Origin: a phage
Direction: 5' to 3' (one strand)
DNA length: 32,167 nucleotides
Assembly: GCA_021683455.1 (NCBI GenBank)
Contig: GCA_021683455.1_3051.2
Shown here: in pieces, positions 1-32,167 of the stretch
Position numbering within the stretch: the stretch's first letter is position 1
Layout of the letters: each line of letters starts with the position of its first letter
Notes under the pieces: generated by a model
Seen by the model: the letters and a program-made list of their open reading frames with translations, nothing else
Database searches by the model: none
Told to the model about the DNA's origin: nothing
Position numbers and translations under genes: made by a program

Positions 1-13
1 CCCTGTTCTTCCA

Positions 14-45
14 TGGTACTATACAACTATCAACTACTGATACAG
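14..45 (+). repeat. 32-nt early promoter -10/leader cassette, copy 1 (TGGTACTATACAACTATCAACTACTGATACAG)
   Basis: Near-identical copies at 14857-14888 (1 mismatch) and 16299-16322; partial at 11269-11282. Confidence 0.85.
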
Positions 46-65
46 AAAACAACTTGGAGAATGAA

Positions 66-329
66 ATGGATAATTACGGCGAACTGTTCAACTTCTTTAT
101 GAAATGTGTTTCAGAAGATTTTGGTCGTACAGTGAATGATATTAAAGTTATCGGTCCTGACCATCCGATGTTTGAAACTTATACAGTAATGGGTAATGAA
201 GACGGTCAGTGGTATACTGTAAAGGTTGTGATTAACATGTTCACTGCTGAAAGTTATGTTAAACTGTCTTCTAAAGTTTACCATGATAACGACGAAATCG
301 CAGAAGAATATTTCAATAATATGAAATAA
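66..329 (+). CDS. hypothetical protein (e.8-position ORF)
   Basis: First in-frame ATG at 66, 5 nt after GGAGA; track frame 54..329 starts at TTG; 87 aa; slot assigned by gene order only. Confidence 0.55.
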   Translation: MDNYGELFNFFMKCVSEDFGRTVNDIKVIGPDHPMFETYTVMGNEDGQWYTVKVVINMFTAESYVKLSSKVYHDNDEIAEEYFNNMK

Positions 330-359
330 GTTTACATAGGCTCATGATTGAGATATTAT
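330..359 (+). promoter_or_regulatory. early promoter (GTTTAC -35 at 330-335; TATTAT -10 at 354-359)
   Basis: T4 early promoter architecture, spacing 18. Confidence 0.5.
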
Positions 360-365
360 GAGCCT
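338..365 (+). other. RNA hairpin (AGGCTCAT / ATGAGCCT, 12-nt loop) between e.8 and e.7
   Basis: Perfect 8-bp inverted repeat read directly; overlaps putative promoter. Confidence 0.45.
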
Positions 366-385
366 ATAATTTGAGGAAAACTGTT

Positions 386-904
386 ATGTCTCTTTATACC
401 GAACTGAATGAAACTTCCGAAAAATCTTTTGATGGTATCTTATCAATAATGCAAAAGCAGGTATTAGAAGAGCTTAGTGAAGCCGCAAGCAATGGGTACA
501 AAGCTTGTCGAGTTCAAAGCCCACATCGCCGCATGTATGAACGCCCTCTTATTAATTGGCTAGAAAGCGAAGGTCTTACGGTTAAGATTTGCCCTGCTAA
601 ATTTGATGTCCCACGTATTCTTAATATTTACTGGGATAAACCGGTTGAGAAAAGTGACACTTGGGTTGTTAATGTAAAAACATGTGATAATGGATGCTCA
701 CTTGAGGTGTCTGCTGTAATTAAAGGCACTCATGGTGAAAAATCGTGGGGTTGGCCTGGTAAAGATAAAGAAATCGTGTTAAGTGTAAAAGCTACTAGTA
801 TTAGTACTCCTATAGCTAAAAGCATTATCACTGCCGCTGTTGAAGAAGCTGAACGAATTTGTAAAATTAAAAATAGTTTACATCTCTTAAGTAGCATGAT
901 ATAA
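386..904 (+). CDS. hypothetical protein (e.7-position ORF)
   Basis: ATG 386 preceded by GAGG at 373-376; track frame 371..904 begins at TTG; 172 aa. Confidence 0.55.
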   Translation: MSLYTELNETSEKSFDGILSIMQKQVLEELSEAASNGYKACRVQSPHRRMYERPLINWLESEGLTVKICPAKFDVPRILNIYWDKPVEKSDTWVVNVKTCDNGCSLEVSAVIKGTHGEKSWGWPGKDKEIVLSVKATSISTPIAKSIITAAVEEAERICKIKNSLHLLSSMI

Positions 905-947
905 TTTTTCTGCAAATTTTAATTTCTAATCAACCTAAGGAAATACT

Positions 948-1541
948 ATGAACACACTGAAGAAAATTGTTGAGTTTATTCGCACTAAACTTGGTTCTGC
1001 TATGGCTAAAAATCTATCTGTTGAAGAGCAGTATACTGCTGCGGCAGCAAAACTACTTGATAAAATTAAAGACCTAAAAACTGCTTCTATTAAATCTATT
1101 AATGAAGAAAAACGTATTCGTGAACTTATTGTCGAAAAGAATAAGCAGGCCGAATCAAAAGAGCGTGAAATTCGCAAGCTCCTTTCTGAAGGTCAAGACG
1201 TAACAATGCATGCTAAACTCGGTTTATTATATCGTCGAACAGCTGAGCAGTTGACTACTAAAGCTGATGGTTATGCTGAAATGCGAATTGAAATTGCCAA
1301 GAAAGTAGTTGAGTTAGATGATGCTCGTCAAGAACTTGCAGTTAAATTGGAATATATCCGTGAAACTCGTGCAGCGAATGCCCTTGGAATTAGTACTGCT
1401 GATGATGTAGTTGAAATCGCAGCACTGACTAAGGTTGATATTGAAGACACACTTGCTCGAGTTGAAACCTTTAATGGCAATATTTCTGGGGTTGAAACTA
1501 CCTCTGCCGATGTTCAGGAATATATTAATTCTCTGAAATAA
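948..1541 (+). CDS. all-helical coiled-coil protein (e.6-position ORF); PspA/ESCRT-III-like layout, unverified
   Basis: AAGGAAA then ATG 948; 197 aa rich in K/E/A/L heptad-like repeats with N-terminal amphipathic segment. Confidence 0.6.
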
Positions 1542-1547
1542 TGATAA

Positions 1548-1561
1548 GGGGCTTCGGCCCC
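1548..1561 (+). terminator. GGGGC-TTCG-GCCCC tetraloop hairpin after e.6 (no clear U-tract)
   Basis: Perfect 5-bp GC stem with UUCG loop. Confidence 0.4.
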
Positions 1562-1582
1562 TATTACTTGGAGTAAATAGGA

Positions 1583-2191
1583 ATGAAAATGCAAAGTGAT
1601 TTCAATTCAATGTTTGAAGAGTTCCAAAGACAAGTTGATGTTCCAGACCAATTATTAAATGCTCTTAAACGTATGGCAGAAGGACGTAATTATTATTGGG
1701 GTTCTTCATATGAAACTGATGAAAGTCTTTCTGGAAGATTTTCTAGAGGTAAAAAGTCTTTAATACGTCCTGGAATACTTATTAACAGTATTGAATCAAT
1801 TCATTCATTAACATGTGATTTTGATGTTGAATTTACTGATTTCATTTCTCCTGAATGGACAGTATGTTATTTAAACGACGATTATGATTATCTTGGCGTT
1901 TATAGTTTAAGTGATGCATGGTTTAAACGTAATTTACAAAAGTCAAATTTATTCTATATTGATACTACTGTAAAATTTCAGGGCAAGAAATATTTCTTTA
2001 CTCTTATAGTTGATTCTGAAACGAAGCATGAAAATAAACGTATTCTTAGTAAAAAGAATATCTTAACTATTGTTGATGATCTTTTTGATAAATTCGTAGA
2101 AAATCCCAATTTTGAAAGCGATTTATTATTAGAAAAATTTGTTAAGGAATGTAGAGAATATGTCAAAGCCATCACTATACCTTCCAAGTAA
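1583..2191 (+). CDS. hypothetical protein (e.5-position ORF)
   Basis: 202-aa ORF; alternative ATG at 1589; C-terminal FVKECREY tail resembles tails of the next three ORFs. Confidence 0.55.
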   Translation: MKMQSDFNSMFEEFQRQVDVPDQLLNALKRMAEGRNYYWGSSYETDESLSGRFSRGKKSLIRPGILINSIESIHSLTCDFDVEFTDFISPEWTVCYLNDDYDYLGVYSLSDAWFKRNLQKSNLFYIDTTVKFQGKKYFFTLIVDSETKHENKRILSKKNILTIVDDLFDKFVENPNFESDLLLEKFVKECREYVKAITIPSK

Positions 2192-2552
2192 ACCGTTGAA
2201 GTATGAATTAAAGCGTCAGATAATTTCTACTGATGTGTTAATAGGTCCTGTGGTAGCCGTATCATTTGTGATTCTGCTGATTGCTGGAATGGTTATAGAC
2301 GTTATGACTGATATTGAATCTGGTGCAATATTTGGAGCAACACTAATTCTTCCATTGGTAGTTCCGCTTTTATTAGTACCTATAAATTGGATAGGATATT
2401 GGTATCAAGGAAGACACTATCGTAAACGTGTACGTGATTGGAAAGCTCAGTGTAAAAAGATTAAAAAGGAACATCAGCTTAAACTTGCTGCGCATGAATT
2501 TGATGAAATTATGAAATTTGTTAAGGAATCACGATGCAAAAGCCAAAACTAA
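2160..2552 (+). CDS. small two-helix membrane protein (e.4-position ORF)
   Basis: First ATG 2160 after AAGGAA (track 2139 is TTG); two hydrophobic segments then basic tail ending FVKESRCKSQN. Confidence 0.55.
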   Translation: MSKPSLYLPSKPLKYELKRQIISTDVLIGPVVAVSFVILLIAGMVIDVMTDIESGAIFGATLILPLVVPLLLVPINWIGYWYQGRHYRKRVRDWKAQCKKIKKEHQLKLAAHEFDEIMKFVKESRCKSQN

Positions 2553-2896
2553 ATAAAGTCAAATATTCGCTTCCTGAGTCATTTTTAATTTTTGCTGTGG
2601 CGTTGGCTGCAGCTCTTGCGGGTAGTCTTTTTGGATTGTTAATTGACTGTATTATTTTAAACATCGACGGCACAGTAAATATAATAGAAGTTTGGAGTGA
2701 ACTTCACTATACTAAAATTATTTCATTATTTTCATTCTTTGGTACCATGTTATATTTTCATTATGATAATTTTAAAATAAATTGGCAAAGAAAAAAGGAT
2801 TACAAAATACAATTAAAGGAATATAACAACTACATGTCTTATATTGAAAAAGAATCAATGGAAGAGTTTGTGAGTGATTGCAGGAAAATTAAATGA
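2534..2896 (+). CDS. small two-helix membrane protein (e.3-position ORF)
   Basis: ATG 2534 after AAGGAA; hydrophobic segments; tail ends FVSDCRKIK; stop overlaps next start (ATGA). Confidence 0.6.
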   Translation: MQKPKLNKVKYSLPESFLIFAVALAAALAGSLFGLLIDCIILNIDGTVNIIEVWSELHYTKIISLFSFFGTMLYFHYDNFKINWQRKKDYKIQLKEYNNYMSYIEKESMEEFVSDCRKIK

Positions 2897-3381
2897 TTTT
2901 AAAAACTCGCTGGTATGATTTAGATGATGGGGATGATGGCATTTCAGTTAATAGAGTTGACTGGAATGGTTGTTCCGAAGATATGAAAAATTTGTTGATT
3001 AGGGAGTTTAGAATGGGATATCAAGCAGCTAAGCCATCTATTATAACAGATGATAAGTTCGTGTGTATTCATAATGGTCGCGCTAAGTTAACGAACGCTG
3101 ATTGGTTCACAGATAAAATTATGATTCTGTGGTATATTATTAGTCTTCCTGTGACATCATTTGTATTTTGCTTCTTTGGTGAAAGTCCAATAGGCAGAAC
3201 AGGAGATTGGATTCTTTTAATTATGCTTGTTAATATTTTGACAGCAGCAATATTATCAGGAATGTGGTGCGTGTTCATTGAAATGCCATGGCGTTTACGC
3301 AGACAGCAAAAGATTTTTGATGAAAAGAAATACGCTCAAAATTTAAATAGCTTTATCACTGAATGCAGGAAATTAAAATGA
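2893..3381 (+). CDS. membrane protein (e.2-position ORF)
   Basis: ATGA overlap with upstream stop; soluble N-terminal part then two hydrophobic helices; tail ends FITECRKLK. Confidence 0.6.
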   Translation: MILKTRWYDLDDGDDGISVNRVDWNGCSEDMKNLLIREFRMGYQAAKPSIITDDKFVCIHNGRAKLTNADWFTDKIMILWYIISLPVTSFVFCFFGESPIGRTGDWILLIMLVNILTAAILSGMWCVFIEMPWRLRRQQKIFDEKKYAQNLNSFITECRKLK

Positions 3382-3818
3382 AAACACTATCAACTGGTAT
3401 TATCTTTATGACAGAAGATAAAGATTTATTTATGGGTCGGGTTACTGGTTCTCGTAAGCCTGGAATGATGGCACATCGCTGGGATATTCCAAAGGGCCGT
3501 GTAGAAAATTCCGATTTAAGCGCATTAGATGCAGCACGAAGAGAATGTTTAGAAGAGACTGGTTTTAGCAATTATAATCCAGACCTTCTAGAAGACCTAG
3601 GTGTATTTAAATATTCTAGTAATAAAGACTTACAGTTATTTTATTATACGATTCCAGTAGAGCATGAGATGTTCAGAAATTGCCATTGCGAGTCTTATTT
3701 TGAAAATAAAGATGGCGTTATGATTCCAGAGATGGACGCTTTTGCTCTTATTCCTCGTACTCAGTGGCAATATGTGATGGGTCCTTCACTTTACCGAATA
3801 ATGAACAACCTCTTTTAA
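3378..3818 (+). CDS. nudE: Nudix hydrolase
   Basis: Nudix box GRVENSDLSALDAARRECLEETGF; ATG 3378 has AGGAA 7 nt upstream and overlaps upstream stop; position next to e as T4 e.1/nudE. Confidence 0.8.
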   Translation: MKTLSTGIIFMTEDKDLFMGRVTGSRKPGMMAHRWDIPKGRVENSDLSALDAARRECLEETGFSNYNPDLLEDLGVFKYSSNKDLQLFYYTIPVEHEMFRNCHCESYFENKDGVMIPEMDAFALIPRTQWQYVMGPSLYRIMNNLF

Positions 3819-4349
<531 letters not shown>

Positions 4350-4353
4350 AGTT

Positions 4354-4384
4354 GTTTACTTTCTCCTAGAATTGTGATAGTATA
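4354..4384 (+). promoter_or_regulatory. early promoter-like element upstream of ip gene (GTTTAC 4354-4359; TAGTAT-like -10)
   Basis: Sequence pattern only. Confidence 0.4.
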
Positions 4385-4437
4385 TTCACAGTTGCTTGAA
4401 GAGACAAATTACTAATTAAAATATTTAAAGGAAACAC

Positions 4438-4707
4438 ATGAAAACATATCAAGAATTTATCACTGAAGCAGCTATTAATTCTCAAATTATTGCTGAATCT
4501 TTTACTGATCTTTTGAAATTTAAAAAAGGTCAAAAAATCACTGCTGTATTGGATGATGGTACAGAAGTTGAGATGGATGTACAGGGATATAATTATGCAG
4601 TAGATGGAAAACTGTATAATAAATCTCATGCTAAATTTGATTCATTTGACGACTTTGTTAATACAGTTGAAGATGAAAAAAACTCGTCGATCCATTGTAA
4701 CTGGTGA
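4438..4707 (+). CDS. internal head protein (IPII/IPIII-like) with capsid-targeting sequence
   Basis: N-terminus MKTYQEFITEA matches the conserved capsid-targeting sequence of T4 internal proteins; AAAGGAAA SD; T4 has ipIII/ipII at this position. Confidence 0.65.
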   Translation: MKTYQEFITEAAINSQIIAESFTDLLKFKKGQKITAVLDDGTEVEMDVQGYNYAVDGKLYNKSHAKFDSFDDFVNTVEDEKNSSIHCNW

Positions 4708-4912
4708 TGCTAAGGTTCTTATGGCACATGGTCATGAACGCATTCGCGCTAAACAGAATAAAATGGGTGAAGATAATTTTGCATTAGTTGGTTATCAATC
4801 TGGTAAACAAACCTATGGTTATCAGCGTACTGCTACCATGTATAATAAAAATGGTAAAATTGCCTTTGTAAATAGTAAAGGTTCTATTCAGTACGTTAAA
4901 TCGTTCAAATAA
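4673..4912 (+). CDS. basic 79-aa ORF overlapping the ip 3' end; separate gene or frameshifted continuation of the ip gene
   Basis: ATG 4673 in +1 frame relative to 4438 ORF, across an A7 run (4676-4682); no capsid-targeting sequence of its own; weak SD. Confidence 0.35.
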   Translation: MKKTRRSIVTGDAKVLMAHGHERIRAKQNKMGEDNFALVGYQSGKQTYGYQRTATMYNKNGKIAFVNSKGSIQYVKSFK

Positions 4913-5049
4913 TATGGGAACAGCCTGGACCTCATTTGAGGTATTCTCGCCAACCTGTGATAAGGTCGAGCCAAAGCGCGGTAATGGGTAATGCAGGAAT
5001 GGACAACTCATGTGCCATGGAATGGCCCAAAAACCTTAAGAGAAATAAT

Positions 5050-5592
5050 ATGAGAACATTTTTAACTGGCCCGTATCTATCCCTGATGAATGCTTTTACA
5101 CACCATTCTGATGCTAGAGTAGAAGAACTTTGTAAGAATGATTATCTTCCACCAATGGAAGATGTGCTCAAACAGTACTGCACACTTCGTATAGATGGTG
5201 GACGTCAATCCGGTAAATCAATTGCTGTGACTAACTTTGCCGCTAATTGGCTGTATGATGGCGGAACAGTTATTGTTCTTTCTAATACTTCAGCTTACGC
5301 TAAAATTTCTGCTGGCAACATTGAAAAAGAATTTTCTCGTTATTCTAGCGATGATATTCGATTCCGTTTATTTACTGATTCTGTCCGTAGTTTTATCGGT
5401 AATGAAGGTCATAAATTCCGTGGGTTATCGCTTTCTCGTATCTTGTACATAATTGACGAACCTATTAAAGCTCCTGATATGGATAAGATTTACAATATCC
5501 ATATTAAAACGGTACAACATTGTTGTCGAAGCTATAATGCTGAAACAGGTGAAACAGTTCGTCCTCAATTTTTTGTGATTGGAATGCAATGA
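5050..5592 (+). CDS. P-loop NTPase-like protein (vs.8-position ORF)
   Basis: Walker A-like GGRQSGKS and Walker B-like ILYIIDEP; start uncertain, frame open upstream to TTG 4936 through a GC-richer segment. Confidence 0.5.
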   Translation: MRTFLTGPYLSLMNAFTHHSDARVEELCKNDYLPPMEDVLKQYCTLRIDGGRQSGKSIAVTNFAANWLYDGGTVIVLSNTSAYAKISAGNIEKEFSRYSSDDIRFRLFTDSVRSFIGNEGHKFRGLSLSRILYIIDEPIKAPDMDKIYNIHIKTVQHCCRSYNAETGETVRPQFFVIGMQ

Positions 5593-5918
5593 TGACAGAC
5601 ACACAGCTTTTCGAATATCTCTATTTTTCGCCAAAAACTATTAAAAATAAATTGGTAAATCATTTTGAAATTTTGGCAAATAATAATATTTTAAGCGAAT
5701 TTTATCCCAAACAATACAAATTACAAAAAGGCGTATTCAAAGGATGCAGAGTTTTATGTACTGCTCCTAATGCACGGCTAATGAATAAAATTCCATATTT
5801 TACCATGGAATTTATTGATGGACCTTTTAAAGGACTAATCACGCAGAGTTTAATGGCATATGATTCTGAGCCGTTTTTAATTAAAGAACAATCTTGGATA
5901 AATTTATTTTCTAATTGA
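5589..5918 (+). CDS. hypothetical protein (vs.7-position ORF)
   Basis: ATGA overlap with upstream stop; 109 aa. Confidence 0.5.
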
Positions 5919-5925
5919 GGTTTAT

Positions 5926-6288
5926 ATGAAAGCATATCAAATTCTTGAAGGCACACATAAAGGCACTATTTATTTTGAAGATGGTATTCAAGCACGAATT
6001 ATTGTCTCTAAAACCTTTAAAGAGGACTCTTTTGTAGACCCAGAAATTTTCTACGGTTTGCATGCCCGTGAAATTGAAATTGAAACACAACCTACAGTTA
6101 AAATTGAAGGTGGTCAACACCTGAACGTTAACGTTCTGCGTCGTGAAACTCTGGAAGATGCAGTTAAGCATCCGGAAAAATATCCGCAGCTGACCATCCG
6201 TGTATCCGGTTATGCAGTTCGCTTTAACTCTCTGACTCCGGAACAGCAGCGCGACGTTATCGCTCGTACCTTCACCGAGAGTTTGTAA
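5926..6288 (+). CDS. autonomous glycyl-radical cofactor, GrcA/YfiD-like (T4 Y06I-type)
   Basis: C-terminal ~60 aa ([59 protein letters not shown]) matches E. coli GrcA C-terminus including glycyl-radical motif RVSGYAV; GAGGT SD. Confidence 0.85.
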
Positions 6289-6509
6289 TGGCAAAGATAA
6301 TTATTGAAGGTTCTGAAGATGTGCTAAATGCTTTCGCCGAGTGGTTTAGTAATTCAGGCGAACAGCAATTTAATGAAGCCTGGAATATGGGTGATATTGA
6401 TGGAATTTATCCTACGACAGAAATTTCTGTTCAAGGATATGGCATTCATGAACCTATTCGTTTAGTTGAATATGATTTATGTACTGGTGAGGAAGTCAAA
6501 TATGATTGA
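6288..6509 (+). CDS. hypothetical acidic protein (vs.5-position ORF)
   Basis: 73-aa ORF; start overlaps upstream stop (TAATG). Confidence 0.5.
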   Translation: MAKIIIEGSEDVLNAFAEWFSNSGEQQFNEAWNMGDIDGIYPTTEISVQGYGIHEPIRLVEYDLCTGEEVKYD

Positions 6510-6768
6510 AGATATTAAAGGTTATAAGCCACATACTGAAGAGAAAATCGGTAAAGTGAATGCTATCAAAGACGCTGAAGTTCGTTTAGGACTTATCTTT
6601 GATGCTTTATACGATGAATTTTGGGAAGCATTTGATAGCTGTGAAGACTATGAACTCGCGAAGAATTATGCTGAAAGCCTCGATCAGTTAACTATTGCTA
6701 AAACGAAACTCAAAGAAGCCAGTATGTGGGCTTGTCGTGCAGTGTTCCAACCAGAGGAAAAATACTAA
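6502..6768 (+). CDS. small protein; candidate Vs.4/Acb2-like cyclic-nucleotide-binding anti-CBASS protein (by position and size only)
   Basis: 88 aa from ATG 6502 overlapping upstream stop; fourth ORF upstream of vs by T4-style counting; Tyr8 and several Lys in N-terminal region; sequence identity not verified. Confidence 0.4.
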
Positions 6769-7046
6769 TGGCTCAATTAAGTGCAGGGTTTGGTTATGAG
6801 TATTATACTGCCCCTCGTCGTGTATCTGTCGCTCCTAAGAAAATTCAAAGTCTTGATGATTTCCAGGAAGTAGTCCGTAAAGCTTTCCAGGACTATGCAC
6901 GTTATCTTAAAGAAGATTCACAGGACTGTCTCGAAGAAGATGAAATTGCTTACTATGAGCAGCGTCTTGAACAGCTTAAAAACTTACATGAGGTTCGTGC
7001 AGAAGTTTCAAAGTCTATGAATAAATTGATTAGATTTAAAGAATAA
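6768..7046 (+). CDS. hypothetical protein (vs.3-position ORF)
   Basis: ATG 6768 overlaps upstream TAA; 92 aa, acidic helical. Confidence 0.5.
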
Positions 7047-7048
7047 CT

Positions 7049-7078
7049 GTTTACTTTTCCTCTTGACTGTGGTATAAT
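7049..7078 (+). promoter_or_regulatory. early promoter upstream of regB (GTTTAC 7049-7054; TGGTATAAT 7070-7078)
   Basis: Consensus -35, extended -10, 18-nt spacing. Confidence 0.8.
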
Positions 7079-7105
7079 TTTTCTATCAGTTAAGAGGAGA
7101 ATAAC

Positions 7106-7567
7106 ATGACTATCAATACAGAAGTTTTTATCCGTCGAAATAAGCTTCGTCGTCACTTTGAGTCGGAGTTTCGTCAAATTAACAATGAGATTCGTGAGGC
7201 ATCAAAAGCAGCAGGGGTCTCATCGTTTCATCTAAAATATTCTCAACATCTTCTTGATCGTGCAATTCAACGGGAGATTGATGAGACATATGTTTTTGAA
7301 TTATTCCATAAAATAAAAGACCATGTTTTAGAAGTTAATGAATTCCTGAGTATGCCTCCGCGTCCTGACATTGATGAGGATTTTATTGATGGAGTTGAAT
7401 ATCGTCCTGGACGTTTAGAAATTACAGATGGAAATCTTTGGCTTGGATTTACAGTTTGTAAACCTAATGAGAAGTTCAAAGACCCGTCACTTCAATGTAG
7501 GATGGCAATTATCAACAGTCGTCGTTTACCAGGAAAGGCTTCTAAAGCAGTAATTAAAACTCAATGA
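7106..7567 (+). CDS. regB: RegB sequence-specific endoribonuclease
   Basis: 153 aa matching T4 RegB size and N-terminus as I recall it (MTINTEVFIRRNKLRRHF...); AAGAGGAG SD; early promoter upstream. Confidence 0.8.
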   Translation: MTINTEVFIRRNKLRRHFESEFRQINNEIREASKAAGVSSFHLKYSQHLLDRAIQREIDETYVFELFHKIKDHVLEVNEFLSMPPRPDIDEDFIDGVEYRPGRLEITDGNLWLGFTVCKPNEKFKDPSLQCRMAIINSRRLPGKASKAVIKTQ

Positions 7568-7574
7568 GGTAAGC

Positions 7575-8120
7575 ATGAGAAAAGCACTACTCGCTGGTCT
7601 ATTGGCCATTTCTATGATGGCACATAGTTCCGAGCATACTTTCAGTAATGTCCAACTCGATAACATGCGTTACGCGTATCAATTCGGGGAACAGTTTTCT
7701 AAGGATGGAAAATATAAAACACACAAAAATATCCACAAGAGCGGATTAGGTCATATAATGGCTGCCATTTTATGGCAAGAAAGCTCTGGCGGAGTTAATT
7801 TAAAATCTAAACCAAAACATCACGCCTACGGAATGTTCCAAAATTATTTGCCTACTATGCGAGCGAGAGTTAAGGAACTTGGTTATAATATGACCGATGC
7901 TGAAATAAAAAGAATGTTGAATAAACGATCCAATTCAGCTTCCTGGGCGTACATTGAACTTTCTTATTGGTTAAATATACATAAGGGCGATATAAGAAAA
8001 GCAATATCCTCTTATAATTCGGGATGGAATGTTAAAGCAGGTTCTAAATATGCTTCTGAAGTCCTAGAAAAGGCTAATTACCTTAAAAATAATAAACTTT
8101 TGGAAATAGTAAATGACTAA
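7575..8120 (+). CDS. secreted lytic transglycosylase-like protein (vs.1-position ORF)
   Basis: N-terminal signal peptide MRKALLAGLLAISMMAHS; WQESSGG and YGMFQ motifs reminiscent of SLT-family transglycosylases. Confidence 0.55.
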   Translation: MRKALLAGLLAISMMAHSSEHTFSNVQLDNMRYAYQFGEQFSKDGKYKTHKNIHKSGLGHIMAAILWQESSGGVNLKSKPKHHAYGMFQNYLPTMRARVKELGYNMTDAEIKRMLNKRSNSASWAYIELSYWLNIHKGDIRKAISSYNSGWNVKAGSKYASEVLEKANYLKNNKLLEIVND

Positions 8121-8460
8121 AATTTTGGTTTTATGTATAGGATTAATTTCATTTTCTGCTTATGCGTCAGCAGATACATCATATACTGAAATTAGGGAGT
8201 ATGTGAACCGCACTGCAGCGGATTATTGTGGGAAAAATAAAGCATGCCAAGCTGAATTTGCGCAGAAATTAATATATGCATATAAAGACGGAGAAAGAGA
8301 TAAATCAAGCAGATACAAAAACGATACATTATTAAAACGATATGCTAAAAAGTGGAATACCCTAGAATGTTCAGTTGCGGAGGAAAAAGATAAAGCCGCT
8401 TGTCATTCAATGGTTGACCGTTTAGTAGATTCTTATAATCGAGGATTGAGTACTAGATGA
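8113..8460 (+). CDS. small secreted protein at the vs position (valyl-tRNA synthetase modifier in T4)
   Basis: 115 aa matches T4 vs length as I recall it; N-terminal signal-like segment; overlaps upstream ORF end. Confidence 0.5.
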   Translation: MTKILVLCIGLISFSAYASADTSYTEIREYVNRTAADYCGKNKACQAEFAQKLIYAYKDGERDKSSRYKNDTLLKRYAKKWNTLECSVAEEKDKAACHSMVDRLVDSYNRGLSTR

Positions 8461-8936
8461 TTATAAAATATATCAAGGGCGATATTGTCGCCCTCTTTCT
8501 TGAAGGTAATATTATTGCGCACGGGTGCAATTGTTTTCATACTATGGGTTCAGGCGTAGCGGGTCAATTAGCAAGAGCCTATCCCAAAATTTTAGAAATA
8601 GATAAAACCACTACTGAGTACGGTTCTCGTGATAAATTAGGCGATATGTCTATTGTTTTTAAACATAGTCCTACGGGATTTGGTATATGCTATAACCTGT
8701 ATACGCAATACGAACCAGGTCCTAATCTTGATTATGGTGCTTTAGTAAACTGCATGATAGAATTAAATCTACAGGCAGAAACCCTTTTGTTTAAACCAGT
8801 AATTTACATTCCGCGTATAGGTTGTGGTATTGCTGGCGGCGATTGGGATAAGGTTTCTAAATTAATCGACATGTTTACTCCTGATATTGATTTAATAGTG
8901 GTGGATTATGAAAGTACATTACCCACATCCGTTTGA
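8457..8936 (+). CDS. macro-domain (ADP-ribose binding/processing) protein (tk.4-position ORF)
   Basis: KGDIVALFLEGNIIAHGCNCFHTMGSGVAGQLA and IPRIGCGIAGGDW resemble macro-domain ligand-binding motifs (compare E. coli YmdB); ATGA overlap with upstream stop. Confidence 0.6.
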   Translation: MIIKYIKGDIVALFLEGNIIAHGCNCFHTMGSGVAGQLARAYPKILEIDKTTTEYGSRDKLGDMSIVFKHSPTGFGICYNLYTQYEPGPNLDYGALVNCMIELNLQAETLLFKPVIYIPRIGCGIAGGDWDKVSKLIDMFTPDIDLIVVDYESTLPTSV

Positions 8937-9120
8937 TCCTAAAAACAAAGCAGTAATTATTCGTCAATGGGAACGCATTTGCCGTACTAAATGCCCAATT
9001 AATAGTCCACATGATGTAGATAAAGACTACATTGGAACATTCGTTGAATATACCTTTATTGATAAGAAAGGTCGTAAACAACATGTAGAAGAATATTGCT
9101 TAAAGGTTACATGGTTATGA
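8908..9120 (+). CDS. hypothetical protein
   Basis: 70-aa ORF with GGTGGA SD; overlaps macro-domain gene 3' end. Confidence 0.5.
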   Translation: MKVHYPHPFDPKNKAVIIRQWERICRTKCPINSPHDVDKDYIGTFVEYTFIDKKGRKQHVEEYCLKVTWL

Positions 9121-9323
9121 GCCAAACTAGTATTCTTAAAAATGCCCACTGTGAAAAGTGTAAGTGGCCGGTTGTTTTTGCTTTATGCAACGATGAAATG
9201 ACTTGTGATTTCGATTATTGGTGCTATTGTTCTAATAAAGGATGTATCAATCATAAAGGTGAAGGATTTTATTCGGGATTTTATCCTTATCCAGATTTCG
9301 TTAAAGAAGGTAAACCAAAATGA
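9117..9323 (+). CDS. small Cys-rich protein
   Basis: ATG 9117 overlaps upstream TGA; CEKCKW...CNDEMTCDFDYWCYCSNKGC cysteine cluster; track frame open from 9096. Confidence 0.45.
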   Translation: MSQTSILKNAHCEKCKWPVVFALCNDEMTCDFDYWCYCSNKGCINHKGEGFYSGFYPYPDFVKEGKPK

Positions 9324-9493
9324 ATAGTTTTGAGTTACAATACGAAGTGTTACGTGAGCTTGATAATTTAATTGAACTCGCTGCTAATAAAGGTTTTGCC
9401 ATTGGAATTGGTCAAAAAGATACTGATCATTTAACTATGGAAATATTTAAGCAAAAGCGAATTATTTTAAAACTCCTGGAAATTAATATATGA
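9320..9493 (+). CDS. small hypothetical protein (57 aa, below ORF-track cutoff)
   Basis: ATGA overlap at both ends linking flanking ORFs. Confidence 0.4.
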   Translation: MNSFELQYEVLRELDNLIELAANKGFAIGIGQKDTDHLTMEIFKQKRIILKLLEINI

Positions 9494-9675
9494 GTCTGAG
9501 TAAAGAACAAAAAGATAAATTGTTTGAGCTTATCCATGAACTTCTAGATGAGCATACAGAAGCAAACACCTTTTATGATGAATACGGCCCGCTATCTCCC
9601 GAACAGCAGGAAGAATTTGCTGATCGGTTTGATAAGAAAGAAAATGAATTAATAGCTTATGTGAATACGCTTTAA
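9490..9675 (+). CDS. small acidic protein
   Basis: 61-aa ORF starting at ATGA overlap. Confidence 0.5.
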   Translation: MSLSKEQKDKLFELIHELLDEHTEANTFYDEYGPLSPEQQEEFADRFDKKENELIAYVNTL

Positions 9676-9684
9676 GAAGGTGAT

Positions 9685-10266
9685 ATGGCGAGTTTAATTT
9701 TTACTTATGCAGCAATGAATGCTGGAAAATCTGCTTCTCTTTTGACTGCTGCACATAATTATAAAGAACGTGGAATGGGTGTATTAGTTCTTAAGCCTGC
9801 TATTGATACTCGCGATTCTGTCTGTGAAGTTGTTTCTCGCATTGGAATTAAGCAGGAAGCGAATATTATTACAGATGATATGGATATTTTCGAGTTCTAT
9901 AAATGGGCTGAAGCACAAAAAGATATTCATTGCGTATTTGTAGATGAAGCTCAGTTTTTAAAAACTGAACAGGTGCACCAATTAAGCCGAATTGTTGATA
10001 CATATAATGTTCCTGTTATGGCTTATGGATTAAGGACTGATTTCGCTGGAAAATTGTTTGAAGGTTCTAAAGAACTTTTGGCGATTGCAGATAAACTTAT
10101 TGAACTAAAGGCAGTTTGTCATTGCGGCAAAAAAGCGATTATGACAGCTCGATTAATGGAAGATGGAACACCAGTTAAAGAAGGTAATCAAATCTGTATT
10201 GGTGATGAAATTTATGTTTCTTTGTGTAGAAAACACTGGAACGAATTAACTAAAAAGCTCGGTTAG
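9685..10266 (+). CDS. tk: thymidine kinase
   Basis: P-loop MNAGKSAS, Walker B VFVDEAQF, C-terminal Cys zinc-ribbon (VCHCGKK...CIGDEIYVSLC); AAGAAGGTGA SD; 193 aa. Confidence 0.92.
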   Translation: MASLIFTYAAMNAGKSASLLTAAHNYKERGMGVLVLKPAIDTRDSVCEVVSRIGIKQEANIITDDMDIFEFYKWAEAQKDIHCVFVDEAQFLKTEQVHQLSRIVDTYNVPVMAYGLRTDFAGKLFEGSKELLAIADKLIELKAVCHCGKKAIMTARLMEDGTPVKEGNQICIGDEIYVSLCRKHWNELTKKLG

Positions 10267-10275
10267 TGCAAAAGT

Positions 10276-10283
10276 TATAAATA
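10276..10283 (+). promoter_or_regulatory. late promoter TATAAATA upstream of rI.1/rI
   Basis: Exact octamer ~26 nt upstream of ATG 10309. Confidence 0.7.
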
Positions 10284-10308
10284 GGTTTATCTAACTAAAG
10301 GGGTATAT

Positions 10309-10521
10309 ATGCTACAATTAACTGAAAAGCAACTTCGCAATCTTACTGTGCTTCAATTAGATGAAATTCGTAGGGAAGTTGGAAATATCATTTCAGCTTT
10401 GCGTCGAGAAGTATCACTCAACCAATCTCCGGCAGACTATACTAGATTGCGAAATTTTGAAAAATACCTTGATAAAGTTAAGGCCGTGCATCGGCATAAA
10501 GTAAATACAGGACAAAAATGA
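10309..10521 (+). CDS. hypothetical protein (rI.1-position ORF)
   Basis: AAAGGGG SD; exact TATAAATA late promoter at 10276-10283. Confidence 0.55.
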
Positions 10522-10533
10522 TAGGAGGCCTTT

Positions 10534-10827
10534 ATGGCCTTAAAAGCAACGGCACTTTTTGCCATGCTAGGATTGTCATTTGTTTTATCTCCATCGATTG
10601 AAGCGAATGTCGATCCTCATTTTGATAAATTTATGGAATCTGGTATTAGGCACGTTTATACACTTTTTGAAAATAAAAGCGTAGAATCGTCTGAACAATT
10701 CTATAGTTTTATGAGAACGACCTATAAAAATGACCCGTGCTCTTCTGATTTTGAATGTATAGAACGAGGCGCGGAGATGGCACAATCATACGCTAGAATT
10801 ATGAACATTAAATTGGAGACTGAATGA
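10534..10827 (+). CDS. rI: lysis-inhibition regulator rI
   Basis: 97 aa with N-terminal signal-anchor MALKATALFAMLGLSFVLSPS, matching T4 RI as I recall it; GGAGG SD. Confidence 0.8.
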   Translation: MALKATALFAMLGLSFVLSPSIEANVDPHFDKFMESGIRHVYTLFENKSVESSEQFYSFMRTTYKNDPCSSDFECIERGAEMAQSYARIMNIKLETE

Positions 10828-11210
10828 AATTCAGCGACTTTTCACAAAGTGGAAAACCTTCAAAGGCAGATGAATACTTAGGTTTATTAATGGCTGCACA
10901 AGCTTATTTTCATTCTGCACATTTTGAAACTAAAAGTTATGCTAGACACAAAGCATACGATTTTATTTTTTCCGAGTTGCCAGATTTGATTGATAAATTT
11001 GGTGAGCAATATTTGGGGTATTCTGGTAGAAAATACACGCCTTCAATTCCAGATGCCAGTAAACTTCCTACCGACACAATTAAAATGATTGATCGCATAC
11101 TAGACCAATCTAACAGCATTTATAAAGAAATGCCTCCAGCCATTCAAAGCACGATAGATGATATTACTGGAATGTTTTATCAGAGTAAGTATCTTCTTTC
11201 CCTCGAATAA
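10824..11210 (+). CDS. hypothetical protein (rI.-1-position ORF)
   Basis: ATGA overlap with rI stop; 128 aa; terminator follows. Confidence 0.55.
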
Positions 11211-11214
11211 CATT

Positions 11215-11237
11215 AGTCTCCTTCGGGAGACTTTTTT
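11215..11237 (+). terminator. intrinsic terminator (AGTCTCC-TTCG-GGAGACT + TTTTTT)
   Basis: 7-bp stem, UUCG loop, T-run. Confidence 0.8.
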
Positions 11238-11247
11238 CATTTTACCG

Positions 11248-11277
11248 GTTTACTTTTCGTTTGAGCCGTGGTACTAT
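11248..11277 (+). promoter_or_regulatory. early promoter (GTTTAC 11248-11253; TGGTACTAT -10 region)
   Basis: Directly follows terminator 11215-11237. Confidence 0.65.
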
Positions 11278-11305
11278 ACAACCATCGGATAAAGAGGAGA
11301 ACATC

Positions 11306-11494
11306 ATGAAAATTGAAGCACTTAATCAAGAAGGAAATATCTACGTCATCATTAATGGTGATTTTTTCGTCGACATGGATGAAGTTACTAGTGAAGAACT
11401 TGTAGAACTTCTTAAGAAACGTTATAATATGTGTGATGAAGTTGCAACTCACATGGCGTGTGCAATATTCTCTCTGTCATATGTGGTGGAATAA
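11306..11494 (+). CDS. small acidic protein
   Basis: AAGAGGAGA SD then ATG 11306; follows early promoter. Confidence 0.5.
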
Positions 11495-11697
11495 TGATTA
11501 GTATTGAACAAGCAGATAAAATTAAAGAATTGGTAGCTTCAATTCGTAAAGCAGATGAAGAGCTGATTGACTTTGCTTGGTATTCATCGGGTATTTCGAA
11601 TAAAGGCATTAAAGACTTTGAAACTAAAGTTGATAATGCTTTAGAAGCGTTAGATATGTTTCTTGATGAAATTATCGATCATAATACGAGAGTTTAA
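11494..11697 (+). CDS. small hypothetical protein
   Basis: ATG overlaps upstream TAA; 67 aa. Confidence 0.45.
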   Translation: MISIEQADKIKELVASIRKADEELIDFAWYSSGISNKGIKDFETKVDNALEALDMFLDEIIDHNTRV

Positions 11698-11699
11698 GT

Positions 11700-11894
11700 A
11701 TGCTAACACATGAACAGTTTGAAAAAATCATTAAATTAGCACGTGATATTGAAATAGATTCATATCAATTAGCAGTTGAGCATTGTGAAGGATATTCATA
11801 CGACGGTATAGAAACAGCTAAAAAGGATTTGGATAAATCTAAAGCTAAGTTAGTTCAATATCTTGAAATGATTAGGTGGAATAATGAAAACTGA
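11700..11894 (+). CDS. small hypothetical protein
   Basis: 64-aa ORF. Confidence 0.45.
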   Translation: MLTHEQFEKIIKLARDIEIDSYQLAVEHCEGYSYDGIETAKKDLDKSKAKLVQYLEMIRWNNEN

Positions 11895-12056
11895 AAAGCA
11901 GATGTTTTTAATGAAACTAATTGAAGAATATGCTAATGCAGTTTCTGACTATGAATGTTCTTCTCGGGAAAGAGGTACAGCTTTCGCCAAAGAAGAAATG
12001 AAAATCATGGTTGATGCTCATACAAAGCTTCAGAATTTTATTGAAAACGTCATTTA
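11885..12056 (+). CDS. small hypothetical protein (57 aa)
   Basis: ATG 11885 overlapping upstream ORF end; below track cutoff. Confidence 0.35.
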
Positions 12057-12059
12057 ATG

Positions 12060-12089
12060 GTTTACAAGTTGGCAAGGTTATGGTATAGT
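12060..12089 (+). promoter_or_regulatory. early promoter (GTTTAC 12060-12065; TGGTATAGT 12081-12089)
   Basis: 18-nt spacing, extended -10. Confidence 0.7.
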
Positions 12090-12224
12090 AATCTTGTCAA
12101 CTGTCAAGGAGAAGAGAATGAAAGTTTTGTTTGTTGTGTATGTGATGATTCAATATAATTACCCAATGTTTACTTATAATCTGGTGAACAACATTATTGA
12201 TATTATTCAAAGGAGTATGTAATT

Positions 12225-12782
12225 GTGAGTGAGTCGAAGAGAATCAATATGAAACGATTAGTATTAGAAGTTAGTCCGCTTTTTGGTGAATTGGCTATAG
12301 AAAAAGTAAATAACATGTATCGTTTGACGCAAGAAGACGATATGATGTATTTTACGCCTAGTGAAATCATTCATTTAACCCAAATTGAATATCCTTATAC
12401 TGATAAAATAGTAAGCATCAATGATGAGCACAAAATTCATTTTTATTCTTCATGCCCAGGATTTAATATTAAAAGTGAGTCAATGTGTTTATCAGTTATC
12501 CATTGGGATAGTTTTATAGATAAGATTAAATATTTTTATTATTCTAATGAAAGAAAACATAGTTTAAAATGGTTTAAAAATTGCAATGCTATTATTACTA
12601 ACGCTTGCAATCAGAACGATGAAACTCTTTTAAATGTATCAAAATGTTATGAAGAGGGAGATGTCTTAACTATTCGCCAAATTGACGATTTTCGATCACA
12701 TATTGTCACATTTACCAAAGACGAAGCTATTGCGCTAAAGACTTATCTTGATTCTGTCATTCCAACTATGATTTCAAAGTGA
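12225..12782 (+). CDS. hypothetical protein, first of a tandem paralog pair
   Basis: GTG start 9 nt after AAGGAG (alternative ATG 12249); C-terminus EAIALKTYLDSVIPTM resembles next ORF. Confidence 0.5.
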   Translation: MSESKRINMKRLVLEVSPLFGELAIEKVNNMYRLTQEDDMMYFTPSEIIHLTQIEYPYTDKIVSINDEHKIHFYSSCPGFNIKSESMCLSVIHWDSFIDKIKYFYYSNERKHSLKWFKNCNAIITNACNQNDETLLNVSKCYEEGDVLTIRQIDDFRSHIVTFTKDEAIALKTYLDSVIPTMISK

Positions 12783-12788
12783 GGAAAT

Positions 12789-13310
12789 ATGTTTATTTCA
12801 AGTGGAAGTGGTTTAATTCGCGTTAAATTTAAAAATGACATCTTCCTTAGTCAAGGAGATGATATTATTAAAATGAGTTATGACGAAATAAAGAAAATTT
12901 GTCATATTCTTGAAAGTCGTGGAAAAGGAAATGCTACTATCGATATAGGTGATTTATGGGTGACACTTTATGAAGTATCCGAAGGATTTAACATTGAAGA
13001 TGAAAATAACATTTTAGCTATTGATAAAAGAACTGATTTGCTTGATGTATTAAAAGTTTATGAACAGTCAAATGGTGGAAGAAAAGCTGCATTGATTTAT
13101 CAAAAACCACATTCATGTGGAACTGCTTCAATCATTTCAAATATTGAAGATGAAACTGATACTTATATGTGTGTTTTAAAAGCTGGTGGTGACCGTCATC
13201 CGGATTTTATTTCTATTCGTCAAAACAATGGAGAAATTTCATTATCAAAATCAGAAGCTGAAGCTATGATTAAGTATTTAACAACCGTTACGCCTTCAAT
13301 GAAAGGATAA
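12789..13310 (+). CDS. hypothetical protein, second of a tandem paralog pair
   Basis: GAGGAAA SD; C-terminus EAEAMIKYLTTVTPSM. Confidence 0.55.
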   Translation: MFISSGSGLIRVKFKNDIFLSQGDDIIKMSYDEIKKICHILESRGKGNATIDIGDLWVTLYEVSEGFNIEDENNILAIDKRTDLLDVLKVYEQSNGGRKAALIYQKPHSCGTASIISNIEDETDTYMCVLKAGGDRHPDFISIRQNNGEISLSKSEAEAMIKYLTTVTPSMKG

Positions 13311-13312
13311 TT

Positions 13313-13774
13313 ATGATTATTAATGAAAACTCTTGGCACTATAAATTATTCAAATTGTTTAACGATGAGTGGCAACGACCTAAGACACTATGCGCATATT
13401 TTTGGTCTATTGCCATTCCTACATTTTTCGTTTCTATTTTTGGATGTGCTATACTCGTAGGGCTAACAATTATCTGTGCAGAAAGTTTACAACGTTGGCT
13501 TATTTTCGGTAGTTTATGGACTCTTATTCCATCGGCATTTATACTTGCCATTTTGCTTGTTTTACTTATTATTGGTTCATTTGTTATTCCTGCACAACTG
13601 CATGAAAAATATAAAGATTATAAATGGAAAAAGGATTATGCTTTACATGTAGAAAATATTGATAGGGCGTATAAAGGTTTACCTCCTATTCAACCCAAGA
13701 AATCGATTATCGTTGAATTTTTAAAAGCTCGTAAAGCTAAAGTATGTCCTGTTATTGAATATAAGGCTGAATGA
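13313..13774 (+). CDS. integral membrane protein
   Basis: Two long hydrophobic segments then basic C-terminal tail. Confidence 0.55.
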   Translation: MIINENSWHYKLFKLFNDEWQRPKTLCAYFWSIAIPTFFVSIFGCAILVGLTIICAESLQRWLIFGSLWTLIPSAFILAILLVLLIIGSFVIPAQLHEKYKDYKWKKDYALHVENIDRAYKGLPPIQPKKSIIVEFLKARKAKVCPVIEYKAE

Positions 13775-14784
13775 TGAAAACAGTAATGAAAAGCTATTTT
13801 GGTAGTCATCTTTATGGAACTTCTACTCCAGAATCTGATGTAGATTTTAAAGAAATCTTTGTTCCTCCTGCTCGCGATATTCTTATCGGAAATGTTAAAG
13901 AGCACATGAGTAAAAACACTAACAACACATCATCTAAAAACACTAAAGATGATATTGACCATGAACTATACAGTCTTAAGTATTTCTTTAAATTAGCAGC
14001 AGATGGTGAAACTGTAGCATTGGATATGCTTCACACTCCACCTGAACTAGTGGTTAAATCTGATTTGCCTGATGTGTGGAAGTTTATTCAAGACAACCGT
14101 TCTCGTTTTTATACGACTAACATGAAATCCTATTTAGGATATGTTCGCAAGCAAGCTTCTAAATACGGTGTCAAGGGTTCTCGTTTGGCTGCATTACGCG
14201 ATGTATTGAAAGTAGTTAATCAAATCCCTGACCAGTGGGTCGACTATCAAGAAGGAATCCCTGATAGACTTCGTCGTACTAAGGTAGAAGATATTAAACA
14301 CAGACTCCCTGAAAACGAATTCTGTGAATGGGTGTTCCATAATCACGAGAAAACAGGCCCGCAAACGTTCTACACTGTGTTGGGTCGTAAATATCAGACA
14401 ACACTTTCTCTTATTGAGCTTAAGCAGTCACTGAACAAATTAGATGCTGAATATGGTGAACGTGCTCGTAAAGCCGAAGCTAATGAAGGTATTGATTGGA
14501 AAGCTCTGAGTCATGCTTGTCGTGGTGGACTTCAACTATTGGAAATTTACAAAACTGGTGACTTGATTTATCCACTCCAAGATGCTCCATTTATTCTCGA
14601 CGTGAAGTTGGGTAAGCATCCATTTAAAACGGTCCAAGAGTTTTTGGAAGATGTGGTCGATCAAGTAGAAGCAGCATCTATTGAAGCTTCTAAGAATGGT
14701 ATGCAGCAAAAAGTTGACATGAGTTTCTGGGATGACTTCCTTGAGAAGGTCTATCTTGAAAACCACCGAAGTTATTATAAATGA
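13771..14784 (+). CDS. Pol-beta-fold nucleotidyltransferase-like protein (nrdC.11-position ORF)
   Basis: N-terminal YFGSHLYGTSTPESDVDF matches the hG[GS]x9-13-DhD nucleotidyltransferase signature; 337 aa; followed by intrinsic terminator. Confidence 0.6.
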   Translation: MMKTVMKSYFGSHLYGTSTPESDVDFKEIFVPPARDILIGNVKEHMSKNTNNTSSKNTKDDIDHELYSLKYFFKLAADGETVALDMLHTPPELVVKSDLPDVWKFIQDNRSRFYTTNMKSYLGYVRKQASKYGVKGSRLAALRDVLKVVNQIPDQWVDYQEGIPDRLRRTKVEDIKHRLPENEFCEWVFHNHEKTGPQTFYTVLGRKYQTTLSLIELKQSLNKLDAEYGERARKAEANEGIDWKALSHACRGGLQLLEIYKTGDLIYPLQDAPFILDVKLGKHPFKTVQEFLEDVVDQVEAASIEASKNGMQQKVDMSFWDDFLEKVYLENHRSYYK

Positions 14785-14786
14785 TA

Positions 14787-14810
14787 GGGAGCCTTCGGGC
14801 TCCCTTTTTT
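14787..14810 (+). terminator. intrinsic terminator (GGGAGCC-TTCG-GGCTCCC + TTTTTT)
   Basis: 7-bp GC-rich stem, UUCG loop, T6. Confidence 0.85.
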
Positions 14811-14835
14811 ATTTCAAAAATTTTTTCACAAAACG

Positions 14836-14865
14836 GTTTACAAACATAAGGCTTTATGGTATTAT
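14836..14865 (+). promoter_or_regulatory. early promoter (GTTTAC 14836-14841; TGGTATTAT 14857-14865)
   Basis: Directly follows terminator 14787-14810. Confidence 0.75.
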
Positions 14866-14888
14866 ACAACTATCAACTACTGATACAG
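14857..14888 (+). repeat. 32-nt early promoter -10/leader cassette, copy 2
   Basis: 31/32 identical to 14-45 by eye. Confidence 0.85.
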
Positions 14889-14902
14889 ATTTGGAGAATA
14901 AA

Positions 14903-15871
14903 ATGAAAACTGTAACTATCAATAAGGGTATCTACTTCGGTAAAGAAATCTCTGGAACTTTTGAGCTCTTAGGCGAATGGTTCCCAGATAATGCTCCGGT
15001 AGATGCACAAGGAGATGGTAAAGTTTTTGTTGAAATTGACGGTAAACGTCGCGGTGTTTGGGTTTACAAATCAGACATTTCATATGATGGTGTAAAAGTT
15101 GAAGAAGTTAAAGAATCGTATGAAGATATGAAAACCCGCATTAATAAAAGATTTAATGTTATGGGAATGATGACGAATGGTATTATTAACGGAAACATTC
15201 GTTCATTAATTATCTCTGGTGCAGCAGGTATTGGTAAAACGTATTCTTTAGATAAAGCTTTAAATAAAGCAAATGATATTGGATACATTGAATATAAAAG
15301 CATTAACGGTAAAATCTCCGGTATCGGTCTTTATGAGCAGCTTTGGAATAATCGTGAAGAGAATTCTGTCCTTTTGATTGATGATGTGGATGTTTTCTCT
15401 GATATGGATATTCTTAATCTTCTAAAAGCCGCTCTGGACACTGGAGAGACCCGTAAAGTCTGCTGGAGCACTGCATCTTCTTACTTAGAAGAAAAAGGCA
15501 TTGAGCGTGAGTTTGAATTTAAAGGAACGATTGTTTTTATCACAAACGTTGACATTGACCGCGAATTAGACCGTGGTACTAAACTTGCTCCACATTTACA
15601 AGCATTAGTGTCCCGCTCAGTTTATTTGGATTTGGGTGTTCACACTAATGAAGAAATTATGGTCAGGGTTGAAGATGTTATTCTTTCAACTGACATGATG
15701 CAAAAGCGCGGTCTTTCTGATGAAGAAACTTATAAAGCATTATCATGGATGAAAGTCAATGTTAATCGTTTACGCAATGTTTCACTGCGTACTGCTCTTT
15801 ATCTTGCTGACTTTATTATGACCGACAAAAACGGTTGGGAAGAAATCGCTGAGGTTACTCTTCTGAAATAA
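14903..15871 (+). CDS. AAA+-like ATPase (nrdC.10-position ORF)
   Basis: Walker A SGAAGIGKT, Walker B VLLIDDVD, sensor-1-like FITN; first ATG after early promoter; track frame 14732 crosses terminator and promoter. Confidence 0.6.
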   Translation: MKTVTINKGIYFGKEISGTFELLGEWFPDNAPVDAQGDGKVFVEIDGKRRGVWVYKSDISYDGVKVEEVKESYEDMKTRINKRFNVMGMMTNGIINGNIRSLIISGAAGIGKTYSLDKALNKANDIGYIEYKSINGKISGIGLYEQLWNNREENSVLLIDDVDVFSDMDILNLLKAALDTGETRKVCWSTASSYLEEKGIEREFEFKGTIVFITNVDIDRELDRGTKLAPHLQALVSRSVYLDLGVHTNEEIMVRVEDVILSTDMMQKRGLSDEETYKALSWMKVNVNRLRNVSLRTALYLADFIMTDKNGWEEIAEVTLLK

Positions 15872-15972
15872 TTCATAAGAGGACTTCTATGACAAAAAGG
15901 CAGTTCAGAAATAGATTATATGGACTGCCATCAAAAAGATGACTAGAATTAAACTGGTGAATGGAGGTAGTG

Positions 15973-16275
15973 ATGTTATACTCAAAGGCTCGTGAAATTT
16001 ATGAAACTAAAATTAAAGACGCGGTTCATCAGTTCGCAACGACAATGCGTTGGACAAATGACTGGGAATACTCCAAGAATCATAAGAAGCCCTTGGTGAC
16101 AAGAAAGGCTCATATGTTAGTGTTAATAGACCGTGAGCAGATTAAAGCCCGAGAAGCCCTCCAGAATCATAAAAAGGCTGCCTTTGAATGGTTTATGGAT
16201 AACACTGCTCCTGAGACTAAGAAAGCGGTCAGCGCATGGTTCAGTGGAAAAAATTGTGAAAGAAGTTTCTTTTAG
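15973..16275 (+). CDS. hypothetical basic protein
   Basis: GGAGG SD then ATG 15973; 100 aa. Confidence 0.5.
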   Translation: MLYSKAREIYETKIKDAVHQFATTMRWTNDWEYSKNHKKPLVTRKAHMLVLIDREQIKAREALQNHKKAAFEWFMDNTAPETKKAVSAWFSGKNCERSFF

Positions 16276-16277
16276 TT

Positions 16278-16308
16278 GTTTACAAGACTGTTCCTCTGTG
16301 GTACTATA
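16278..16308 (+). promoter_or_regulatory. early promoter (GTTTAC 16278-16283; TGGTACTAT 16299-16308)
   Basis: Upstream of ATG 16336. Confidence 0.65.
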
Positions 16309-16322
16309 CAACTATCAACTAC
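16299..16322 (+). repeat. early promoter -10/leader cassette, copy 3 (24 nt)
   Basis: Identical to first 24 nt of copy 1, then diverges into GGAGG SD. Confidence 0.8.
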
Positions 16323-16335
16323 GGAGGAACAGAAA

Positions 16336-16863
16336 ATGAATGCTAAAGATATTTTCAACCTGGTAAATTACAACGATGGTAAATTTAAATCTGAAGCACA
16401 AAGCAAGTTCTTTAATGACATCTCAATCGGAGGTGAAATCACTGTTGATGGAGGACAAATTTACAAATCCCGTTGGAATTGGATCGTTATTATTGATGAA
16501 ATTGGTATTGTAGAAATTTACAAAAATACGAATAAAAATCGTACATTACACTGGTCTCGTGATACTAACGAACAGTACAAAAAGGATAAAGCATCTAAAT
16601 TATCTCGTGTAACTCAAGAAGATATTGAGTTCATCAAGAAAGATATTTTAATGTATGATAACTTAATTGCTGAAGAGCAAGCTGTTATTGATAAATTTGA
16701 TGAGATTAAAGCTTCTCGTGAAATTCCTGATTTTATGAAAGAATCAGTAAATGAACGATACACTCTCATTTCAGAGCGTATTGAAACTTACAAAAAGCAA
16801 AGAGCTGAACGCCAGAACACTCTTCGGAAATTTGAAGAACGGTTAAAGACGGTACTCGCATAA
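16336..16863 (+). CDS. hypothetical protein
   Basis: GGAGG SD then ATG 16336, after early promoter; 175 aa. Confidence 0.55.
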   Translation: MNAKDIFNLVNYNDGKFKSEAQSKFFNDISIGGEITVDGGQIYKSRWNWIVIIDEIGIVEIYKNTNKNRTLHWSRDTNEQYKKDKASKLSRVTQEDIEFIKKDILMYDNLIAEEQAVIDKFDEIKASREIPDFMKESVNERYTLISERIETYKKQRAERQNTLRKFEERLKTVLA

Positions 16864-16865
16864 CC

Positions 16866-16889
16866 GCTTTATACCAAGGATGGTATAAT
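16866..16889 (+). promoter_or_regulatory. middle-promoter-like element (MotA-box-like GCTTTA 16866-16871, 12 nt, TATAAT 16884-16889)
   Basis: Matches T4 middle promoter geometry; box lacks leading T. Confidence 0.45.
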
Positions 16890-16918
16890 GGTTCTAAGCC
16901 CTTTTAATTGAGATTATT

Positions 16919-17320
16919 ATGAAACGGTTGATAATTAAAAGATTGAATTTATTGATATGTTGTTTATGTGTAGTAGTTGCATATGGTTATTACGCAATTA
17001 ATGATTATATGCATTATAAAGATTATGATGTTACTGTAGTTAATACCATTACAGGAACACAAGGAAAGGGGTCTAGTTTATCGTTTATTGCCGTATATGA
17101 ACTCAAAGACGGTTATAGATTTAGCGAATATATTTCGCCAGAGATGTATTCTTCAATAGAAAAAGGTGATAATATTACTGTAAGTTTACGTCCTTTCGAC
17201 GTAAAACAGACATTGTTTGATAATATTATTTGGTTCTTTGGAATGGCATTAGTTCAATCTATATGTGGTACTTATATAGTCTGTTCAATCTTATTCCGCG
17301 TAATTGGTAAAATTGAGTGA
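16919..17320 (+). CDS. membrane protein
   Basis: Hydrophobic helices at N- and C-terminus. Confidence 0.5.
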   Translation: MKRLIIKRLNLLICCLCVVVAYGYYAINDYMHYKDYDVTVVNTITGTQGKGSSLSFIAVYELKDGYRFSEYISPEMYSSIEKGDNITVSLRPFDVKQTLFDNIIWFFGMALVQSICGTYIVCSILFRVIGKIE

Positions 17321-17327
17321 GGAAAAT

Positions 17328-18215
17328 ATGTCAGTAGTAATTAATAATGTCAATACAGTAATTAAATCTTTAGTTAATAAAAAATTGAATGAATGGACTG
17401 TACTTCGTCGTGGAGAGCCAGATAAATTTTTTCATAGATTTAACCCAACTTTGGATTTGAATGTTATTGACAGAGATGTTCATGCTGAAATTTTAGATAA
17501 ATTTAAAGTTGATATTGGATTTGGATTAGAAAAACATTTACAGCGAACAAACGGATCTGGAATGAGTTTATCTAATCGCATCATGAAAGCCCTTAATAAA
17601 ATTGGAGCATTGTCTCGTATTAACGCGAGTGAAATTCTTCGTAATTATAATAAAGGATATGACCTTTATGGTCGACTAATGCCAAAATTATCATTTGACC
17701 AAATGATTGCAGATTTGTGGGAAAATCAACGACGATTATTAGCATTAGGCGCTCGATTAGCTAAAGGTCTAGATAAACAAATGATTTTTAAGACCAATAA
17801 TACAGAAGACCTTAAATGCTTTAAATTTAGTACTCGTGGAGATGATTATTACATCAGAGCTCGCTCTACTGATTATGTCAATATGGGTCATCATCTCTGT
17901 TTAGCTTTTGAAGTTTTAAAAGAATCTGGAACATTAGAATATTCATCTGGTGCAAAATGTCCAATTGGTTCAAGTTGTATTTTAATTTATCGCCCGGATG
18001 AATCCAGTTCAACTAAATTGCCTACAAAACCTGTACCAGTTCGTAGTAACGAAAAACATTCTGAACAAATTGATTATTTTAATAAGCAAATTGAAGAGCT
18101 GAATATTTCTATTCAACAATATGACGATGAAATATTCAGACTATCTGGATTGAGTAGTAAAGCTAAATCTGAGCATGAAAAGTTAATTAAAATTGTTGAT
18201 TTACTTAAATCTTAA
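17328..18215 (+). CDS. hypothetical protein with C-terminal coiled-coil (array member 1)
   Basis: GAGGAAA SD then ATG 17328; ~250-aa body, Lys/Pro linker, ~45-aa amphipathic C-terminal helix. Confidence 0.55.
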   Translation: MSVVINNVNTVIKSLVNKKLNEWTVLRRGEPDKFFHRFNPTLDLNVIDRDVHAEILDKFKVDIGFGLEKHLQRTNGSGMSLSNRIMKALNKIGALSRINASEILRNYNKGYDLYGRLMPKLSFDQMIADLWENQRRLLALGARLAKGLDKQMIFKTNNTEDLKCFKFSTRGDDYYIRARSTDYVNMGHHLCLAFEVLKESGTLEYSSGAKCPIGSSCILIYRPDESSSTKLPTKPVPVRSNEKHSEQIDYFNKQIEELNISIQQYDDEIFRLSGLSSKAKSEHEKLIKIVDLLKS

Positions 18216-18223
18216 GGAACACT

Positions 18224-19243
18224 ATGAAAACTCGTTCTCAAATTGAAGATATGGTTCGTAATGCCAGCTATACTCGTGATGTTATGACATTTTTGTGCCA
18301 AAATAATTTAGACCCTGATAGAGTTAATAGTTCCATTCACTTTAAGTATATGAATAGCAGTGAATGGTTACGTCATTTTAGTAAAGCGGGATATATTACA
18401 CAAATGACTGCTCGTGAGCAGCTCACCGATTTCTGTAAAACTATTGATTATAAAAATCCTCTATTTGTTCAAGGCGTTGGTCAGAGTAAGGTCGATTTAT
18501 CAACAGGATTTTTTAATCCAAATCATTATCGTCTTGAATGGAGATTTATTGCTCTATTCCGTAAACAATTAAAGCAAATTTTGTCGACAGCTAGTCGATT
18601 AAAAGGTTCTGACATTAACTTAAAGAACCTGAAATTTGATGGTTATACTCTTCAGATGGAAGTAAGACCATTAAAAGAAAATAATAGAACTGCACGAATT
18701 AGCTTTAAACCTAATACAAAAAATTCTCTTTCAATTTGTGAATGCCTTAAATCACAGTTGACAGAAGCATTTAAGTATATGGATGTTGTTGCCGCTGTTC
18801 AGTCTAAGATTTTACCTCGTTTTGAACGATTTAAGTTAGATACAACATCATATGAACTTGATATGATCGTTTCATTTAAATACGATTTTTTGAGAAAGGA
18901 CGAAGTCCCGCAAGAGAAAAAGCAGGAAGTACAAGATAACTTAAATTTATCCAATTACTTATCAAACGATCCTAAATTTTGGATGTATAGTTCAGGTAAT
19001 AATGATGCATGGAAATTCAATAAAGTGAATTTTCTTCCTGTTGAAAATCCGAGTCTTAAACCTGTTGAAAAATGGCACGCGGATGCGATTGAGAAGTCTA
19101 TCAAGGCAGTAGATGATGAACTCGTTAAAGCGACCAATGAAGTGCTAGAAGCTGAAAAGATGCTAGAAAAAGCACAAGAAAAAGTCAAAAATCTTACGAA
19201 GCAACGTTCTAAACTGAACAATGCACTAAATGCACTAAACTAG
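18224..19243 (+). CDS. hypothetical protein with C-terminal coiled-coil (array member 2)
   Basis: AAGGAA SD; 339 aa; C-terminal heptad-like helix. Confidence 0.6.
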   Translation: MKTRSQIEDMVRNASYTRDVMTFLCQNNLDPDRVNSSIHFKYMNSSEWLRHFSKAGYITQMTAREQLTDFCKTIDYKNPLFVQGVGQSKVDLSTGFFNPNHYRLEWRFIALFRKQLKQILSTASRLKGSDINLKNLKFDGYTLQMEVRPLKENNRTARISFKPNTKNSLSICECLKSQLTEAFKYMDVVAAVQSKILPRFERFKLDTTSYELDMIVSFKYDFLRKDEVPQEKKQEVQDNLNLSNYLSNDPKFWMYSSGNNDAWKFNKVNFLPVENPSLKPVEKWHADAIEKSIKAVDDELVKATNEVLEAEKMLEKAQEKVKNLTKQRSKLNNALNALN

Positions 19244-19272
19244 TTTACTTCGCCACAAGGATGTGGTATAAT
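19243..19272 (+). promoter_or_regulatory. early promoter (GTTTAC 19243-19248; TGGTATAAT 19264-19272)
   Basis: 18-nt spacing. Confidence 0.75.
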
Positions 19273-19300
19273 GTTCTTACTTTCTAATGAGGAGATTAAT

Positions 19301-20302
19301 ATGACTCGTAACGAATATATCAAATCATTCAATAGCGTTATTGATGATAAAGTTAAACCTATGTCTAGTAAGAATAGTGTGATTTTTATTATCAATCAAT
19401 GGCTCAATAATACTGATGCAAGTATTGTTTCTTCCGGCAAATTTATTCATGAAGTTCGTGAAATTTCTAGTCGTACAGATAAAGATGACATTAAGAAAAC
19501 CTTTAAAGGGTCTCGTCTTCTTTCATACTTAGTCAACAGAGATATTCTTAGTAAATTTGGGAAAGAAATTAAACGAACTAAAGATGTAGTAGGATATAAT
19601 TGGTTCGGTGATGTTAATTCTTATCATCTTAATAATAAAGAAGACCCTGAGAATATTTTTACTCGTCGTTGGATTAGTAATTTCAGACTTTTCAAAGGAC
19701 AAATTCTAAAATCAGCTTCTAAATTATGTTATGGCGATTATCGTCAAATTCATCCTTTGGCTTCTGATATGATTATCATAAAAGAATATGAACTTGATAA
19801 AAATAAAGTAGCTATTTTTGTGAATTATGAATTTTTTACACCAGAAGCTAACCAAAAGAATATTAATAAATTTTTCTCAATTGCTAGCACTATAACTCAT
19901 CAATTAGAGACGGCTTTGGATTGTATGGAAACTGTAAAAAGTATTCATACATATCCTTTCAAAAATATTGGTGGTTGGGAAGGATATAAAATTGTAATTA
20001 GTCTTCGTGAAGTGAAATGTGCTTATTCACTAACTGATAAAGAAATTTACCAACAAAAATGCGAAGAAATTGTGAATACTCCTAAAGAAGAAACTACCCT
20101 TGAGGAACTAATGGATAATCTTGACGATTCACTTGAACCGGTAGAAATTCGTCCAGAAGTTGTTGCACTAGAAAAAGCTTATAAAGAAGTTCTAGAAATT
20201 TCTAATAAAGCGCAGAAAGAATATGAGAAGGCTAAAAAGATTTGGGAAGAATCTGTTAATCGCTTGGATCGTCTTGAACAAGCTTTACAGTTAATTAAGT
20301 AA
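19301..20302 (+). CDS. hypothetical protein with C-terminal coiled-coil (array member 3)
   Basis: GAGGAG SD then ATG 19301; early promoter upstream; 333 aa. Confidence 0.6.
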   Translation: MTRNEYIKSFNSVIDDKVKPMSSKNSVIFIINQWLNNTDASIVSSGKFIHEVREISSRTDKDDIKKTFKGSRLLSYLVNRDILSKFGKEIKRTKDVVGYNWFGDVNSYHLNNKEDPENIFTRRWISNFRLFKGQILKSASKLCYGDYRQIHPLASDMIIIKEYELDKNKVAIFVNYEFFTPEANQKNINKFFSIASTITHQLETALDCMETVKSIHTYPFKNIGGWEGYKIVISLREVKCAYSLTDKEIYQQKCEEIVNTPKEETTLEELMDNLDDSLEPVEIRPEVVALEKAYKEVLEISNKAQKEYEKAKKIWEESVNRLDRLEQALQLIK

Positions 20303-20353
20303 TTTAAAGCCAAGGATGGCTCGGAGTATAAATCATTAACAAGTGAGAAGAAC

Positions 20354-21280
20354 ATGAAAACTCGTAAACATTATATTGATTATTTTGACAGTCTTATTAC
20401 TAAACATCGTAATTATCAGATCGGACACAGAGCAGTAATCAATAATATTCTTCGTGATTTCCTTCAATATGTTGGCCAGGAAAATCATATCTGTAAAGAT
20501 ACTCAAAACGCTTATTCTCATTCGTTAGGCAATTTGCTCGAGTGGTTCAAACGTTCCCGATTACTATCTTCTGTGATAGCTGTTAATAATGTTAAAAAAT
20601 TTATGTATCCGAGCTACATTAAGACTAATGTAACAAATGCTAGTGTTGTTACATTTAATATTATTAACGACGTGAAAAGAACTTATTTAGAAGAATGGTT
20701 TTCTAAAGATAGTAAAGAAAAATTTGCCAGTGAATTTTCACACGAATTCAATAATAACGTGAATATGCTTTTTAAGCATTCTCGTAGACTGTTTTGTCAT
20801 GGTGATAATCGTACTATTAATGTGAATGTAAAAGACTGGGTTACGGCTAAATTCACTCCATCGTCCCAGAATGGACAATTTGATTTGTCAATTATCATTT
20901 GTGCTCCGCATGAGATATATAAAAATCTTCCGTATATGAAACCACGCGAAGCTAATAAACACAATGAAACTATTAGTTCTTTGTCTTATAATTTGCATGA
21001 GTTATTATCTAATATGGATGTAGTTAAATCATTTGATGATAATACGAATTATGGTCTTTCACTGTTTGAAACTAAATTTGTTATTAAGTTAAAGGACCCT
21101 AGTGAATTTAAATCTGCACCAAAACCCAATCATGGGAATGATACTATGAAAGAAGAACGTGAATATCTCAATGCCCGTTTGATTGAAGTTGAAAAACAAA
21201 TTGAAGAGCATACTAAAGTTCTTAAGGCTTTAACCGCCAAAGCAAATGGTTTACGTAATGCTATTGAGGTATTGAAATGA
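20354..21280 (+). CDS. hypothetical protein with C-terminal coiled-coil (array member 4)
   Basis: GTGAGAAGAA then ATG 20354; 308 aa. Confidence 0.6.
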   Translation: MKTRKHYIDYFDSLITKHRNYQIGHRAVINNILRDFLQYVGQENHICKDTQNAYSHSLGNLLEWFKRSRLLSSVIAVNNVKKFMYPSYIKTNVTNASVVTFNIINDVKRTYLEEWFSKDSKEKFASEFSHEFNNNVNMLFKHSRRLFCHGDNRTINVNVKDWVTAKFTPSSQNGQFDLSIIICAPHEIYKNLPYMKPREANKHNETISSLSYNLHELLSNMDVVKSFDDNTNYGLSLFETKFVIKLKDPSEFKSAPKPNHGNDTMKEEREYLNARLIEVEKQIEEHTKVLKALTAKANGLRNAIEVLK

Positions 21281-21666
21281 AAAAGCGTTTATTAGAAGAC
21301 ATTGCAGCTTCAAGTAATTCCAGTCTAATTAAAATTATTATGGCTGGTGAAGAAGACGATTTGGAAATGCGTGGAAAGATTCACGGCTGCGACGATTTAG
21401 ATTTTAAACCTCCAGCATGGGATGCTATTATGGCTATGGTTGAACGGCGTGAAAGAGCTTCTAAAAACGTTCCTAATTGCCCTGAATGCGGTACTGAACA
21501 AGTTCAATTGATTAACTGGCGTAAACCAGAGCTTGAATATAAATGCCGTCAATGTAAACATAAATTCAGTAAGCATGCTCCGGAAATGGTTAAATTGCCT
21601 GACTCTACTGAGTTCTTTAAAGAACTTGTGAGTGTTCAACCAATGCCTAATAATATTTTGGATTAA
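21277..21666 (+). CDS. zinc-ribbon protein
   Basis: ATGA overlap; CPECG...CRQCKHKF four-Cys ribbon. Confidence 0.5.
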
Positions 21667-21668
21667 AA

Positions 21669-21911
21669 ATGACCAAGCGTAAAGAATATATGGAGGCTGC
21701 TGAAAAGGCAGTCCGTGAATTAGCAATAGCTTATTATAATGAACATGGTAAATTTCCTGATAGATACAGCGTGCTTAAATCTGCTTTAACTCGTTCATAT
21801 AAAAATATGCTATCAGAAGTAAGTGATATTATATACAAACATAAAGAACAAACGGGCCAAAGTCTTGATTACGACGAGACTTTTAAACAAGTACTAGGAA
21901 TTAAGGAATAA
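21669..21911 (+). CDS. hypothetical protein
   Basis: 80-aa ORF immediately upstream of nrdC. Confidence 0.5.
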
Positions 21912-21912
21912 T

Positions 21913-22176
21913 ATGTTTAAAGTATATGGTTATGATAGCAACATCCATAAATGTGTGTATTGTGATAATGCAAAACGTCTTTTGACCGTGAAGAAACAGC
22001 CGTTTGAATTTATCAACATTATGCCGGAAAAAGGTGTTTTTGATGATGAGAAAATCGCTGAGCTTCTGACTAAACTAGGTCGTGATACTCAAATCGGCTT
22101 GACAATGCCCCAGGTATTTGCTCCTGATGGAAGTCATATTGGTGGATTTGACCAACTGCGAGAATATTTTAAATGA
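21913..22176 (+). CDS. nrdC: phage thioredoxin/glutaredoxin (ribonucleotide reductase hydrogen donor)
   Basis: 87 aa with CVYC redox motif; matches T4 thioredoxin as I recall it (MFKVYGYDSNIHKCVYCDNAKRLL...). Confidence 0.9.
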   Translation: MFKVYGYDSNIHKCVYCDNAKRLLTVKKQPFEFINIMPEKGVFDDEKIAELLTKLGRDTQIGLTMPQVFAPDGSHIGGFDQLREYFK

Positions 22177-22388
22177 TGCTCGAAGGAACTGACTATATTC
22201 ATGATTACCGCGGAAGCGCGGTATATGTAGGTGATGAAGTTGCAGTTTATTATGGGTATGGAACTTTGATGACAGCCAAGGTTATTCAAATTAAAAATAA
22301 TCGTGCTAAACTCGAAGTTTATTATTCTAATGGTGAAAAGTCTATTTCTAAGTGGAAATACGGCGATTGTATGGTTAAATTGGGGTAA
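22173..22388 (+). CDS. hypothetical protein
   Basis: ATGA overlap with nrdC stop; 71 aa. Confidence 0.5.
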   Translation: MMLEGTDYIHDYRGSAVYVGDEVAVYYGYGTLMTAKVIQIKNNRAKLEVYYSNGEKSISKWKYGDCMVKLG

Positions 22389-22390
22389 AT

Positions 22391-22561
22391 ATGATTTACG
22401 ATATTAGTGTATCAAGAACTCCGTCAATGGTTACTATTCCAGCCGAAGAACTAGATCGTCTTCAGAAAATTGAAGAACTTCTTTGGGAAATTGAATGTGC
22501 CCTGCCATCAGGACTAGAATCCTGGATTGACGATGAAGAACTTAATAAATTGCGAAATTAA
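22391..22561 (+). CDS. small hypothetical protein (56 aa)
   Basis: ATG 22391 after TGGGG; below track cutoff. Confidence 0.35.
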   Translation: MIYDISVSRTPSMVTIPAEELDRLQKIEELLWEIECALPSGLESWIDDEELNKLRN

Positions 22562-22571
22562 TTGGTGAAAA

Positions 22572-22892
22572 ATGACTATTGAAAATAAATTAGATGTTGA
22601 TGCAGTTCTGAGCGAAATCATTGAAGACCATGATGCATTTTCGGAAAACTATGATTTCGATTTTTCCGATTATCTTAAACCTGTCGAAATAGAAGACTGG
22701 GTGCAAGATGGTAAATGCCAATATCGTCAGTGTGTTTACTTTAGTCCAAAACATAATGTACATGTAGCGGTAAATGAATCTCGGTCAGGTTCTTATCATT
22801 CTGACTGGTATTATGCAGTTTCGACTGTTGAACTAGTCGAGCCCCGTGAACGTGTAGTAACTCAGATAGTACGAGAATGGATTACGCTATAA
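22572..22892 (+). CDS. hypothetical acidic protein
   Basis: 106-aa ORF. Confidence 0.5.
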   Translation: MTIENKLDVDAVLSEIIEDHDAFSENYDFDFSDYLKPVEIEDWVQDGKCQYRQCVYFSPKHNVHVAVNESRSGSYHSDWYYAVSTVELVEPRERVVTQIVREWITL

Positions 22893-23015
22893 AACCTTGG
22901 TGGGCGGCTAGATGGGAAACTGTAGAGCCAGAGCCGGAAGAACCGGTTTACACTGATGAAGAAACAGTATATAATGAACCAACGATAAATGACTTAATTG
23001 ATATGGAGATGGGAC

Positions 23016-23501
23016 ATGATTACAGTAGATAAGTGGTTTAGAATTAATCGTGCTGATACGGGGCTGTGTAATTACTGGCCGGAACTTAGTGCAGGTACTG
23101 TCTTTAAAGTTCGTGAACTTGCAAAAGAATGTGAAGATGATATAGAGCCTGACACTGGAATTATTGAAATTGAACTTTCTGATGGAAAGATTATTAACAT
23201 CTACGATAAGCCAATTACGTATTGGTGCTTGTGGAATACTGAATCAGTCGAAAATGGCGAAATTGAAGAAGTTGTAGAGCGAACTAATCAAGTTGTTCAG
23301 AAGCCTAAAGCCGATTTTCAAGGTGAACGTATTTCATACGCATTAGCTAAATTAGCTGCGCAAGAAAATAACGATGGCTATGAAGGTAACCTGATGCAAG
23401 CTGCCGCAGAATACATTGAATGGCTTGAAACTCAAATTTCTTTTTCTGACCAAAAGATTCGGCAATATAAGCGATTGAATCAAATGTTTTACAATACTTG
23501 A
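23016..23501 (+). CDS. pin: probable Pin (inhibitor of host Lon protease)
   Basis: 161 aa from ATG 23016 (GGAGATGGGA SD), same length and position as T4 pin; sequence identity not verified. Confidence 0.5.
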   Translation: MITVDKWFRINRADTGLCNYWPELSAGTVFKVRELAKECEDDIEPDTGIIEIELSDGKIINIYDKPITYWCLWNTESVENGEIEEVVERTNQVVQKPKADFQGERISYALAKLAAQENNDGYEGNLMQAAAEYIEWLETQISFSDQKIRQYKRLNQMFYNT

Positions 23502-23512
23502 AAATAATAAAT

Positions 23513-23537
23513 ACCCTTATCTATTTAAGGTAAGGGT
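23513..23537 (+). promoter_or_regulatory. hairpin sequestering the gene 49 ribosome-binding site
   Basis: ACCCTTA (23513-23519) pairs with TAAGGGT (23531-23537) then T-tract before ATG 23544; AATAAATA late-promoter-like octamer at 23506-23513; same arrangement described for T4 gene 49. Confidence 0.55.
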
Positions 23538-23543
23538 TTTATT

Positions 23544-24017
23544 ATGTTATTGACTGGCAAATTATATAAAGAAGAAAAACAGAAATTTTATGATGCACAA
23601 AACGGTAAATGCTTAATTTGCCAACGAGAACTAAATCCTGATGTTCAAGCTAATCACCTTGACCATGACCATGAATTAAATGGACCAAAAGCAGGAAAGG
23701 TACGTGGATTGCTTTGTAATCTCTGTAATGCCGCAGAAGGTCAAATGAAGCATAAATTTAATCGTTCTGGCTTAAAGGGACAAGGTGTTGATTATCTTGA
23801 ATGGTTAGAAAATTTACTTACTTATTTAAAATCCGATTACACCCAAAATAATATTCACCCTAACTTTGTTGGAGATAAATCAAAGGAATTTTCTCGTTTA
23901 GGAAAAGAGGAAATGATGGCCGAGATGCTTCAAAGAGGATTTGAATATAATGAATCTGACACTAAAACACAATTAATAGCTTCATTTAAGAAGCAGCTTA
24001 GAAAGAGTTTAAAATGA
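23544..24017 (+). CDS. 49: recombination endonuclease VII (Holliday-junction resolvase)
   Basis: 157 aa; N-terminal Cys cluster CLICQ...HLDHDHELNG...CNLCN; matches T4 gp49 as I recall it. Confidence 0.9.
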   Translation: MLLTGKLYKEEKQKFYDAQNGKCLICQRELNPDVQANHLDHDHELNGPKAGKVRGLLCNLCNAAEGQMKHKFNRSGLKGQGVDYLEWLENLLTYLKSDYTQNNIHPNFVGDKSKEFSRLGKEEMMAEMLQRGFEYNESDTKTQLIASFKKQLRKSLK

Positions 24018-25831
24018 CAATTGAAAAAGAAATTGAAGGATTGATTCATAAAACTAATAAAGACCTTTTAAACGAGAATGCTAATAAAGATTCTCGTGTT
24101 TTTCCAACTCAACGGGACCTTATGGCTGGTATTGTGTCTAAACACATTGCCAAAAATATGGTCCCGTCTTTTATTATGAAAGCGCATGAAAGCGGAATTA
24201 TTCATTTCCACGATATTGATTATTCCCCTGCTCTTCCATTTACTAATTGTTGTTTAGTAGATTTAAAAGGAATGCTTGAGAACGGATTTAAGCTTGGTAA
24301 TGCACAGATTGAAACTCCTAAATCAATCGGTGTTGCTACTGCAATTATGGCACAAATTACTGCACAGGTTGCTTCCCATCAATACGGCGGAACGACTTTT
24401 GCTAATGTAGATAAAGTACTTTCTCCTTATGTTAAACGCACCTATGCAAAACATATTGAGGATGCAGAAAAATGGCAAATCGCTGATGCGTTGAATTATG
24501 CTCAATCTAAAACAGAAAAAGATGTATACGATGCATTCCAAGCTTATGAATATGAAGTAAATACTCTCTTTAGCTCAAACGGACAAACACCTTTTGTAAC
24601 AATTACATTTGGTACAGGAACTGACTGGACTGAACGAATGATTCAGAAAGCAATTCTGAAAAATCGTATTAAAGGTCTTGGTCGTGATGGGATAACTCCT
24701 ATTTTCCCTAAACTTGTTATGTTCGTTGAAGAAGGTGTTAATCTTTATAAAGACGACCCGAACTATGATATTAAGCAGCTTGCTTTAGAGTGCGCAAGCA
24801 AAAGAATGTATCCTGACATCATTTCGGCTAAGAACAATAAAGCTATCACCGGCTCATCTATTCCTGTTTCTCCAATGGGTTGTCGTAGTTTCTTGAGCGT
24901 ATGGAAAGATTCGACTGGCAATGAAATTCTTGATGGACGTAATAATCTCGGTGTTGTAACACTGAATCTTCCTCGTATCGCATTAGATTCTTATATTGGA
25001 ATACAGTTCAATGAACAGAAATTTGTTGAATTATTCAATGAACGAATGGATTTATGTTTTGAAGCTTTGATGTGTAGAATTAGTTCCTTAAAAGGAGTTA
25101 AAGCGACTGTTGCTCCTATTCTTTACCAAGAAGGTGCATTCGGGGTTCGTCTTAAACCTGATGACGATATAATTGAGTTATTTAAAAATGGCAGAAGTTC
25201 AGTGTCTCTAGGATACATTGGTATTCACGAATTGAATATTCTTGTCGGTCGTGATATTGGACAGGAAATTTTAACTAAAATGAATGCTCGTCTTAAGCAG
25301 TGGACTGAAAGAACCGGATTTGCTTTTAGTTTATATTCGACTCCTGCTGAAAACCTTTGTTATCGCTTCTGTAAACTCGATACCGAAAAATATGGAAGTG
25401 TAAAGGATGTTACCGATAAAGGCTGGTACACTAACAGTTTCCATGTTTCAGTAGAAGAAAATATTACTCCGTTTGAAAAGATTTCTCGCGAAGCGCCGTA
25501 TCATTTCATTGCGACAGGCGGTCACATTTCTTATGTTGAACTTCCAGATATGAAAAACAATTTAAAGGGTCTTGAGGCTGTCTGGGATTATGCTGCACAA
25601 CATTTAGATTATTTTGGTGTTAATATGCCGGTAGATAAATGTTTTACATGCGGAAGTACCCATGAAATGACTCCTACTGAAAACGGATTTGTTTGTTCTA
25701 TCTGTGGAGAAACTGATCCTAAAAAGATGAACACAATAAGAAGAACATGTGGTTATTTGGGAAATCCAAACGAACGTGGATTTAATCTCGGTAAAAATAA
25801 AGAAATCATGCATAGGGTTAAACACCAATGA
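24014..25831 (+). CDS. nrdD: anaerobic (class III) ribonucleoside-triphosphate reductase
   Basis: 605 aa; C-terminal glycyl-radical motif RRTCGYLG and Cys cluster CFTCGS...CSICG; ATGA overlap with gene 49. Confidence 0.97.
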   Translation: MTIEKEIEGLIHKTNKDLLNENANKDSRVFPTQRDLMAGIVSKHIAKNMVPSFIMKAHESGIIHFHDIDYSPALPFTNCCLVDLKGMLENGFKLGNAQIETPKSIGVATAIMAQITAQVASHQYGGTTFANVDKVLSPYVKRTYAKHIEDAEKWQIADALNYAQSKTEKDVYDAFQAYEYEVNTLFSSNGQTPFVTITFGTGTDWTERMIQKAILKNRIKGLGRDGITPIFPKLVMFVEEGVNLYKDDPNYDIKQLALECASKRMYPDIISAKNNKAITGSSIPVSPMGCRSFLSVWKDSTGNEILDGRNNLGVVTLNLPRIALDSYIGIQFNEQKFVELFNERMDLCFEALMCRISSLKGVKATVAPILYQEGAFGVRLKPDDDIIELFKNGRSSVSLGYIGIHELNILVGRDIGQEILTKMNARLKQWTERTGFAFSLYSTPAENLCYRFCKLDTEKYGSVKDVTDKGWYTNSFHVSVEENITPFEKISREAPYHFIATGGHISYVELPDMKNNLKGLEAVWDYAAQHLDYFGVNMPVDKCFTCGSTHEMTPTENGFVCSICGETDPKKMNTIRRTCGYLGNPNERGFNLGKNKEIMHRVKHQ

Positions 25832-26298
25832 ATTATGATAGATTTTATCCTTGCGATTTTGTGAATGGCCCTGGTTGCAGGGTCGTTCTTTTCGTTACAG
25901 GTTGTTTGCATAAATGTGAAGGGTGTTATAATAAATCAACATGGAATGCTAGAAATGGTATTCCATTCACTGGTGAAACACTAGAACAATTAATTGAATG
26001 TTTGAATAATGATTATATAGAAGGATTAACTATAACTGGGGGTGACCCTCTTTATCCTGATAACAGAGACGTGATTCACTCTGTTGTTCAAACTATTAAA
26101 AATCTTTATCCCAATAAAAGCATTTGGTTGTGGACAGGATATAAGTTTGAAGATATTAAACAACTAGAAATGCTTAAATATGTTGATGTTATTATTGATG
26201 GGAAGTATGAGAAAAATCTTCCGACTAAAAAGCTGTGGCGAGGATCAGATAATCAGCGACTTTGGTCAAATACCGATGGGGTGTGGACACATGATTAA
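25828..26298 (+). CDS. nrdG: anaerobic RNR activating enzyme (radical SAM)
   Basis: 156 aa; Cys motif CLHKCEGC; ATGA overlap with nrdD stop. Confidence 0.93.
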   Translation: MNYDRFYPCDFVNGPGCRVVLFVTGCLHKCEGCYNKSTWNARNGIPFTGETLEQLIECLNNDYIEGLTITGGDPLYPDNRDVIHSVVQTIKNLYPNKSIWLWTGYKFEDIKQLEMLKYVDVIIDGKYEKNLPTKKLWRGSDNQRLWSNTDGVWTHD

Positions 26299-26413
26299 AT
26301 TGAATTACATTATGGATACTATAAATGATATGATTTTTCATTTTGGTCCAGAATTTTATTCGCAATATAGTTTAGTGCTTATCAATGCTTGGTTAATCAA
26401 TTAAGGGTAAAAT

Positions 26414-26629
26414 ATGTATAAATTTCGTAAAGGTTTAGCTGATTTTCTTACAACTGTAACGTTCTTTCTGTTTATGGCAGTTGGAGCTATTTTCCTTATT
26501 CCTTTTATTGTTGTATTTTTCGTGATTAGTTTAATTTCTCCAGAAAAGGGCTTATCTTCTAGTGAGTTCAATGAGCGTCTGGATAAAATTACTAACAAGC
26601 TGAATGCTGTTCTTGATAAAAAGGCTTAA
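26414..26629 (+). CDS. small membrane protein
   Basis: Hydrophobic core FLTTVTFFLFMAVGAIFLIPFIVVFFVISLI. Confidence 0.5.
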   Translation: MYKFRKGLADFLTTVTFFLFMAVGAIFLIPFIVVFFVISLISPEKGLSSSEFNERLDKITNKLNAVLDKKA

Positions 26630-26631
26630 TT

Positions 26632-26943
26632 ATGATTAGTTTTGAGCGGTATGTAGTAGAGAGTTGGAAGGGGTTTGATATGTTCGGTAATGACTATTAT
26701 TTTTACGAATGTAGTCTAAATCCTAGTTTTTGGGCTGGACGTGAACGAGATCTCGAAGAAATTAATGCTCGTGCCGAATTGTTAGGTGAACTGCCTACGG
26801 TTTATTTTACCTTTGATGCATCTGGATTTGTTATCCAGGTTTATTTTCCTGAAGAAAACTCTGGTGAGGATTCTGTTAATCCTCCTTATTGGGCTTACCA
26901 AGGAATTATTTCTCGTGGAACAAAACTCGAACTTAAAGAATAA
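26632..26943 (+). CDS. hypothetical protein
   Basis: 103-aa ORF. Confidence 0.5.
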   Translation: MISFERYVVESWKGFDMFGNDYYFYECSLNPSFWAGRERDLEEINARAELLGELPTVYFTFDASGFVIQVYFPEENSGEDSVNPPYWAYQGIISRGTKLELKE

Positions 26944-27238
26944 GATTGAAGTCTATGGAATTCCAGATGAAGTAGGTCGTTGTCCTGGATGTCAATCAGT
27001 TACAAAACTTCTAAAGGAGCTCAATGCTCCTTTTACTTTCTATAAAGTTCTTACTAATAATGGTAAGATTGAGTACGATCGCCCATTGATTGTATCTCTT
27101 GCTAAACGCGCTGGATTCACATCTCTTAATATTCGGTATCCTGTCATTTTCATTAATGATTCTAGACAAAAGAACATTAAACACTTCAAAGAAACTCTCA
27201 TTTCACTTGGATATGATAGAGATATCATAGAAGACTAA
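26915..27238 (+). CDS. nrdH: glutaredoxin-like protein (NrdH-like); start codon uncertain
   Basis: Domain begins KIEVYGIPDEVGRCPGCQ (CPGC redox motif); no in-frame ATG after upstream stop, candidates GTG 26915 or upstream ATG 26816 within previous ORF. Confidence 0.5.
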   Translation: MEQNSNLKNKIEVYGIPDEVGRCPGCQSVTKLLKELNAPFTFYKVLTNNGKIEYDRPLIVSLAKRAGFTSLNIRYPVIFINDSRQKNIKHFKETLISLGYDRDIIED

Positions 27239-27242
27239 GACG

Positions 27243-27265
27243 GGCCCTCTGGGCCTTTCTTTCTT
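27243..27265 (+). terminator. terminator-like hairpin (GGCCC-TCT-GGGCC + T-rich tail)
   Basis: 5-bp GC stem with TTTCTTTCTT. Confidence 0.55.
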
Positions 27266-27336
27266 ACATTCTGTATATTACCATTCTAAGCTATCGTTCC
27301 CTTCTTATCATTCCCTAAAATAATTTTCACAAAGTT

Positions 27337-27366
27337 GTTTACAACAAGTTCAAACCGTGGTATTAT
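27337..27366 (+). promoter_or_regulatory. early promoter (GTTTAC 27337-27342; TGGTATTAT 27358-27366)
   Basis: Follows terminator-like hairpin 27243-27265. Confidence 0.7.
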
Positions 27367-27396
27367 TAACATATGAATTACCTTTGAGGAATTGAT

Positions 27397-27573
27397 ATGA
27401 TTGATAAAGAGATTAAAATTGACCAGTACTATCGTGTTAACGGACATATCGTTATTGTTACAGCAGTCGATGATTTAGATGTTCATTATACTTTGCTTAA
27501 ATGGAACAAACGTTTGATTTGTGATCGTGCTGTATTTAGTTCAGTTGCTAAGGAAATTAAACTCCATGGGTAA
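27397..27573 (+). CDS. small hypothetical protein (58 aa)
   Basis: GAGGA SD then ATG 27397, after early promoter. Confidence 0.4.
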   Translation: MIDKEIKIDQYYRVNGHIVIVTAVDDLDVHYTLLKWNKRLICDRAVFSSVAKEIKLHG

Positions 27574-27859
27574 AACGTATCGTCGTAAAGACTTAAAAGT
27601 GCGTGATTATGACTATTTCGGAAAGCGTAAAGCTCCTGATGGTGTAAGTCATAAAGATATGGTTGAAAACATTTTTCGCTCAGATAAATGGCGTAGAATG
27701 AAAGGTATTGATTCAGAAGTTAAAGATGAGCTAAATCGCCAATTACGTGGTGAAGTAAGAAAGTTGAAAAAATCAGTTTACATTGACGATGATTTTGATT
27801 ATAATACTTCTCAACGAGTTGCTAAACGTAAATCAAACGAGTGTTATCGTTACAGCTGA
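27566..27859 (+). CDS. basic hypothetical protein
   Basis: ATG 27566 overlapping upstream ORF end; 97 aa, Lys/Arg-rich. Confidence 0.5.
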   Translation: MGKTYRRKDLKVRDYDYFGKRKAPDGVSHKDMVENIFRSDKWRRMKGIDSEVKDELNRQLRGEVRKLKKSVYIDDDFDYNTSQRVAKRKSNECYRYS

Positions 27860-27866
27860 GGAAAAT

Positions 27867-27998
27867 ATGAATATCAAACGAATGCTTTTTAAGCAGGGGT
27901 TATACACTTTAAATGTTGCACCAAAAGGCGATACGACTAAGTGGTCAGTAAATGACTGGATTAAATTTATTGATGAAAATGGTAACTGGAAAATTTAA
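27867..27998 (+). CDS. small hypothetical protein (43 aa)
   Basis: GAGGAAAA SD then ATG 27867. Confidence 0.35.
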   Translation: MNIKRMLFKQGLYTLNVAPKGDTTKWSVNDWIKFIDENGNWKI

Positions 27999-28199
27999 AT
28001 GAATCCTGAATCTAAATTATCGCAACGAATTGCTGAAGCTCGTCGTCAGTTCTTTGAAAATATGATAGCACAAGGTATTGATGACGAAGTTTTTCTGAAC
28101 TGGTTTTGGAATCACAAATATTCAAAATGCGCAGGAGCAATATTAATATCAGCTGCAATGATGTACGAAGGCTGGAAGGGCGCCAAACAGTTTAGCTAA
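27999..28199 (+). CDS. small hypothetical protein
   Basis: TAAATG overlap; followed by terminator. Confidence 0.5.
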   Translation: MNPESKLSQRIAEARRQFFENMIAQGIDDEVFLNWFWNHKYSKCAGAILISAAMMYEGWKGAKQFS

Positions 28200-28216
28200 G
28201 GGCTTCGGCCCTTTTT
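28199..28216 (+). terminator. intrinsic terminator (AGGGC-TTCG-GCCCT + TTTT)
   Basis: UUCG hairpin followed by T-run. Confidence 0.75.
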
Positions 28217-28251
28217 GGATAATAAAATTTTAACGTAATTGAGGATAATGT

Positions 28252-28578
28252 ATGACTATTCAAATTAAAAACGCCATCAATTCTTATGCATATGATAAAG
28301 TAGTTTCTCTGCTAGAAAAAGGCGATATTGTAACTCCTCAAATTTTAGATAAATGGGAAAAAGAGCTTCATCAGACGATGAAACAGAATGATCAGAAGAT
28401 TGGACGCAATACTGTCCGTGAATTGTTGGTTCAATATATCTTGTCAGAATTTGATGTTAAAGCTTTTGGTGTAGAATCTAAAGCTTATCAAAAACATGAA
28501 ATTTCCGATAAAACTATTCGTCGTATGAAAAATCAACGCAAGAAAAAATTTGCTGATCTGAAAATTGCTAAGGTATGA
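28252..28578 (+). CDS. hypothetical protein
   Basis: GAGGATAA SD; 108 aa. Confidence 0.55.
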   Translation: MTIQIKNAINSYAYDKVVSLLEKGDIVTPQILDKWEKELHQTMKQNDQKIGRNTVRELLVQYILSEFDVKAFGVESKAYQKHEISDKTIRRMKNQRKKKFADLKIAKV

Positions 28579-28580
28579 AT

Positions 28581-28796
28581 ATGAACGAAGCTCTTATTAA
28601 CGATTTACGTCTTGCCGGATATGAAGTAAATACAAATGGCATTGGTTTAACCCAAATTGAAGGAAACGGATTCATCCTTGAGTATGAATTTAGCCAATGG
28701 TGGTTATACGCTAATTACGGCGAATTGATTGAATACGTTGACCAATTTGATTCACTAGATGCAGCTCTTGAAGCGGCTAAGTTGATGAATGTATGA
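28581..28796 (+). CDS. small acidic protein
   Basis: ATG 28581 (AAGG 7 nt upstream); alternative ATG 28575. Confidence 0.5.
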   Translation: MNEALINDLRLAGYEVNTNGIGLTQIEGNGFILEYEFSQWWLYANYGELIEYVDQFDSLDAALEAAKLMNV

Positions 28797-29062
28797 AATT
28801 TATTAATATTTCTATTACTATTGAAAATTATGGAATTTTCTATGTTGACCAATACATGAAAATTTCATTTTTCCCAAATAAGACTGGTGTTGGATATTGG
28901 GAAAGCCATGTTTCTGAATTAAATGAAAGCGAATATGTTAGCACGCATGAAAAGTTTTTAGACTTTTTATATCATGCTGATTTAACTAGTCATTACATAG
29001 ATATTCATGAATTTAAAAAGATGATGGAGAAAGTATTCCAAGCATACTGCTTACTTAGATAA
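28793..29062 (+). CDS. hypothetical protein
   Basis: ATGA overlap; 89 aa. Confidence 0.5.
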   Translation: MKFINISITIENYGIFYVDQYMKISFFPNKTGVGYWESHVSELNESEYVSTHEKFLDFLYHADLTSHYIDIHEFKKMMEKVFQAYCLLR

Positions 29063-29140
29063 CTGATATCCTCTATGCTTTAAGATAGATCTTCAAATAT
29101 TATGATATAATAGATCTATGAATTGAGCTAAGAGGTGAAA

Positions 29141-29698
29141 ATGTCAGAAACTAAGCCTAAATATAATTACGTAAACAATAAAGAGCTTTTACAAGCTATT
29201 ATTGATTGGAAAACAGAATTAGCAAATAATAAAGACCCAAATAAAGTAGTTCGTCAGAATGATACTATCGGATTAGCCATTATGCTTATTGCAGAAGGCT
29301 TATCTAAACGTTTCAACTTTTCAGGATACACCCAGTCCTGGAAACAAGAAATGATTGCAGATGGTATAGAAGCTTCTATTAAGGGGCTTCACAATTTTGA
29401 TGAAACGAAATATAAAAACCCACATGCATATATAACTCAAGCTTGTTTTAATGCATTCGTCCAGCGTATTAAAAAAGAACGTAAGGAAGTTGCAAAGAAA
29501 TATAGTTACTTCGTTCACAATGTCTATGACAGCCGTGACGACGATATGGTTGCGTTAGTAGATGAAACTTTTATTCAAGACATCTACGATAAAATGACGC
29601 ATTACGAAGAATCAACCTATAGAACACCGGGGGCTGAAAAGAAAAGTGTTGTAGACGATTCTCCTAGTTTGGATTTTTTATATGAGGCTAACGATTAA
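29141..29698 (+). CDS. 55: late-transcription sigma factor gp55
   Basis: 185 aa from ATG 29141 (AGAGG SD; track 29135 is GTG); matches T4 gp55 size and N-terminus as I recall it. Confidence 0.88.
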
Positions 29699-29900
29699 CC
29701 TCTCCGGATTCTTGGAAGAAATACCTGAAGTTGAAGCTATTCCCTATTTACTTAAAATGTATCTCAGGGAAGTTTTAGCTCTTGACATTGATATTGATCC
29801 AGAAAATCCGTATGATACCGCTTTTAAATCTAATGGTGTAGAATTAAACTATCGGTATCATTTAACAGATGATGATTTTTATTTTATATTAGAGAAATAA
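29682..29900 (+). CDS. small acidic protein
   Basis: 72-aa ORF overlapping gene 55 3' end. Confidence 0.45.
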
Positions 29901-29901
29901 T

Positions 29902-30219
29902 ATGACTGATAAACCCGAAATTAATGATGAAGTGGAAAAGCTTATTTCTTCTATTGAAGAAAAGAACCGTCTTGAAGCAGAAAGAAAAGCAAATAAGTTA
30001 TTGTCTAAAAACAAACGCGAACTGAATCGTCTTTATAAGCACGCTCAGATCGCAGCTGAAAACAATAATTTTGCTCAATACGAATATGCTATCAAGAAAA
30101 GTCGGGATATTCTAAAACAGCCATATAACGATGAACTCATCAGTATTCTTTGGAAGACTACTAGATCGCAGATTGAGGATATGATTGATGCTTACACACG
30201 TAAAATTCAAGCGTCTTAA
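29902..30219 (+). CDS. helical hypothetical protein
   Basis: 105-aa ORF. Confidence 0.5.
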   Translation: MTDKPEINDEVEKLISSIEEKNRLEAERKANKLLSKNKRELNRLYKHAQIAAENNNFAQYEYAIKKSRDILKQPYNDELISILWKTTRSQIEDMIDAYTRKIQAS

Positions 30220-30391
30220 AATTAATGCAGGATTTACTGAATCTTTGAATGGTCATCTTTGTGTGAAAATTTCTGAAAAAGAATACCATGATAGTTCAAT
30301 TAAAGAAGTTAATCCTCCTATTGTAAGAGCAGACCCTAATATGAAAGTGTGGGTTGATTCTTATCAAGTCAAAAAATGGTGGCAACTATGA
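30188..30391 (+). CDS. small hypothetical protein
   Basis: ATG 30188 overlapping upstream ORF by ~30 nt; weak support. Confidence 0.35.
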   Translation: MLTHVKFKRLKINAGFTESLNGHLCVKISEKEYHDSSIKEVNPPIVRADPNMKVWVDSYQVKKWWQL

Positions 30392-30565
30392 AAGATGAAC
30401 ACCCAGACTTCTGAAATAGATTATAATAAAATTCGTTCCTCTAAAGAGGAAATGATGAGACGCTTTAAAGAGTCTCATGATAAAGCTAAAGCAGAAGGAA
30501 CTATAACATATAAGCGCATAAAATTTAAAAGTTCTAACGAGCCTCTATATGGCGTATTATGCGGA

Positions 30566-30583
30566 TAGGAGCTTCGGCTCCTA
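30566..30583 (+). terminator. TAGGAGC-TTCG-GCTCCTA hairpin upstream of agt (no U-tract)
   Basis: 7-bp stem with UUCG loop. Confidence 0.4.
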
Positions 30584-30634
30584 TATTGCTTTATAAATTT
30601 TTGGTAAAATAAACCAAAACAAAGAGGATATTAA

Positions 30635-31837
30635 ATGAAAGTATGTATTTTTATGGCTCGAGGTCTTGAAGGTTGTGGTGTAACTAAATTTTCTCTTGAG
30701 CAACGTGATTGGTTTATTAAAAATGGTCATGAAGTAACTTTGGTTTATGCTAAAGATAAATCATTTACTCGTAATTGTGCGCATGATTATAAATCATTTT
30801 CAATTCCGGTTTTATTGGCAAAAGAATATGATAAAACACTTAAGCTGGTAAATGATTGTGATATTCTAATTATCAATTCAGTTCCTGCTACTTCGGTTGA
30901 AGAAGACACCATCAATAACTATAAAAAAATTATTGATAACATTAAACCTTCTGTTCGTGTTGTAGTTTATCAGCATGACCATTCTTCTCTTTCTTTGCGT
31001 CGAAATTTGGGATTAGAAGAAACTGTTCGTCGAGCTGATGTTATTTTTAGCCATTCTGATAATGGTGATTTTAATAAAGTTCTGATGAAAGAATGGTATC
31101 CAGAAACAGTTTCTCTGTTTGATGATATTGAAGAAGCACCGACAGTATATAATTTTCAGCCTCCTATGGATATTGCGAAGGTTCGGTCAACCTACTGGAA
31201 AGATGTTTCTGAAATTAACATGAATATCAACCGTTGGATTGGTCGTACGACTACATGGAAAGGTTTTTATCAGATGTTTGATTTTCACGAAAAACATCTT
31301 AAACCTGCAGGACTAAGTACTATTATGGAAGGTCTGGAACGTTCTCCAGCGTTCATTCCTATTAAAGAAAAAGGAATTCCATACGAGTATTATCGTCTTC
31401 ATCAAGTAGACCAAATTAAAATTGCTCCTAATTTGCCAACGCAAATTCTTGACCGTTATGTAAATAGCGAAATGCTTGAACGCATGAGTAAATCCGGATT
31501 TGGTTATCAACTGAGTAAGTTGGACAAAAAATATTTACAACGTTCTTTAGAATATACTCATCTCGAGCTTGGTGCATGTGGAACAATTCCGGTATTTTGG
31601 AAATCTACTGGCGAAAATTTAAAATTCCGTGTTGATAATACTCCGCTAATTTCGCATGATAGCGGTATCGTTTGGTTTGATGAAAATGACATGGAATCAA
31701 CATTTGAACGTATTAAAGAACTGTCATCTGACCGAGCTCTTTATGACCGTGAACGCGAAAAAGCTTATGAATTTTTGTATCAGCACCAAGATTCAAGCTT
31801 CTGCTTTAAAGAGCAGTTTGACATTATTACAAAATAA
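30635..31837 (+). CDS. agt: DNA alpha-glucosyltransferase (glucosylates hydroxymethylcytosine)
   Basis: 400 aa closely matching T4 alpha-glucosyltransferase as I recall it (…ICIFMARGLEGCGVTKFSLEQRDWFIKNGHEVTLVYAKDK…); AAGAGGA SD; terminator follows. Confidence 0.92.
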   Translation: MKVCIFMARGLEGCGVTKFSLEQRDWFIKNGHEVTLVYAKDKSFTRNCAHDYKSFSIPVLLAKEYDKTLKLVNDCDILIINSVPATSVEEDTINNYKKIIDNIKPSVRVVVYQHDHSSLSLRRNLGLEETVRRADVIFSHSDNGDFNKVLMKEWYPETVSLFDDIEEAPTVYNFQPPMDIAKVRSTYWKDVSEINMNINRWIGRTTTWKGFYQMFDFHEKHLKPAGLSTIMEGLERSPAFIPIKEKGIPYEYYRLHQVDQIKIAPNLPTQILDRYVNSEMLERMSKSGFGYQLSKLDKKYLQRSLEYTHLELGACGTIPVFWKSTGENLKFRVDNTPLISHDSGIVWFDENDMESTFERIKELSSDRALYDREREKAYEFLYQHQDSSFCFKEQFDIITK

Positions 31838-31853
31838 AGGGCTTCGGCCCTTT
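31836..31853 (+). terminator. hairpin/terminator after agt (AAAGGGC-TTCG-GCCCTTT)
   Basis: 7-bp stem with UUCG loop; U residues partly within stem. Confidence 0.55.
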
Positions 31854-31876
31854 AGCTTTATACGGAGTTTGATATA

Positions 31877-32017
31877 ATGATATTTCTTGGATATGTGATT
31901 CTTTTTCTTGCATTTTATCTATTCACTAGAGCATGTTGGATTGGATTCTTTAGCACTCCAGATGGATTTATTTCAATAATTTTATTTTGCATTTCAATGA
32001 CGGTTCTTGATATATGA
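31877..32017 (+). CDS. small hydrophobic protein (46 aa)
   Basis: GGAG SD then ATG 31877; single transmembrane-like segment. Confidence 0.4.
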   Translation: MIFLGYVILFLAFYLFTRACWIGFFSTPDGFISIILFCISMTVLDI

Positions 32018-32167
32018 AAAAATATATAACTTATTTAACAATATATAGTGGAGATAAACTTCCTCCTTTTTATATTGGATCTACGTCTTTAGATAGGCAT
32101 TTAGCTGGATATCATGGTTCAGTTTTATCTAAAAAGTATAAGAAAATTTATAATAAAGAGCTTTCAG
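32014..32167 (+). CDS. GIY-YIG nuclease-like protein, N-terminal fragment (runs off window end)
   Basis: ATGA overlap; TYLTIYSGDKLPPFYIGSTSLDRHLAGYH fits GIY-x9-YIGS-x-x-L-x-x-R-x-x-x-H spacing of GIY-YIG domain. Confidence 0.5.
   Translation, partial: MKKYITYLTIYSGDKLPPFYIGSTSLDRHLAGYHGSVLSKKYKKIYNKELS

Follow-up and report, generated by a model that had tools for sequence, protein, structure and literature searches.

Repeated gene junctions in the e.5-nudE region of a T4-like phage: a shared C-terminal peptide motif overlapping translation-initiation signals as a probable explanation

Introduction

In the phage DNA analyzed here (a stretch of 32,167 nucleotides, hereafter the window) four consecutive genes preceding a Nudix hydrolase gene end in similar DNA, and the question raised by this locus is why the same short sequence should recur at successive gene junctions. 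A first-pass annotation proposed that each repeat encodes both the tail of the upstream protein and the Shine-Dalgarno sequence of the downstream gene, and that whole cassettes including their junctions had been duplicated. With the help of comparative sequence analysis we examined the repeats, the peptide encoded by them, the relationships among the genes and the natural variants of the locus.

The Locus and Its Gene Families

The source phage is a Tequatrovirus (T4-like) with 97.9% DNA identity to the nearest Tequatroviruses and 93.6% to T4 across positions 1400-4000. The gene names from e.5 to nudE were assigned on the basis of the former identity and the T4 annotation:

1583..2191, forward strand: e.5 gene, 202 aa, soluble, ending in ...LLLEKFVKECREYVKAITIPSK (ORF list, T4 annotation, phrog_2607 with E = 3e-110)
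2160..2552, forward strand: e.4 gene, 130 aa, overlapping e.5 by 32 nt, tail ...IMKFVKESRCKSQN (phrog_2604)
2534..2896, forward strand: e.3 gene, 120 aa, overlapping e.4 by 19 nt, tail ...ESMEEFVSDCRKIK (phrog_2330)
2893..3381, forward strand: e.2 gene, 162 aa, intact, tail ...NLNSFITECRKLK (phrog_2203)
3378..3818, forward strand: nudE (e.1), Nudix hydrolase gene (Pfam NUDIX, E = 2e-13; T4 annotation)

The last of these, nudE, is the gene 3' of the last junction and lies outside the set of genes sharing the tail motif described below. T4 has the same genes (e.5, e.4, e.3, and e.2; NP_049741 to NP_049738) in identical order, flanked by e.6 on one side and nudE/e on the other; T4 e.2 is shortened to 102 aa, whereas the e.2 described here has its full 162 aa.

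The e.4 protein belongs to PHROG 2604 (phrog_2604, E = 5.2e-70, residues 1-130 of 130). PF26873 is precomputed on e.4 homologs at 96% identity, and no match of e.4 to PF26873 was obtained with the local Pfam copy. The e.3 and e.2 proteins gave full-length matches to PHROG 2330 (phrog_2330, E = 1.7e-60) and PHROG 2203 (phrog_2203, E = 2e-77), respectively; all 45 homologs of e.3 were at least 69% identical, and PF26896 was present on 51 of 51 homologs of e.2. These families are limited to Tequatrovirus, Mosigvirus, and a few relatives, and the e.5 to e.2 products are all annotated as hypothetical or predicted membrane proteins. The name sulfurtransferase/rhodanese, which is attached to some NCBI homologs of e.3 and e.4, was rejected as a source label without domain support, since no sulfurtransferase domain was matched in Pfam or NCBIfam at E-values up to 1. 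Searches with the PADLOC anti-phage defence profiles gave no match for e.6, e.5, e.4, e.3, or e.2 at E-values up to 0.01. Both e.2 (in T4, SG1, and G9062) and e.5 (in ZN18) are often broken, and the genes are therefore dispensable in many lineages.

Repeated DNA at the Gene Junctions

All of the repeat strings claimed previously were found at the e.5/e.4, e.4/e.3, e.3/e.2, and e.2/nudE junctions:

2135..2150, forward strand: junction repeat copy 1, AAATTTGTTAAGGAAT, coding for K-F-V-K-E of the e.5 tail (motif F-V-K-E-C-R at 2138-2155)
2514..2529, forward strand: junction repeat copy 2, AAATTTGTTAAGGAAT, coding for K-F-V-K-E of the e.4 tail (motif at 2517-2534)
2867..2896, forward strand: junction repeat copy 3, TTTGTGAGTGATTGCAGGAAAATTAAATGA, coding for F-V-S-D-C-R-K-I-K-stop of e.3, with an ATGA overlap with e.2
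3352..3381, forward strand: junction repeat copy 4, TTTATCACTGAATGCAGGAAATTAAAATGA, coding for F-I-T-E-C-R-K-L-K-stop of e.2, with an ATGA overlap with nudE

Copies 1 and 2 are identical at 16 of 16 positions. At the two downstream junctions the strings TGCAGGAAAATTAAATGA (2879-2896) and TGCAGGAAATTAAAATGA (3364-3381) both lie within a 30-nt repeat whose copies, spaced 485 apart, are 80% identical.

That each repeat combines codons of the upstream tail with the Shine-Dalgarno sequence of the downstream gene (AAGGAA or AGGAAA, 5-10 nt before the ATG) was confirmed. AAGGAA lies at 2144-2149, 10 nt before the e.4 ATG at 2160, and at 2523-2528, 5 nt before the e.3 ATG at 2534; AGGAAA lies at 2882-2887 and at 3367-3372, in each case 5 nt before the ATG of e.2 (2893) and nudE (3378). 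Stop and start codons overlap as ATGA at 2893-2896 and 3378-3381. Stop/start overlap together with a Shine-Dalgarno sequence inside the upstream gene at functional spacing is the arrangement of coupled overlapping genes, and translation across these junctions is predicted to be coupled.

Among 14 aligned phages nucleotide diversity rose from its minimum at the junctions (0.000-0.03; 0.000 for positions 2510-2539) to as much as 0.20 in the transmembrane cores, the most variable segments. Copy 1 was unchanged in 13 of the 14, the exception being RB14 with two synonymous changes. RNA structure was considered as a cause of the repeats and rejected: the junction folds were no more stable than those of shuffled sequences, and stable structure was absent at all four junctions (z-scores +1.1, +1.5, -0.9, and +1.3), as expected of open initiation regions.

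A C-Terminal Motif Shared by Four Consecutive Genes

The e.5, e.4, e.3, and e.2 proteins end in a common motif of approximately [L/I/M]-x-x-F-[I/V]-x-[E/D]-[C/S]-R-(K). The tails quoted in the first-pass annotation were correct (e.4 ...KFVKESRCKSQN, e.3 ...FVSDCRKIK, e.2 ...FITECRKLK), and the e.5 tail ends ...KFVKECREYVKAITIPSK. In the six-frame translation of the window the pattern F[VI]x[DE][CS]R was matched five times compared to 0.22 expected matches; four of the five fall in the C-terminal 25 residues of genes that follow one another directly, in a set of 46 ORFs with 90 aa or more, and the fifth, at 27149, lies inside an NrdC-like ORF and was discarded as a chance match.

The motif is also found in other genera. 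In RB69 the tails read ...FIMECREY... (e.5), ...FVKEIRCKSLNS (e.4), and ...NFIKECRK* (e.3), and ORF133c of that phage, located some 2 kb off and encoding a 101-aa protein with two transmembrane helices, has the ending ...NFIKECRGK*. The ending ...FIKECRK* is likewise found in e.2-like proteins of phage fDHCT2 and of IMG/VR contigs, where a protein-based scan yielded four loci and a scan with a DNA pattern for F-[IV]-K-E-C-R-K-stop five. The codons used for the motif vary (TTT/TTC, ATT/GTT/ATC/GTG, TGT/TGC, and AGA/CGA/AGG/CGT). Of the 32 metagenome matches to FIKEC[RS]K-stop two were real (RB69-like e.3, loci L022 and L047), the others being short open frames or an unrelated protein of 149 aa; the exact motif is therefore not widespread beyond T-even relatives. 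As a feature common to the four families it appears in no family annotation and was not found in the searchable literature. The shared tail motif is real and apparently undescribed, though it departs only modestly from the genome plasticity already known in phages.

Membrane Topology and Constraint

The earlier description of e.4, e.3, and e.2 as two-helix membrane proteins holds for e.4 and e.2, each with two clear hydrophobic segments, and has to be qualified for e.3, which has one strong and one weaker segment, the latter being modeled as a helix by AlphaFold2. In e.4 a basic N-terminus is followed by two transmembrane helices and a long basic cytoplasmic helix (AlphaFold2 helices 24-49, 54-108, and 111-128). 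In the e.3 model (helices 13-41 and 58-119) the first transmembrane helix is followed by the weaker hydrophobic helix, which runs on as one long helix to the C-terminus; the tail lies at the end of this helix and is the part modeled with the highest confidence (pLDDT 85-91), and the architecture of e.4 is similar. In e.2 the two transmembrane helices are preceded by a soluble domain comprising the N-terminal ~72 aa, and e.5 is without a hydrophobic segment (maximum 19-residue hydropathy 0.87). Hydropathy and charge counts and the AlphaFold2 models of e.3 and e.4 indicate a common architecture of N-in hairpin, long basic C-terminal helix, and tail, and the three membrane proteins are predicted to form an N-in/C-in two-helix hairpin followed by a basic cytoplasmic helix. 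When the e.3 model was compared with viral structures using Foldseek only weak matches to Straboviridae proteins of similar size were obtained (a Bp7 protein at 3e-3; a 126-aa HY01 protein, presumably the e.4 variant, at E = 0.63), and a fold this simple has no diagnostic value in such a search.

Synonymous divergence was uniform across segments (pS 0.16-0.20), and pN/pS was 0.09-0.18 in the C-terminal cytoplasmic parts versus 0.50-0.81 in the transmembrane cores. The possibility that the cores represent introgressed old alleles was unsupported in 13 phages, given the uniform pS and the non-synonymous nature of the excess diversity. A constrained cytoplasmic tail combined with fast-changing membrane cores would suggest that the proteins have an intracellular partner in common while their interface in the membrane or periplasm varies, a pattern as expected of exclusion or host-interaction proteins.

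Paralogy and the Age of the Junction Repeats

The proposal that whole cassettes were duplicated stands in part. The e.4 and e.3 proteins are collinear at the profile level: using profiles that included RB69 and other diverged members, hhalign aligned 108 collinear columns (E = 3.2e-5, score 33.7), and 200 segment-preserving column shuffles gave a null score of 16.2 +/- 3.7 with a maximum of 27.1. Both proteins also share an N-terminal M-x-K-P-x-L...K-Y, and on these sequence grounds they look like paralogs. In the comparison of e.4 with e.2C the reversed-sequence control outscored the real comparison; measured against the worst control, the E-value for e.4 and e.3 is therefore better by no more than a factor of about ten. 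Narrow-family profiles, which are shallow (Neff ~1.3), and pairwise BLASTP among e.4, e.3, and e.2 aligned only the termini. The proposal did not extend to the remaining members: e.2 and RB69 ORF133c share the tail and the architecture, and e.5, whose body is unrelated and soluble, shares the tail alone; for all three no similarity of the body to e.4 or e.3 was detectable, and only the last 13-18 residues align. When a set of 1.84 billion representative proteins was searched with the e.3 profile using HMMER, seven matches were returned, none of which was e.4-like or e.2-like; five were e.3-type or e.3-derived, and the other two (P0197, a repeat protein, and P0199, an apparent chimeric sequence) matched over a short stretch only.

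In its strict form the duplication idea would explain the repeats by recent tandem duplication or gene conversion of the junction DNA. This would account for the perfect identity of the e.5 and e.4 tails, which is restricted to Tequatrovirus (the RB69 tails agree at 11 of 16 positions, counted from printed sequences), for the start region ATGNNAAAGCCANNACTA (M-x-K-P-x-L) common to e.4 and e.3, and for the gapped alignment of about 60 nt between the e.3/e.2 and e.2/nudE junctions. However, the gene bodies between the repeats have diverged past BLASTP detection, the DNA similarity between e.5/e.4-type and e.3/e.2-type junctions is at the level of shuffled sequences, and an identical peptide combined with a forced Shine-Dalgarno sequence and an A+T-rich codon bias would yield identical DNA with a probability of about 10% (a rough estimate using the T4 codon bias). 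The motif is moreover older than the split between Tequatrovirus and Mosigvirus. Because it is present with different codons in the Mosigvirus RB69 and in phage fDHCT2, the identity of the junction DNA is, judged from these sequences, not a sign of recent duplication, and we regard a recent origin of the repeats as unlikely.

Peptide Versus Ribosome-Binding Site

An explanation that fares less well still, and that we consider improbable, is that the repeats are purely the footprint of ribosome-binding sites, with the Shine-Dalgarno sequence and the overlapping start forcing similar codons on genes of no shared ancestry and the peptide arising as a by-product without a role at the protein level. 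It agrees with the finding that every repeat has AAGGAA or AGGAAA at a distance of 5-10 nt from the ATG that follows, with the junctions being the least variable DNA of the cluster, and with the near invariance of third-codon positions in the e.5 and e.4 tails (polymorphic at 1 of 15 and 0 of 15 positions, respectively), where conservation could stem wholly from frame overlap plus the Shine-Dalgarno sequence. On the other hand the conserved F, I/V, C, and R fall outside the purine tract and are encoded by different codons in different members, and of the window's 46 ORFs with 90 aa or more just four end in the motif. In the last 15 codons of e.3 seven third positions are polymorphic within Tequatrovirus, yet F, D, C, R, and K are invariant. 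The peptide has furthermore outlasted relocation of the Shine-Dalgarno sequence: the changes from K-E to S-D in e.3 and to T-E in e.2 destroy AAGGAA, and AGGAAA is found in the R-K codons instead; in RB69 ORF133c AAG has become AAA, with a new GAGGAAA downstream, and the motif is kept; and RB69 e.5 retains F-I-M-E-C-R without AAGGAA. Because the peptide was kept through synonymous changes and Shine-Dalgarno relocation, both the protein and the RNA are under constraint; since the e.5 and e.4 tails are synonymously invariant, the relative weight of the two varies by junction.

In a genome with a G+C content of 34% short A+T-rich strings might also resemble each other by chance, an explanation we count as refuted. 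By rough calculation a repeated 16-mer somewhere in a 32-kb window of such composition is not very improbable, and many two-copy repeats of 11-17 nt in the region are clearly due to chance. The junction repeats, however, occupy equivalent positions, each at the end of a gene and read in the same register, local alignments of 100-nt junction windows scored 32 and 31 compared to shuffle means of about 16 (sd 2.5-2.8), scores reached by one and by none of 2000 shuffles, and the motif is over-represented, concentrated at consecutive C-termini, and conserved in other genera.

Natural Deletions and Chimeras

In natural variants the junctions behave as cassette boundaries, and the junction repeat acts as a recombination site. 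In at least 49 of 506 related phage records (one-piece records) e.2 is missing through an exact 485-bp repeat-to-repeat deletion; carriers include ZN18, RB32, RB33, PP01, and PST. The deletion junction is e.3-like on its left and e.2/nudE-like on its right, leaving a hybrid e.3 tail ...CRKLK; it joins two copies of an identical run of 6-9 nt (TGCAGGAAA or AGGAAA), and repeat copy 4 (3352..3381) forms its right-hand end point. In UFV11 and UFV05 the first 31 residues of e.4 are fused in frame to e.2 (e.4(1-31)::e.2), joined at a shared 7-nt TCCTGTG. Shigella phage vB_SsoM_113 shows an apparent e.5::e.4 fusion frame, which, if genuine, would link e.5 and e.4 in function. Seven e.2-less phages that were examined carried three junction haplotypes and no single common flanking haplotype; a single deletion event followed by recombination is also conceivable. 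No e.4-less phage arising from recombination between the 16-nt repeats was seen among the best 12 rows and the coverage classes of a spread sample, and not every junction repeat is therefore demonstrably recombinogenic.

Proposed Explanation

We consider it probable that the junction DNA is the footprint of two superimposed elements, a peptide motif and a region for translation initiation, in an old array of genes that are in part paralogous, and that it serves in addition as a recombination substrate. According to this explanation e.4, e.3, and e.2 would be small early-region inner-membrane proteins sharing with the soluble e.5 a conserved motif at the end of the C-terminal helix, with e.4 and e.3 being paralogous within the array. 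The ancestral motif codons may have been TTT RTT AAG GAA TGY MGN AAA TGA. In a tightly packed operon without promoters between its genes such codons would be in dual use, specifying the peptide and at the same time providing the Shine-Dalgarno sequence and the stop-start overlap by which ribosomes pass to the next gene, and because of this dual use the repeated junction DNA would mainly be the footprint of two constraints. Since one gene end after another carries this short sequence in frame, it would also be a substrate for short-homology recombination, which could remove or fuse whole genes while sparing the reading frame and the downstream ribosome-binding site. If this explanation is correct, some 25 nt would have three jobs, as peptide end, as ribosome-binding site of the next gene, and as in-frame recombination point, and this would explain how the small membrane-protein gene clusters of T-even phages are remodeled with expression kept.

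The tail itself may be a protein-protein docking or oligomerization element. A more far-reaching and rather doubtful version is that it acts as a common docking tag joining the fast-evolving membrane proteins e.4, e.3, e.2, and RB69 ORF133c and the soluble e.5 to each other or to one partner, its codons having been co-opted as a portable ribosome-binding and in-frame recombination site. If so, T-even phages could add, drop, and hybridize membrane-protein modules without breaking operon expression. The motif would also provide a concrete handle on four T4 ORFs for which no function was found described; its practical weight is limited by the narrow taxonomic range and by the frequent breakage or deletion of the genes.

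Comparison With Known Systems

Translationally coupled genes overlapping at ATGA are known from T4 early operons (e.g., Miller et al., 2003). The overlaps found here (ATGA at e.3/e.2 and e.2/nudE, 32 nt at e.5/e.4, and 19 nt at e.4/e.3), with Shine-Dalgarno sequences inside the upstream gene, are of this general kind; ordinary coupling sites are not known to carry a conserved peptide motif recurring at successive genes and across genera, whereas the present junctions have one.

Deletions between short direct repeats have reportedly been described in T4, for example in the lysozyme region (Owen et al., 1983; Singer and Westlye, 1988). The e.2 deletion (6-9 nt) and the e.4::e.2 chimera (7 nt, TCCTGTG) are similar to these. 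They differ in that the repeats involved here are functionally equivalent, in-frame gene ends, so that the products are still translatable and the downstream ribosome-binding site is kept, and in that the e.2-deleted form is common in natural isolates (about 10% of records).

The promoter-early stem-loop (PeSL) cassettes are described as agents of modular shuffling in those parts of T4-type phage genomes that are hyperplastic (Arbiol et al., 2010, PMC2839356; Comeau et al., 2014, PMC4122927), and as intergenic elements consisting of a sigma-70-like promoter and a terminator stem-loop. The junction repeats were rejected as members of this class because they match no promoter, form no stable stem-loop, and are located in coding sequence. 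A scan for promoter-like sequences gave 23 sites compared to 16.9 +/- 5.0 in shuffles, none of them on a junction repeat. The only strong hairpin was located at 1547-1562, between e.6 and e.5 and off the repeats. PeSLs and the junction repeats have in common that they are short conserved sequences recurring at gene boundaries where the accessory gene content varies, that they supply the following gene with expression signals, and that close relatives gain and lose genes through recombination at them; the 485-bp e.2 deletion in at least 49 records marks the junction repeats as indel end points in this sense. Unlike PeSLs, the repeats at this locus lie inside coding sequence and encode a peptide motif, and the signal carried by them (a Shine-Dalgarno sequence with a start overlap) is one for translation, not transcription. 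They would be a coding-sequence counterpart of PeSL cassettes should the docking-tag reading be true. If the explanation proposed above is correct, the concept of repeat-mediated modular shuffling, developed for intergenic signals of transcription, would also cover signals that are coding and translational.

Gene organization and junction repeats

The window derives from a T4-like phage, its positions 1500-3900 being 97.9% identical to several Tequatrovirus genomes, and the gene order of the cluster was set by the T4 annotation.

Genes of the cluster and its immediate neighbours
948-1541, + strand, e.6
1583-2191, + strand, e.5
2160-2552, + strand, e.4
2534-2896, + strand, e.3
2893-3381, + strand, e.2 (intact, 162 aa)
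3378-3818, + strand, nudE
3855-4349, + strand, lysozyme gene e

Successive genes of the packed part (e.5 to nudE) overlap by 32, 19, 4, and 4 nt, and a scan for promoter-like and terminator-like sites found none on any junction. Between e.6 and e.5, which lie 41 nt apart, a perfectly paired G+C-rich stem closes a UUCG loop (GGGGCTTCGGCCCC, 1547-1562). This hairpin is the sole strong structure of the cluster and is probably a transcript or processing boundary ahead of e.5; the equivalent position in phage G9062 is annotated as a terminator. Two candidate starts were noted for nudE: ATG 3363 (MQEIKMKT..., 151 aa), the start in the T4 RefSeq record, and ATG 3378 (146 aa), the start in many relatives, which follows an AGGAAA Shine-Dalgarno sequence at a distance of 5 nt and overlaps e.2 in an ATGA.

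The first-pass annotation had reported repeated DNA strings at the junctions from e.5 to nudE; the observation is real and its description accurate, each string being found at the position claimed, and its interpretation has to be adjusted. The repeats are not due to chance. AAATTTGTTAAGGAAT occurs in two copies (2135-2150 and 2514-2529; 16/16 positions identical), and TGCAGGAAAATTAAATGA (2879-2896) and TGCAGGAAATTAAAATGA (3364-3381) lie inside a 30-nt repeat with 80% identity, the copies being 485 nt apart. Local alignment of 100-nt junction windows gave scores of 32 and 31 vs ca. 16 ± 2.7 in shuffles, of which 1/2000 and 0/2000 reached the observed values. A six-frame translation of the complete window has five matches to F[VI]x[DE][CS]R (0.22 expected). 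Of the 46 ORFs of ≥ 90 aa, four that directly follow one another each have a match within their last 25 residues, and the fifth match sits inside an NrdC-like ORF.

Shared codon module at the gene ends

The codon layout of the C-terminal tails resolved into one shared module, TTT RTT AAG GAA TGY MGN AAA TGA (peptide F-[I/V]-K-E-C-R-K-stop), with AAGGAA as Shine-Dalgarno sequence and a stop codon that overlaps the ATG of the next gene. This layout and the Shine-Dalgarno spacing bear out the proposal that each repeat comprises both the upstream tail codons and the downstream Shine-Dalgarno sequence. The full, ancestral-looking module is unbroken in e.3 of RB69 (Mosigvirus) and in an e.2-like gene of phage fDHCT2. 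The variants in the window are F-V-K-E-C-R followed by 13 further codons running across the e.4 start (e.5), F-V-K-E-S-R-C-K (e.4), F-V-S-D-C-R-K-I-K (e.3), and F-I-T-E-C-R-K-L-K (e.2); in e.3 and e.2 AAGGAA is gone, and an AGGAAA within the R-K codons, 5 nt from the ATG, takes its place as Shine-Dalgarno sequence.

RB69 carries the tail motif in e.5, e.4, and e.3 and, ca. 2 kb away, in ORF133c, a fourth two-helix membrane protein with an NFIKECRGK end and a relocated Shine-Dalgarno sequence. An e.2-like protein with the motif exists in two versions, in fDHCT2 and in IMG/VR contigs. The gene families of the cluster are narrow, with the e.5 family found only in Tequatrovirus and Mosigvirus and ORF133c only in Mosigvirus-type records; other metagenome occurrences of exactly FIKECRK-stop are chance matches. 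On two metagenome contigs (L024 and L041) an unrelated 149-aa protein, the C-terminal half of which presumably resembles a RelE/Gp49-type toxin, ends in ...AEAFIKECRK-stop with an ATGA overlap with the next gene, and its terminal heptapeptide is apparently shared by coincidence.

Directly after e.3 in RB69 (positions 3755-4550 of locus L007) four consecutive small ORFs were observed. ORF138c, 137c, and 136c share a C-terminal W-V-[SA]-S-x-x-x-C-stop (WVSSPALC, WVASSHTC, and WVSSSYSC), ORF139c ends in ...VSQWYEK, and in two related loci (L011 and L013) the ORF139c and ORF138c frames are merged into one ORF with WVSSSALC at its end. ORF138c-136c are a second instance, in the same region, of a tail motif common to neighbouring genes.

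Peptide and RNA constraints

Sequence comparison argues that the tails are under RNA constraint and also under a genuine peptide constraint. The conserved residues F, I/V, C, and R fall outside the purine tract, the motif codons vary among members (TTT/TTC, TGT/TGC, AGA/CGA/AGG/CGT), and the motif is kept even where the Shine-Dalgarno sequence is shifted or weakened. Among 14 Tequatroviruses 7/15 third positions of the e.3 tail are polymorphic, with F, D, C, R, and K invariant. Since pN/pS was 0.09-0.18 in the cytoplasmic C-terminal parts vs 0.50-0.81 in the transmembrane cores and pS was even along the cluster (0.16-0.20), the tails are the most protein-constrained part of these fast-changing proteins. 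Nucleotide diversity had its minima at the junctions (0.000-0.03) and its maxima in the transmembrane cores (up to 0.20). Synonymous sites were frozen too in the tails of e.5 (1/15 third positions polymorphic) and e.4 (0/15), as expected because two reading frames and the Shine-Dalgarno sequence overlap there; a search for stable RNA structure at the junctions found none.

Replaced or strongly diverged transmembrane cores between a nearly identical N-terminal part and tail were observed in e.4 variants (P0132-P0135) and in e.2-like proteins (loci L010/L014 vs L009), examples of core divergence being a 131-aa e.4 allele (66% identity) and a 195-aa IMG/VR e.2-like protein compared with the 197-aa fDHCT2 one.

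Paralogy and protein architecture

The repeats had been taken to suggest duplication of whole cassettes including their junctions. The data support this only in part and argue against freshly duplicated cassettes; the gene array is old and partly paralogous: e.4 and e.3 are collinear at the profile level, whereas e.2, ORF133c, and e.5 align with other members in the last 13-18 residues only. With BLASTP and narrow family profiles the ends alone of e.4, e.3, and e.2 aligned; e.4 and e.3 profiles including RB69 and other diverged members aligned over 108 collinear columns (E = 3.2e-5), with a score of 33.7 vs 16.2 ± 3.7 (maximum 27.1) in 200 column shuffles preserving hydrophobic segments. The N-terminus M-x-K-P-x-L...K-Y is common to both proteins, and from these alignments we take them as paralogues. 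A reversed-sequence control reached E = 3e-4 in one profile comparison, and weak matches among these hydrophobic proteins therefore need caution. A search of 1.84 billion representative proteins with the e.3 profile gave no e.4-like or e.2-like match. The AlphaFold2 models of e.3 and e.4 have one simple architecture, a helical hairpin followed by a long helix to the tail, which in the e.3 model has the highest confidence; hydropathy and charge fit a predicted N-in/C-in topology.

As we read it, the identity of the junction DNA does not indicate recent duplication. The tail motif is older than the Tequatrovirus/Mosigvirus split, and the RB69 e.5 and e.4 tails match at 11/16 positions (manual count). 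By our estimate the same peptide, a forced Shine-Dalgarno sequence, and an A+T-rich codon bias would often result in identical DNA. The members of this old array have a constrained peptide motif in common at their C-termini, and we propose that its codons additionally provide the ribosome-binding site for the following gene and sites for in-frame recombination. As to how the tail acts, our best guess is docking or oligomerisation through the helix end, which would lie on the cytoplasmic side.

Recombination at the junctions and gene decay

Recombination at the junctions is the strongest support for viewing the genes as cassettes. One Tequatrovirus class (including ZN18, RB32, RB33, PP01, PST, and UFV-AREG1) lacks e.2 through a 485-bp deletion equal in length to the exact spacing of the 30-nt repeat. 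The deletion junction is e.3-like on its left side and e.2/nudE-like on its right, giving a hybrid e.3 tail (...CRKLK) and retaining the nudE Shine-Dalgarno sequence, and was present in one piece in at least 49 among the best 60 of 506 matching records. The seven e.2-less phages compared had three junction haplotypes and no single flanking haplotype in common, and these haplotypes suggest, rather than prove, that e.2 was lost recurrently. At the RB32 junction the TGT is of the e.3 type, so that the crossover in this phage falls within AGGAAA. UFV11 and UFV05 have an in-frame chimera of e.4 residues 1-31 and the membrane domain of e.2, joined at TCCTGTG, 7 nt common to both genes that encode the P-V opening the first transmembrane helix. 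No e.4-less phage formed via the 16-nt repeat was seen among the matches listed.

This accessory cluster decays frequently, and many lineages can clearly do without it: e.2 is disrupted in T4 (truncated to 102 aa), SG1 (+1 nt frameshift), and G9062 (-1 nt frameshift), and e.5 of ZN18 is frameshifted (143 aa). In the Shigella phage vB_SsoM_113 (locus L021, 178-1152) an e.5::e.4 fusion of 324 aa is annotated; there the A5 run that directly precedes the e.5 tail motif (ca. 2132-2136 in the window) has lost 1 nt, which shifts e.5 into the e.4 frame. This deletion may be a homopolymer sequencing error; the fusion, if real, would point to a functional link of e.5 and e.4.

Comparison with known systems

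The genes are the T4 ORFs e.2 to e.5, already known and uncharacterised, the homologues of which carry only Pfam or PHROG family labels without function; PADLOC profiles gave no match to the cluster proteins, and a literature search found no paper mentioning these tails. The name "sulfurtransferase" on NCBI homologues of e.3 and e.4 (P0002, P0007, P0051, P0058, P0074, and others) and the name "DNA primase" on one e.3 copy have no Pfam or NCBIfam model behind them and look like propagated mis-annotations. The e.2 deletion is similar in its chemistry to the classical short-direct-repeat deletions of T4.

The nearest described phenomenon is the modular shuffling driven by promoter-early stem-loop (PeSL) cassettes, reported from hyperplastic regions of T4-type phages, in which an intergenic sigma-70 promoter is combined with a terminator hairpin (PMC2839356, PMC4122927). 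Compared with PeSLs as described there, the junction repeats differ in lying within genes and in having no promoter-like site and no stable hairpin, but both are repeated boundary elements that bear expression signals and mark indels.

Follow-up and report, generated by a model that had tools for sequence, protein, structure and literature searches.

The 32,167-nucleotide stretch of phage DNA analysed here (the window) carries at 4438-4912, on the plus strand, two overlapping open reading frames, which we consider likely to be one gene, ip4, broken by a +1 frameshift where a run of six A residues has gained an A. On rechecking, the coordinates given in the initial annotation proved exact: ORF1 has 89 codons, from ATG 4438 to the TGA at 4705-4707, with the N-terminus MKTYQEFITEA; ORF2, in the +1 frame, extends from ATG 4673 to the TAA at 4910-4912 and encodes 79 amino acids (its longest mechanical start is ATG 4604, ahead of this second ATG); and the frames cross, as described, at an A7 run at 4676-4682. 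Deletion of one A gives a single 157-amino-acid product which is the same as T2 IpIV except for V87A. The proposal, one of two made in that annotation, that this is a frameshifted internal-protein gene is supported by relatives in which a single gene contains A6, by database counts and by the splitting of one Pfam domain between the two ORFs. This is an ordinary homopolymer frameshift allele of a known gene and not a novel gene arrangement; both the gene and the kind of lesion are already known.

The window comes from a T2-like Tequatrovirus and has a T4-type lysozyme gene, e, at 3855-4349, nudE just upstream of it, and then vs, tk, nrdC, nrdD and a-gt. The ip4 gene sits between e and vs.8, as it also does in KIT03, T2, KMB42 and RB51, and in the same position downstream of e the T2 record has an 'IpIV internal head protein' and the RB51 record an 'Ip4', both of 474 nt and 157 amino acids. 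Each of the window ORFs alone matches Pfam PF24183 (DUF7412; 158 positions, curated cut-off 27 bits), ORF1 over profile positions 1-83 (E = 1.8e-46) and ORF2 over positions 82-158 (E = 6e-44), and the ORF pair is therefore not a product of chance. The intact KIT03 homologue matches DUF7412 over positions 1-158 (E = 2.5e-95), whereas either window ORF covers about half of the profile at most, with the frame broken at A7; the locus thus matches the family profile and has no single intact ORF of ~157 amino acids, making it a disrupted allele of the family. The corresponding family in PHROG, 3155, is named 'internal virion protein'. Judged by profile, position and annotation in relatives, ORF1 and ORF2 each make up half of a single known gene, the ip4/ipIV gene found in T2-type Tequatroviruses; DUF7412, PHROG 3155 and the T2 and RB51 annotations all point to this gene and away from ipII or ipIII, with which the initial annotation had suggested comparison.

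ORF1 also has two hallmarks of a T-even internal protein, a leader of the MKTYQEFIxEA type that ends in the prohead-protease cleavage motif, and a place in a variable ip locus. Such variable loci lie beside e or beside 57B in Tequatrovirus genomes, and the window gene is of the kind beside e. Repoila and colleagues reportedly defined extra ip genes in 1994. The leader itself, MKTYQEFITEA (4438-4470, plus strand), equals the N-termini of T2 and RB51 Ip4 and of an IpIII (Pfam Phage_T4_IpIII) encoded on a second contig discussed below, and resembles the N-termini encoded by other annotated ip genes. Like the IpIV/Ip4 genes of T2 and the RB series (PF24183, PHROG 3155), the window gene combines this leader with a locus directly downstream of e, and with one A removed it is 97-99% identical to them in nucleotides; unlike them, it has the extra A at 4676-4682 that shifts the frame after codon 80 and leaves a product of 89 instead of 157 amino acids.

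A putative early promoter lies at 4354-4383 (plus strand): the counterpart of these 30 nt in Yersinia phage fPS-2 bears the annotation 'predicted early promoter'; a generic sigma-70 scan did not flag 4354-4383. The Shine-Dalgarno sequence AAGGA at 4428-4432 (plus strand) forms a duplex of -5.6 kcal/mol with the 16S anti-Shine-Dalgarno sequence and is normally spaced from ATG 4438. From there, 4438-4707 (plus strand) comprises ip4 codons 1-80, nine out-of-frame codons (NSSIHCNW) and TGA, and ip4 codons 81-157 with the stop codon follow at 4682-4912 (plus strand), displaced to the +1 frame. The two forms of the protein would differ in diagnostic peptides: the truncated 89-amino-acid product ends in VEDEKNSSIHCNW, while full-length Ip4 would give junction-spanning peptides, over VEDEKTRRSIVTGDAK or beginning VEDEKTRR. 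An Rfam scan of the whole window gave no matches, and within 4250-5150 no terminator was found and promoter-like matches did not rise above the shuffled expectation. The spacer between ip4 and vs.8 (4913-5049) is relatively G+C-rich, differs from KMB42 and RB51 by small indels, and contains no Rfam match or terminator-like hairpin; a TTG-started ORF (4936-5592) crosses this spacer into vs.8.

Comparison of the run at 4676-4682 (plus strand) with its relatives, by alignment, probe searches and tblastn of the junction peptide, establishes A6 as the ancestral state and A7 as rare. In nucleotide alignment KIT03, T2 and G4507 have A6 opposite the A7 of the window, with the rest of the gene 97-99% identical, and in KIT03 and T2 the aligned sequence is one 474-nt gene for 157 amino acids. 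An 80-nt probe containing A7 matched none of 235 phage records at 99% or better, and among the matches listed all 25 of 25 spanned 79 record bases; the same probe with A6 gave 15 exact matches among 307 hits. When the junction peptide, HAKFDSFDDFVNTVEDEK continued by NSSIHCNW so as to reach into the out-of-frame tail, was used as a tblastn query, residues 1-18 were perfectly matched in 273 of 469 phage records, and in none of the 469 did the match extend beyond the junction into the tail. In a collection of 15 billion proteins, full-length variants of 157 amino acids occur on more than 650 contigs, as against two or three for the 89-amino-acid product. Exact scans of IMG/VR found A6 once and A7 not at all, among T-even contigs too few to serve as a denominator; a JGI metagenome scan gave three matches, all with A6 and none with A7, and a scan of GTDB genomes gave none. 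Nearly every homologue down to 60% identity, from phages of Salmonella and Serratia, is one undivided protein of 156-160 amino acids, and conservation among them is continuous across the junction, the C-terminal half holding most of the invariant residues.

The extra A is nonetheless found in one other genome. ENA metagenome contig ERZ27280609:k141_155662 (here L007) differs from the window as a genome, its flanks being ~91% identical and ipIII being inserted between e and ip4, and it has the same A7 and encodes the same 89-amino-acid product. Its ip4 differs from that of the window by 11 substitutions, of which 10 are synonymous in the restored frame, and corresponds to the intact T4_ev240 ip4 plus the extra A (99.8% identity over 475 positions); over its final 2.4 kb, nothing but the extra A distinguishes L007 from T4_ev240. 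The added A is thus present on two haplotypes, each of which has a close in-frame counterpart; either the insertion arose twice or a recombination patch of less than ~114 nt moved it between them. Its occurrence on both haplotypes is the one mildly notable point of this analysis. At ~1323-1601 of L007, nudE is called at just 92 amino acids, and compared with T4_ev240 the contig lacks 11 nt at its position 1565; a second accessory gene besides ip4 thus looks broken on this contig.

The extra A is probably real. That the phage truly has A6 with an intact 157-amino-acid ip4, and that the seventh A was introduced in sequencing or assembly, is unlikely, although homopolymer length miscalls are the commonest kind of indel error, A7 is absent from the 469 phage records and from the IMG/VR and JGI matches, and the difference between L007 and T4_ev240, a single homopolymer indel with no other change in 2.4 kb, is how an error would appear. 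Against this, the exact 89-amino-acid product is encoded on the Logan contig SRR17762126_328 (6,116 nt), which is 100% identical to window positions 18-6133, so that a separate assembly also calls A7 within 6.1 kb of base-perfect agreement; if the window came from SRR17762126, this contig is independent as an assembly only, not as data. When the ~32 kb of the window was aligned to KMB42 and RB51, only at 4682 did an unpaired indel break the frame of a conserved CDS; the remaining indels whose length is not a multiple of three were intergenic, in compensating pairs within divergent patches, or specific to KMB42. Similarly, among the 30 long homopolymers of the window only 4676-4682 differed in length from relatives, in a comparison made where flanks allowed (16 runs in KMB42 and 10 in RB51). 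That the assembly systematically miscalls homopolymers was rejected, these two surveys having picked out 4676-4682 alone. The identical insertion in a second, unrelated dataset and on another haplotype also argues for a real mutation, as random error would rarely repeat in this way. A small residual chance of error remains. Two other runs in the window may be recorded here: the only other A7, at 30923-30929 in the a-gt region, is in frame (…NNYKKIIDN…) and has the same length as in relatives where comparable; and at 22170, in a T run near the 3′ end of nrdC, ~20 nt before the stop codon, there is a 1-nt indel in which KMB42 is the odd one out and the window agrees with RB51.

If the A7 is real, the locus could still be read as something other than a damaged gene. 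The initial annotation had offered, as its second proposal, two genuine genes: a short internal protein of 89 amino acids and an overlapping basic protein of 79. Neither ORF is interrupted, and on the Logan and ENA contigs each receives its own annotation from gene callers, but the ORFs form adjoining halves of a single Pfam domain and this layout at the A run of ip4 is found in none of the aligned relatives or 469 records; nor does any of these relatives share the overlap together with A7, a pattern which that annotation had named as telling against a frameshift. A separate gene for the 79 residues is, moreover, unlikely because ATG 4673 has no Shine-Dalgarno sequence (anti-Shine-Dalgarno pairing of +0.2 kcal/mol, where ORF1 has -5.6 and lysozyme -11.5), lies inside ORF1, 32 nt upstream of the ORF1 stop, and opens a product lacking the capsid-targeting leader; taken as a whole, the two-gene proposal is extremely improbable. 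Functional recoding, by slippage of RNA polymerase or a +1 slip of tRNA-Lys, or a phase switch between A6 and A7, is distinctly unlikely. It would find support in the ability of tRNA-Lys to re-pair in the +1 frame on the A run, which would give the exact wild-type sequence, in the occurrence of the added A on two haplotypes, and in the independent expansion by one A of the second A6 run of ip4 in G4507. However, none of the 469 phage records shows the two-ORF state at this site, and distant homologues differ in the junction residues E-K-T, so that there is no conserved slippery site. We also found neither a stimulator of a +1 shift (the codon that follows in frame is a common one, AAC, neither a stop nor rare) nor a Shine-Dalgarno-like element upstream, where 22 nt pair with the anti-Shine-Dalgarno sequence at +0.2 kcal/mol. 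For substantial transcriptional slippage, E. coli needs longer runs than seven A residues. Of the causes that the initial annotation had listed for a frameshift, real mutation is favoured over sequencing error, and slippage as a conserved, programmed event is excluded by the comparative data; any read-through would be an incidental leak and not design.

A more specific form of the switch proposal is that the A6/A7 tract and the second A6 run, the one expanded in G4507, together turn an injected internal protein on and off reversibly, and this we regard as very unlikely. The tract is short; A7 occurs on two haplotypes and in 0 of 469 isolate records. An excess of A/T runs in ip4 was considered as a sign of a designed switch and rejected, the gene having two runs of at least six in 474 nt, not significantly above the density in the window (P = 0.065), and so giving no evidence of such design. 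Were there a switch, a population could lose Ip4 under a host defence that senses it and recover it where Ip4 is needed against a restriction system, and the added A on two haplotypes would reflect recurrent selected switching and not chance.

Returning to a frameshifted ip4 as the preferred explanation, a comparable lesion is already on record in vB_EcoM_G4507 (MK327946). Its ip4, at 1589-2063 of that record, likewise has one A added to an A6 run and is annotated as two CDSs; in contrast to the window, the lesion is in the other A6 run (KFKK codons, gene position ~85; the extra A is at about 1673-1679) and gives ORFs of 39 and 120 amino acids. By its position in the gene, the G4507 insertion is an event independent of that in the window. 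Given the added A on a second haplotype and the analogous one in G4507, it seems that the dispensable ip4 is usually inactivated through short A runs. In Klebsiella phage vB_Kpn_AM_K5, the homologue (184 amino acids) is longer than the family and wholly divergent from it at the C-terminus (~134-184), a sign that this ip4 homologue, too, may be frameshifted.

Close relatives differ in what lies between e and vs.8 (window 4350-5050; L006 12862-13963; L007 2283-3000): ip4 alone in the window, KIT03, KMB42 and T2; denV and Ip4 in RB51; and ipIII and ip4 in T4_ev240 and L007. This interval of the window contains no denV. Upstream, the T2 record LC348380 annotates nudE as a 972-nt CDS (527-1498) that spans all of lysozyme e, which looks like an annotation artefact.

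We propose that the A6 run over codons 79-81 (GAA AAA ACT) gained one A, most likely via replication slippage, and that translation from ATG 4438 would then yield the 89-residue product, with the leader and Ip4 residues 1-80 but without the C-terminal half. In T4 internal proteins the leader is the packaging signal and is cleaved off by the prohead protease. As the leader alone directs packaging in these T4 proteins, the truncated product is probably, by analogy, still packaged and trimmed after Glu10 (ITE/A) to a fragment of ~79 residues, minus the conserved C-terminal half. That half would be translated poorly or not at all and, having no leader, would not be packaged. Occasional slippage of RNA polymerase or tRNA-Lys on the A run could allow a trace of full-length protein. 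Ip4 function is probably lost in the A7 allele. AlphaFold2 modelling of the intact protein (13-sequence alignment; mean pLDDT 49.4) was too poor to judge folding of the N-terminal half. Because ip genes are non-essential accessory genes, a phage with this frameshift allele would be viable and, with no known target of Ip4, its loss would be neutral on most hosts.

T4 Ip1, Ip2 and Ip3 are injected, and each inhibits a distinct GmrSD type IV restriction enzyme (PMC12373910); no target or function of Ip4 is reported in the literature (PMC12373910). By analogy Ip4 would belong with Ip1-3 to a class of non-essential packaged and injected proteins, having a similar N-terminal leader and a similarly variable neighbourhood near e, but its mature part belongs to another Pfam family and has no detectable sequence similarity to theirs, and it is only by analogy that Ip4 could be given an anti-restriction role.

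For annotation, our finding means that the ORF pair is best entered as a single ip4 gene disrupted by a frameshift at an A run, and not as two hypothetical proteins. It also means that this phage is a natural ip4-defective isolate and, now that T4 Ip1-3 are each known to block a specific GmrSD enzyme, could be a ready mutant in searches for the target of Ip4.

Follow-up and report, generated by a model that had tools for sequence, protein, structure and literature searches.

A conserved, predicted pseudoknotted RNA element between the ip and vs.8 genes of a T4-like phage that naturally lacks denV

We conclude that the segment at positions 4913–5049 of a 32,167-nucleotide stretch of phage DNA (GenBank assembly GCA_021683455.1, contig GCA_021683455.1_3051.2; hereafter the window) is unrelated to denV, that it is a copy of a widespread, phage-specific structured RNA, and that the open reading frame behind it is an ordinary vs.8 gene. 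Judging from sequence comparisons, its likeliest role is that of a phage small RNA standing on its own, and the account as a whole, this role included, has in our view an even chance of being correct. T4, among the best-studied phages, carries this well-defined candidate RNA too, and comparative evidence speaks strongly for a complex fold with a pseudoknot. The element is common to T4, rV5-like, Pseudomonas and many uncultured phages, and outside the T4-like phages it accompanies tRNA genes.

The window belongs to a T4-like phage of the genus Tequatrovirus, from a lineage naturally without denV and with a deletion between e and the Ip4-type gene. Its nearest relative is KIT03, with 99% identity across 4350–5650 and ~96% over most of the window. 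When T4 DenV was compared with the 32-kb window by tblastn, the sole match was a local one of 49 aa (E = 2e-4) falling within the ORF of gene 49 / endonuclease VII (23544–24017), and no DenV similarity was seen between e (3855–4349) and the vs genes. The complete KIT03 genome is likewise without a DenV homolog by annotation or by tblastn, showing only local similarity at the C-terminus of gene 49, and together these searches bear out the suggestion of an earlier, sequence-only reading of this DNA that denV is naturally lacking. The gene order in T4 is e–ipIII–ipII–denV–vs.8; that of the window is e, a single gene bearing a capsid-targeting sequence (the Ip4 ortholog, 4438–4912) and vs.8, and this order without denV is common to KIT03 and ~28 other database phages at identities of at least 99%. 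Absence of denV is an ordinary, known type of presence/absence polymorphism, whose scar is located here.

The closest relative that retains denV is RB51, in which the gene sits between e and Ip4. Comparison of the window with RB51 by megablast gives two pieces with ~400 nt extra on the RB51 side, and alignment with the RB51 e–denV–Ip4 region (window cttgaagagacaaatta; RB51 cttggagggataaaATGa) places the deletion scar at 4395–4431 on the + strand, in the e–ip spacer, where a degenerate denV ribosome-binding site and start run straight into the final ~15 nt of the gene; in the window, cttgaagagacaaatta is followed by ...aaatatttaaaggaaacacATG, which matches the 3' end of RB51 denV. The possibility raised previously that 4913–5049 is itself a denV remnant is rejected by the alignments with RB51 and T4, as the scar maps to ~4395–4431 and the segment is found in denV-containing phages as well. 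Nor do the segment and the P-loop ORF that follows it occur instead of denV, as had been put forward, since both are present in phages that have the gene, T4 included. The internal head protein gene in between (4438–4912, + strand; capsid-targeting sequence MKTYQEFITEA) has a frame broken by one extra A in the run at 4676–4682, giving a length of 475 nt (A7) compared with 474 nt (A6) for the intact gene of KIT03 and RB51, and it reads as two ORFs, 4438–4707 and 4604–4912. Compared with the KIT03-type phages without denV, the window has this apparent one-base frameshift in addition, and otherwise nothing material differs.

The P-loop ORF at 5050–5592 (+ strand, 180 aa) is, by homology and position, an ordinary ortholog of T4 vs.8 with its true start at ATG 5050. 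We base this assignment on its match to phrog_1488 (E = 3.2e-78, residues 3–180), on its location between ip and vs.7, where the gene is annotated vs.8 in KIT03, RB51 and T4, and on an N-terminus, M(K/R)xxLTxPYLxLMxAF, that is conserved from ATG 5050 across five genera. The Walker A (GGRQSGKS) and Walker B (ILYIIDEP) motifs pointed out in the sequence-only reading are present in the ORF and conserved in homologs from other genera, in which GRQ.GK is invariant and (I/V)I(D/E)EP is conserved, with the E-P invariant; Vs.8 resembles the ATPase of gp17, the T4 terminase that packages DNA, only weakly. That reading had put the ORF in the place of denV and had itself listed identity with vs.8 as the outcome that would speak against this, and identity with vs.8 is what we find.

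In the T4 reference annotation vs.8 is 660 nt long, so that the segment would be a coding N-terminal extension of the gene, and in the window the 150 nt ahead of ATG 5050 do lack a stop in the vs.8 frame, and there is a TTG at 4936. We nevertheless consider such an extension highly improbable. The upstream frame closes after 0–135 nt in 41 vs.8 loci, mostly within 75 nt, and the conserved Vs.8 N-terminus begins only at the downstream ATG, and because of these two observations we take the segment to be non-coding. Moreover, its sequence is also found in unannotated DNA of rV5-like and other phages, far from any vs.8 homolog, and its substitutions preserve base pairs rather than codons. The annotated start of T4 vs.8 lies too far upstream, and the RNA element is hidden inside an over-extended annotation. 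We also rejected vs.8 as a functional partner of the RNA, as elements outside T4-like phages have no vs.8 homolog nearby.

The segment is GC-richer than its surroundings, as had been noticed beforehand (its GC content is 46.7% and the mean of the window 34.3%; the higher value is reached by only 0.56% of 137-nt windows, which puts the segment in the top 0.6%). This composition unlike that of its flanks, together with its location in the hypervariable ip/denV region, would suit a DNA-level feature without a function of its own, be it a denV remnant, a recombination scar or foreign GC-rich DNA. Such a reading is already contradicted, however, and we regard it as next to impossible. Intact denV adjoins the element in T4, where the final nucleotide of the denV stop codon is also the first of the segment, and in PEi20, and RB51 has both as well; the real denV scar lies at 4395–4431; and the element is conserved across Tevenvirinae genera with compensatory changes and a bias of G.U over A.C. 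The segment has no blastn match in 5,426 E. coli genomes, and mimicry of a host sequence was rejected on the same result.

The conserved structured RNA element occupies 4916–5028 on the + strand and consists of a core module (4916–4997) followed by a 3' extension specific to T4-like phages (4998–5028). A covariance model (R1) matches 4915–5009 (+) with an E-value of 1.8e-15, the only match in the window, and likewise finds exactly one copy in the complete KIT03 genome. The conserved RNA is ~95–115 nt long, and the element is homologous to the copies in T4, RB51 and KIT03 and to more than 90 other loci. The fold predicted for the transcribed (+) strand has a helix, P1, formed around a variable hairpin, a three-way junction in which P2 closes the nearly invariant hairpins P3 and P4 and which contains a UAA, and a long-range pseudoknot (PK) that joins the P1 loop to the tail immediately 3' of P2.

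In P1, GGGAA (4916–4920) pairs with UUCUC (4944–4948), with changes on both sides at all five pairs and 93.7% of cells paired. The P1 loop contains the 5' strand of PK, CCUG (4924–4927), which pairs with CAGG (4994–4997), and also the peripheral hairpin P1a, ACCUC-AUUU-GAGGU (4929–4942), which is a hairpin of varying length and sequence in all T4-like members, whereas PsgM04F-like members have 7 unpaired nt in its place. The three-way junction is closed by P2 (CCA at 4950–4952 with UGG at 4985–4987), which appears across the family as CCCU/AGGG, CUGGU/GCCAG and ACU/AGU, with covariation in three of four pairs. The most conserved part of the element is the P3 hairpin, ACCU-GUGAUA-AGGU (4953–4966), with the loop consensus GURAHA; it is paired in 100% of cells, has A-U replaced by G-C in four sequences, and is 92–97% identical in rV5-like and Pseudomonas phages. 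The P4 hairpin, CGAGCC-AAA-G(C)GCGG (4967–4981), is paired in 97% of cells and its stem is kept in variants such as GCG-CAA-CGC and GAGAC-CGC-GUCUC. Between P4 and the 3' strand of P2 lies the junction UAA (4982–4984), within a GGUAA that is near-invariant across the family. The 3' extension carries AUGGA and GGA motifs and a possible hairpin, GCCAU-GGA-AUGGC (5014–5026), which is kept by GGCAU/AUGCC and GACAU/AUGUC, although another hairpin suits most of the sequences just as well; with two competing hairpins and neither favoured, we assign no P5/P6 fold to this part.

Several comparisons support the core fold. In the family alignment 87.5% of cells are paired, compared with 73.9% in shuffles (0 of 500 as good) and 25–44% in slid controls, values that come from related sequences in a nested-helix alignment fitted to the model, a bias that the controls reduce but do not remove. 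Compensatory changes support each of the helices P1–P4 and the pseudoknot, with 19 of the 30 pairs varying on both sides, and RNAalifold independently predicts P1, P3 and P4. The pseudoknot was left out of the model, and all five PK pairs covary; some 30 different complementary strand pairs are seen across the family, and the cognate duplexes average −5.84 kcal/mol as against −3.99 kcal/mol for permuted partners, with none of 20000 permutations as good. In T4 itself PK has only 3 bp. Within the nested helices G.U outnumbers A.C by 33 to 10, consistent with a + strand RNA. Single-sequence folding of 4905–5055 gave a stability no better than that of shuffles (z = 0.07); a pseudoknotted structure is invisible to such a calculation. 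An ordinary leader ahead of the P-loop ORF, the alternative that the sequence-only reading had allowed for, does not hold either; the segment is a deeply conserved element with a predicted pseudoknot.

Among the T4-like (Tevenvirinae) phages that we examined, most carry a single copy of the element, and some Kanagawavirus-like phages have tandem copies. The T4-like carriers include T4, RB51, KIT03 and six further Tevenvirinae genera, and the neighbourhood is constant although the preceding gene is either denV or ip; in some phages an ip gene rather than vs.8 lies downstream. In T4 the model match spans NC_000866.4 64838–64939 (complement), with the 3' extension reaching ~20 nt further downstream. 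The distance from the element to the next start codon is always 20–35 nt in T4-like phages, and P1 begins 1–5 nt past a stop codon or the 3' end of a tRNA. The element is also found in rV5-like, PsgM04F-like and uncultured phages, its core being 92–97% identical in rV5-like and Pseudomonas phages. Outside the T4-like phages, a tally of tRNA scans shows same-strand tRNA genes within 1.7 kb in ~20 of 27 loci. In one such locus (L124) the element lies 5 nt after a tRNA-Ser gene with an intrinsic terminator directly behind it, in another (L187) it is just downstream of a tRNA-like unit at 3587–3669, an ambiguous ARAGORN call, and in a third (L141) a promoter, TTGACA-17-TATACT, precedes the element and a second promoter follows it. 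In PsgM04F-like arrays the repeat arms on either side of the element are those that also enclose the adjoining tRNA-like units. A scan of 185,579 bacterial and archaeal genomes with one 18-mer core pattern, which represents part of the family variants, gave 11 matches and no true member; the matches are chance occurrences in coding DNA, except for four archaeal contigs, which have in common a distinct unit that the model does not recognise.

The position 20–35 nt ahead of a start codon in T4-like phages would suit a cis-regulatory leader, either riboswitch-like or a protein-binding operator, that would control the translation or stability of vs.8 or the ip gene and perhaps of the whole vs.8–vs.3 cluster. 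The additional 3' extension of the T4-like copies, with its GGA or Shine-Dalgarno-like motifs, would fit such a role, as would the tandem copies in Kanagawavirus-like phages, an arrangement typical of riboswitches. A three-way junction combined with a pseudoknot is a common aptamer architecture, so that the fold is aptamer-like, and the terminator right behind the module in L124 could serve as an expression platform. However, the gene downstream is inconstant, being vs.8, ip, phrog_3330, tRNAs or nothing but a terminator, and in rV5-like phages a promoter separates the element from the next gene (phrog_3330 behind its own promoter). We saw no conserved pairing with the vs.8 ribosome-binding site, and the 18-mer scan yielded no true bacterial or archaeal member, which would be unusual for a metabolite sensor but is weak evidence, as the pattern covers part of the variants. 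We regard the leader as an unlikely though serious alternative.

The order of the helices raises a different question. P1 (4916–4920 with 4944–4948) and PK (4924–4927 with 4994–4997) are interleaved and both covary, forming a nested double pseudoknot, and the order P1(5')–PK(5')–hairpin–P1(3')–junction domain–linker–PK(3') corresponds to the P1–P2–P3–P1–P4–J4/2–P2 of HDV-like ribozymes, a topology that we take from general knowledge and from PMC10879173. The element may be a self-cleaving or RNA-processing ribozyme that folds like HDV but belongs to a new class, cutting at or near its own 5' end so that the 3' end of the upstream mRNA or tRNA would be freed. The start of P1 closely behind a stop codon or tRNA 3' end would fit such cleavage, and tRNA-adjacent HDV-like 'theta' ribozymes are a known precedent in phages (PMC10879173). 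In theta ribozymes, a change of C to U at the catalytic J4/2 position inactivates the ribozyme (PMC10879173), and the equivalent linker here starts with U rather than the catalytic C in most members (UUUACAU, UUACAAU, UAAAUA, UUUAAUU, UU), a conserved C occurring nowhere in it. Furthermore, the base of P1 is G-C, A-U or U-A and not G.U; the equivalent of P3/L3 is variable (0 to ~35 nt) and absent in PsgM04F-like members; and with only 0–3 nt between the 3' strand of P1 and the 5' strand of P2 there is no room for P1.1. None of the Rfam ribozyme models, HDV among them, matches. Conservation is concentrated in the equivalent of the P4 domain, which in HDV-like ribozymes is dispensable. We consequently rejected membership of the HDV-like class, whose topology fits but whose catalytic signatures are absent, and we think a new self-cleaving class improbable, more so than the cis-acting leader.

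Returning to the stand-alone small RNA, its separate character is supported outside the T4-like phages by position in tRNA operons and by an own promoter, a terminator or bracketing repeats. A plausible picture is that the element is an autonomous RNA module which in T4-like phages would be transcribed together with neighbouring same-strand genes and in other phages would be a separate gene inside tRNA operons. As a small RNA in its own right, it may bind a conserved partner through the invariant surface of its junction, plausibly a component of the translation or tRNA-processing apparatus of the host or else a defence factor, and if acting in trans it could be a decoy for, or an inhibitor of, a translation, tRNA-processing or defence factor. 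The start-codon spacing in T4-like phages, the GGA-bearing 3' extension, the tandem copies and the 3-bp pseudoknot of T4 count against a stand-alone RNA. To our knowledge the classical stable RNAs of T4 map only to the tRNA cluster.

The element matches no catalogued RNA family. Against the 4227 models of Rfam 15 nothing overlaps 4913–5049 at E≤10, no model reaches its gathering score on the element in five element-bearing phage loci, and the elements of L124, L110, L004, L187 and L152 draw none at E≤1; ARAGORN detects no tRNA or tmRNA in the window, and our literature search found no description of the element. It is a slightly less than even prospect, in our estimation, that the element represents a previously undescribed class of phage RNA with an almost invariant three-way junction, carried in tRNA operons by many large virulent phages, which may be either a small RNA acting in trans on a conserved host target or a new class of ribozyme with an HDV-like fold and a different active site. 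According to a 2010 review of T4 RNA biology, neither a riboswitch nor a small RNA acting in trans had by then been characterised functionally in this phage (PMC3014915). Work on the element could bring to light a new means by which phages act on the RNA or the translation machinery of their hosts.

How does the element compare with known RNAs? With HDV-like ribozymes it shares a broadly comparable small size, a neighbourhood of phage tRNA genes and a start right after the upstream gene or tRNA, but its invariant nucleotides are those of the three-way junction, which takes the place of P4, the dispensable domain. Riboswitch aptamers built from a three-way junction and a pseudoknot resemble it in their conserved junctions and loops, variable peripheral stems and occasional tandem copies, and in T4-like phages also in the position ahead of a start codon. 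Unlike riboswitches, it is absent from the one bacterial and archaeal scan, has no coherent set of downstream genes and often lies outside a 5' UTR, so that we find an aptamer-like conserved domain but not the constant 5' UTR position with coherent genes and an expression platform. We take the hexaloop of helix 44 in the 23S rRNA GTPase centre to be GUAAUA, which resembles the P3 loop; mimicry of rRNA, either of this helix or of the 16S 530 loop (GCGGUAA), was rejected, as no rRNA model matches the element and the resemblance is probably due to chance. T-even early mRNAs carry pseudoknotted translational operators, such as the gene 32 leader pseudoknot (PMC3014915, PMC535899). Like these, the element is a conserved pseudoknotted RNA just upstream of a gene in T4, but unlike them it also stands apart in unrelated phages, where it has a promoter or terminator to itself, and the gene downstream varies. 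We know of no cognate repressor for it. Finally, the T4 stable RNAs C and D (species 1 and 2) are likewise small structured phage RNAs, associated with a tRNA operon and of unassigned function. Kinship with rnaC and rnaD was rejected, there being no similarity in sequence or structure and no match of model R1 in the T4 tRNA–rnaC–rnaD region (L008). Compared with RNAs C and D, the element in T4 lies ~6 kb from the tRNA operon, between denV and vs.8, whereas outside the T4-like phages it takes up the same kind of position in tRNA operons as they do.

The stretch is a T4-like (Tequatrovirus) segment in which, by its ORF list and database comparison, the genes listed here all lie on the + strand: nudE (3363-3818), e (3855-4349), an internal head protein gene of the Ip4 type (ip, 4438-4912), vs.8 (5050-5592), vs.7 (5589-5918) and vs.6/grcA (5926-6288), with a gap of 137 nt (4913-5049) between ip and vs.8. 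The closest record, Escherichia phage KIT03, is 99% identical over 4350-5650; across most of the window the identity is about 96%. T4 has the order e-ipIII-ipII-denV-vs.8, whereas the window has a single gene with an N-terminal CTS and lacks denV, as the sequence-only reading had stated. A tblastn search of T4 DenV against all 32 kb returns only a 49-residue local match (E 2e-4), at 23856-24002 in the C-terminal part of endonuclease VII (gene 49 ORF, 23544-24017; 41% identity over 49 aa), and the complete KIT03 genome has no annotated denV and yields only the gene 49 match by tblastn. The query aligns in two segments to RB51 (order e-denV-Ip4-vs.8), wV7 and related phages, which have about 400 additional bases. 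In alignment with RB51, the window retains the e-denV spacer as far as what is left, in degenerate form, of the denV ribosome-binding site and start codon (about 4395-4411). Joined to this are the last 15 nt or so of denV, ending at about 4431, and the ip start follows shortly after. As the retained start and 3' end of denV both lie between e and ip, the deletion scar is there, at 4395-4431, and the suggestion of a denV remnant in 4913-5049 can be set aside; T4, which has denV, has this segment too, from the last base of the denV stop codon. Within ip, a run of seven A residues at 4676-4682 (six in KIT03 and RB51) splits the gene into ORFs 4438-4707 and 4604-4912, which could reflect slippage, a true pseudogene or a sequencing error in the homopolymer.

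The ORF after the gap had been read as a P-loop gene present instead of denV. Its Walker A/B-like motifs are indeed present and conserved, and in Pfam and PDB its resemblance to P-loop ATPases, as to the ATPase of gp17, the DNA-packaging terminase of T4, is weak and stays below threshold. Judged by its match to phrog_1488 (E 3.2e-78) and by the position it shares with the annotated vs.8 of KIT03, RB51 and T4, it is the vs.8 ortholog, not a replacement for denV. In homologs aligned from five genera, the conserved N-terminus M-K/R-x-x-L-T-x-P-Y-L-x-L-M-x-A-F begins at the ATG at 5050, and RB51 and KIT03 are annotated with this short form. The T4 reference vs.8 (660 nt; NC_000866.4 64253-64912, equivalent to 2754-3413, minus strand, of our locus L003) reaches 117 nt further upstream, covering most of the RNA element described below. 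In 41 vs.8 loci the frame ahead of the gene stays open for 0-135 nt, mostly for no more than 75 nt, and the extension is therefore not conserved protein; together with the N-terminus conserved from ATG 5050 this makes a coding extension very unlikely, and the T4 start should be annotated 117 nt further downstream. Neither the lack of denV nor the vs.8 ORF is out of the ordinary, both being known in kind already, and the interesting part of the region is the GC-rich segment.

This segment (4913-5049), correctly singled out beforehand as GC-richer, has 46.7% GC against a mean of 34.3%, with 0.56% of 137-nt windows as GC-rich, and we consider it very probably a structured RNA. Its blastn search (4905-5055) finds 924 phage records, and a 40-nt core (4949-4989) is 92-97% identical in unrelated phages, the rV5-like Vequintavirus and Pseudomonas phage PsgM04F, where it lies in unannotated DNA adjoining tRNA genes. 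The same gap, of 140-220 nt, holds the RNA element in Jiaodavirus, Kanagawavirus, Gaprivervirus, Tegunavirus, Moonvirus and others, whatever gene precedes it, and pattern scans of IMG/VR and metagenomes add members from uncultured phages. No match is found in E. coli genomes, the families of Rfam 15 or tRNA/tmRNA models. We propose this GC-rich "leader", which T4 itself also has, as a candidate for a new class of structured phage RNA. The region's second GC-rich island, at about 6100-6340 (up to 52% GC), covers the 3' half of vs.6/grcA and the beginning of the ORF after it; it codes for the glycyl-radical C-terminus of a GrcA-like protein and looks host-like in composition.

Compensatory changes uncovered by comparing sequences define the fold. 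P1 (4916-4920/4944-4948) encloses one strand of a pseudoknot and the P1a hairpin (4929-4942); P2 (4950-4952/4985-4987) encloses hairpins P3 (4953-4966, loop GUGAUA) and P4 (4967-4981) and a UAA junction (4982-4984). The long-range pseudoknot (4924-4927/4994-4997) joins the stretch after the 5' strand of P1 to one a few nt past the 3' strand of P2, and a 3' extension with GGA motifs, to about 5028, is confined to T4-like phages. RNAalifold independently predicts P1, P3 and P4. A covariance model built from 29 T4-like sequences, with nested helices only, identifies a single copy in the window (4915-5009, E 1.8e-15) and likewise a single one in the complete KIT03 genome. It gives 61 matches when run on a selection of 59 loci (59 distinct sequences).

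In the nested-helix alignment, which was fitted to the model, standard pairs occupy 87.5% of cells, compared with 73.9% in shuffles (0/500 reach the observed value) and 25-44% with slid partners, although such shuffle-based counts overstate independence because the sequences are related. Changes on both sides occur in 19 of 30 pairs, and all five pairs of P1 covary (A-U, G-C, U-A, C-G). The pseudoknot, outside the model and short in its T4-type form (3-4 bp), takes about 30 different complementary combinations across the family, among them CCUG/CAGG (window), CUCGA/UCGAG, GCCGA/UCGGU, ACCA/UGGU, ACAC/GUGU, CCAG/CUGG (rV5-like phages), CGGA/UCCG, CCAA/UUGG and CCGAA/UUCGG. Cognate duplexes average -5.84 kcal/mol against -3.99 kcal/mol for permuted partners, with the observed value reached in 0/20000 permutations, and the five pseudoknot columns covary even without re-registering clades that differ in linker length. 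G.U outnumbers A.C in the nested helices (33 versus 10), which fits an RNA with the sequence of the + strand. These data show that strong selection maintains an RNA structure that is non-coding and strand-specific, with a near-invariant three-way junction (P3 loop GURAHA, P4, UAA) held by P1, P2 and the pseudoknot.

One of two main rival explanations is that the RNA element is a cis-acting leader for vs.8, next to which it lies in the window. In some T4-like phages an ip gene and not vs.8 follows it, two vs.8-containing loci lack it, and no vs.8 homolog was found near it in non-T4-like phages. Some Kanagawavirus-like phages carry two tandem copies (PEi20, L028 1140-1262 and 1275-1375; also L042, L055 and L071). 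The 3' extension is missing from the first of these, and in the second P3 and P4 have diverged in sequence but still pair.

Outside T4-like phages, our tally of tRNA scans places same-strand tRNA genes within 1.7 kb in about 20 of 27 loci. The RNA element lies inside a tRNA array in L163 and PsgM04F, and just downstream of a tRNA-like unit (3587-3669, an ambiguous ARAGORN call) in L187. In L124 it begins 5 nt past tRNA-Ser and has an intrinsic terminator after it. In the rV5-like locus L141 the element has a promoter, TTGACA-17-TATACT, some 55 nt ahead of it and, behind it, another that serves the next gene. In PsgM04F-like phages the element and neighbouring tRNA-like units are each flanked by the same complementary repeat arms, AGTGCTCTTATCGTTGTG/CACAACAGGTAAGAGCATT (L110 1929-2330; L005 2382-2649; also L085, L093, L115, L123, L155 and L183), which look like processing or punctuation stems. 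Because the element behaves as an independent unit (own promoter, terminator or punctuating repeats), tRNA-adjacent and with varying neighbours, it is most likely a discrete small RNA, and would present its three-way junction to a conserved partner; whether it acts stand-alone, in trans, we judge an even chance. In T4-like phages it would be made within transcripts of neighbouring same-strand genes. A sigma-70-like site, TTATCA-16-TATAAT (4819-4846, 10/12 matches), lies inside the ip 3' end about 70 nt upstream, and this putative promoter could provide an own transcript in Ip4-carrying phages.

Three further observations can be added. In rV5-like phages a motif, UAGAGGGCUUGAUAGUGC, occurs just upstream of the element (L141 1-80; L004 about 2420-2460), with a second copy, UAGAGGGACUUGAAAGUGC, downstream in L141 (about 160-200); these may be processing or binding sites. 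At 3351-3396 of L124 (IMGVR_UViG_3300042010_000030), 24 nt past a phage tRNA-Pro, is a sequence almost identical to helix 43 of 23S rRNA, the L11/thiostrepton loop (GGCUUAGAAGCAGCCAUCCUUUAAAGAG). It is the sole instance among 188 sequences compared and may mimic an rRNA fragment within a phage tRNA array. Four archaeal MAG contigs (Woesearchaeota, Nanoarchaeota, Methanosarcinales and unclassified; L018 6608, L020 1643(-), L023 3022(-), L024 788(-)) have in common a conserved unit around CUGUCAUAAGGUCGAGCC that looks non-coding and includes a GUCGA/UCGAC hairpin; the model shows this unit to be unrelated to the element.

Our literature search found no description of the RNA element, which is not proof of absence; according to a 2010 review, T4 had yielded no characterised riboswitch or trans-acting small RNA (PMC3014915). 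Kinship with T4 RNA C or D is ruled out, the model having no match in the T4 tRNA/rnaC/rnaD region. The other main rival is a new self-cleaving ribozyme: the order of helices is shared with HDV-like ribozymes, and phage tRNA-adjacent "theta" HDV-like ribozymes exist (PMC10879173). However, the defining catalytic features of that class, C as the first nucleotide of J4/2, a G.U pair at the P1 base and a conserved P3/L3/P1.1, were looked for and are absent, and the element should not be filed there; its conservation sits instead in the domain equivalent to P4 of the HDV-like fold.

Follow-up and report, generated by a model that had tools for sequence, protein, structure and literature searches.

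Two spare parts for pyruvate formate-lyase (PFL) have been validated, Y06I of phage T4 and YfiD of Escherichia coli (PMC8683613). In YfiD, residues 1–60 are disordered and aid binding to cleaved PFL, and residues 61–127 have the fold of PFL residues 693–759 (PMC8683613). Y06I rescues oxygen-cleaved PFL after PFL-AE has installed the radical (Wagner et al. 2001 BBRC, in the form in which PMC8683613 cites it). The E. coli protein, also named GrcA, is a small (about 14 kDa) stand-alone glycyl-radical protein with the motif RVSGYAV, as is the product of the phage gene vs.6. The C-terminal domain of PflB (residues 697–759; PDB 1H16, 2PFL) has the same fold segment and motif and is the piece that a spare part replaces, whereas the vs.6 protein is free-standing. 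vs.6 belongs to a small set of ORFs that are conserved in diverse T4-like genomes (Nolan et al. 2006). The gene and its biochemical role are already known for T4, and the original prediction, which was made from the DNA letters of the locus studied here, correctly pointed to Y06I as a described PFL spare part (PMC8683613).

The closest described phenomenon to the host-derived segment that we report within vs.6 appears to be host-phage intragenic recombination in cyanophage psbA (Sullivan et al. 2006, PMC1484495). psbA of T4-like cyanophages is, like vs.6, a mosaic metabolic gene with host-exchanged segments of distinct nucleotide composition. vs.6 differs in that it occurs in virulent phages of enterobacteria and encodes a 14-kDa repair part. 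It also differs in that its exchanged tract is defined to the base (169/169 nt) and covers exactly the structured domain, and in that phages of two host species have the versions of their respective hosts. We found no description of the host patch in vs.6, of its Klebsiella counterpart or of its discordant history in the searchable literature, which does not prove that they are new; any novelty would lie in the evolutionary detail of host-tracking replacement in this gene.

Genome context of vs.6

We analyzed a 32,167-nt stretch of phage DNA (GenBank assembly GCA_021683455.1, contig GCA_021683455.1_3051.2), henceforth referred to as the window. It is a T4-type (Tequatrovirus-like) phage segment in which the T4 lysozyme gene e (3855–4349) is followed by vs.8, vs.7, vs.6, vs.5, vs.4, regB, vs.1, vs and tk. 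The vs.6 ORF occupies positions 5926–6288 on the plus strand and encodes 120 amino acids; as in T4, it lies between vs.7 and vs.5. A putative Shine-Dalgarno-like motif read from the sequence, GAGG (5917–5920, plus strand), is found 5 nt before the vs.6 ATG and overlaps the stop codon of vs.7 (5916–5918). The downstream gene vs.5 overlaps vs.6, with its ATG at 6288–6290, and a Shine-Dalgarno-like motif for vs.5, GAGAG (6277–6281, plus strand), lies inside the 3′ tail of vs.6. The window also encodes the anaerobic ribonucleotide reductase NrdD (605 aa; 24014–25831) and the NrdG activase (156 aa; 25828–26298). An endonuclease VII-like ORF (23544–24017) precedes NrdD.

In T4, ipIII, ipII and denV lie between e and vs.8. 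In the window, this interval (4350–4935) holds only a split internal-protein gene, and T4 DenV and IPIII had no tblastn match anywhere in the 32-kb window. The split gene encodes an internal virion protein (phrog_3155, a 157-position profile) in two overlapping ORFs within 4438–4912, one (4438–4707) covering profile positions 1–82 and the other (4604–4912) covering positions 78–157. The related phage KMB42 has a single intact 157-aa ORF for this protein. The split in the window represents either a frameshift or a sequencing error.

Identity of the vs.6 protein

The vs.6 protein shares 118 of 120 residues (98.3%) with T4 Vs.6 (NP_049730), which differs from it by the two substitutions T54P and R73H. 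NP_049730 is annotated as "autonomous glycyl radical cofactor GrcA", and in related phages the gene is called vs.6 or GrcA. The Pfam model Gly_radical (PF01228) scored 67.2 bits in vs.6, against a gathering cutoff of 22.2. For the NCBIfam GrcA equivalog model TIGR04365, vs.6 scored 154.6 bits, under the 170-bit cutoff, with residues 20–120 aligned to model positions 25–126; E. coli GrcA itself scored 233.9. The shortfall arises because the N-terminal half of vs.6 has diverged.

The YfiD/GrcA structure (PDB 6OWR) was matched at an E-value of 4.6e-42. Residues 61–120 of vs.6 are identical to E. coli GrcA residues 68–127 at 60 of 60 positions, RVSGYAV included, which bears out the claim that the last ~60 residues match the GrcA C-terminus. 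T4 Vs.6 has one change in these 60 residues. The RVSGYAV motif falls within residues 91–100, near the C-terminus, and contains the radical glycine, Gly95 (codon GGT, 6208–6210, plus strand), which in the alignments to 6OWR and PflB corresponds to GrcA G102 and PflB G734. The C-terminus of vs.6 is identical to that of PflB at 49 of 63 positions. Homology thus supports the assignment of vs.6 as a stand-alone GrcA-type glycyl-radical cofactor, orthologous to T4 vs.6/Y06I.

Host-type DNA in the 3′ half of vs.6

We compared the gene with E. coli grcA at the nucleotide level using an anchored alignment. Positions 6104–6272 on the plus strand (169 nt, henceforth the block) have zero mismatches to chromosomal E. 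coli grcA. On the 5′ side of 6104, ungapped in-frame identity to grcA is about 38%, and the last 16 nt of vs.6 (6273–6288, plus strand, encoding FTESL and then TAA) have five differences from grcA, all synonymous. The 5′ junction is at GAAGGTGG, and the 3′ end of the tract falls within the last 16 nt before the stop, where the ancestral phage tail is kept. T4 has two synonymous differences in this tail, as opposed to five in the window, and its host-identical tract ends elsewhere. Among complete E. coli genomes, 5426 out of 5426 match 6104–6288 in chromosomal grcA, at 95–99% identity (best 97.3%). When the window was searched against E. coli genomes by megablast, 6104–6292 was the only part of positions 1–25000 to match, pflB giving a weaker match at the same site, and positions 7168–32167 had zero matches. 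The block DNA is closer to grcA (100%) than to pflB (80.6%).

Composition was assessed by GC content, GC at third codon positions (GC3) and codon counts, since a codon adaptation index would be trivially host-like in a block that is itself E. coli grcA. The block has a GC content of 0.497, compared with 0.337 for the phage-type 5′ half of vs.6 (5926–6103, plus strand) and 0.343 for the whole window. Only 0.07% of 169-nt windows reach the value of the block, which is the highest GC peak in the 32 kb. A two-state maximum-likelihood model placed the GC change point at 6109, coinciding with the homology boundary at 6104, and GC3 rises from 0.20 in codons 1–59 to 0.46 in codons 60–120. In the 3′ half, CTG accounts for 5 of 6 leucine codons (7% in the window's genes) and CCG for 3 of 3 proline codons (15%). 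The GC-richer 3′ half with E. coli codons and the composition boundary that had been noticed by eye are therefore both real.

Protein conservation would not be expected to produce this identity. With the same protein written in the phage's own codon usage, 77% identity to E. coli would be expected, and all 55 codons would coincide with those of E. coli with a probability of about 1e-28. In unpatched phage lineages, 43–61% of the codons for the same amino acid are shared with E. coli. Both an excess of nucleotide identity over protein conservation (169/169) and a GC step (at 6109) were thus found, and they indicate, in agreement with the original prediction, that the 3′ half of vs.6 is host-derived DNA. 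Separately, GC reaches its second-highest value (0.479) at 22776–22951, and the GC3 maximum outside vs.6 (0.52) is at about 16015. Both lack a match to E. coli DNA and so do not represent additional host patches.

A stretch of host-identical DNA in a phage contig raises the generic concern of contamination or chimeric assembly, and phage-to-host transfer could also give such identity. Nothing specific at this locus suggests either, and hundreds of genomes sequenced independently of one another, T4, T2, RB32 and RB69 among them, show the same junction, with the reading frame unbroken across it. Also against these explanations are the composition of bacterial grcA, which is uniform along its length, block identities that track bacterial relationships, and the host-like GC of the block inside an AT-rich phage, and we give them practically no credence. 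The locus carries a caution, in that DNA identical to the host's in a lytic phage genome does not by itself point to contamination or lysogeny.

The N-terminal half and the age of the gene

The original prediction read the gene as a host radical domain joined to a phage-specific N-terminus. In this explanation, the gene would be a new chimera that arose when a glycyl-radical module, taken from a host on a single occasion, was joined to an unrelated N-terminal segment specific to phages. The sharp boundary in composition and identity at 6104 is compatible with such a fusion, as is the result that the N-terminal half alone matched zero NCBIfam models at E ≤ 1. However, the N-terminal half does align to that of GrcA. 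BLASTP between the two N-terminal halves alone gave 36% identity over 39 aligned residues (E 4e-6), with the vs.6 half 7 residues shorter, and phmmer aligned vs.6 residues 22–120 to YfiD residues 28–127. Comparison by hhalign of a profile of nine phage N-terminal halves with a profile of fifteen bacterial GrcA N-terminal halves gave a probability of 91% and an E-value of 1e-6 over 46 columns. The first ~13–20 residues of vs.6 were unaligned to GrcA by all methods used, and the region of homology corresponds to YfiD residues 18–66. The N-terminal half is accordingly, by these alignments, a diverged homolog of the GrcA N-terminus. What stands of its description as phage-like is the DNA (GC 0.337); the protein that it encodes is not phage-specific.

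We searched IMG/VR and GenBank for homologs and found full-length ones in other T4-like genera, including Karamvirus (CC31, PG7), Pseudotevenvirus (RB16, RB43) and Slopekvirus (KP15). The phage-type N-terminal half is common to the T4-like homologs across genera. The 3′ halves of the Karamvirus, Pseudotevenvirus and Slopekvirus genes are 75–84% identical to any of 80+ bacterial grcA genes and contain no long exact runs in comparison with them. Because these full-length homologs are unpatched, the gene is older than the patch. In addition, the final codons of vs.6 in the window, GAG AGT, are those of the unpatched T4-like genera (E. coli has GAA AGC), so that it was homologous sequence within an already existing gene that the host DNA replaced. 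The fusion explanation conflicts with these ancestral codons in the 3′ tail and with the full-length phage-type homologs, which are also found in T5-like phages, and we consider it quite unlikely. As a whole, vs.6 is a GrcA homolog with two halves of very different ages.

The patch starts at the codon matching GrcA E68, and therefore lies within the structured half; its product is the structured glycyl-radical domain, from GrcA residue 68 to about residue 123. This structured half must fit host PflB and be recognized by host PflA.

The bacterial sample of 80+ grcA genes was built on a contig scan that gave 80 species, from which K. pneumoniae was absent. We took the K. pneumoniae and K. aerogenes genes from chromosomes labeled as plasmids in PLSDB (CP125156.1 and LR134122.1); the K. 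pneumoniae "plasmid" entry is a 5.37-Mb chromosome. The grcA of K. aerogenes NCTC10006 (LR134122.1) has a frame-breaking indel, probably an assembly error, and its CDS is annotated as 324 nt. Gapped identities for this record are 90.5–92.9%, and the ungapped values of 0.60–0.63 are meaningless given the indel.

History of the block and of its flanks

We calculated nucleotide diversity from a MAFFT alignment of ten T4/RB69-type phages. Pi amounts to 0.013 for the block, as compared with 0.064 for the N-terminal half of vs.6 and 0.12–0.25 for neighboring genes. Pairs of T4-type and RB69-type phages differ at 7–13 synonymous codons in the N-terminal half and at 0–1 in the block (P 1e-3 to 1e-6). 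The block of the Mosigvirus RPN187, like that of the window, is identical to E. coli at 169 of 169 positions. The opposite pattern is seen in the comparison of the window with phage Killian, with 2 synonymous differences in the N-terminal half and 8 in the block. Flanking DNA was compared for Killian and IME537 and is almost identical to that of the window; their blocks have 6–8 synonymous differences from every sampled E. coli with zero amino-acid changes, so synonymous change is tolerated in the block. The history of the block is therefore discordant with that of its flanks in both directions.

These patterns bear on the possibility of a single ancient replacement in the T4/RB69 ancestor that has since been held in place by extreme purifying or codon-level selection, without repeated exchange. 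Essentially one 5′ junction is seen in about 625 records (among the matches listed), and the GrcA protein is highly conserved, as this explanation would require. Repeated events would, however, also give a shared junction, since this is the point from which phage and host are similar. One event is difficult to reconcile with a block that tolerates synonymous change in Killian and IME537 and that has diverged less than the N-terminal half in comparisons of T4-type with RB69-type phages, yet more than the flanks in that of the window with Killian. The K. pneumoniae-type block of Klebsiella phages described below poses the same difficulty. We judge a single replacement to be unlikely, and favor repeated replacement.

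The Killian-type block is carried by a small Tequatrovirus clade (Killian, EcNP1, Nami, PD112 and IME537). We looked for its donor among E. coli genomes and found none, the best match being 95.6% identical; this block may be a decayed older patch or may derive from an unsampled donor. Variation at the other end of the tract is also informative. At five synonymous sites in the last 15 nt, host-type and phage-type states occur in at least six different combinations among the ten phages, as expected if exchange tracts end at different points. The sequence comparisons argue for more than one exchange of the block within E. coli phages. The repeated events may be host-to-phage conversions, or converted alleles may have been passed between co-infecting phages. 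The low diversity of the block could also result in part from the spread of one converted allele by phage-phage recombination.

E. coli-type and Klebsiella-type blocks

The identity of the block to E. coli grcA is 1.000 in the window, 0.994 in T4 and 0.988 in RB69, and these three blocks are 0.87–0.88 identical to K. pneumoniae grcA. The relation is reversed in the Klebsiella T4-like phages JD18 and Merci and in a Klebsiella-phage-like IMG/VR contig (L028). Here the identity of the block to K. pneumoniae grcA is 0.959, 0.964 and 0.976, respectively, and that to E. coli grcA is 0.85–0.88. For comparison, over the block E. coli grcA is 0.917 identical to that of Citrobacter, 0.876 to that of K. 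pneumoniae and 0.828 to that of Salmonella. In L028 the vs.6 homolog (1501–1859) is a 359-nt match with an 80-aa ORF and a frameshift in the N-terminal half. This frameshifted copy nonetheless has the most K. pneumoniae-like block.

A query with E. coli grcA retrieved 625 phage records at ≥ 95% identity, including T2, RB32, RB69 (Mosigvirus) and T4-type phages from Shigella, Yersinia, Salmonella and Proteus. The same query matched about 100 Klebsiella phage records at just 85–89%. With K. pneumoniae grcA as the query, 106 phage records were 95–99% identical. All E. coli-type matches listed start at the same position or no more than a few bases from it, and the K. pneumoniae-type junction is the same among the matches listed. 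These identities suggest that the same replacement, from K. pneumoniae, took place in Klebsiella T4-like phages.

Replacement nevertheless appears to be rare rather than routine, for three reasons. No Salmonella-type block was found in phages (best match 83.9%), and no patch was found in five Karamvirus contigs from Enterobacter phages (L009–L013). Furthermore, in T4-type phages from Yersinia, Salmonella or Proteus the block is still of the E. coli type.

Proposed origin and function

We consider it probable that vs.6 combines two properties, that of a PFL spare part and that of an older phage homolog whose structured-domain part has been replaced by host grcA, more than once and from more than one host species. 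T4-like phages would long have possessed a diverged grcA homolog of full length. Chromosomal grcA of E. coli would then, in the T4/RB69 lineage, have overwritten the structured-domain part by homologous (homeologous) recombination. Phage-host similarity begins at GAAGGTGG, which would set the 5′ limit of the tract, and ends shortly ahead of the stop codon, which would set the 3′ limit. The patch is suggested to come from recombination with the host chromosome because T4 recombination is very active and the limits of the tract are the limits of similarity. Against homologous recombination, the ancestral phage 3′ half would be a poor substrate, at only about 80% identity to the host.

With respect to function, oxygen would cleave host PFL at Gly734 and the vs.6 protein would bind the cleaved enzyme. 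The host activase PFL-AE would install the glycyl radical on the vs.6 protein, and its C-terminal domain would replace the lost PflB C-terminus, bringing activity back. This rescue is proposed for the window's protein from its near-identity to T4 Y06I. The phage may supply its own spare part because infection shuts off host gene expression, and the benefit would be that anaerobic production of acetyl-CoA, ATP and formate is kept running.

The original prediction had raised the possibility that the protein repairs the phage's own NrdD. NrdD and NrdG are encoded 18 kb downstream of vs.6, NrdD is also a glycyl-radical enzyme that is cleaved by oxygen, and a role for vs.6 in nucleotide metabolism was suggested by Nolan et al. 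2006. Direct repair of NrdD, as an alternative to repair of host PFL, was nevertheless unsupported by the comparison of the two proteins, which showed zero significant similarity (best E 2.6, in the wrong region), and the radical loop of NrdD is RRTCGYLG, as compared with IRVSGYAV in vs.6. The extent of C-terminal identity to PflB and to GrcA, together with the PFL rescue by T4 Y06I, as relayed in PMC8683613, likewise favors PFL as the target, and we regard a spare part for NrdD as highly improbable.

Class III ribonucleotide reductase uses the formate made by PFL as its reductant. An indirect link is therefore plausible, in which sustained PFL activity feeds anaerobic dNTP synthesis by the phage NrdD/NrdG through formate.

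A stronger version of the proposal is that T4-type phages repeatedly overwrite the structured half of GrcA with the grcA of their current host as an adaptation that keeps the spare part in exact match with PflB and its activase, the match being more than a neutral side effect of recombination. We offer this adaptive reading tentatively and with some doubt. If it is true, strictly virulent phages would have a mechanism by which an auxiliary gene tracks the host, with recombination confined to the stretch that is still similar. Irrespective of adaptation, 169 bp of a strictly virulent, host-DNA-degrading phage are base-for-base host chromosome. The block offers a clean, experimentally tractable case in which to measure gene conversion from host to virulent phage, and it allows the fitness value of an exact match to host PflB/PflA to be tested.

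GrcA-like proteins in other phages

Stand-alone GrcA-like proteins (about 51–68% identical) are also encoded by T5-like phages, on contigs of 108–122 kb (L044–L070), and by jumbo-phage contigs of ~350 kb (L027 and L030). The DNA of these T5-like and jumbo-phage genes is not host-identical, at 0.63–0.78 to the best bacterial grcA. One 91-kb metagenome contig (L023) has, at block positions 117–172, a 56-nt exact run with a Haemophilus grcA (L146), and its sister contigs L021 and L025 differ from it several times over these positions. On the strength of this run, L023 may carry a partial host patch in a Pasteurellaceae phage.

Follow-up and report, generated by a model that had tools for sequence, protein, structure and literature searches.

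Introduction

The closest described system is Vs.4 (Acb2) of phage T4, which a genetic screen identified as responsible for the dependence of T4 on the Cap2 status of its host (PMC10097602). The Kd of T4 Vs.4 for 3',3'-cGAMP is ~30 nM, and the protein crystallizes as a hexamer holding three cGAMP molecules (PDB 7UQ2; Jenson et al. 2023, PMC10097602). In its pocket, Y8 and F82 make stacking contacts with the bases, and hydrogen bonds and salt bridges come from H11, K23, and R79; the mutations S74N, T12I, and A77I cause a loss of function, and mutating L29, A66, A73, and A77 abolishes both the hexamer and binding, whereas F33A merely destabilizes the hexamer and cGAMP is still bound (PMC10097602). 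The protein blocks CapV activation in vitro, and a T4 phage with vs.4 knocked out drops ~50-fold on a CBASS host in which Cap2 is mutated (PMC10097602).

The name Acb2 comes from Pseudomonas phage PaMx33, whose protein (p26; PDB 8H2J, 8H2X, and 8IXZ; Huiting et al. 2023; Cao et al., PMC10312549) depends on Y11 and K26 and in addition binds cyclic trinucleotides via R67 and T74. T4 Acb2, which has D61 and T68, binds neither cA3 nor cAAG, and the same holds for its D61R mutant (PMC10312549). The Panoptes (OptSE) system employs 2',3'-c-di-AMP as a decoy nucleotide, and this defense is triggered when T4 Acb2 captures the decoy; the Acb2 alleles Y8A and F82C fail to trigger Panoptes, and T2, which probably has a disrupted acb2 allele, escapes it (PMC12657218).

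Here, we describe a member of this family encoded in the window, by which we mean the whole stretch of 32,167 nucleotides of phage DNA that was analyzed. Judged by its similarity to known genomes, the window belongs to a T4-like (Tequatrovirus) genome: many Tequatrovirus phages match its first 25 kb at 96-97% identity, and identity reaches up to 99% in region 6000-7600.

Results

The ORF under study (Table 1) encodes a protein with a calculated mass of 10.2 kDa and a pI of 4.7, which ends in AVFQPEEKY. We assign its start to the ATG at 6502 because a GAGG, an element that is the same in T4 and T2, precedes it by 9 nt, because T4 vs.4 as annotated and the chain of PDB 7UQ2 share their first Met with this ATG, and because the N termini of homologs read MIEDIKGY or MxIEDIKGY. 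A 100-aa version from the TTG at 6466, which figured in a program-made list of ORFs, was dropped in favor of this better-supported start. The gene is tightly packed between its neighbors, and the overlap of vs.5 with the start of vs.4 suggests translational coupling; vs.5 and vs.3 are context only, and vs.5 is no part of the sponge. Over positions 4300-8600, a scan for sigma-70 promoters returned 19 promoter-like sites against 16.6 expected in shuffled sequence, hence no excess, and a terminator scan of the same region gave a sole match inside the vs.4 ORF, on the minus strand.

Table 1. Coordinates of vs.4 and surrounding features in the window, with identity to the T4 counterparts
Feature	Coordinates	Strand	Identity to T4	Remarks
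e	3855..4349			Lysozyme
Internal-virion-protein gene	4438..4912	+		Pfam DUF7412; split into overlapping ORFs 4438..4707 and 4673..4912
vs.8	4936..5592		77%	
vs.7			99%	
vs.6	5926..6288		98%	
vs.5	6288..6509	+		73 aa; upstream neighbor; T4 protein maps in two frames; TGA stop overlaps vs.4 start by 8 nt (ATGATTGA)
GAGG	6489..6492	+		Candidate Shine-Dalgarno element, 9 nt before the vs.4 ATG
vs.4 (acb2)	6502..6768	+	95.5%	88 aa, ATG 6502, TAA 6766-6768; putative anti-CBASS cyclic-dinucleotide sponge (ORF translation, homology, residues)
vs.3	6768..7046	+	97.8%	92 aa; downstream neighbor; ATG uses the last A of the vs.4 TAA (TAATG)
regB			100%	
vs.1	7575..8120		100%	
vs			99.1%	
tk.4	8457..8936		58%	Macro-domain protein

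Comparison of the protein with PDB sequences (phmmer) gave a single strong match, T4 Vs.4 (7UQ2), with 84 of the 88 residues identical and an E value of 1.2e-53, and PaMx33 Acb2 (8IXZ and 8H2J) came second but weakly (E value of 0.16, ~24-26% identity). The Pfam model PF24729 (Acb2_Tad1_hairpin) was matched over profile positions 1-58 of 58 with 71.2 bits (E value of 8e-20), well above its gathering score of 27 bits, and the PHROG match was phrog_717 (E value of 1.7e-31), a family that served Jenson et al. in collecting Vs.4 homologs (PMC10097602). By tblastn, the protein was found in 1232 of 50,697 phage records, nearly all of them from T4-like phages of enterobacteria; an ORF of Escherichia phage ES12 is 100% identical, and T4 vs.4 (AF158101.6) is 95.5% identical. 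A collection of 5.8 billion proteins contained 149 relatives, almost all of which carry PF24729, and alleles at least 98% identical to the window protein are present in hundreds of sequences. Homology to the characterized founder, T4 Vs.4, and the PF24729 and PHROG 717 models thus agree in placing the protein among the Acb2/Vs.4 sponges. On the strength of these alignments, the ORF is an intact ortholog of T4 vs.4 (acb2), and the feature is already known, being nearly identical to a protein characterized both structurally and genetically.

An AlphaFold2 monomer model, computed from a 48-sequence alignment (pLDDT of 87.6, pTM of 0.71), consists of two helices, 13-46 and 50-81, with a short turn between them. 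In a Foldseek search of the PDB, the top matches were the chains of 7UQ2 (E value of 4e-11, TM score of 0.76-0.77, rmsd of ~4 Å), followed by PaMx33 Acb2 (8H2X and 8H2J; probability of 1.0, TM score of 0.73-0.75), and the remaining matches were generic helical hairpins with E values above 0.3. The model thus has the two-helix hairpin of ~90 aa seen in 7UQ2 and 8H2J. Its termini have low pLDDT values and perhaps become ordered only in the ligand-bound oligomer.

These results bear on a sequence-only reading of the window, which had proposed a Vs.4/Acb2-type protein from the size and position of the 88-aa ORF and had described T4 Vs.4 as a sequesterer of cyclic oligonucleotides that antagonizes CBASS. 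Its summary of the literature is correct (PMC10097602) and the ORF is real, as attested by the E value of 1e-53 to a solved structure and by the matches in 1232 phage records. The assignment is confirmed by the 95.5% identity, the PF24729 and PHROG 717 matches, the fold, and the residues described below; the alignment that had been suggested, with T4 Vs.4 and Acb2 structures, yielded 84 of 88 identities to 7UQ2, and PaMx33 Acb2, weak by sequence, was matched by fold.

The Pfam name also prompted us to consider Tad1 (Thoeris anti-defense 1), a hexameric sponge for immune nucleotides. We rejected this assignment, since the two share the Pfam Acb2/Tad1 hairpin domain but the best and all other significant matches of the window protein are Vs.4/Acb2, with no Tad1 structure among the significant sequence or fold matches.

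At the level of single residues, Y8, H11, T12, K23, L29, F33, L60, D61, A66, T68, A73, S74, A77, R79, and F82 are all present and the same as in T4. This set comprises the cyclic-dinucleotide pocket (Y8, H11, K23, R79, and F82, together with S74) and the hexamer interface (L29, F33, A66, A73, and A77), and the essential Y11 and K26 of PaMx33 Acb2 align onto Y8 and K23. Across 48 homologs, G7, Y8, P10, H11, K23, S74, R79, and F82 are invariant. At the positions equivalent to R67 and T74 of PaMx33 Acb2, the window protein has D61 and T68 and so falls outside the cA3-binding subgroup; because these are the residues found in T4, we predict that it binds cyclic dinucleotides and not cA3. Accordingly classed by sequence, it would belong with the dinucleotide-only T4 type rather than with the PaMx33/JBD67 type, which also binds cyclic trinucleotides.

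The window protein differs from T4 Vs.4 by four substitutions, L44F, N46S, C50Y, and F52L, which cluster within 9 residues. In the model, residues 44-52 would form the tip of the hairpin, with the pocket residues at the opposite, open end, where the N and C termini lie; in the hexamer, they may touch a neighboring subunit. One may ask whether these tip substitutions retune binding or recognition while cGAMP binding is kept, for instance so that less of the Panoptes decoy 2',3'-c-di-AMP is captured or a host factor that senses Acb2 is evaded. Such a shift would be in line with the divergence of vs.4 from T4, which exceeds that of most of its flanks (vs.3, regB, vs.1, and vs; Table 1), with the selective pressure that decoys are argued to put on Acb2 specificity (PMC12657218), and with the fact that some Acb2 homologs bind 3'cADPR instead (PMC12393519). 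The four positions all lie in block 34-65, which is hypervariable across homologs and contains indels: the mean column entropy of the 48-homolog alignment is 2.25 bits in this block versus 0.51 bits for residues 1-33 and 0.34 bits for residues 66-88. However, the published ligand-contact residues are all unchanged, the geometry of the model would put the tip away from the pocket, and Acb2 of Bas38, another Tequatrovirus, still triggers Panoptes (PMC12657218). Drift at the surface of a loop offers a simpler explanation, and we regard a shifted specificity as very unlikely. We likewise give little credence to the idea that the cluster reflects diversifying selection by decoy systems such as Panoptes or by a host sensor of the sponge; if this were true, the allele would differ from T4 Acb2 in its ligand selectivity or in its detection.

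Loss of the sponge function from a gene that is itself kept has been proposed for the acb2 genes of T2 and PaMx41, and close relatives carry natural loss-of-function alleles. T2 vs.4 (NC_054931, 15591..15890) occupies the same locus and is 93% identical to the window gene downstream of residue 9, but the loss of 2 nt from codons 7-8 (GGTTAT to GGAT) removes Y8, the residue that stacks on cGAMP, and the annotated T2 protein starts in another frame, without I5-Y8. This agrees with the literature, which takes the dinucleotide site of T2 Acb2 to be disrupted and the protein to be probably defective. Alignment with T2 led us to reject a disruption of this kind for the window allele, which is intact in codons 7-8 and of the T4 type. 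Although the same window also holds a frameshifted internal-protein gene, an inactive or decaying vs.4 is exceedingly improbable: the frame is full length with an intact start, Shine-Dalgarno-like element, and stop, every functional residue tested is conserved, ES12 has the identical protein, and hundreds of sequences have alleles at least 98% identical. Moreover, 8 codons differ synonymously from T4 and 4 non-synonymously, as would be expected of a gene still under constraint.

The surroundings of the gene are those of T4. According to the T4 annotation and to tblastn of T4 proteins onto the window, the order vs.8-vs.7-vs.6-vs.5-vs.4-vs.3-regB-vs.1-vs-tk.4 is kept and the lengths match as well, with the exception of vs.5 (73 aa versus 58 aa annotated in T4). 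As in the vs.4 locus of the Tevenvirinae, vs.5 precedes the gene and vs.3 follows it, with regB, vs.1, and vs farther downstream, and the earlier placement of the ORF in the vs.4 slot holds.

Several observations concern the neighboring genes. Divergence from T4 is mosaic, since identity drops to 77% in vs.8 and 58% in tk.4 but is 100% in the intervening regB and vs.1 (Table 1), a pattern that suggests recombinational replacement of single accessory genes. Vs.6 contains a glycyl-radical (GrcA-like) domain, Vs.1 a weak SLT transglycosylase domain and an apparent signal-like N-terminal segment, and Tk.4 a macro domain, and the Pfam search returned no match for Vs.3, Vs.5, Vs.7, and Vs.8; a Tex_N hit in Vs.3 was discarded as sub-threshold (18.6 bits versus a cutoff of 32). 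We also sought acb1 (57B) in the window, and synteny with T2 and T4 puts this gene past the left end.

Of 988 phage records that match vs.5, 987 contain the gene in its full 73-aa length. One base (at window position ~6337) is missing from vs.5 of the T4 reference AF158101.6, and the annotated 58-aa Vs.5 consists of two parts that match different frames, so that a frameshift or an error seems to be present in the T4 record. The vs.5 region of T4 is 1 nt shorter and followed by a 36-nt gap, unlike the overlapping arrangement of the window.

The stretch 4350..4936, between e and vs.8, holds a single internal-protein gene, whose product begins with MKTYQEFITEA and in this resembles T4 internal proteins. 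In T4, the counterpart of this stretch holds ipIII, ipII, and denV, all three absent here; T4 DenV (endonuclease V) gave zero tblastn matches across the 32-kb window. The arrangement e-ip-vs.8 is likewise found in phage KIT03, where the internal protein is encoded by a single 157-aa CDS. The gene is split in the window because of one extra A in a homopolymer near 4676-4682 (7 A versus 6 A in KIT03), and this frameshift could be a homopolymer sequencing error, a real pseudogene, or a site of slippage-prone expression.

Discussion

We consider it very probable that vs.4 of the window encodes a working Acb2/Vs.4 sponge that is limited to dinucleotides, as in T4, and that would form a hexamer, sequester 3',3'-cGAMP and related cyclic dinucleotides, block CBASS, and, as a side effect, make the phage visible to Panoptes. 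The gene itself, its homology and synteny with T4 vs.4, the predicted fold, and the conservation of residues are established, and from the characterized, 95.5% identical T4 protein we infer the hexamer, the ligand binding, the ligand range, and the anti-CBASS activity of the window allele. The resemblance to T4 Vs.4 is comprehensive: the two proteins share their length of 88 aa, the slot between vs.5 and vs.3, the modeled hairpin fold, the cGAMP-contact and hexamer-interface residues, and D61/T68, and they differ only at the hairpin tip. With PaMx33 Acb2, the window protein shares the fold and probably the mechanism of a hexameric cyclic-dinucleotide sponge, in spite of the low sequence identity.

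By analogy with T4 Vs.4, six copies of this acidic two-helix hairpin protein would build a hexamer whose three pockets are each situated between two subunits and each accommodate one 3',3'-cGAMP or related cyclic dinucleotide. Base stacking would come from Y8 and F82, and the phosphates and riboses would be bound by H11, K23, and R79, S74 being close by. The signal produced by the host CD-NTase would in this way be sequestered, a CBASS effector such as the phospholipase CapV would stay below its activation threshold, and, with the effector held off, the phage would complete its cycle. Since the Y8 codon is intact, unlike that of T2, the protein is also expected to set off the decoy-nucleotide defense Panoptes.

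The finding adds no new biology, and its value lies mainly in annotation, given that most GenBank records label vs.4 "hypothetical protein" despite its being a characterized anti-CBASS sponge. By analogy with T4, an intact vs.4 predicts that the phage would resist CBASS systems that signal through cGAMP and other cyclic dinucleotides. It also predicts sensitivity to Panoptes (OptSE), a defense that is set off by the capture of its decoy nucleotide by Acb2 (PMC12657218). Both predictions would be useful in picking T4-like phages for therapy or for defense-system screens.

Follow-up and report, generated by a model that had tools for sequence, protein, structure and literature searches.

The 159-aa open reading frame (ORF) that lies between vs and tk.3 in the window, the 32,167-nucleotide stretch of phage DNA analysed here, is probably a divergent allele of T4 tk.4 (adfM), whose product would remove the ADP-ribose that DarT2 adds to thymidine in single-stranded phage DNA, using a chemistry like that of the bacterial macrodomain SCO6735. 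In this mechanism, a small stand-alone ALC1/TARG1-like macrodomain would be produced early in infection and would bind the ADP-ribose that the host toxin places on the N3 of thymidine within TNTC motifs. Hydrolysis of the N-glycosidic bond would then give back unmodified DNA, on which replication and packaging could go on. The chemistry is most likely of the SCO6735 type rather than the DarG or TARG1 type, and would proceed with no catalytic lysine: the invariant Gln84, held in place by the invariant Asn25, would fix the position of the distal ribose, and cleavage would begin with a water held by the backbone. The fold, the family and class, the synteny-based orthology, the conservation of pocket residues and the Gln-type active site were established in this analysis, and from the T4 genetics we infer that the window allele, with 58% identity to the T4 protein, acts in the same way as T4 tk.4.

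The macro domain of tk.4 has carried a label for about 20 years, under the older domain name A1pp, and both the identity of the gene and the role of its T4 orthologue had already been explained. The T4 RefSeq record for tk.4 reads "phosphatase; Tk.4; contains A1pp phosphatase motif", and tk.4 orthologues were matched to smart00506 A1pp by Nolan et al. in 2006 (PMC1524935). A good many GenBank records of the window allele bear such labels, several reading "macro domain protein" and others "phosphatase". In the HIDEN-SEQ preprint of November 2025, tk.4 was the sole significant hit of a T4 transposon library on a DarTG2-expressing host, and T4 with a clean knockout of tk.4 was sensitised to DarTG2, a genetic result obtained with the T4 allele; the authors renamed the gene adfM (anti-DarT factor macrodomain) and proposed that its product removes ADP-ribose from DNA enzymatically (bioRxiv 10.1101/2025.11.20.689424). 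The name AdfM was likewise given to gp104 of phage PhiKZ in a 2026 Cell Reports paper, where the protein was found to strip DarT2-made ADP-ribose from a TNTC oligonucleotide in vitro, an activity reduced by the N23A substitution (PMC13309987). An earlier, sequence-only reading of this DNA had proposed that the protein could reverse a host ADP-ribosylation defence and that a deletion mutant be tried on hosts expressing DarT-type toxins; the preprint reports both for the T4 orthologue (bioRxiv 10.1101/2025.11.20.689424). Its suggestion that the T4 ORF lacked an assigned function no longer stands in view of the A1pp annotation, Nolan et al. (2006) and the adfM preprint. Two points developed below, the divergence of the allele and its glutamine-type active site, are useful refinements that leave the overall picture unchanged.

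The ORF is intact on the plus strand, as seen both in the ORF list and by direct reading, with an ATG start and a TGA stop at 8934-8936 (Table 1). Its ATG shares bases with the vs stop codon (ATGA) and its 3′ end overlaps the start of tk.3 by 29 nt, a packing that resembles the T-even early gene clusters, in which close spacing and overlap are typical. The flanking proteins are nearly those of the T4 reference (RegB 100%, Vs.1 100%, Vs 99%, Tk.3 96%, Tk 99% and rI.1 100% identity). Because the neighbours vs and tk.3 fall within this 96-100% range, the ORF holds the T4 tk.4 slot, with vs on one side and tk.3 on the other, and on this synteny it is assigned as the positional orthologue of T4 tk.4; in the RB51 record, the gene in the same slot is named tk.4. 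The placement between vs and tk given by the sequence-only reading agrees with vs upstream and tk downstream. By sequence identity, the window as a whole belongs to Tequatrovirus, the T4-like phages: hundreds of Tequatrovirus genomes match the DNA of the ORF at 97-99% identity, Shigella phage SfPhi01 being the best (99.4%), and over its first 25 kb the window shows 96-97% identity to phages including vB-Eco-KMB42 and RB51.

Table 1. Positions in the window of the assigned tk.4 orthologue, its neighbours and its internal features, with the basis for each or its comparison with T4.
Feature	Position	Strand	Basis or comparison
vs (valyl-tRNA synthetase modifier), upstream synteny anchor	8113..8460	+	99% identity to T4 Vs
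vs.1/vs			Nucleotide identity to T4 about 98%
Shine-Dalgarno-like GAGGA, 11 nt before the start codon	8441..8445	+	Direct reading of the sequence
Assigned tk.4/adfM orthologue, 159-aa stand-alone macro-domain protein	8457..8936	+	ORF list, Pfam, PHROGs, BLASTP, AF2, Foldseek
tk.4, first 120 nt			Nucleotide identity to T4 88%
GC-rich 8-bp hairpin within the 5′ end of the ORF, with CTTTCTT after it	8476..8494	+	Terminator-like scan
First ligand loop, residues 22-39, HGCNCFHTMGSGVAGQLA	8520..8573	+	Family alignments
Divergent cassette	8576..8922	+	40-72% nucleotide identity to T4, block-wise, MAFFT alignment
Codon CAA for Gln84, in the invariant N-x-Y-T-Q motif	8706..8708	+	Alignments
Gly-rich diphosphate-binding loop, residues 119-130, PRIGCGIAGGDW	8811..8846	+	Alignments
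tk.3, downstream synteny anchor	8908..9120	+	96% identity to T4 Tk.3
tk.3, later part	from about 8983		Nucleotide identity to T4 97%
tk	9685..10266		99% identity to T4 Tk; downstream of the macro-domain ORF

Sequence and model comparisons agree that the protein is a genuine macro domain and a member of the Macro superfamily. Residues 22-136 match Pfam PF01661 (Macro) over model positions 2-117 of 118, scoring 32 bits where the gathering cut-off is 22 (E=1.3e-7), and the ORF falls in phrog_335 ("phosphatase") of PHROGs with E=9e-72. A single-sequence search of solved structures returned BT1257, Poa1p, SCO6735, Mycobacterium tuberculosis DarG and TARG1. With a profile of 118 homologues, the matches in the PDB were BT1257 (8e-19), TARG1 (5e-16), SCO6735 (4e-15), Poa1p (2e-14) and DarG (3e-11), with viral Mac1 at just 2e-3. 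The AlphaFold2 model built from the 118-homologue alignment (pLDDT 94.3, pTM 0.89) has the alpha/beta/alpha macro fold, and Foldseek placed TARG1, Poa1p, BT1257, DarG and SCO6735 on top (TM 0.68-0.74, probability 1.00), within a range of TM 0.65-0.74 at probability 1.00 across many solved macrodomains. A C-terminal fragment searched against the PDB aligned in the Gly-loop region alone, and no DarG alignment was obtained with it. The macro-domain call of the sequence-only reading is thus upheld by a Pfam match above its cut-off, by the PDB profile matches and by the agreement of AlphaFold2 with Foldseek; of the checks it had proposed, the domain search gave a significant Pfam match with the Gly-rich loops conserved, and the structure prediction a confident macro fold. 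Within the superfamily, the profile and fold rankings agree in assigning the protein to the ALC1/TARG1-like class, with TARG1, DarG, SCO6735, BT1257 and ALC1 as its closest solved relatives, and not to the MacroD- or PARG-like proteins. DarG models match weakly (NCBIfam 8e-7, PADLOC 2.8e-7). Relatives are numerous: among 1.84 billion cluster representatives, a profile search recovered 17,904 with E<=1e-3 (1,140 with E<=1e-30), and tblastn picks up a relative in 2,790 phage records out of about 50,700.

Active-site residues were compared in a family alignment of 118 sequences, in 138 further representatives and in an alignment with solved homologues. The TARG1 sequence in these alignments agrees with the PDB alignments. 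The DarG, SCO6735 and BT1257 sequences were recovered from the PDB alignments of searches with PhiKZ gp104 and BT1257, while that of PhiKZ gp104 itself was taken from the published work (PMC13309987). The two motifs quoted in the sequence-only reading, GDIVALFLEGNIIAHGCNCFHTMGSGVAGQLA and IPRIGCGIAGGDW, occur exactly as given in the translation of the 159-aa ORF at 8457-8936, as residues 8-39 and 118-130. The conserved asparagine and both Gly-rich ADP-ribose-binding loops are present, with N25, G31/G33 and G122/G124/G127/G128 invariant or nearly so. In the first ligand loop H22, G23, N25, C26, G33 and A35 are invariant, and N25 aligns with N27 of SCO6735 and N23 of PhiKZ AdfM, positions at which substitution costs activity: SCO6735 N27S is nearly dead (PMC9411070), and the removal of ADP-ribose by PhiKZ gp104 N23A is reduced or lost (PMC13309987). 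In the diphosphate-binding loop, A126 stands at the position of TARG1 D125, the second catalytic residue of TARG1. Gln84 occupies the column that holds the catalytic lysine of DarG (K80, in an FPTK motif) and of TARG1 (K84), and which holds Gln85 in SCO6735. Glutamine fills this column in every one of the 119 close family members and 138 further representatives (257 in total), as well as in T4 Tk.4, BT1257 and SCO6735, with lysine in PhiKZ gp104. Altogether, none of the 12 invariant or 17 nearly invariant positions of the family is changed in the window allele.

The function proposed for these residues draws on SCO6735, which cleaves DarT-made thymidine-ADP-ribose on DNA and is inactive as the Q85A variant; in its proposed mechanism, the glutamine places the distal ribose and cleavage is started by a water that the backbone holds (PMC9411070). 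Since glutamine and not lysine is found at the catalytic position of T4-type AdfM, its chemistry would be better modelled on SCO6735 than on DarG. Like the ORF, SCO6735 (Streptomyces coelicolor, PDB 5E3B) and Bacteroides BT1257 (2FG1/2AFC) are stand-alone proteins of about 150 aa that have glutamine at the catalytic-Lys position, the conserved asparagine and a PRIGCG(I/L)AGGxW loop, and lack an Asp matching TARG1 D125. The residues diagnostic of this type are found in the ORF as Gln84, Asn25 and G122-C-G124, the last aligning with G126-C-G128 of SCO6735. The likeness has its bounds, with an identity of about 27-28% to the two proteins. The phage family reads HGCNC where SCO6735 and BT1257 read HVCND, keeps D49, Y82 and T83 invariant, and has a loop after the glutamine that is about 6 residues shorter, of TARG1-like length. 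In the alignment with solved homologues, the phage family has no counterparts of K89 and K94, the lysines of the mobile, DNA-binding loop of SCO6735 that aid its action on DNA (PMC9411070). SCO6735 is, moreover, a bacterial genome-protection enzyme and not a phage counter-defence.

The DarG macrodomain (Thermus aquaticus 5M31/5M3E, M. tuberculosis 5M3I) has its class and fold in common with the ORF, as well as the presumed substrate, DarT2-made thymidine-ADP-ribose on DNA. However, the ORF is not a DarG orthologue: it scores 28.6 bits against an equivalog cut-off of 250 with NCBIfam NF048014, over model positions 1-142 of 338. DarG is a protein of about 340 aa with its catalytic Lys80 and a C-terminal DarT-binding domain, encoded beside darT, whereas the 159-aa ORF has Gln84 in place of the lysine and no C-terminal domain, and its neighbours are vs and tk.3. 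No darT was found in the genomic context of a bacterial homologue from Pelagimonas, where the gene stands alone like that of SCO6735. PhiKZ gp104 resembles T4 Tk.4 in being a stand-alone phage macrodomain that counters DarTG2 and in its name AdfM, but it belongs to the DarG clade, with lysine in an FPTK motif and E=9e-25 to M. tuberculosis DarG, and it has in vitro biochemistry where the evidence for T4 Tk.4 is genetic. Membership of the two in one family was rejected, BLASTP of the ORF against gp104 giving E=0.001 over 23 residues only, with Q against K at the catalytic position. This weak local match, together with the DarG-like character of gp104, places the two AdfM proteins in different branches of the class, from which Tk.4-type and PhiKZ AdfM look like separate recruitments.

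Human TARG1/OARD1 and yeast Poa1p are the best fold matches to the model (TM about 0.72-0.74). TARG1 and the ORF have the (M/I)PRIGCG loop in common and differ at the K84/D125 dyad, which is Q84/A126 in the ORF; Poa1p, which has the H-x-C-N-C motif in common with the ORF, is characterised as a small-molecule phosphatase. A small-molecule role is an unlikely alternative that nonetheless survives best, namely that the protein acts as a phosphatase on ADP-ribose-1''-phosphate, deacetylates O-acetyl-ADP-ribose, or breaks down toxic metabolites or immune signals derived from ADP-ribose. Poa1p, the yeast ADP-ribose 1''-phosphate phosphatase, matches the ORF in both sequence and fold, the HGCNC of the ORF resembles the HSCNC of Poa1p, H22 shares an alignment column with the residue altered in the Poa1p H23A structure, and the NCBIfam O-acetyl-ADP-ribose deacetylase model gives a weak match. 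The T4 RNA-repair pathway is not known to yield ADP-ribose-1''-phosphate, which speaks against a substrate of this kind. Iyer et al. (2022) predicted small ADP-ribose derivatives as the targets of most phage macro domains (PMC9503650), but the "phosphatase" name of Tk.4 is carried over from the old A1pp domain name (PMC1524935 and the T4 record), and the sole recorded tk.4 phenotype is DarTG2-specific (bioRxiv 10.1101/2025.11.20.689424).

Somewhat less probable again is that the protein mainly erases ADP-ribose, or ADP-ribose linked to RNA, that Alt, ModA and ModB of the phage itself have attached, and so tunes or recycles marks on host proteins with no part in counter-defence. The sequence-only reading had raised this alternative too, and the analysis lends it no support. 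Alt and ModB modify mainly arginine, and such marks are unlike the acidic-residue and thymine/uracil linkages for which TARG1-class enzymes are known. In the window, the ORF has no genomic linkage to an ADP-ribosyltransferase gene, its neighbours being vs and tk.3. T4-like phages do encode three ADP-ribosyltransferases (PMC9503650), and the class relatives TARG1 and SCO6735 do hydrolyse protein-linked ADP-ribose (PMC9411070), but loss of tk.4 is tolerated on plain E. coli K-12, the gene becoming important specifically in the presence of DarTG2 (bioRxiv 10.1101/2025.11.20.689424). SCO6735 and TARG1 additionally reverse uracil-ADP-ribose on RNA (PMC13036486). Because these relatives act on both protein-linked ADP-ribose and uracil-ADP-ribose RNA, DNA may not be the sole or main substrate, and further substrates for a Tk.4-type protein are plausible. 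Against removal of DarT2 marks from phage DNA, the reading that we favour, count this substrate breadth of SCO6735 and TARG1, the view of Iyer et al., the missing SCO6735-type Lys loop, and the 42% residue difference from the T4 allele.

That difference contrasts with the surrounding genes. By BLASTP, the window protein is 58% identical to T4 Tk.4 (NP_049723.1; E=8e-71) over the full length and without gaps, and RB51 Tk.4 is likewise 58% identical to it, amid flanking genes that are 96-100% identical. The two proteins have in common the slot between vs and tk.3, phrog_335 and a length class (159 versus 155 aa, the window protein being 4 residues longer at the C-terminus), and both keep H22, N25, Q84, G122, G124 and W130. 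They part in the diphosphate loop, which reads GCGIAGGDW, the consensus, in the window protein and GAGIGKGNW in T4 (A126G and G127K in T4), so that the loop is nearer the family consensus in the window allele than in the genetically tested T4 allele. The nucleotide alignment, with its divergent block bounded by T4-like sequence on either side (Table 1), marks the window tk.4 as an allele replaced in cassette-like fashion, one breakpoint lying within the conserved 5′ part of the gene. Both alleles are common, the window type (>=90% DNA identity) occurring in about 284 phage records and the T4 type in about 225.

The fast, cassette-like divergence outside the active site could also be read as a protein-protein arms-race surface. 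Least likely of the alternatives is that the protein protects mainly by stoichiometric binding and blocking of DarT2, or by shielding the product, with hydrolysis dispensable: the dead variants SCO6735 Q85A, DarG K80A and TARG1 K84A do all inhibit DarT in vitro, SCO6735 most strongly (PMC9411070), but the 159-aa protein is without the C-terminal DarT-binding domain of DarG (about 340 aa), and its active-site residues do not vary at all across 257 family members, including many bacterial ones with no toxin next to the gene, which argues for selection on catalysis. It is conceivable, as a tentative suggestion, that the two tk.4 alleles differ in specificity, whether for DarT2 variants, for other thymine/uracil-directed ADP-ribosyltransferases or in toxin binding, in which case the tk.4 locus would be an arms-race hotspot. 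A separate suggestion, equally tentative, is that Tk.4-type AdfM (Gln-type, short loop) represents a third TARG1-like branch, recruited independently of the Lys-type PhiKZ AdfM. At least two strongly diverged tk.4 alleles are found in T4-like phages, exchanged within an otherwise conserved backbone, and the allele type would matter for forecasts of the DarTG2 systems that a given therapeutic T-even phage can escape. The main value of the analysis lies in correct labelling, as the databases give "phosphatase" or "hypothetical protein" where the evidence favours a DNA de-ADP-ribosylase directed against DarTG2.

The promoter scan found no more sites than expected by chance and is silent on expression. 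A minus-strand ORF at 8875..9084 (69 aa) was rejected: it is unsupported and lies beneath the conserved coding sequence of tk.4 and tk.3. The hairpin in the 5′ end of the ORF has a predicted RNA folding energy of -12.6 kcal/mol (z=-3.07) and is also kept in the T4 sequence. In a 2026 preprint, Tk.4 of phage T2 was found in the proteome of infected cells, and its mRNA contacts host sRNAs, including ArcZ.

The tk.4 locus, which encodes the macro-domain protein of this phage, differs sharply from its surroundings when compared with the T4 reference sequence (L001). Between positions 8576 and 8922 of the window, nucleotide identity is only 40-72%, while the backbone around it is ~98% identical, and the edges of this low-identity stretch are sharp. 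Such an abrupt drop indicates that tk.4 underwent recombinational allele exchange, and each of the two alleles is found in a few hundred sequenced T-even phages. In the diphosphate-binding loop, T4 Tk.4 carries a Lys where 96% of the family have Gly, and a Gly at a residue that is Ala in 92%. By residue conservation, then, the atypical allele in this loop is that of T4, the one that was genetically tested.

Adjoining the tk.4 cassette is a second mosaic patch (9096..9675, + strand), where the region between tk.3 and tk is unlike that of T4. Here, T4 has tk.2 and tk.1, whereas the window has three small ORFs, whose equivalents in phage RB51 are named RB32ORF111c, RB32ORF110c, and tk.2.

Features of the tk.4 region and of the compared sequences
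Feature	Location	Strand	Remarks
Hairpin AGGGCGAT-ATT-GTCGCCCT	window 8476..8494	+	within tk.4 ORF, 5′ end
Small ORF, 75 aa	window 9096-9323	+	Cys-rich
Small ORF, 57 aa	window 9320-9493	+	
Small ORF, 61 aa	window 9490-9675	+	54% identity with T4 Tk.2
T4 tk.4	L001 4923..5390		
Bacterial homologue, Pelagimonas phthalicica chromosome	L002 6001..6459		~40% identity

Upstream, an ATGA overlap joins vs (window 8113..8460) to tk.4, through which the two genes are translationally coupled. According to the HIDEN-SEQ preprint (bioRxiv 10.1101/2025.11.20.689424), no T4 gene is more strongly depleted in minimal medium than vs. The hairpin has a perfect, GC-rich 8-bp stem followed by CTTTCTT, with an RNA fold of -12.6 kcal/mol (z=-3.07), and is called terminator-like on each of the two strands. 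T4 tk.4 contains the identical hairpin, and one GenBank record (LR215723.1) places a ‘terminator’ feature beneath the match. Between vs and tk.4, the hairpin could act as an attenuator or help to set RNA stability, or it could be a mere by-product of the conserved KGDIVAL codons.

The Pelagimonas phthalicica homologue is a stand-alone gene with housekeeping-type neighbours, and no ADP-ribosyltransferase gene was found in its genomic neighbourhood (L002). It is placed similarly to SCO6735, the Streptomyces coelicolor macrodomain with a stand-alone ‘genome protector’ arrangement.

Follow-up and report, generated by a model that had tools for sequence, protein, structure and literature searches.

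The 32,167-nt stretch of phage DNA analysed here (hereafter the window) contains places where an intrinsic-terminator-like hairpin is followed by an early promoter, and a long string is repeated almost exactly at two of its early promoters. The locus raises the question of what these composite units are, and whether the repeat indicates regulatory cassettes that were recently duplicated, as suggested in the original prediction. The feature very probably represents T4-type early-promoter cassettes, equivalent to what in Tequatrovirus are called PeSL (promoter-early stem-loop) elements.

Genomic setting

Judging from 94–98% identity with sequenced Tequatrovirus relatives and from gene order, which is as in T4, the window comprises the e.8–tk–nrdC–nrdD–gene 55–a-gt early region of a T4-like Tequatrovirus phage. 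By position, its promoters are orthologous to T4 P-e.8, P-mobD.5, P-nrdC.10, P-nrdC.8, P-nrdC.4, P-regB and P-55.6 (95–100% identity), and T4 early promoters and terminators are annotated at orthologous sites in SA21RB, the T4 record U76612 and other records. Among these annotations are a T4-type early promoter at the e.8 place in SA21RB, minus_35 and minus_10 signals at the mobD.5 promoter in U76612, and the hairpin after rI.-1, listed as a terminator in U76612, SA21RB and others. Homing-endonuclease genes or an intron (mobB, mobC, mobD, I-TevII), together with ORF swaps without a flanking promoter, make up most differences between the window and T4.

Architecture of the cassettes

The cassettes are about 100–120 nt long and are composed, from 5′ to 3′, of hairpin, UP, −35, spacer, extended −10, discriminator, start, leader, Shine-Dalgarno sequence (SD) and ATG (Table 1). 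The hairpin is GC-rich, often with a UUCG loop, and ends in a T-run. It is followed by an A/T-rich UP-like stretch (…AAAATTTTTTCACAAAAC), the −35 GTTTAC(A), a 14-nt spacer, an extended −10 comprised of TGn and TAYWAT, and an A/C-rich discriminator (ACAACT). The putative start is near ATCAAC, and the unstructured leader of 20–40 nt carries at its 3′ end a GGAG SD in an A-rich context, which fits the RegB/S1 cleavage consensus, and then the ATG.

Table 1. Hairpins, early promoters and repeat copies mapped in the window
Feature	Position	Strand	Elements
e.8 early-promoter cassette, 3′ two-thirds (cut by window start)	1–68	+	spacer 1–13; TGn 14–16; −10 TACTAT 17–22; discriminator ACAACT 23–28; putative +1 29; leader 29–65; SD GGAG 56–59; e.8 ATG 66–68
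33-nt repeat, copy 1	14–46	+	−15 to +18 of P-e.8
Early promoter, e.7-position ORF	330–388	+	GTTTAC 330–335; −10 TATTAT 354–359
e.6 early promoter	876–950	+	GTTTAC 876; TGATATAAT 897–905
Intrinsic-terminator-like hairpin after rI.-1	11215–11238	+	7 bp, UUCG loop, T6 run; 11215–11232, −10.8 kcal/mol
mobD.5 early promoter and leader	11248–11308	+	GTTTAC 11248–11253; TGG 11269–11271; −10 TACTAT 11272–11277 (extended −10 TGGTACTAT 11269–11277); SD GAGGAG; ATG 11306
mobD.2 early promoter	12060–12121	+	GTTTAC 12060; TGGTATAGT; SD GGAGAAGAGAA 12108
Intrinsic-terminator-like hairpin after nrdC.11	14786–14811	+	8 bp, UUCG loop, T6 run; 14786–14805, −17.7 kcal/mol
nrdC.10 early-promoter cassette	14812–14905	+	UP-like AT-rich stretch with TTTCACAAAACG 14812–14835; GTTTAC 14836–14841; TGG 14857–14859; −10 TATTAT 14860–14865 (extended −10 TGGTATTAT 14857–14865); putative +1 14872; GGAGAATAAAA 14893–14903, perfect RegB/S1 strong-site consensus; ATG 14903–14905
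33-nt repeat, copy 2	14857–14889	+	32/33
nrdC.8 early promoter and leader	16278–16338	+	GTTTAC 16278–16283; TGG 16299–16301; −10 TACTAT 16302–16307; putative +1 16314; SD GGAGG 16323–16327; ATG 16336
GC-rich hairpin after nrdH	27242–27256	+	6 bp, weak U-tract, −13.8 kcal/mol
55.6 early promoter	27337–27399	+	TTTCACAAAGTT upstream; GTTTAC 27337–27342; TGGTATTAT 27358–27366; ATG 27397

The same composite of stem-loop, sigma-70-type early promoter and SD/ATG constitutes the PeSL element (Arbiol et al. 2010, PMC2839356; Comeau et al. 2014, PMC4122927). In T4 and PST, the PeSL stem-loop is described as lying immediately before a TTTACW-N17-TAYWAT promoter with an AT-rich upstream region, and the element closes at its 3′ end with an SD and ATG (PMC4122927). 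In the window, this promoter pattern occurs at 11249/11272, 14837/14860, 16279/16302 and 27338/27361, always with TGn, an AT-rich stretch of the AAAATTTTTTCACAAAAC type precedes the −35, and each of the ATGs at 66, 11306, 14903, 16336 and 27397 has a GGAG or GAGG SD 5–9 nt upstream. As in published PeSLs, which are intergenic in hyperplastic early regions, the cassettes are located between non-essential ORFs of small-ORF clusters (e.x, mobD.x, nrdC.x and 55.x).

A hairpin followed by an early promoter had been predicted at three sites, and was found at all of them, with coordinates correct to within 1 nt. Folding z-scores of the three hairpins are −3.0 to −4.1, and their distances to the −35 are 15 nt for the hairpin after rI.-1, 30 nt for that after nrdC.11 and 80 nt for that after nrdH, where the U-tract is poor. 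No convincing hairpin was detected upstream of P-nrdC.8 (16278), which is thus a bare early promoter. At the e.7-position promoter, a 9-bp hairpin (337–345/358–366) overlaps the −10. The T4 orthologue of the e.8 cassette has complete UP and −35 elements. The reading of this layout as PeSL architecture was right, and it has already been published for T4 and PST (Comeau 2014, PMC4122927). The cassettes are thus already known, as textbook T4 early promoters and as terminator–promoter cassettes described in 2010 and 2014, including those of PST, whose nrdC.10 region aligns with the window at 96% without gaps. No essential difference was noted between PeSLs and the window cassettes, although two of the three named cassettes are structurally stable in about 500 genomes.

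Promoters of the T4 early family are used by the unmodified sigma-70 RNA polymerase of the host as soon as infection begins (PMC2988021). Promoter and terminator activity of PeSLs, together with mini-circle formation by recombination of flanking elements, was shown only for RB49/phi1 (PMC2839356). From sequence and orthology we infer that the hairpin and T-run would end or attenuate the early transcript arriving from upstream, and that host sigma-70 RNA polymerase would fire the cassette promoters immediately upon infection. The short open leader would allow rapid translation, after which RegB would cut at GGAG.

The 33-nt repeat and the T4 promoter consensus

The predicted repeat of 14–45 at 14857–14888, with 24 nt more at 16299–16322, was confirmed, and inspection by eye extends the match to 33 nt with one mismatch, a C/T difference in the −10 (TACTAT vs TATTAT). 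Between 15–46 and 14858–14889 there is 1 mismatch in 32 nt, and none of 100 dinucleotide-preserving shuffles gave such a match. The first 14 nt of the 33-mer recur at 11269–11282, and a repeat search recovered the family as the largest direct-repeat family of the window (D1, 4 copies). Over the whole 33-mer, the mobD.5 promoter shares 22/33 and the nrdC.8 promoter 28/33 positions. Past a short indel, the e.8 and nrdC.10 copies resume as TTGGAGAAT(G/A)AAATG, and their cassettes align over about 94–100 nt with 80% identity when the T4 orthologue is used to fill the part lost at the window start. By its position relative to the promoter elements, the string is the −15 to +18 segment of a T4-type early promoter/leader unit, and copy 1 is identical (33/33) to T4 P-e.8 and P-motA.

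Genome-wide repeat counts were obtained with T4 as a proxy and from related places per phage record. A strict GTTTAC-N14-16-TGnTAYWAT pattern gives 23 sites in T4, every one of them on the early strand, with GGTAYTATACAAC in eight, ACAACTATCAACTAC in five and TTTCACAAAACnGTTTAC in six of them. Their consensus, recomputed from the T4 sequence itself, is TGTGGTACTATA.AACTATCAACTActGAggaga. Consensus lists for these promoters were reportedly given by Liebig & Rueger in 1989, Wilkens & Rueger in 1996 and Miller et al. in 2003. The original prediction held the repeat to be longer than a promoter consensus requires. This is only partly right: the first 24 of its 33 nt equal the T4 majority consensus (each base is present in 8–23 of the 23 promoters, and in at least 12 at all positions but one) and correspond to the genus-wide one, and the last 9 nt (TGATACAGA) alone mark a leader subfamily. 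Five promoters per genome belong to it, in T4 those of e.8, imm.1, motA, ndd.6 and nrdC.10. Presence of the string at every early promoter had been named as the outcome that would make it simply a long consensus, and this is half borne out. The exact 33-mer occurs at just 2 of the 11 early promoters of the window and at 2 of the 23 of T4, where two more have 32/33, but its 24-nt core is the consensus of the family. The GTTTAC, TGn and TAYWAT elements are those of T4 early promoters (Pe), with two differences at P-nrdC.10, which has TATTAT in the window and TACTAT in T4, and a leader that is 3 nt longer in the window.

Mosaic structure and maintenance of the long identity

Comparison of T4 promoters indicates that they are mosaics, in which some pairs share spacers but have unrelated leaders, while in others this is reversed. 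P-nrdC.10 and P-frd.3 share 100% of the spacer and 30% of the leader, and P-imm.1 and P-ndd.6 share 97% of the leader and 21% of the spacer. Spacer identity is 93% in both P-imm.1/P-ndd.4 and P-nrdC.4/P-rIIA.1, compared to a median of 29% for all T4 promoter pairs. Because near-identical copies are scattered genome-wide, we propose that the very active homologous recombination of the phage crosses over between cassettes. This would keep them mosaic and similar, and would insert, delete and swap small ORF modules between them. Integron gene cassettes and attC offer a functional analogy only, with small promoter-proximal ORF modules exchanged at short conserved boundaries. Unlike integrons, T4-type cassettes have neither a dedicated integrase nor attC structure, every module brings its own promoter, and exchange presumably relies on general homologous recombination between similar promoter sequences.

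The long identity might instead be maintained by function and not by recombination, with the +1 to +18 leader (AUCAACUACUGAUACAGA) as a functional RNA element, for example one that determines RegB/S1 targeting, stability or translation in a co-regulated group of immediate-early genes. The strong-site consensus for RegB/S1 is GG*AGRAYARAA (Durand et al. 2006, reviewed in PMC3014915). Positions 14893–14903 match GGAGRAYARAA in 11/11 nt, as the sole perfect match in the window, and lie in an unstructured leader, so that cleavage as a strong site is predicted. The SDs of e.8, regB and mobD.2 match in 10/11 nt, and four of the five sites in the window with at most one mismatch are SDs directly after early promoters, including that of regB itself. 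The cassettes thus resemble T4 early mRNAs with RegB/S1 sites in carrying GGAG in an A-rich context at the 3′ end, and the candidate site is a sub-element of the cassette distinct from the repeat flagged earlier. The occurrence of the same leader and GGAG SD in motA, imm.1, ndd.6, e.8 and nrdC.10, the fit of the downstream SD to the strong-site consensus and the lack of leader structure (folding at 0 to −3.3 kcal/mol, not better than shuffles) would agree with such a function. We nevertheless consider it unlikely as the cause of the identity, because changes are tolerated (T4 nrdC.10 is without TAC, and paralogues have either A or G at +16) and relatives carry another leader type (ATCAAAACAAA…) before the same nrdC.10 gene. 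In addition, comparison of the entire window with Rfam returned no match and no structured RNA, and reported RegB determinants lie in GGAG and on its 3′ side rather than its 5′ side (PMC3014915).

Pure convergence, in which promoters were independently selected towards one long RNA polymerase optimum without shared descent or recombination, is very unlikely. The −15 to +9 consensus is indeed present in most of the 23 T4 early promoters, which are of an ‘uber’ UP/−35/TGn/−10 type with further consensus regions (PMC2988021), and selection for promoter strength alone could account for part of the conservation in this segment. However, convergence is at odds with spacers that are unconserved in the family yet nearly identical in pairs with unrelated leaders, and with the reverse pattern. 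It is also at odds with the sharing of the 9-nt extension and first codons (ATGAAAATCGCT, imm.1 and ndd.6) beyond plausible polymerase contact, and with indel junctions that fall within cassettes.

Age of the repeat

The exact 33-mer was found in 481 phage records, including T4, T2, PST and RB51, with 7–9 related places per genome, and both window copies have orthologous positions in T4. The nrdC.10 allele of the window aligns without gaps at 96% with 65 records, among them PST, RB3, RB27, HY01 and JY01. These allele counts were taken from the GenBank phage collection, as an IMG/VR scan for the spacer and core pattern matched only 3 contigs, too few for this use. By this distribution, the 32-nt string is old and common to T4-like phages. 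A recent within-lineage duplication of the cassette, as originally suggested, is extremely improbable and was rejected, since the cassette occupies both loci in T4, T2, PST and hundreds of other records, the two copies are unlike in spacer and upstream flank, and the nrdC.10 spacer matches that of T4 P-frd.3 and not of T4 P-e.8, even though the copies differ at just 1 of 33 positions and the T4 nrdC.10 copy is more diverged (a 3-nt deletion plus A>G). Because of this divergence in T4, gene conversion from a paralogue could have renewed the window nrdC.10 copy. As a calibration, a repeat of 24–33 nt that seems too long at T4-type promoters would correspond to the family consensus plus one leader subfamily, and is no sign of recent duplication.

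Cassettes as boundaries of indels

PeSLs are linked to ORF insertions, deletions and replacements, and crossovers were mapped to the interval between the −10 and SD/ATG (PMC4122927, PMC2839356). Cassettes were compared with relatives to see whether they bound indels, which they do at nrdC.11/nrdC.10, but not at the two other named sites: 500 of 502 records are collinear across the rI.-1/mobD.5 cassette, and no indel relative to T4 was found at the nrdH/55.6 cassette. The link between cassettes and plasticity is therefore site-dependent. For the nrdC.11/nrdC.10 spacer, 60 evenly spaced records out of 503 were surveyed. It is empty in about 35 of them, and about 24 (~40%) either have inserts of ~258, 478 or 620 bp or are deleted or truncated there, which makes this cassette an insertion hot spot for differing ORF modules. 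At least four cargos were observed: a 67-aa ORF, a DUF4031 module of two ORFs, a 161-aa ORF with an ADP-ribosylase annotation in T2, and deletion derivatives. With about 500 genomes, one cassette as a hot spot of module insertion and two neighbours that are not, this is a population-scale illustration of the published model.

Insertion junctions were located after TACTATACAACTATCA and at GGAGAATAAAATG. They fall within the 33-mer and at the ribosome-binding site. In relatives they follow ...CTATCA, at about 14875–14876 in repeat copy 2, and in T2 they fall between two hairpin and UP units. Relative to T4, the e.7 replacement extends from the leader of one cassette to that of the next. Homology to T4 ends at 381, in the SD/ATG interval of the e.7-position promoter, and restarts at 931 in the e.6 leader, which defines 382–930 as the replaced module.

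Crossovers seem to concentrate in one segment of the 33-mer, from −10 to +5. It is conceivable, if rather doubtful, that nrdC.11/nrdC.10 is a genus-wide preferred docking site that repeatedly captures promoter-carrying ORF modules. Its long invariant core would then be more than incidental homology and would serve as a quasi-site-specific point of exchange. The 67-aa ORF module has its own promoter and hairpin, and is 95% identical at the DNA level in a Mosigvirus, where it lies between unrelated genes. Some modules therefore appear to move between genera. The possibility that the Mosigvirus module adjoins an nrdC.10 homologue was rejected, as the neighbouring gene codes for an unrelated 318-aa protein.

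Cassette architecture and genomic setting

All long ORFs of the window are on the + strand. Read from the annotated relatives SA21RB and T4 (NC_000866), the gene order is e.8, e.6, nudE, e, internal proteins, regB, vs, tk, rI, rI.-1, mobD.5-mobD.1 and nrdC.11, followed by nrdC.10, nrdC.9, nrdC.8 … nrdC, pin, 49, nrdD, nrdG, nrdH, 55.x, 55 and a-gt. Megablast with positions 10000-18000 matched 833 phage records (454 with query coverage of 80% or more), almost all of them Tequatrovirus (T4-like) with hosts in Escherichia, Shigella or Yersinia and 96-97% identity. NBEco003 is 100% identical to the window at 27100-27500 and 94-98% elsewhere.

Folding and promoter-motif searches revealed a hairpin followed by an early promoter at all three sites named in the original prediction, and each promoter is composed of GTTTAC, a 14-nt spacer, TGG and TAYTAT. 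Their reading as promoter-early stem-loop (PeSL) cassettes is right, the architecture being that of T4 and PST PeSLs, for which the consensus TTTACW-N17-TAYWAT, the stem-loop position, the setting in hyperplastic regions and the association with indels have been published (PMC4122927). The finding is already known, and at the mobD.5 site T4 record U76612 marks the terminator along with both promoter elements, -35 and -10.

The largest direct-repeat family detected by a repeat search of the window is that of a 33-mer, located by eye at 14-46 (e.8 cassette) and 14857-14889 (nrdC.10 cassette), as predicted, except that the prediction gave it 32 nt. Segments 15-46 and 14858-14889 differ by one mismatch, a match reached in zero shuffles; the sole difference between the copies is TACTAT vs TATTAT, in the -10. 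The first 24 nt recur at 16299-16322, also as predicted, and the first 14 nt at 11269-11282. Past the 33-mer both copies pick up again with TTGGAGAAT(G/A)AAATG. The e.8 promoter is cut by the window edge, and its missing part was taken from T4; with this part included, the cassettes of e.8 and nrdC.10 can be aligned along ~94-100 nt at 80%, spanning AAAATTTTTTCACAAAAC, GTTTAC, -10, leader, SD and ATG. The 33-mer is a piece of this longer cassette unit.

Features of the window and of the ORF67 module
Feature	Coordinates	Strand	Details
Hairpin	11215-11232		-10.8 kcal/mol; cUUCGg loop, T6 run
Hairpin	14786-14805		-17.7 kcal/mol; cUUCGg loop, T6 run
Hairpin	27242-27256		-13.8 kcal/mol; poor U-tract; 80 nt from its promoter
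tk	9685-10266	+	annotated relatives
nrdC.11	13771-14784	+	annotated relatives
nrdC.10	14903-15871	+	annotated relatives
nrdC.8	16336-16863	+	annotated relatives
Homing-element absences vs T4	24549-24552, 25828-25848, 12807-13770, 30619-30644
Putative RegB/S1 SD sites behind early promoters	14893-14903, 56-66, 7096-7106, 12108-12118		11/11 or 10/11
ORF67 module, Tequatrovirus (locus L001)	16885-17150		upstream of nrdC.10
ORF67 module, Mosigvirus SA79RD (locus L006)	1441-1771

Consensus core and leader subfamily

A strict search for GTTTAC-N14-16-TGnTAYWAT gave 23 sites in T4, every one of them on the early strand; they were aligned with the 11 window promoters, anchored on the -10. The majority consensus of the T4 set is …TTTCAcAAAattGTTTACAT…TGTGGTACTATA.AACTATCAACTActGAggaga…. 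Each of bases 1-24 of the 33-mer occurs in 8-23 of the 23 T4 promoters (in at least 12 everywhere except at one position), and the last nine (TGATACAGA) in no more than 5-15. Three groups emerge when promoters are scored against the 33-mer: a subfamily, defined by these nine bases, at 32-33/33; nrdC.8, which has the core in common but lacks the extension, at 28/33; and the remainder at 14-24/33. The alternative that the repeat is simply a long consensus found at every early promoter holds in part, because the 24-nt core is such a consensus while the full 33-mer marks a subfamily. The former is consistent with a review in which the T4 early promoter consensus extends past the UP, -35, TGn and -10 elements (PMC2988021).

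The proposal of recent duplication is contradicted by the distribution of the repeat. The exact 33-mer is present in 481 phage records, among them T4, T2, PST and RB51; a genome has 7-9 related places. In T4, GGTAYTATACAAC occurs eight times and ACAACTATCAACTAC five times, and the subfamily leader precedes e.8, imm.1, motA, ndd.6 and nrdC.10, matching at 33/33 or 32/33 except that nrdC.10 has a 3-nt gap. For the nrdC.10 region of the window, 65 records (PST, RB3, RB27, HY01 and JY01 among them) give a gap-free alignment at 96%; 276 further records show 90-95%, and the 3-nt-shorter version of T4 belongs to that band. The 33-mer is old and dispersed, not recent.

Mosaic promoters and predicted function

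Across the family, the spacer between -35 and TGn is not conserved (median pairwise identity 29%); for the leaders the median is 40%. Some T4 promoters nevertheless share one part almost completely: P-nrdC.10 and P-frd.3 have 100% identical spacers and 30% identical leaders, P-imm.1 and P-ndd.4 93% and 50%, and P-nrdC.4 and P-rIIA.1 93% and 20%. The reverse is observed for P-imm.1 and P-ndd.6 (spacer 21%, leader 97%), which also have the first four downstream codons in common. Such mosaics would be the expected product of crossovers within cassettes. In RB49/phi1 mini-circles, crossovers have been mapped experimentally between the -10 and SD/ATG (PMC2839356).

The cassette hairpins are terminator-like, and the promoter comprises UP-like, -35, TGn and -10 elements, with a predicted start ~7 nt past the -10, at ATCAAC. 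Leaders are without structure (0 to -3.3 kcal/mol, shuffles folding equally well). The SD context matches the strong RegB/S1 site consensus, GG*AGRAYARAA (PMC3014915). Five sites in the 32 kb window are within one mismatch of it, the sole perfect match (11/11) being at 14893-14903; four of them, including the SD of regB itself, are SDs right behind early promoters, and the fifth is at 16450, within nrdC.8. Judged from these sequence features, hairpin, promoter, leader and SD together suggest that the cassette may be a complete immediate-early expression unit, which RegB would shut off later.

Insertions and exchanges at cassettes

The expectation that cassettes bound indels was borne out at nrdC.11/nrdC.10 and, in comparison with T4, at e.7, but not at rI.-1/mobD.5, collinear in 500 of 502 records, nor at nrdH/55.6, where an indel relative to T4 was sought and none was found. 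The link between cassettes and indels is real but site-specific. In phage Shinka, a rare exception at the otherwise invariant mobD.5 cassette, homology stops directly after the -10, at window position 11279.

The ORF at the e.7 position is swapped relative to T4; the breakpoints, 381 and 931, fall in consecutive cassettes, each between the -10 and the ATG. In its promoter (330-368), a 9-bp hairpin (337-345/358-366) overlaps its own -10, a layout like the RB49-type PeSL and unlike the T4/PST type; overlapping promoter and terminator are annotated at the orthologous SA21RB position.

Remaining differences from T4 are mostly ORF swaps without edge promoters or missing homing-endonuclease genes or intron (mobB, mobC, mobD, and the nrdD intron with I-TevII). 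Where T4 has mobD, the window carries two unrelated ORFs, at 12789-13310 and 13313-13774. The internal-protein locus (4354-4469, 4470-4911) is unlike T4 and SA21RB, homology stopping ~30 nt inside the ORF that starts at 4438; a shared N-terminal targeting sequence of internal-protein genes would fit as the exchange point there.

The nrdC.11/nrdC.10 interval was surveyed in 60 evenly spaced records out of 503 matching, one being a mere fragment. In ~35 the interval is empty (~400 bp), like that of T4, PST and the window. Inserts measured ~258 bp (n=3), ~478 bp (n=9) or ~620 bp (n=4); other forms were deletion-plus-insert (n=2), deletions (n=2) and homology lost inside the cassette (n=4). In alignments, left junctions are immediately 3' of TGGTACTATACAACTATCA, within the 33-mer, and right junctions at GGAGAATAAAATG.

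The inserts differ in content. JB75 and ZN18 carry a module of two ORFs, one encoding a DUF4031 protein, then a second promoter of P-frd.1 type, predicted to drive nrdC.10. T2 has an ORF of 161 aa that brings a promoter of its own and is flanked by two hairpin+UP+promoter units (T2 locus L010, 313-798); this ORF, absent from the window and T4, would be an 'RNA polymerase ADP-ribosylase' according to its annotation. The SA21RB insert comprises a 67-aa ORF and a hairpin. This ORF67 module, which includes a GTTTAC promoter and a downstream hairpin, is also present in Mosigvirus SA79RD at ~95% DNA identity, between unrelated genes, RB69ORF134c-like and ORF133c-like, and looks like a mini-module that was exchanged recently.

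ZN18 (ZN18 locus L012, 190-215) has lost the T-run, UP and -35 (…GGGC/TTATGGTACTAT…) to a deletion that starts at the 3' arm of the terminator hairpin of nrdC.11 and stops shortly before TGn; the leftover half cassette is like those described for PST.

Follow-up and report, generated by a model that had tools for sequence, protein, structure and literature searches.

T4 mobD.1 belongs to the MobD.1/Y05I family, which is restricted to T4-like phages; our literature search returned no study of MobD.1, with mobD.1 appearing only in one review table and the matches to y05I being irrelevant. By predicted fold, the closest described system is eukaryotic Pur-alpha (PURA; PDB 3k44 for repeats I-II and 5fgo/8chw for repeat III), alongside which stand the single-repeat (type II) PC4-like proteins (human PC4, fungal Sub1, Lactococcus YdbC, Borrelia Bpur and the phage T5 protein of PDB 4bg7). 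Characterised PC4-like nucleic-acid binders are basic; the KhtT N-domain and SsgA/SsgB, further structural relatives, are not basic and work through partner proteins, at the membrane or the division site. We analysed two adjacent genes (ORF1 and ORF2) and the membrane-protein gene that follows them (ORF3) in a 32,167-nucleotide stretch of phage DNA (GenBank assembly GCA_021683455.1; hereafter the window). The overall explanation that we favour, with fair confidence, combines paralogy, replacement in T4, a PUR/PC4-like fold and a dimerising binding module.

Adjacent MobD.1/Y05I-family genes in a Tequatrovirus genome

The window derives from a Tequatrovirus (97.4% DNA identity to phage AR1; 513 matching records), and the annotated surroundings of the pair are rI, mobD.5-mobD.1, nrdC.11 and nrdC.10. 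A sequence-only reading had pointed to adjacent ORFs of 185 and 173 amino acids with alike C-termini, and these are indeed present (KDEAIALKTYLDSVIPTMISK in ORF1 versus KSEAEAMIKYLTTVTPSMKG in ORF2, identical at 8 of 16 residues). The similarity is far beyond chance and extends past the C-terminus to the full length: BLASTP aligned 176 residues at 27% identity and 50% positives (E 8e-10 as a single comparison). Both proteins score above the gathering thresholds of PF24449 (T4_y05I_N, threshold 24.9; 133.9 bits, E 3.5e-39, residues 12-108 of ORF1; 106.7 bits, E 1.1e-30, residues 2-95 of ORF2) and PF24448 (T4_y05I_C, threshold 27; 72.4 bits, E 3.9e-20, residues 113-182 of ORF1; 82.3 bits, E 3.2e-23, residues 102-171 of ORF2), and their phrog_1502 matches span the entire profile (E 1.9e-80 for ORF1, 2.1e-66 for ORF2). 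ORF1 and ORF2 are thus almost certainly ancient, diverged paralogs of the T4 MobD.1/Y05I family (PF24449 plus PF24448; PHROG 1502). ORF1 is 87% identical to T4 mobD.1 (tblastn) and lies in the same genomic slot, between the small genes mobD.2-mobD.5 and nrdC.11, which is collinear in AR1, T4, G4507, T6, Mosigvirus and Dhakavirus genomes; ORF2 shares with T4 MobD.1 both domains, their order and the PHROG but is only 27-29% identical to it. The start of ORF1 is ambiguous: GTG 12225 stands 8 nt past AAGGAG, several GenBank records use ATG 12249 (177 aa), and the T4 mobD.1 start is an ATG one codon upstream of the latter, a codon that reads ATT in the window. The Pfam domains of ORF1 begin downstream of all three candidate start codons.

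Table 1 Features of the locus (window coordinates)
Feature	Position	Strand	Description
Early (sigma-70-type) promoter-like site	12061..12089	+	TTTACA-17-TATAGT plus upstream TG; 10/12 consensus matches
mobD.2	12118..12222	+	34-codon ORF; stop 2 nt before ORF1 GTG; collinear with T4 mobD.2
ORF1	12225..12782	+	T4 mobD.1 ortholog ('y05I' of Pfam names); 185 aa from GTG 12225
ORF1 domains	N-domain (predicted units I+II) about 12258-12548; C-domain (predicted unit III) about 12561-12770	+	From Pfam and structure models
GATGAAACT copy in ORF1	12618..12626	+	Codons D-E-T, predicted unit III; hybrid crossover point
ORF2	12789..13310	+	RB32ORF097c / ar1_101-type mobD.1 paralog; ATG start, 173 aa; absent from T4
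ORF2 domains	N-domain about 12792-13073; C-domain about 13092-13301	+	From Pfam and structure models
Segment missing from T4	12808..13769	+	962 bp: ORF2 after its sixth codon, plus ORF3
GATGAAACT copy in ORF2	13149..13157	+	In-frame partner, 531 nt from the ORF1 copy
ORF3	13313..13774	+	RB32ORF096c / ar1_100; small basic membrane protein, 153 aa, pI 9.3
nrdC.11	13771..14784	+	RlaP / DNA polymerase beta-like nucleotidyltransferase; ATG overlaps ORF3 stop; last gene of unit
Intrinsic terminator-like hairpin	14786..14805	+	8 bp stem with 6 G-C pairs, then a T run

Could the likeness instead be a short C-terminal motif on unrelated proteins, or one ORF a decaying, non-functional copy? The low identity, with the last ~16 residues as the most obvious match, would fit this, as would phage T2, in which both copies are frameshifted, and T4, which tolerates deletion of the block containing mobD.1: viable genome-reduced mutants have lost nrdC.11-mobD.3, mobD.1 included (PMC9825161). 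We nonetheless regard this alternative as refuted, its probability being close to nil, by the full-length alignment, by the match of both N-domains to PF24449 at E ≤1e-30, by two structure models that agree in element order and best structural match, and by selection. Neither ORF is disrupted in the window, and ORF1, ORF2 and ORF3 are under purifying selection in the pairs of Tequatrovirus genomes compared (dN/dS 0.05-0.26 overall; 0.11-0.23 for ORF1 in in-register pairs, 0.05-0.26 for ORF2 and 0.05-0.22 for ORF3). From the ORF1 comparisons we discarded pairs of T6 or W14-2 with the other four phages, in which indel alleles gave spurious values >1 under ungapped comparison.

The pair probably belongs to a transcription unit, mobD.2-ORF1-ORF2-ORF3-nrdC.11, that would start at the upstream promoter-like site and end at the hairpin. 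This site has the top plus-strand score in a consensus scan and is collinear with the annotated -35/-10 upstream of T4 mobD.2 (U76612); past the hairpin comes the next early promoter-like site (14837-14865), and at collinear positions the T4 record has an annotated terminator and early promoter 54.4. The product of nrdC.11 matches PF10127 RlaP (E 2.6e-11) and phrog_388 (E 3.7e-136), and the gene is collinear with its T4 namesake; mobD.2 has no Pfam match. A minus-strand gene or RNA beneath the pair was considered and rejected, with only short ORFs of ≤70 aa and no Rfam match there; Rfam returned nothing at gathering threshold across the whole window.

Searches with the two sequences and the family profile against PDB chains gave nothing relevant, and neither NCBIfam nor PADLOC gave meaningful matches for ORF1-3, nrdC.11 or nrdC.10. 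A word-indexed profile search added only three further close relatives, and an exhaustive profile search of 1.84 billion representatives recovered 28 proteins; the family is therefore narrow, without a distant annotated relative. Many GenBank records label its members 'molybdopterin-guanine dinucleotide biosynthesis protein MobD', a gene-name artefact that has become a widespread annotation error.

Age of the pair and replacement of ORF2 and ORF3 in T4

The sequence-only reading had also proposed a duplication followed by divergence, and this is supported: the paralogy stands, on the alignment, the shared domains and the PHROG. At 27-29% identity the event was not a recent tandem duplication. 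At the DNA level, similarity between ORF1 and ORF2 is reduced to one in-register match of 21 nt (81%) at the GFNI motif. In a neighbour-joining tree, built on about 175 poorly conserved columns, the ORF2 clade falls outside the clade uniting the mobD.1 orthologs of Tequatrovirus, Mosigvirus and Dhakavirus. Judging from these sequence comparisons, the split between ORF1 and ORF2 is old; a recent tandem duplication was rejected on the single remaining DNA match, the presence of the pair in ~430 records and the position of ORF2 outside the orthologs of three genera.

Relatives with one copy and with two both exist, as the copy-number comparison suggested for the pair revealed. Single-copy phages include T4, Mosigvirus, Dhakavirus and a natural in-frame hybrid (P0011) that joins the N-part of ORF1 to the C-part of ORF2 and turns up on 6 contigs, which come from at least 3 sequencing runs; its crossover lies at the short repeat GATGAAACT (Table 1). 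An ORF2-type gene is found in 434 phage records (≥80% identity) and is carried by most Tequatrovirus genomes.

An origin of ORF2 by recombination is also conceivable: a distant family member from another T4-like lineage could have entered between mobD.1 and the membrane gene, making the tandem layout secondary. The region is mosaic, for in G4507 copy 1 shares 75% identity with the Mosigvirus gene but only 48% with ORF1 of the window, and it sits beside a 95%-identical ORF2; the T4 mobD cassette swap is itself a whole-gene exchange at this locus, a divergent ORF2 allele at 56-57% identity exists (P0010), and the branching of ORF2 outside all mobD.1 orthologs would agree with import. However, in the records searched, an ORF2-type gene was not found as the sole copy in any phage, what Mosigvirus and Dhakavirus carry as their single copy is nearer to mobD.1, and the same tree topology would arise if ORF2 had evolved faster once duplicated. 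We consider such an import somewhat unlikely; the imported gene, too, would be a paralog.

In T4, an 808-bp cassette with mobD, which encodes an HNH homing endonuclease, stands where the window has the segment from within ORF2 to the end of ORF3. Alignment of the window to T4 U76612 (blastn) shows homology at 10514-12807 and 13770-16435 and none between, and the T4 remnant consists of 23 codons, namely the first six of ORF2 (MFISSG) and 17 others, with a stop that overlaps the mobD ATG. ORF2 and ORF3 are thus absent from T4 because the mobD homing-endonuclease cassette replaced both.

Predicted fold and internal repeats

Structure prediction, which had been proposed as a check on the pair, gave the two proteins a shared fold. 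DSSP assigns three E-E-E-E-H units to each model, except that the ORF1 model has five strands in unit III; across the two models, pLDDT in this unit is only 41-74. It is likely from these models that each protein consists of three beta-beta-beta-beta-alpha units laid out as in eukaryotic Pur-alpha, with units I and II predicted to pack as the N-domain and unit III as the C-domain; the beta-beta-beta-beta-alpha order by which a PUR repeat is recognised is found in both. In the models, the C-terminal segment to which the sequence-only reading drew attention would correspond to the unit III helix, which is the family's best-conserved motif (consensus ftK.EA.aLv.YLnsVIPTM). The models were built from shallow alignments (20 sequences) and reach pLDDT 74.7 for ORF1 (about 90 in the N-domain) and 70.9 for ORF2. 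Confidence in the modelled C-domain is only moderate (pLDDT 55-74 for ORF1, 41-71 for ORF2), which leaves the third unit less secure than the N-domain.

Profile comparison gives some of these units a sequence link: by hhalign, unit I aligns to the C-domain family profile over 31 columns in the structural register (local probability 92.9%, E 3.8e-7), and unit II resembles neither of the other two. T4_y05I_C proteins that stand alone (67-87 aa), together with the natural hybrid, suggest that unit III is an autonomous module.

The likeness to Pur-alpha lies in fold and layout, at 5-11% identity in structural alignments, and the phage proteins differ in being acidic. Neither ORF matches Pfam PurA or DUF3276 at E up to 0.1, and a PDB search with the family profile yields no chain of the PUR, PC4 or Whirly type at E up to 10; with no PUR sequence-profile match, ORF1 and ORF2 are therefore not to be filed in the PUR family. 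The single-repeat PC4-like proteins likewise show no sequence similarity. In contrast to that set, the stand-alone phage C-domains are acidic (pI 4.3-5.3, with one of 11 at 9.2), and their genes always sit immediately before one for a small membrane protein; we know of no such membrane-protein linkage for PC4-like proteins. The KhtT N-domain (7agw) and SsgA/SsgB (3cm1), Whirly-like folds that bind proteins, share structural similarity only, weaker than that to Pur-alpha yet high-scoring. Foldseek against viral models gave credible scores for family members only, and matches to giant-virus topoisomerases were disregarded for TM-scores below 0.2. The literature search found no paper tying PC4-like folds to MobD.1/Y05I phage proteins.

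Adjacent membrane protein, proposed dimerisation and candidate ligands

The pair had been described as followed by an overlapping membrane protein. ORF3 is a membrane protein, matching phrog_944 'membrane protein' (E 2.3e-50) with two long hydrophobic stretches (~residues 27-57 and 62-96), but it starts 2 nt past the ORF2 stop codon, and its only overlap is between its own stop and the start of the next gene (13771-13774, ATGA). It occurs in 913 phage records. Its conserved parts are the soluble basic termini (SWH...P..LC.YFW at the N-terminus and KA.K.K.CP at the C-terminus), and H9, C27, C145 and P146 are invariant in an alignment across six genera. A T4_y05I_C-bearing gene lies directly upstream of a phrog_944 gene in Tequatro-, Mosig-, Dhaka-, Teguna-, Jiaoda- and Karamvirus, with varying flanking genes, and T4 has lost ORF2 and ORF3 jointly. 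T4 mobD.1, which has neither ORF2 nor ORF3 beside it, is still under purifying selection (dN/dS 0.17-0.20), so the ORF1 lineage, at least, does not need the membrane protein. The conserved adjacency to the membrane gene could mirror no more than the general synteny of T4-like genomes.

A lone unit of the PUR/PC4-like fold would be unable to complete a PC4-like domain alone. On the analogy of Pur-alpha repeat III, PC4 and Borrelia Bpur, two copies of unit III would associate, such that ORF1 and ORF2 would act as dimers and, when co-expressed, might form ORF1-ORF2 heterodimers. We give dimerisation via unit III, which this analogy suggests, an even chance; the stand-alone C-domain proteins lend it indirect support. 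Homodimers would suffice, because single-copy phages exist. The G4507 pairing, in which a 48%-identical copy 1 accompanies a 95%-identical copy 2, speaks against a tightly co-evolved heterodimer.

What such a dimer would bind can be stated only tentatively. A protein ligand is a serious possibility: the likeliest candidate would be the membrane protein encoded next to the pair, through its conserved, basic cytoplasmic ends, and the alternative a host protein, in either case during early host takeover. Single-stranded DNA or RNA, suggested by analogy with Pur-alpha, PC4 and Whirly proteins, is somewhat unlikely, and some other ligand takes up the remainder. Because the family is acidic (computed pI 4.2-5.7 in 16 of 17 proteins, including 10 of 11 stand-alone C-domains; the lone outlier is 9.2) and linked to a membrane protein, a protein partner is somewhat likelier than nucleic acid. 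If ORF1 and ORF2 were true functional analogues of Pur-alpha and PC4, they would be dimeric, duplex-destabilising ssDNA/RNA-binding factors acting on early phage transcription, replication or mRNA, with the paralogs recognising different sequences. The shared fold invites this reading, which we judge somewhat unlikely: net acidity argues against nucleic-acid binding, although a local basic face is compatible with it, the sequences resemble none of the PUR, PC4 and Whirly families, no nucleic-acid-contacting residues were mapped, and the same fold serves protein binding in SsgA/B and the KhtT N-domain, both of which score highly. For the putative dimerising binding module we lean slightly towards a protein partner.

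As a sequence feature the pair carries little weight: it is ordinary because it is present in hundreds of sequenced phages, T4-like phages whose genes are 92-98% identical, and Pfam and PHROG entries exist. What the analysis adds is a predicted Pur-alpha-like fold of three PC4-like units for a T4-type early gene block, a probable dimerisation module, by analogy, that also exists as a stand-alone protein, and a conserved partner gene, whose product is a small membrane protein carrying invariant His/Cys motifs. A bolder and rather improbable extension is that MobD.1/Y05I represents the first phage, and first non-eukaryotic, instance of the full Pur-alpha layout, in which a lone dimerising repeat accompanies a domain of two repeats. 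The layout would have arisen independently, from a small, acidic protein of one repeat that acts, in early host takeover or counter-defence, together with a conserved membrane protein bearing two cysteines, and paralog homo- and heterodimers would address different targets. The T4 locus is a clean instance of a homing-endonuclease cassette displacing two cargo genes and hints at where the MobD target may be. As a corollary of the extension, if true, the ORF2-ORF3 segment of phages without mobD would hold the cleavage site of the T4 homing endonuclease MobD, and homing would delete the module.

Paralogy and placement of the pair

The sequence-only reading had described two adjacent ORFs of 185 and 173 aa with similar C-terminal segments, both reproduced exactly in our ORF listing, and had proposed a duplication followed by divergence. 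Pairwise alignment supports paralogy: similarity is not confined to the last ~15 residues but spans the full length (BLASTP, 27% identity and 50% positives over 176 residues, E = 8e-10), both proteins exceed the Pfam gathering scores for T4_y05I_N (PF24449) and T4_y05I_C (PF24448), and both match phrog_1502 end to end. Judged by these matches, ORF1 and ORF2 are bona fide members of a catalogued family (PF24449/PF24448, PHROG 1502), near-identical to hundreds of database entries. The 16-residue match first noticed corresponds to the helix that ends the C-domain, and no motif in the whole Y05I family is more conserved (consensus of 22 aligned C-domains, ...ftK.EA.aLv.YLnsVIPTM).

The window has a G+C content of about 35% and reads almost wholly on the + strand. 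DNA comparison of positions 11800-14000 gave 97.4% identity to Escherichia phage AR1 and matches to 513 phage records, nearly all Tequatrovirus, with at least 80% of the stretch covered in 429. ORF1, 87% identical to T4 mobD.1 (tblastn), is by sequence its ortholog; its start is ambiguous between GTG at 12225, 8 nt past AAGGAG, and ATG at 12249, used in several records. According to AR1 and T4 annotation, the pair sits in the early region rI / rI.-1 / mobD.5...mobD.1 / nrdC.11 / nrdC.10. After the early-promoter-like site come mobD.2 (34 codons), ORF1, ORF2, the membrane-protein gene ORF3 and nrdC.11, separated by gaps of at most 6 nt or overlapping. Both paralogs are co-oriented and tightly packed in a unit bounded by that site and a terminator-like hairpin, boundaries placed by consensus matches and homology to T4 annotation. 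Contrary to the first reading, ORF3 does not overlap ORF2; its sole overlap is with the nrdC.11 start.

Features of the mobD.1 region, in window coordinates
Feature	Position	Strand	Remarks
mobD.4	11494-11694		67 aa
mobD.3	11700-11891		64 aa
mobD.2a	11884-12054		57 aa
Early-promoter-like site	12061-12089	+	Consensus match, collinear with signals annotated in T4
ORF1	12225-12782	+	GTG start, 185 aa
ORF2	12789-13310	+	173 aa; counterpart of ar1_101 / RB32ORF097c
ORF3, membrane ORF	13313-13774	+	Starts 2 nt past ORF2 stop codon
Terminator-like hairpin, strong	14786-14805	+	Closes unit; followed by next early promoter-like site

Directly upstream of the pair, mobD.4, mobD.3 and mobD.2a form a second tandem-paralog array, each matching Pfam DUF7438 (E = 4e-15 to 1e-16); four DUF7438-type genes are present in related contigs. 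Downstream, the mechanical ORF for nrdC.10 (14732-15871, 379 aa) begins within nrdC.11 and spans the terminator and a promoter-like site at 14837-14865. Translation probably begins at the ATG near 14897 (MKTVTINKG...), in agreement with phrog_1250, matched from residue 58, and with the gene as annotated in T4/AR1; in Pfam the product matches only P-loop/AAA-type entries, and these weakly.

Copy number, replacement in T4 and a natural hybrid

ORF2 is 21-31% identical to any mobD.1-type protein, and the mobD.1 orthologs of Tequatro-, Mosig- and Dhakavirus are 32-48% identical among themselves. In a neighbour-joining tree of about 175 columns ORF2 falls outside these orthologs, and at the DNA level a single in-register 21-nt match survives between ORF1 and ORF2. 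Given this low identity, tree position and lone DNA match, the duplication may be old, or ORF2 may be fast-evolving or imported, three histories that these columns cannot separate. The locus is mosaic: in phage G4507 copy 1 resembles that of Mosigvirus and ORF2 that of the window.

Relatives carry either one copy or two. ORF1 matched 729 phage records by tblastn (414 at ≥80% identity, 313 below 60%) and ORF2 matched 434 at ≥80%, its other matches being only weak cross-hits and T2; by these counts, most Tequatrovirus genomes carry both copies with the membrane gene after them (examples are AR1, T6, RB32, SF2-1 and G4507). Mosigvirus (LF82-31) and Dhakavirus (VR5) have a single full-length copy, then the membrane gene and nrdC.11, and T4 has mobD.1 only, without ORF2. 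Homology between window and T4 DNA ends at 12807, 17 nt into ORF2, and restarts at 13770; in the gap (window 12808-13769), T4 (U76612) carries an 808-bp mobD HNH endonuclease cassette. Because the ORF2 ribosome-binding site and first six codons persist beside the cassette as a 23-codon remnant ORF (MFISSG...; U76612 2240-2311), the T4 state is, on this comparison, derived, mobD having replaced ORF2 and ORF3. The remnant's stop overlaps the mobD ATG (ATGA), and mobD may be translationally coupled to it. At ≥95% identity mobD occurs in 47 records. The target of MobD is listed as unknown (PMC2988022), and the segment absent from T4 is an obvious place to seek it.

A natural 179-aa hybrid, P0011, shows that the N- and C-terminal parts of ORF1 and ORF2 are exchangeable in nature. 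It joins window 12237-12620 to 13149-13345 through a shared in-frame 9-nt crossover, GATGAAACT (12618-12626 and 13149-13157), so that the N-terminal part of ORF1 reads in frame into the C-terminal part of ORF2 (contig L013 3001-3540; also L014 and L015). Its gene, present on six contigs drawn from three or more sequencing runs, is followed by a membrane gene and nrdC.11. The phage with this hybrid also has a divergent 157-aa membrane protein.

Both ORFs are intact in the window, and dN/dS for in-register pairs among Tequatrovirus genomes shows purifying selection on them (ORF1 0.11-0.23, excluding pairs of T6 or W14-2 alleles with others because of an indel; ORF2 0.05-0.26; ORF3 0.05-0.22). 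Laboratory growth apparently does not require these genes, as a viable genome-reduced T4 had lost the block nrdC.11-mobD.3 (PMC9825161). In T2 both copies are frameshifted (MH751506 1940-2500 and 2501-3019). Each T2 paralog has its N- and C-terminal parts in one frame and the central ~75 codons intact in another, a pair of opposite-sign frameshifts whose shifted segment shows no decay; ORF1 has the same three-piece pattern in a second T2 record.

Predicted fold and candidate partners

AlphaFold2 models built from a 20-sequence family alignment give ORF1 and ORF2 three successive beta-beta-beta-beta-alpha units each (mean pLDDT 74.7 and 70.9, respectively; N-domains about 85-90, C-domains 41-74). 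In hhalign, the profile of unit I and the family profile of the C-domain align with their structural elements in register (local probability 92.9%, E = 3.8e-7), lending the putative internal repetition independent sequence support; unit II showed no similarity in this comparison. Pur-alpha is the only reported protein with an intramolecular two-repeat domain and a lone dimerising repeat (2020 review, PMC7549692), and the modelled layout, a two-unit domain plus a lone unit, is the same. Pfam searches of the proteins and a family-profile search of the PDB gave no sequence-level link to the PUR, PC4 or Whirly families; the likeness is one of fold and layout, short of family membership. The Pfam label ‘putative transcription factor’ may reflect this resemblance. 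With three PC4-like units in the predicted Pur-alpha-like arrangement, the lone third unit would pair with another third unit to form dimers. Homodimers would have to suffice in single-copy phages; ORF1–ORF2 heterodimers would be possible in the window phage, and the copy combination of G4507 argues against a tightly co-evolved one.

The family is narrow: a profile run exhaustively against 1.84 billion representative proteins recovered only 28 relatives. Roughly half of these consist of a stand-alone C-domain (67-87 aa), and such proteins from three genera pass PF24448 (Tegunavirus E = 6e-20, Jiaodavirus 4e-24, Karamvirus 4e-17). In each of these three genera the stand-alone gene lies directly upstream of an ORF3 homolog, with different genes upstream of this pair and between its membrane gene and nrdC.11. 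The order of a C-domain-bearing gene and then the membrane gene holds in six genera (Tequatro-, Mosig-, Dhaka-, Teguna-, Jiaoda- and Karamvirus). ORF3 homologs (913 records) have a variable hydrophobic core and conserved, basic soluble ends (N-terminal M.I...SWH...P..LC.YFW and C-terminal KA.K.K.CP; invariant H9, C27, C145 and P146), a pattern that hints at a cytoplasmic site for binding a metal or a partner. The PHROGs category of ORF3 is ‘moron, auxiliary metabolic gene and host takeover’. At the Jiaodavirus locus (L011) a DUF7189 protein (1393-1581) lies directly upstream of the stand-alone C-domain protein; the DUF7189 domain weakly matches members of the Y05I family below threshold (E = 1e-4 and 8e-4; residues 15-42 of window ORF2) and may represent a further diverged version of this small unit.

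As a family, Y05I proteins are acidic, with a computed pI of 5.7 for ORF1, 5.1 for ORF2 and 4.2-5.3 for 14 of 15 other members, the last being a C-only protein at 9.2. This acidity, the conserved adjacency to a basic-ended membrane protein and the disappearance of ORF2 together with ORF3 from T4 lead us to favour, tentatively, a protein partner for the putative dimer, which could be that membrane protein or a protein of the host. That T4 mobD.1 is kept under purifying selection without ORF3 weighs against a membrane partner, and the general synteny of T4-like genomes could explain the adjacency. By analogy with Pur-alpha and PC4, the predicted fold could instead serve single-stranded nucleic acid, a ligand we consider rather unlikely; the remaining probability falls to something else.

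Annotation and standing

In GenBank/RefSeq, ‘molybdopterin-guanine dinucleotide biosynthesis protein MobD’ is a widespread label for MobD.1 homologs and for some of the small mobD.x genes, and nrdC.11 is called ‘thioredoxin’. No Pfam domain match supports either label, and both look like gene-name propagation artefacts: the name mobD belongs to a mobile endonuclease, and nrdC to the phage thioredoxin gene nearby. In the literature searched we found no functional study of Y05I/MobD.1 proteins, and no statement of the three-unit Pur-alpha-like reading, the unit I/unit III sequence repeat, the conserved pairing of a Y05I C-domain gene with a membrane protein, the exact junctions at which mobD took over in T4 or the natural ORF1/ORF2 hybrid. 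The pair is ordinary as a genome feature; its worth, a modest one, is as an entry to an uncharacterised early module of T4-like phages.
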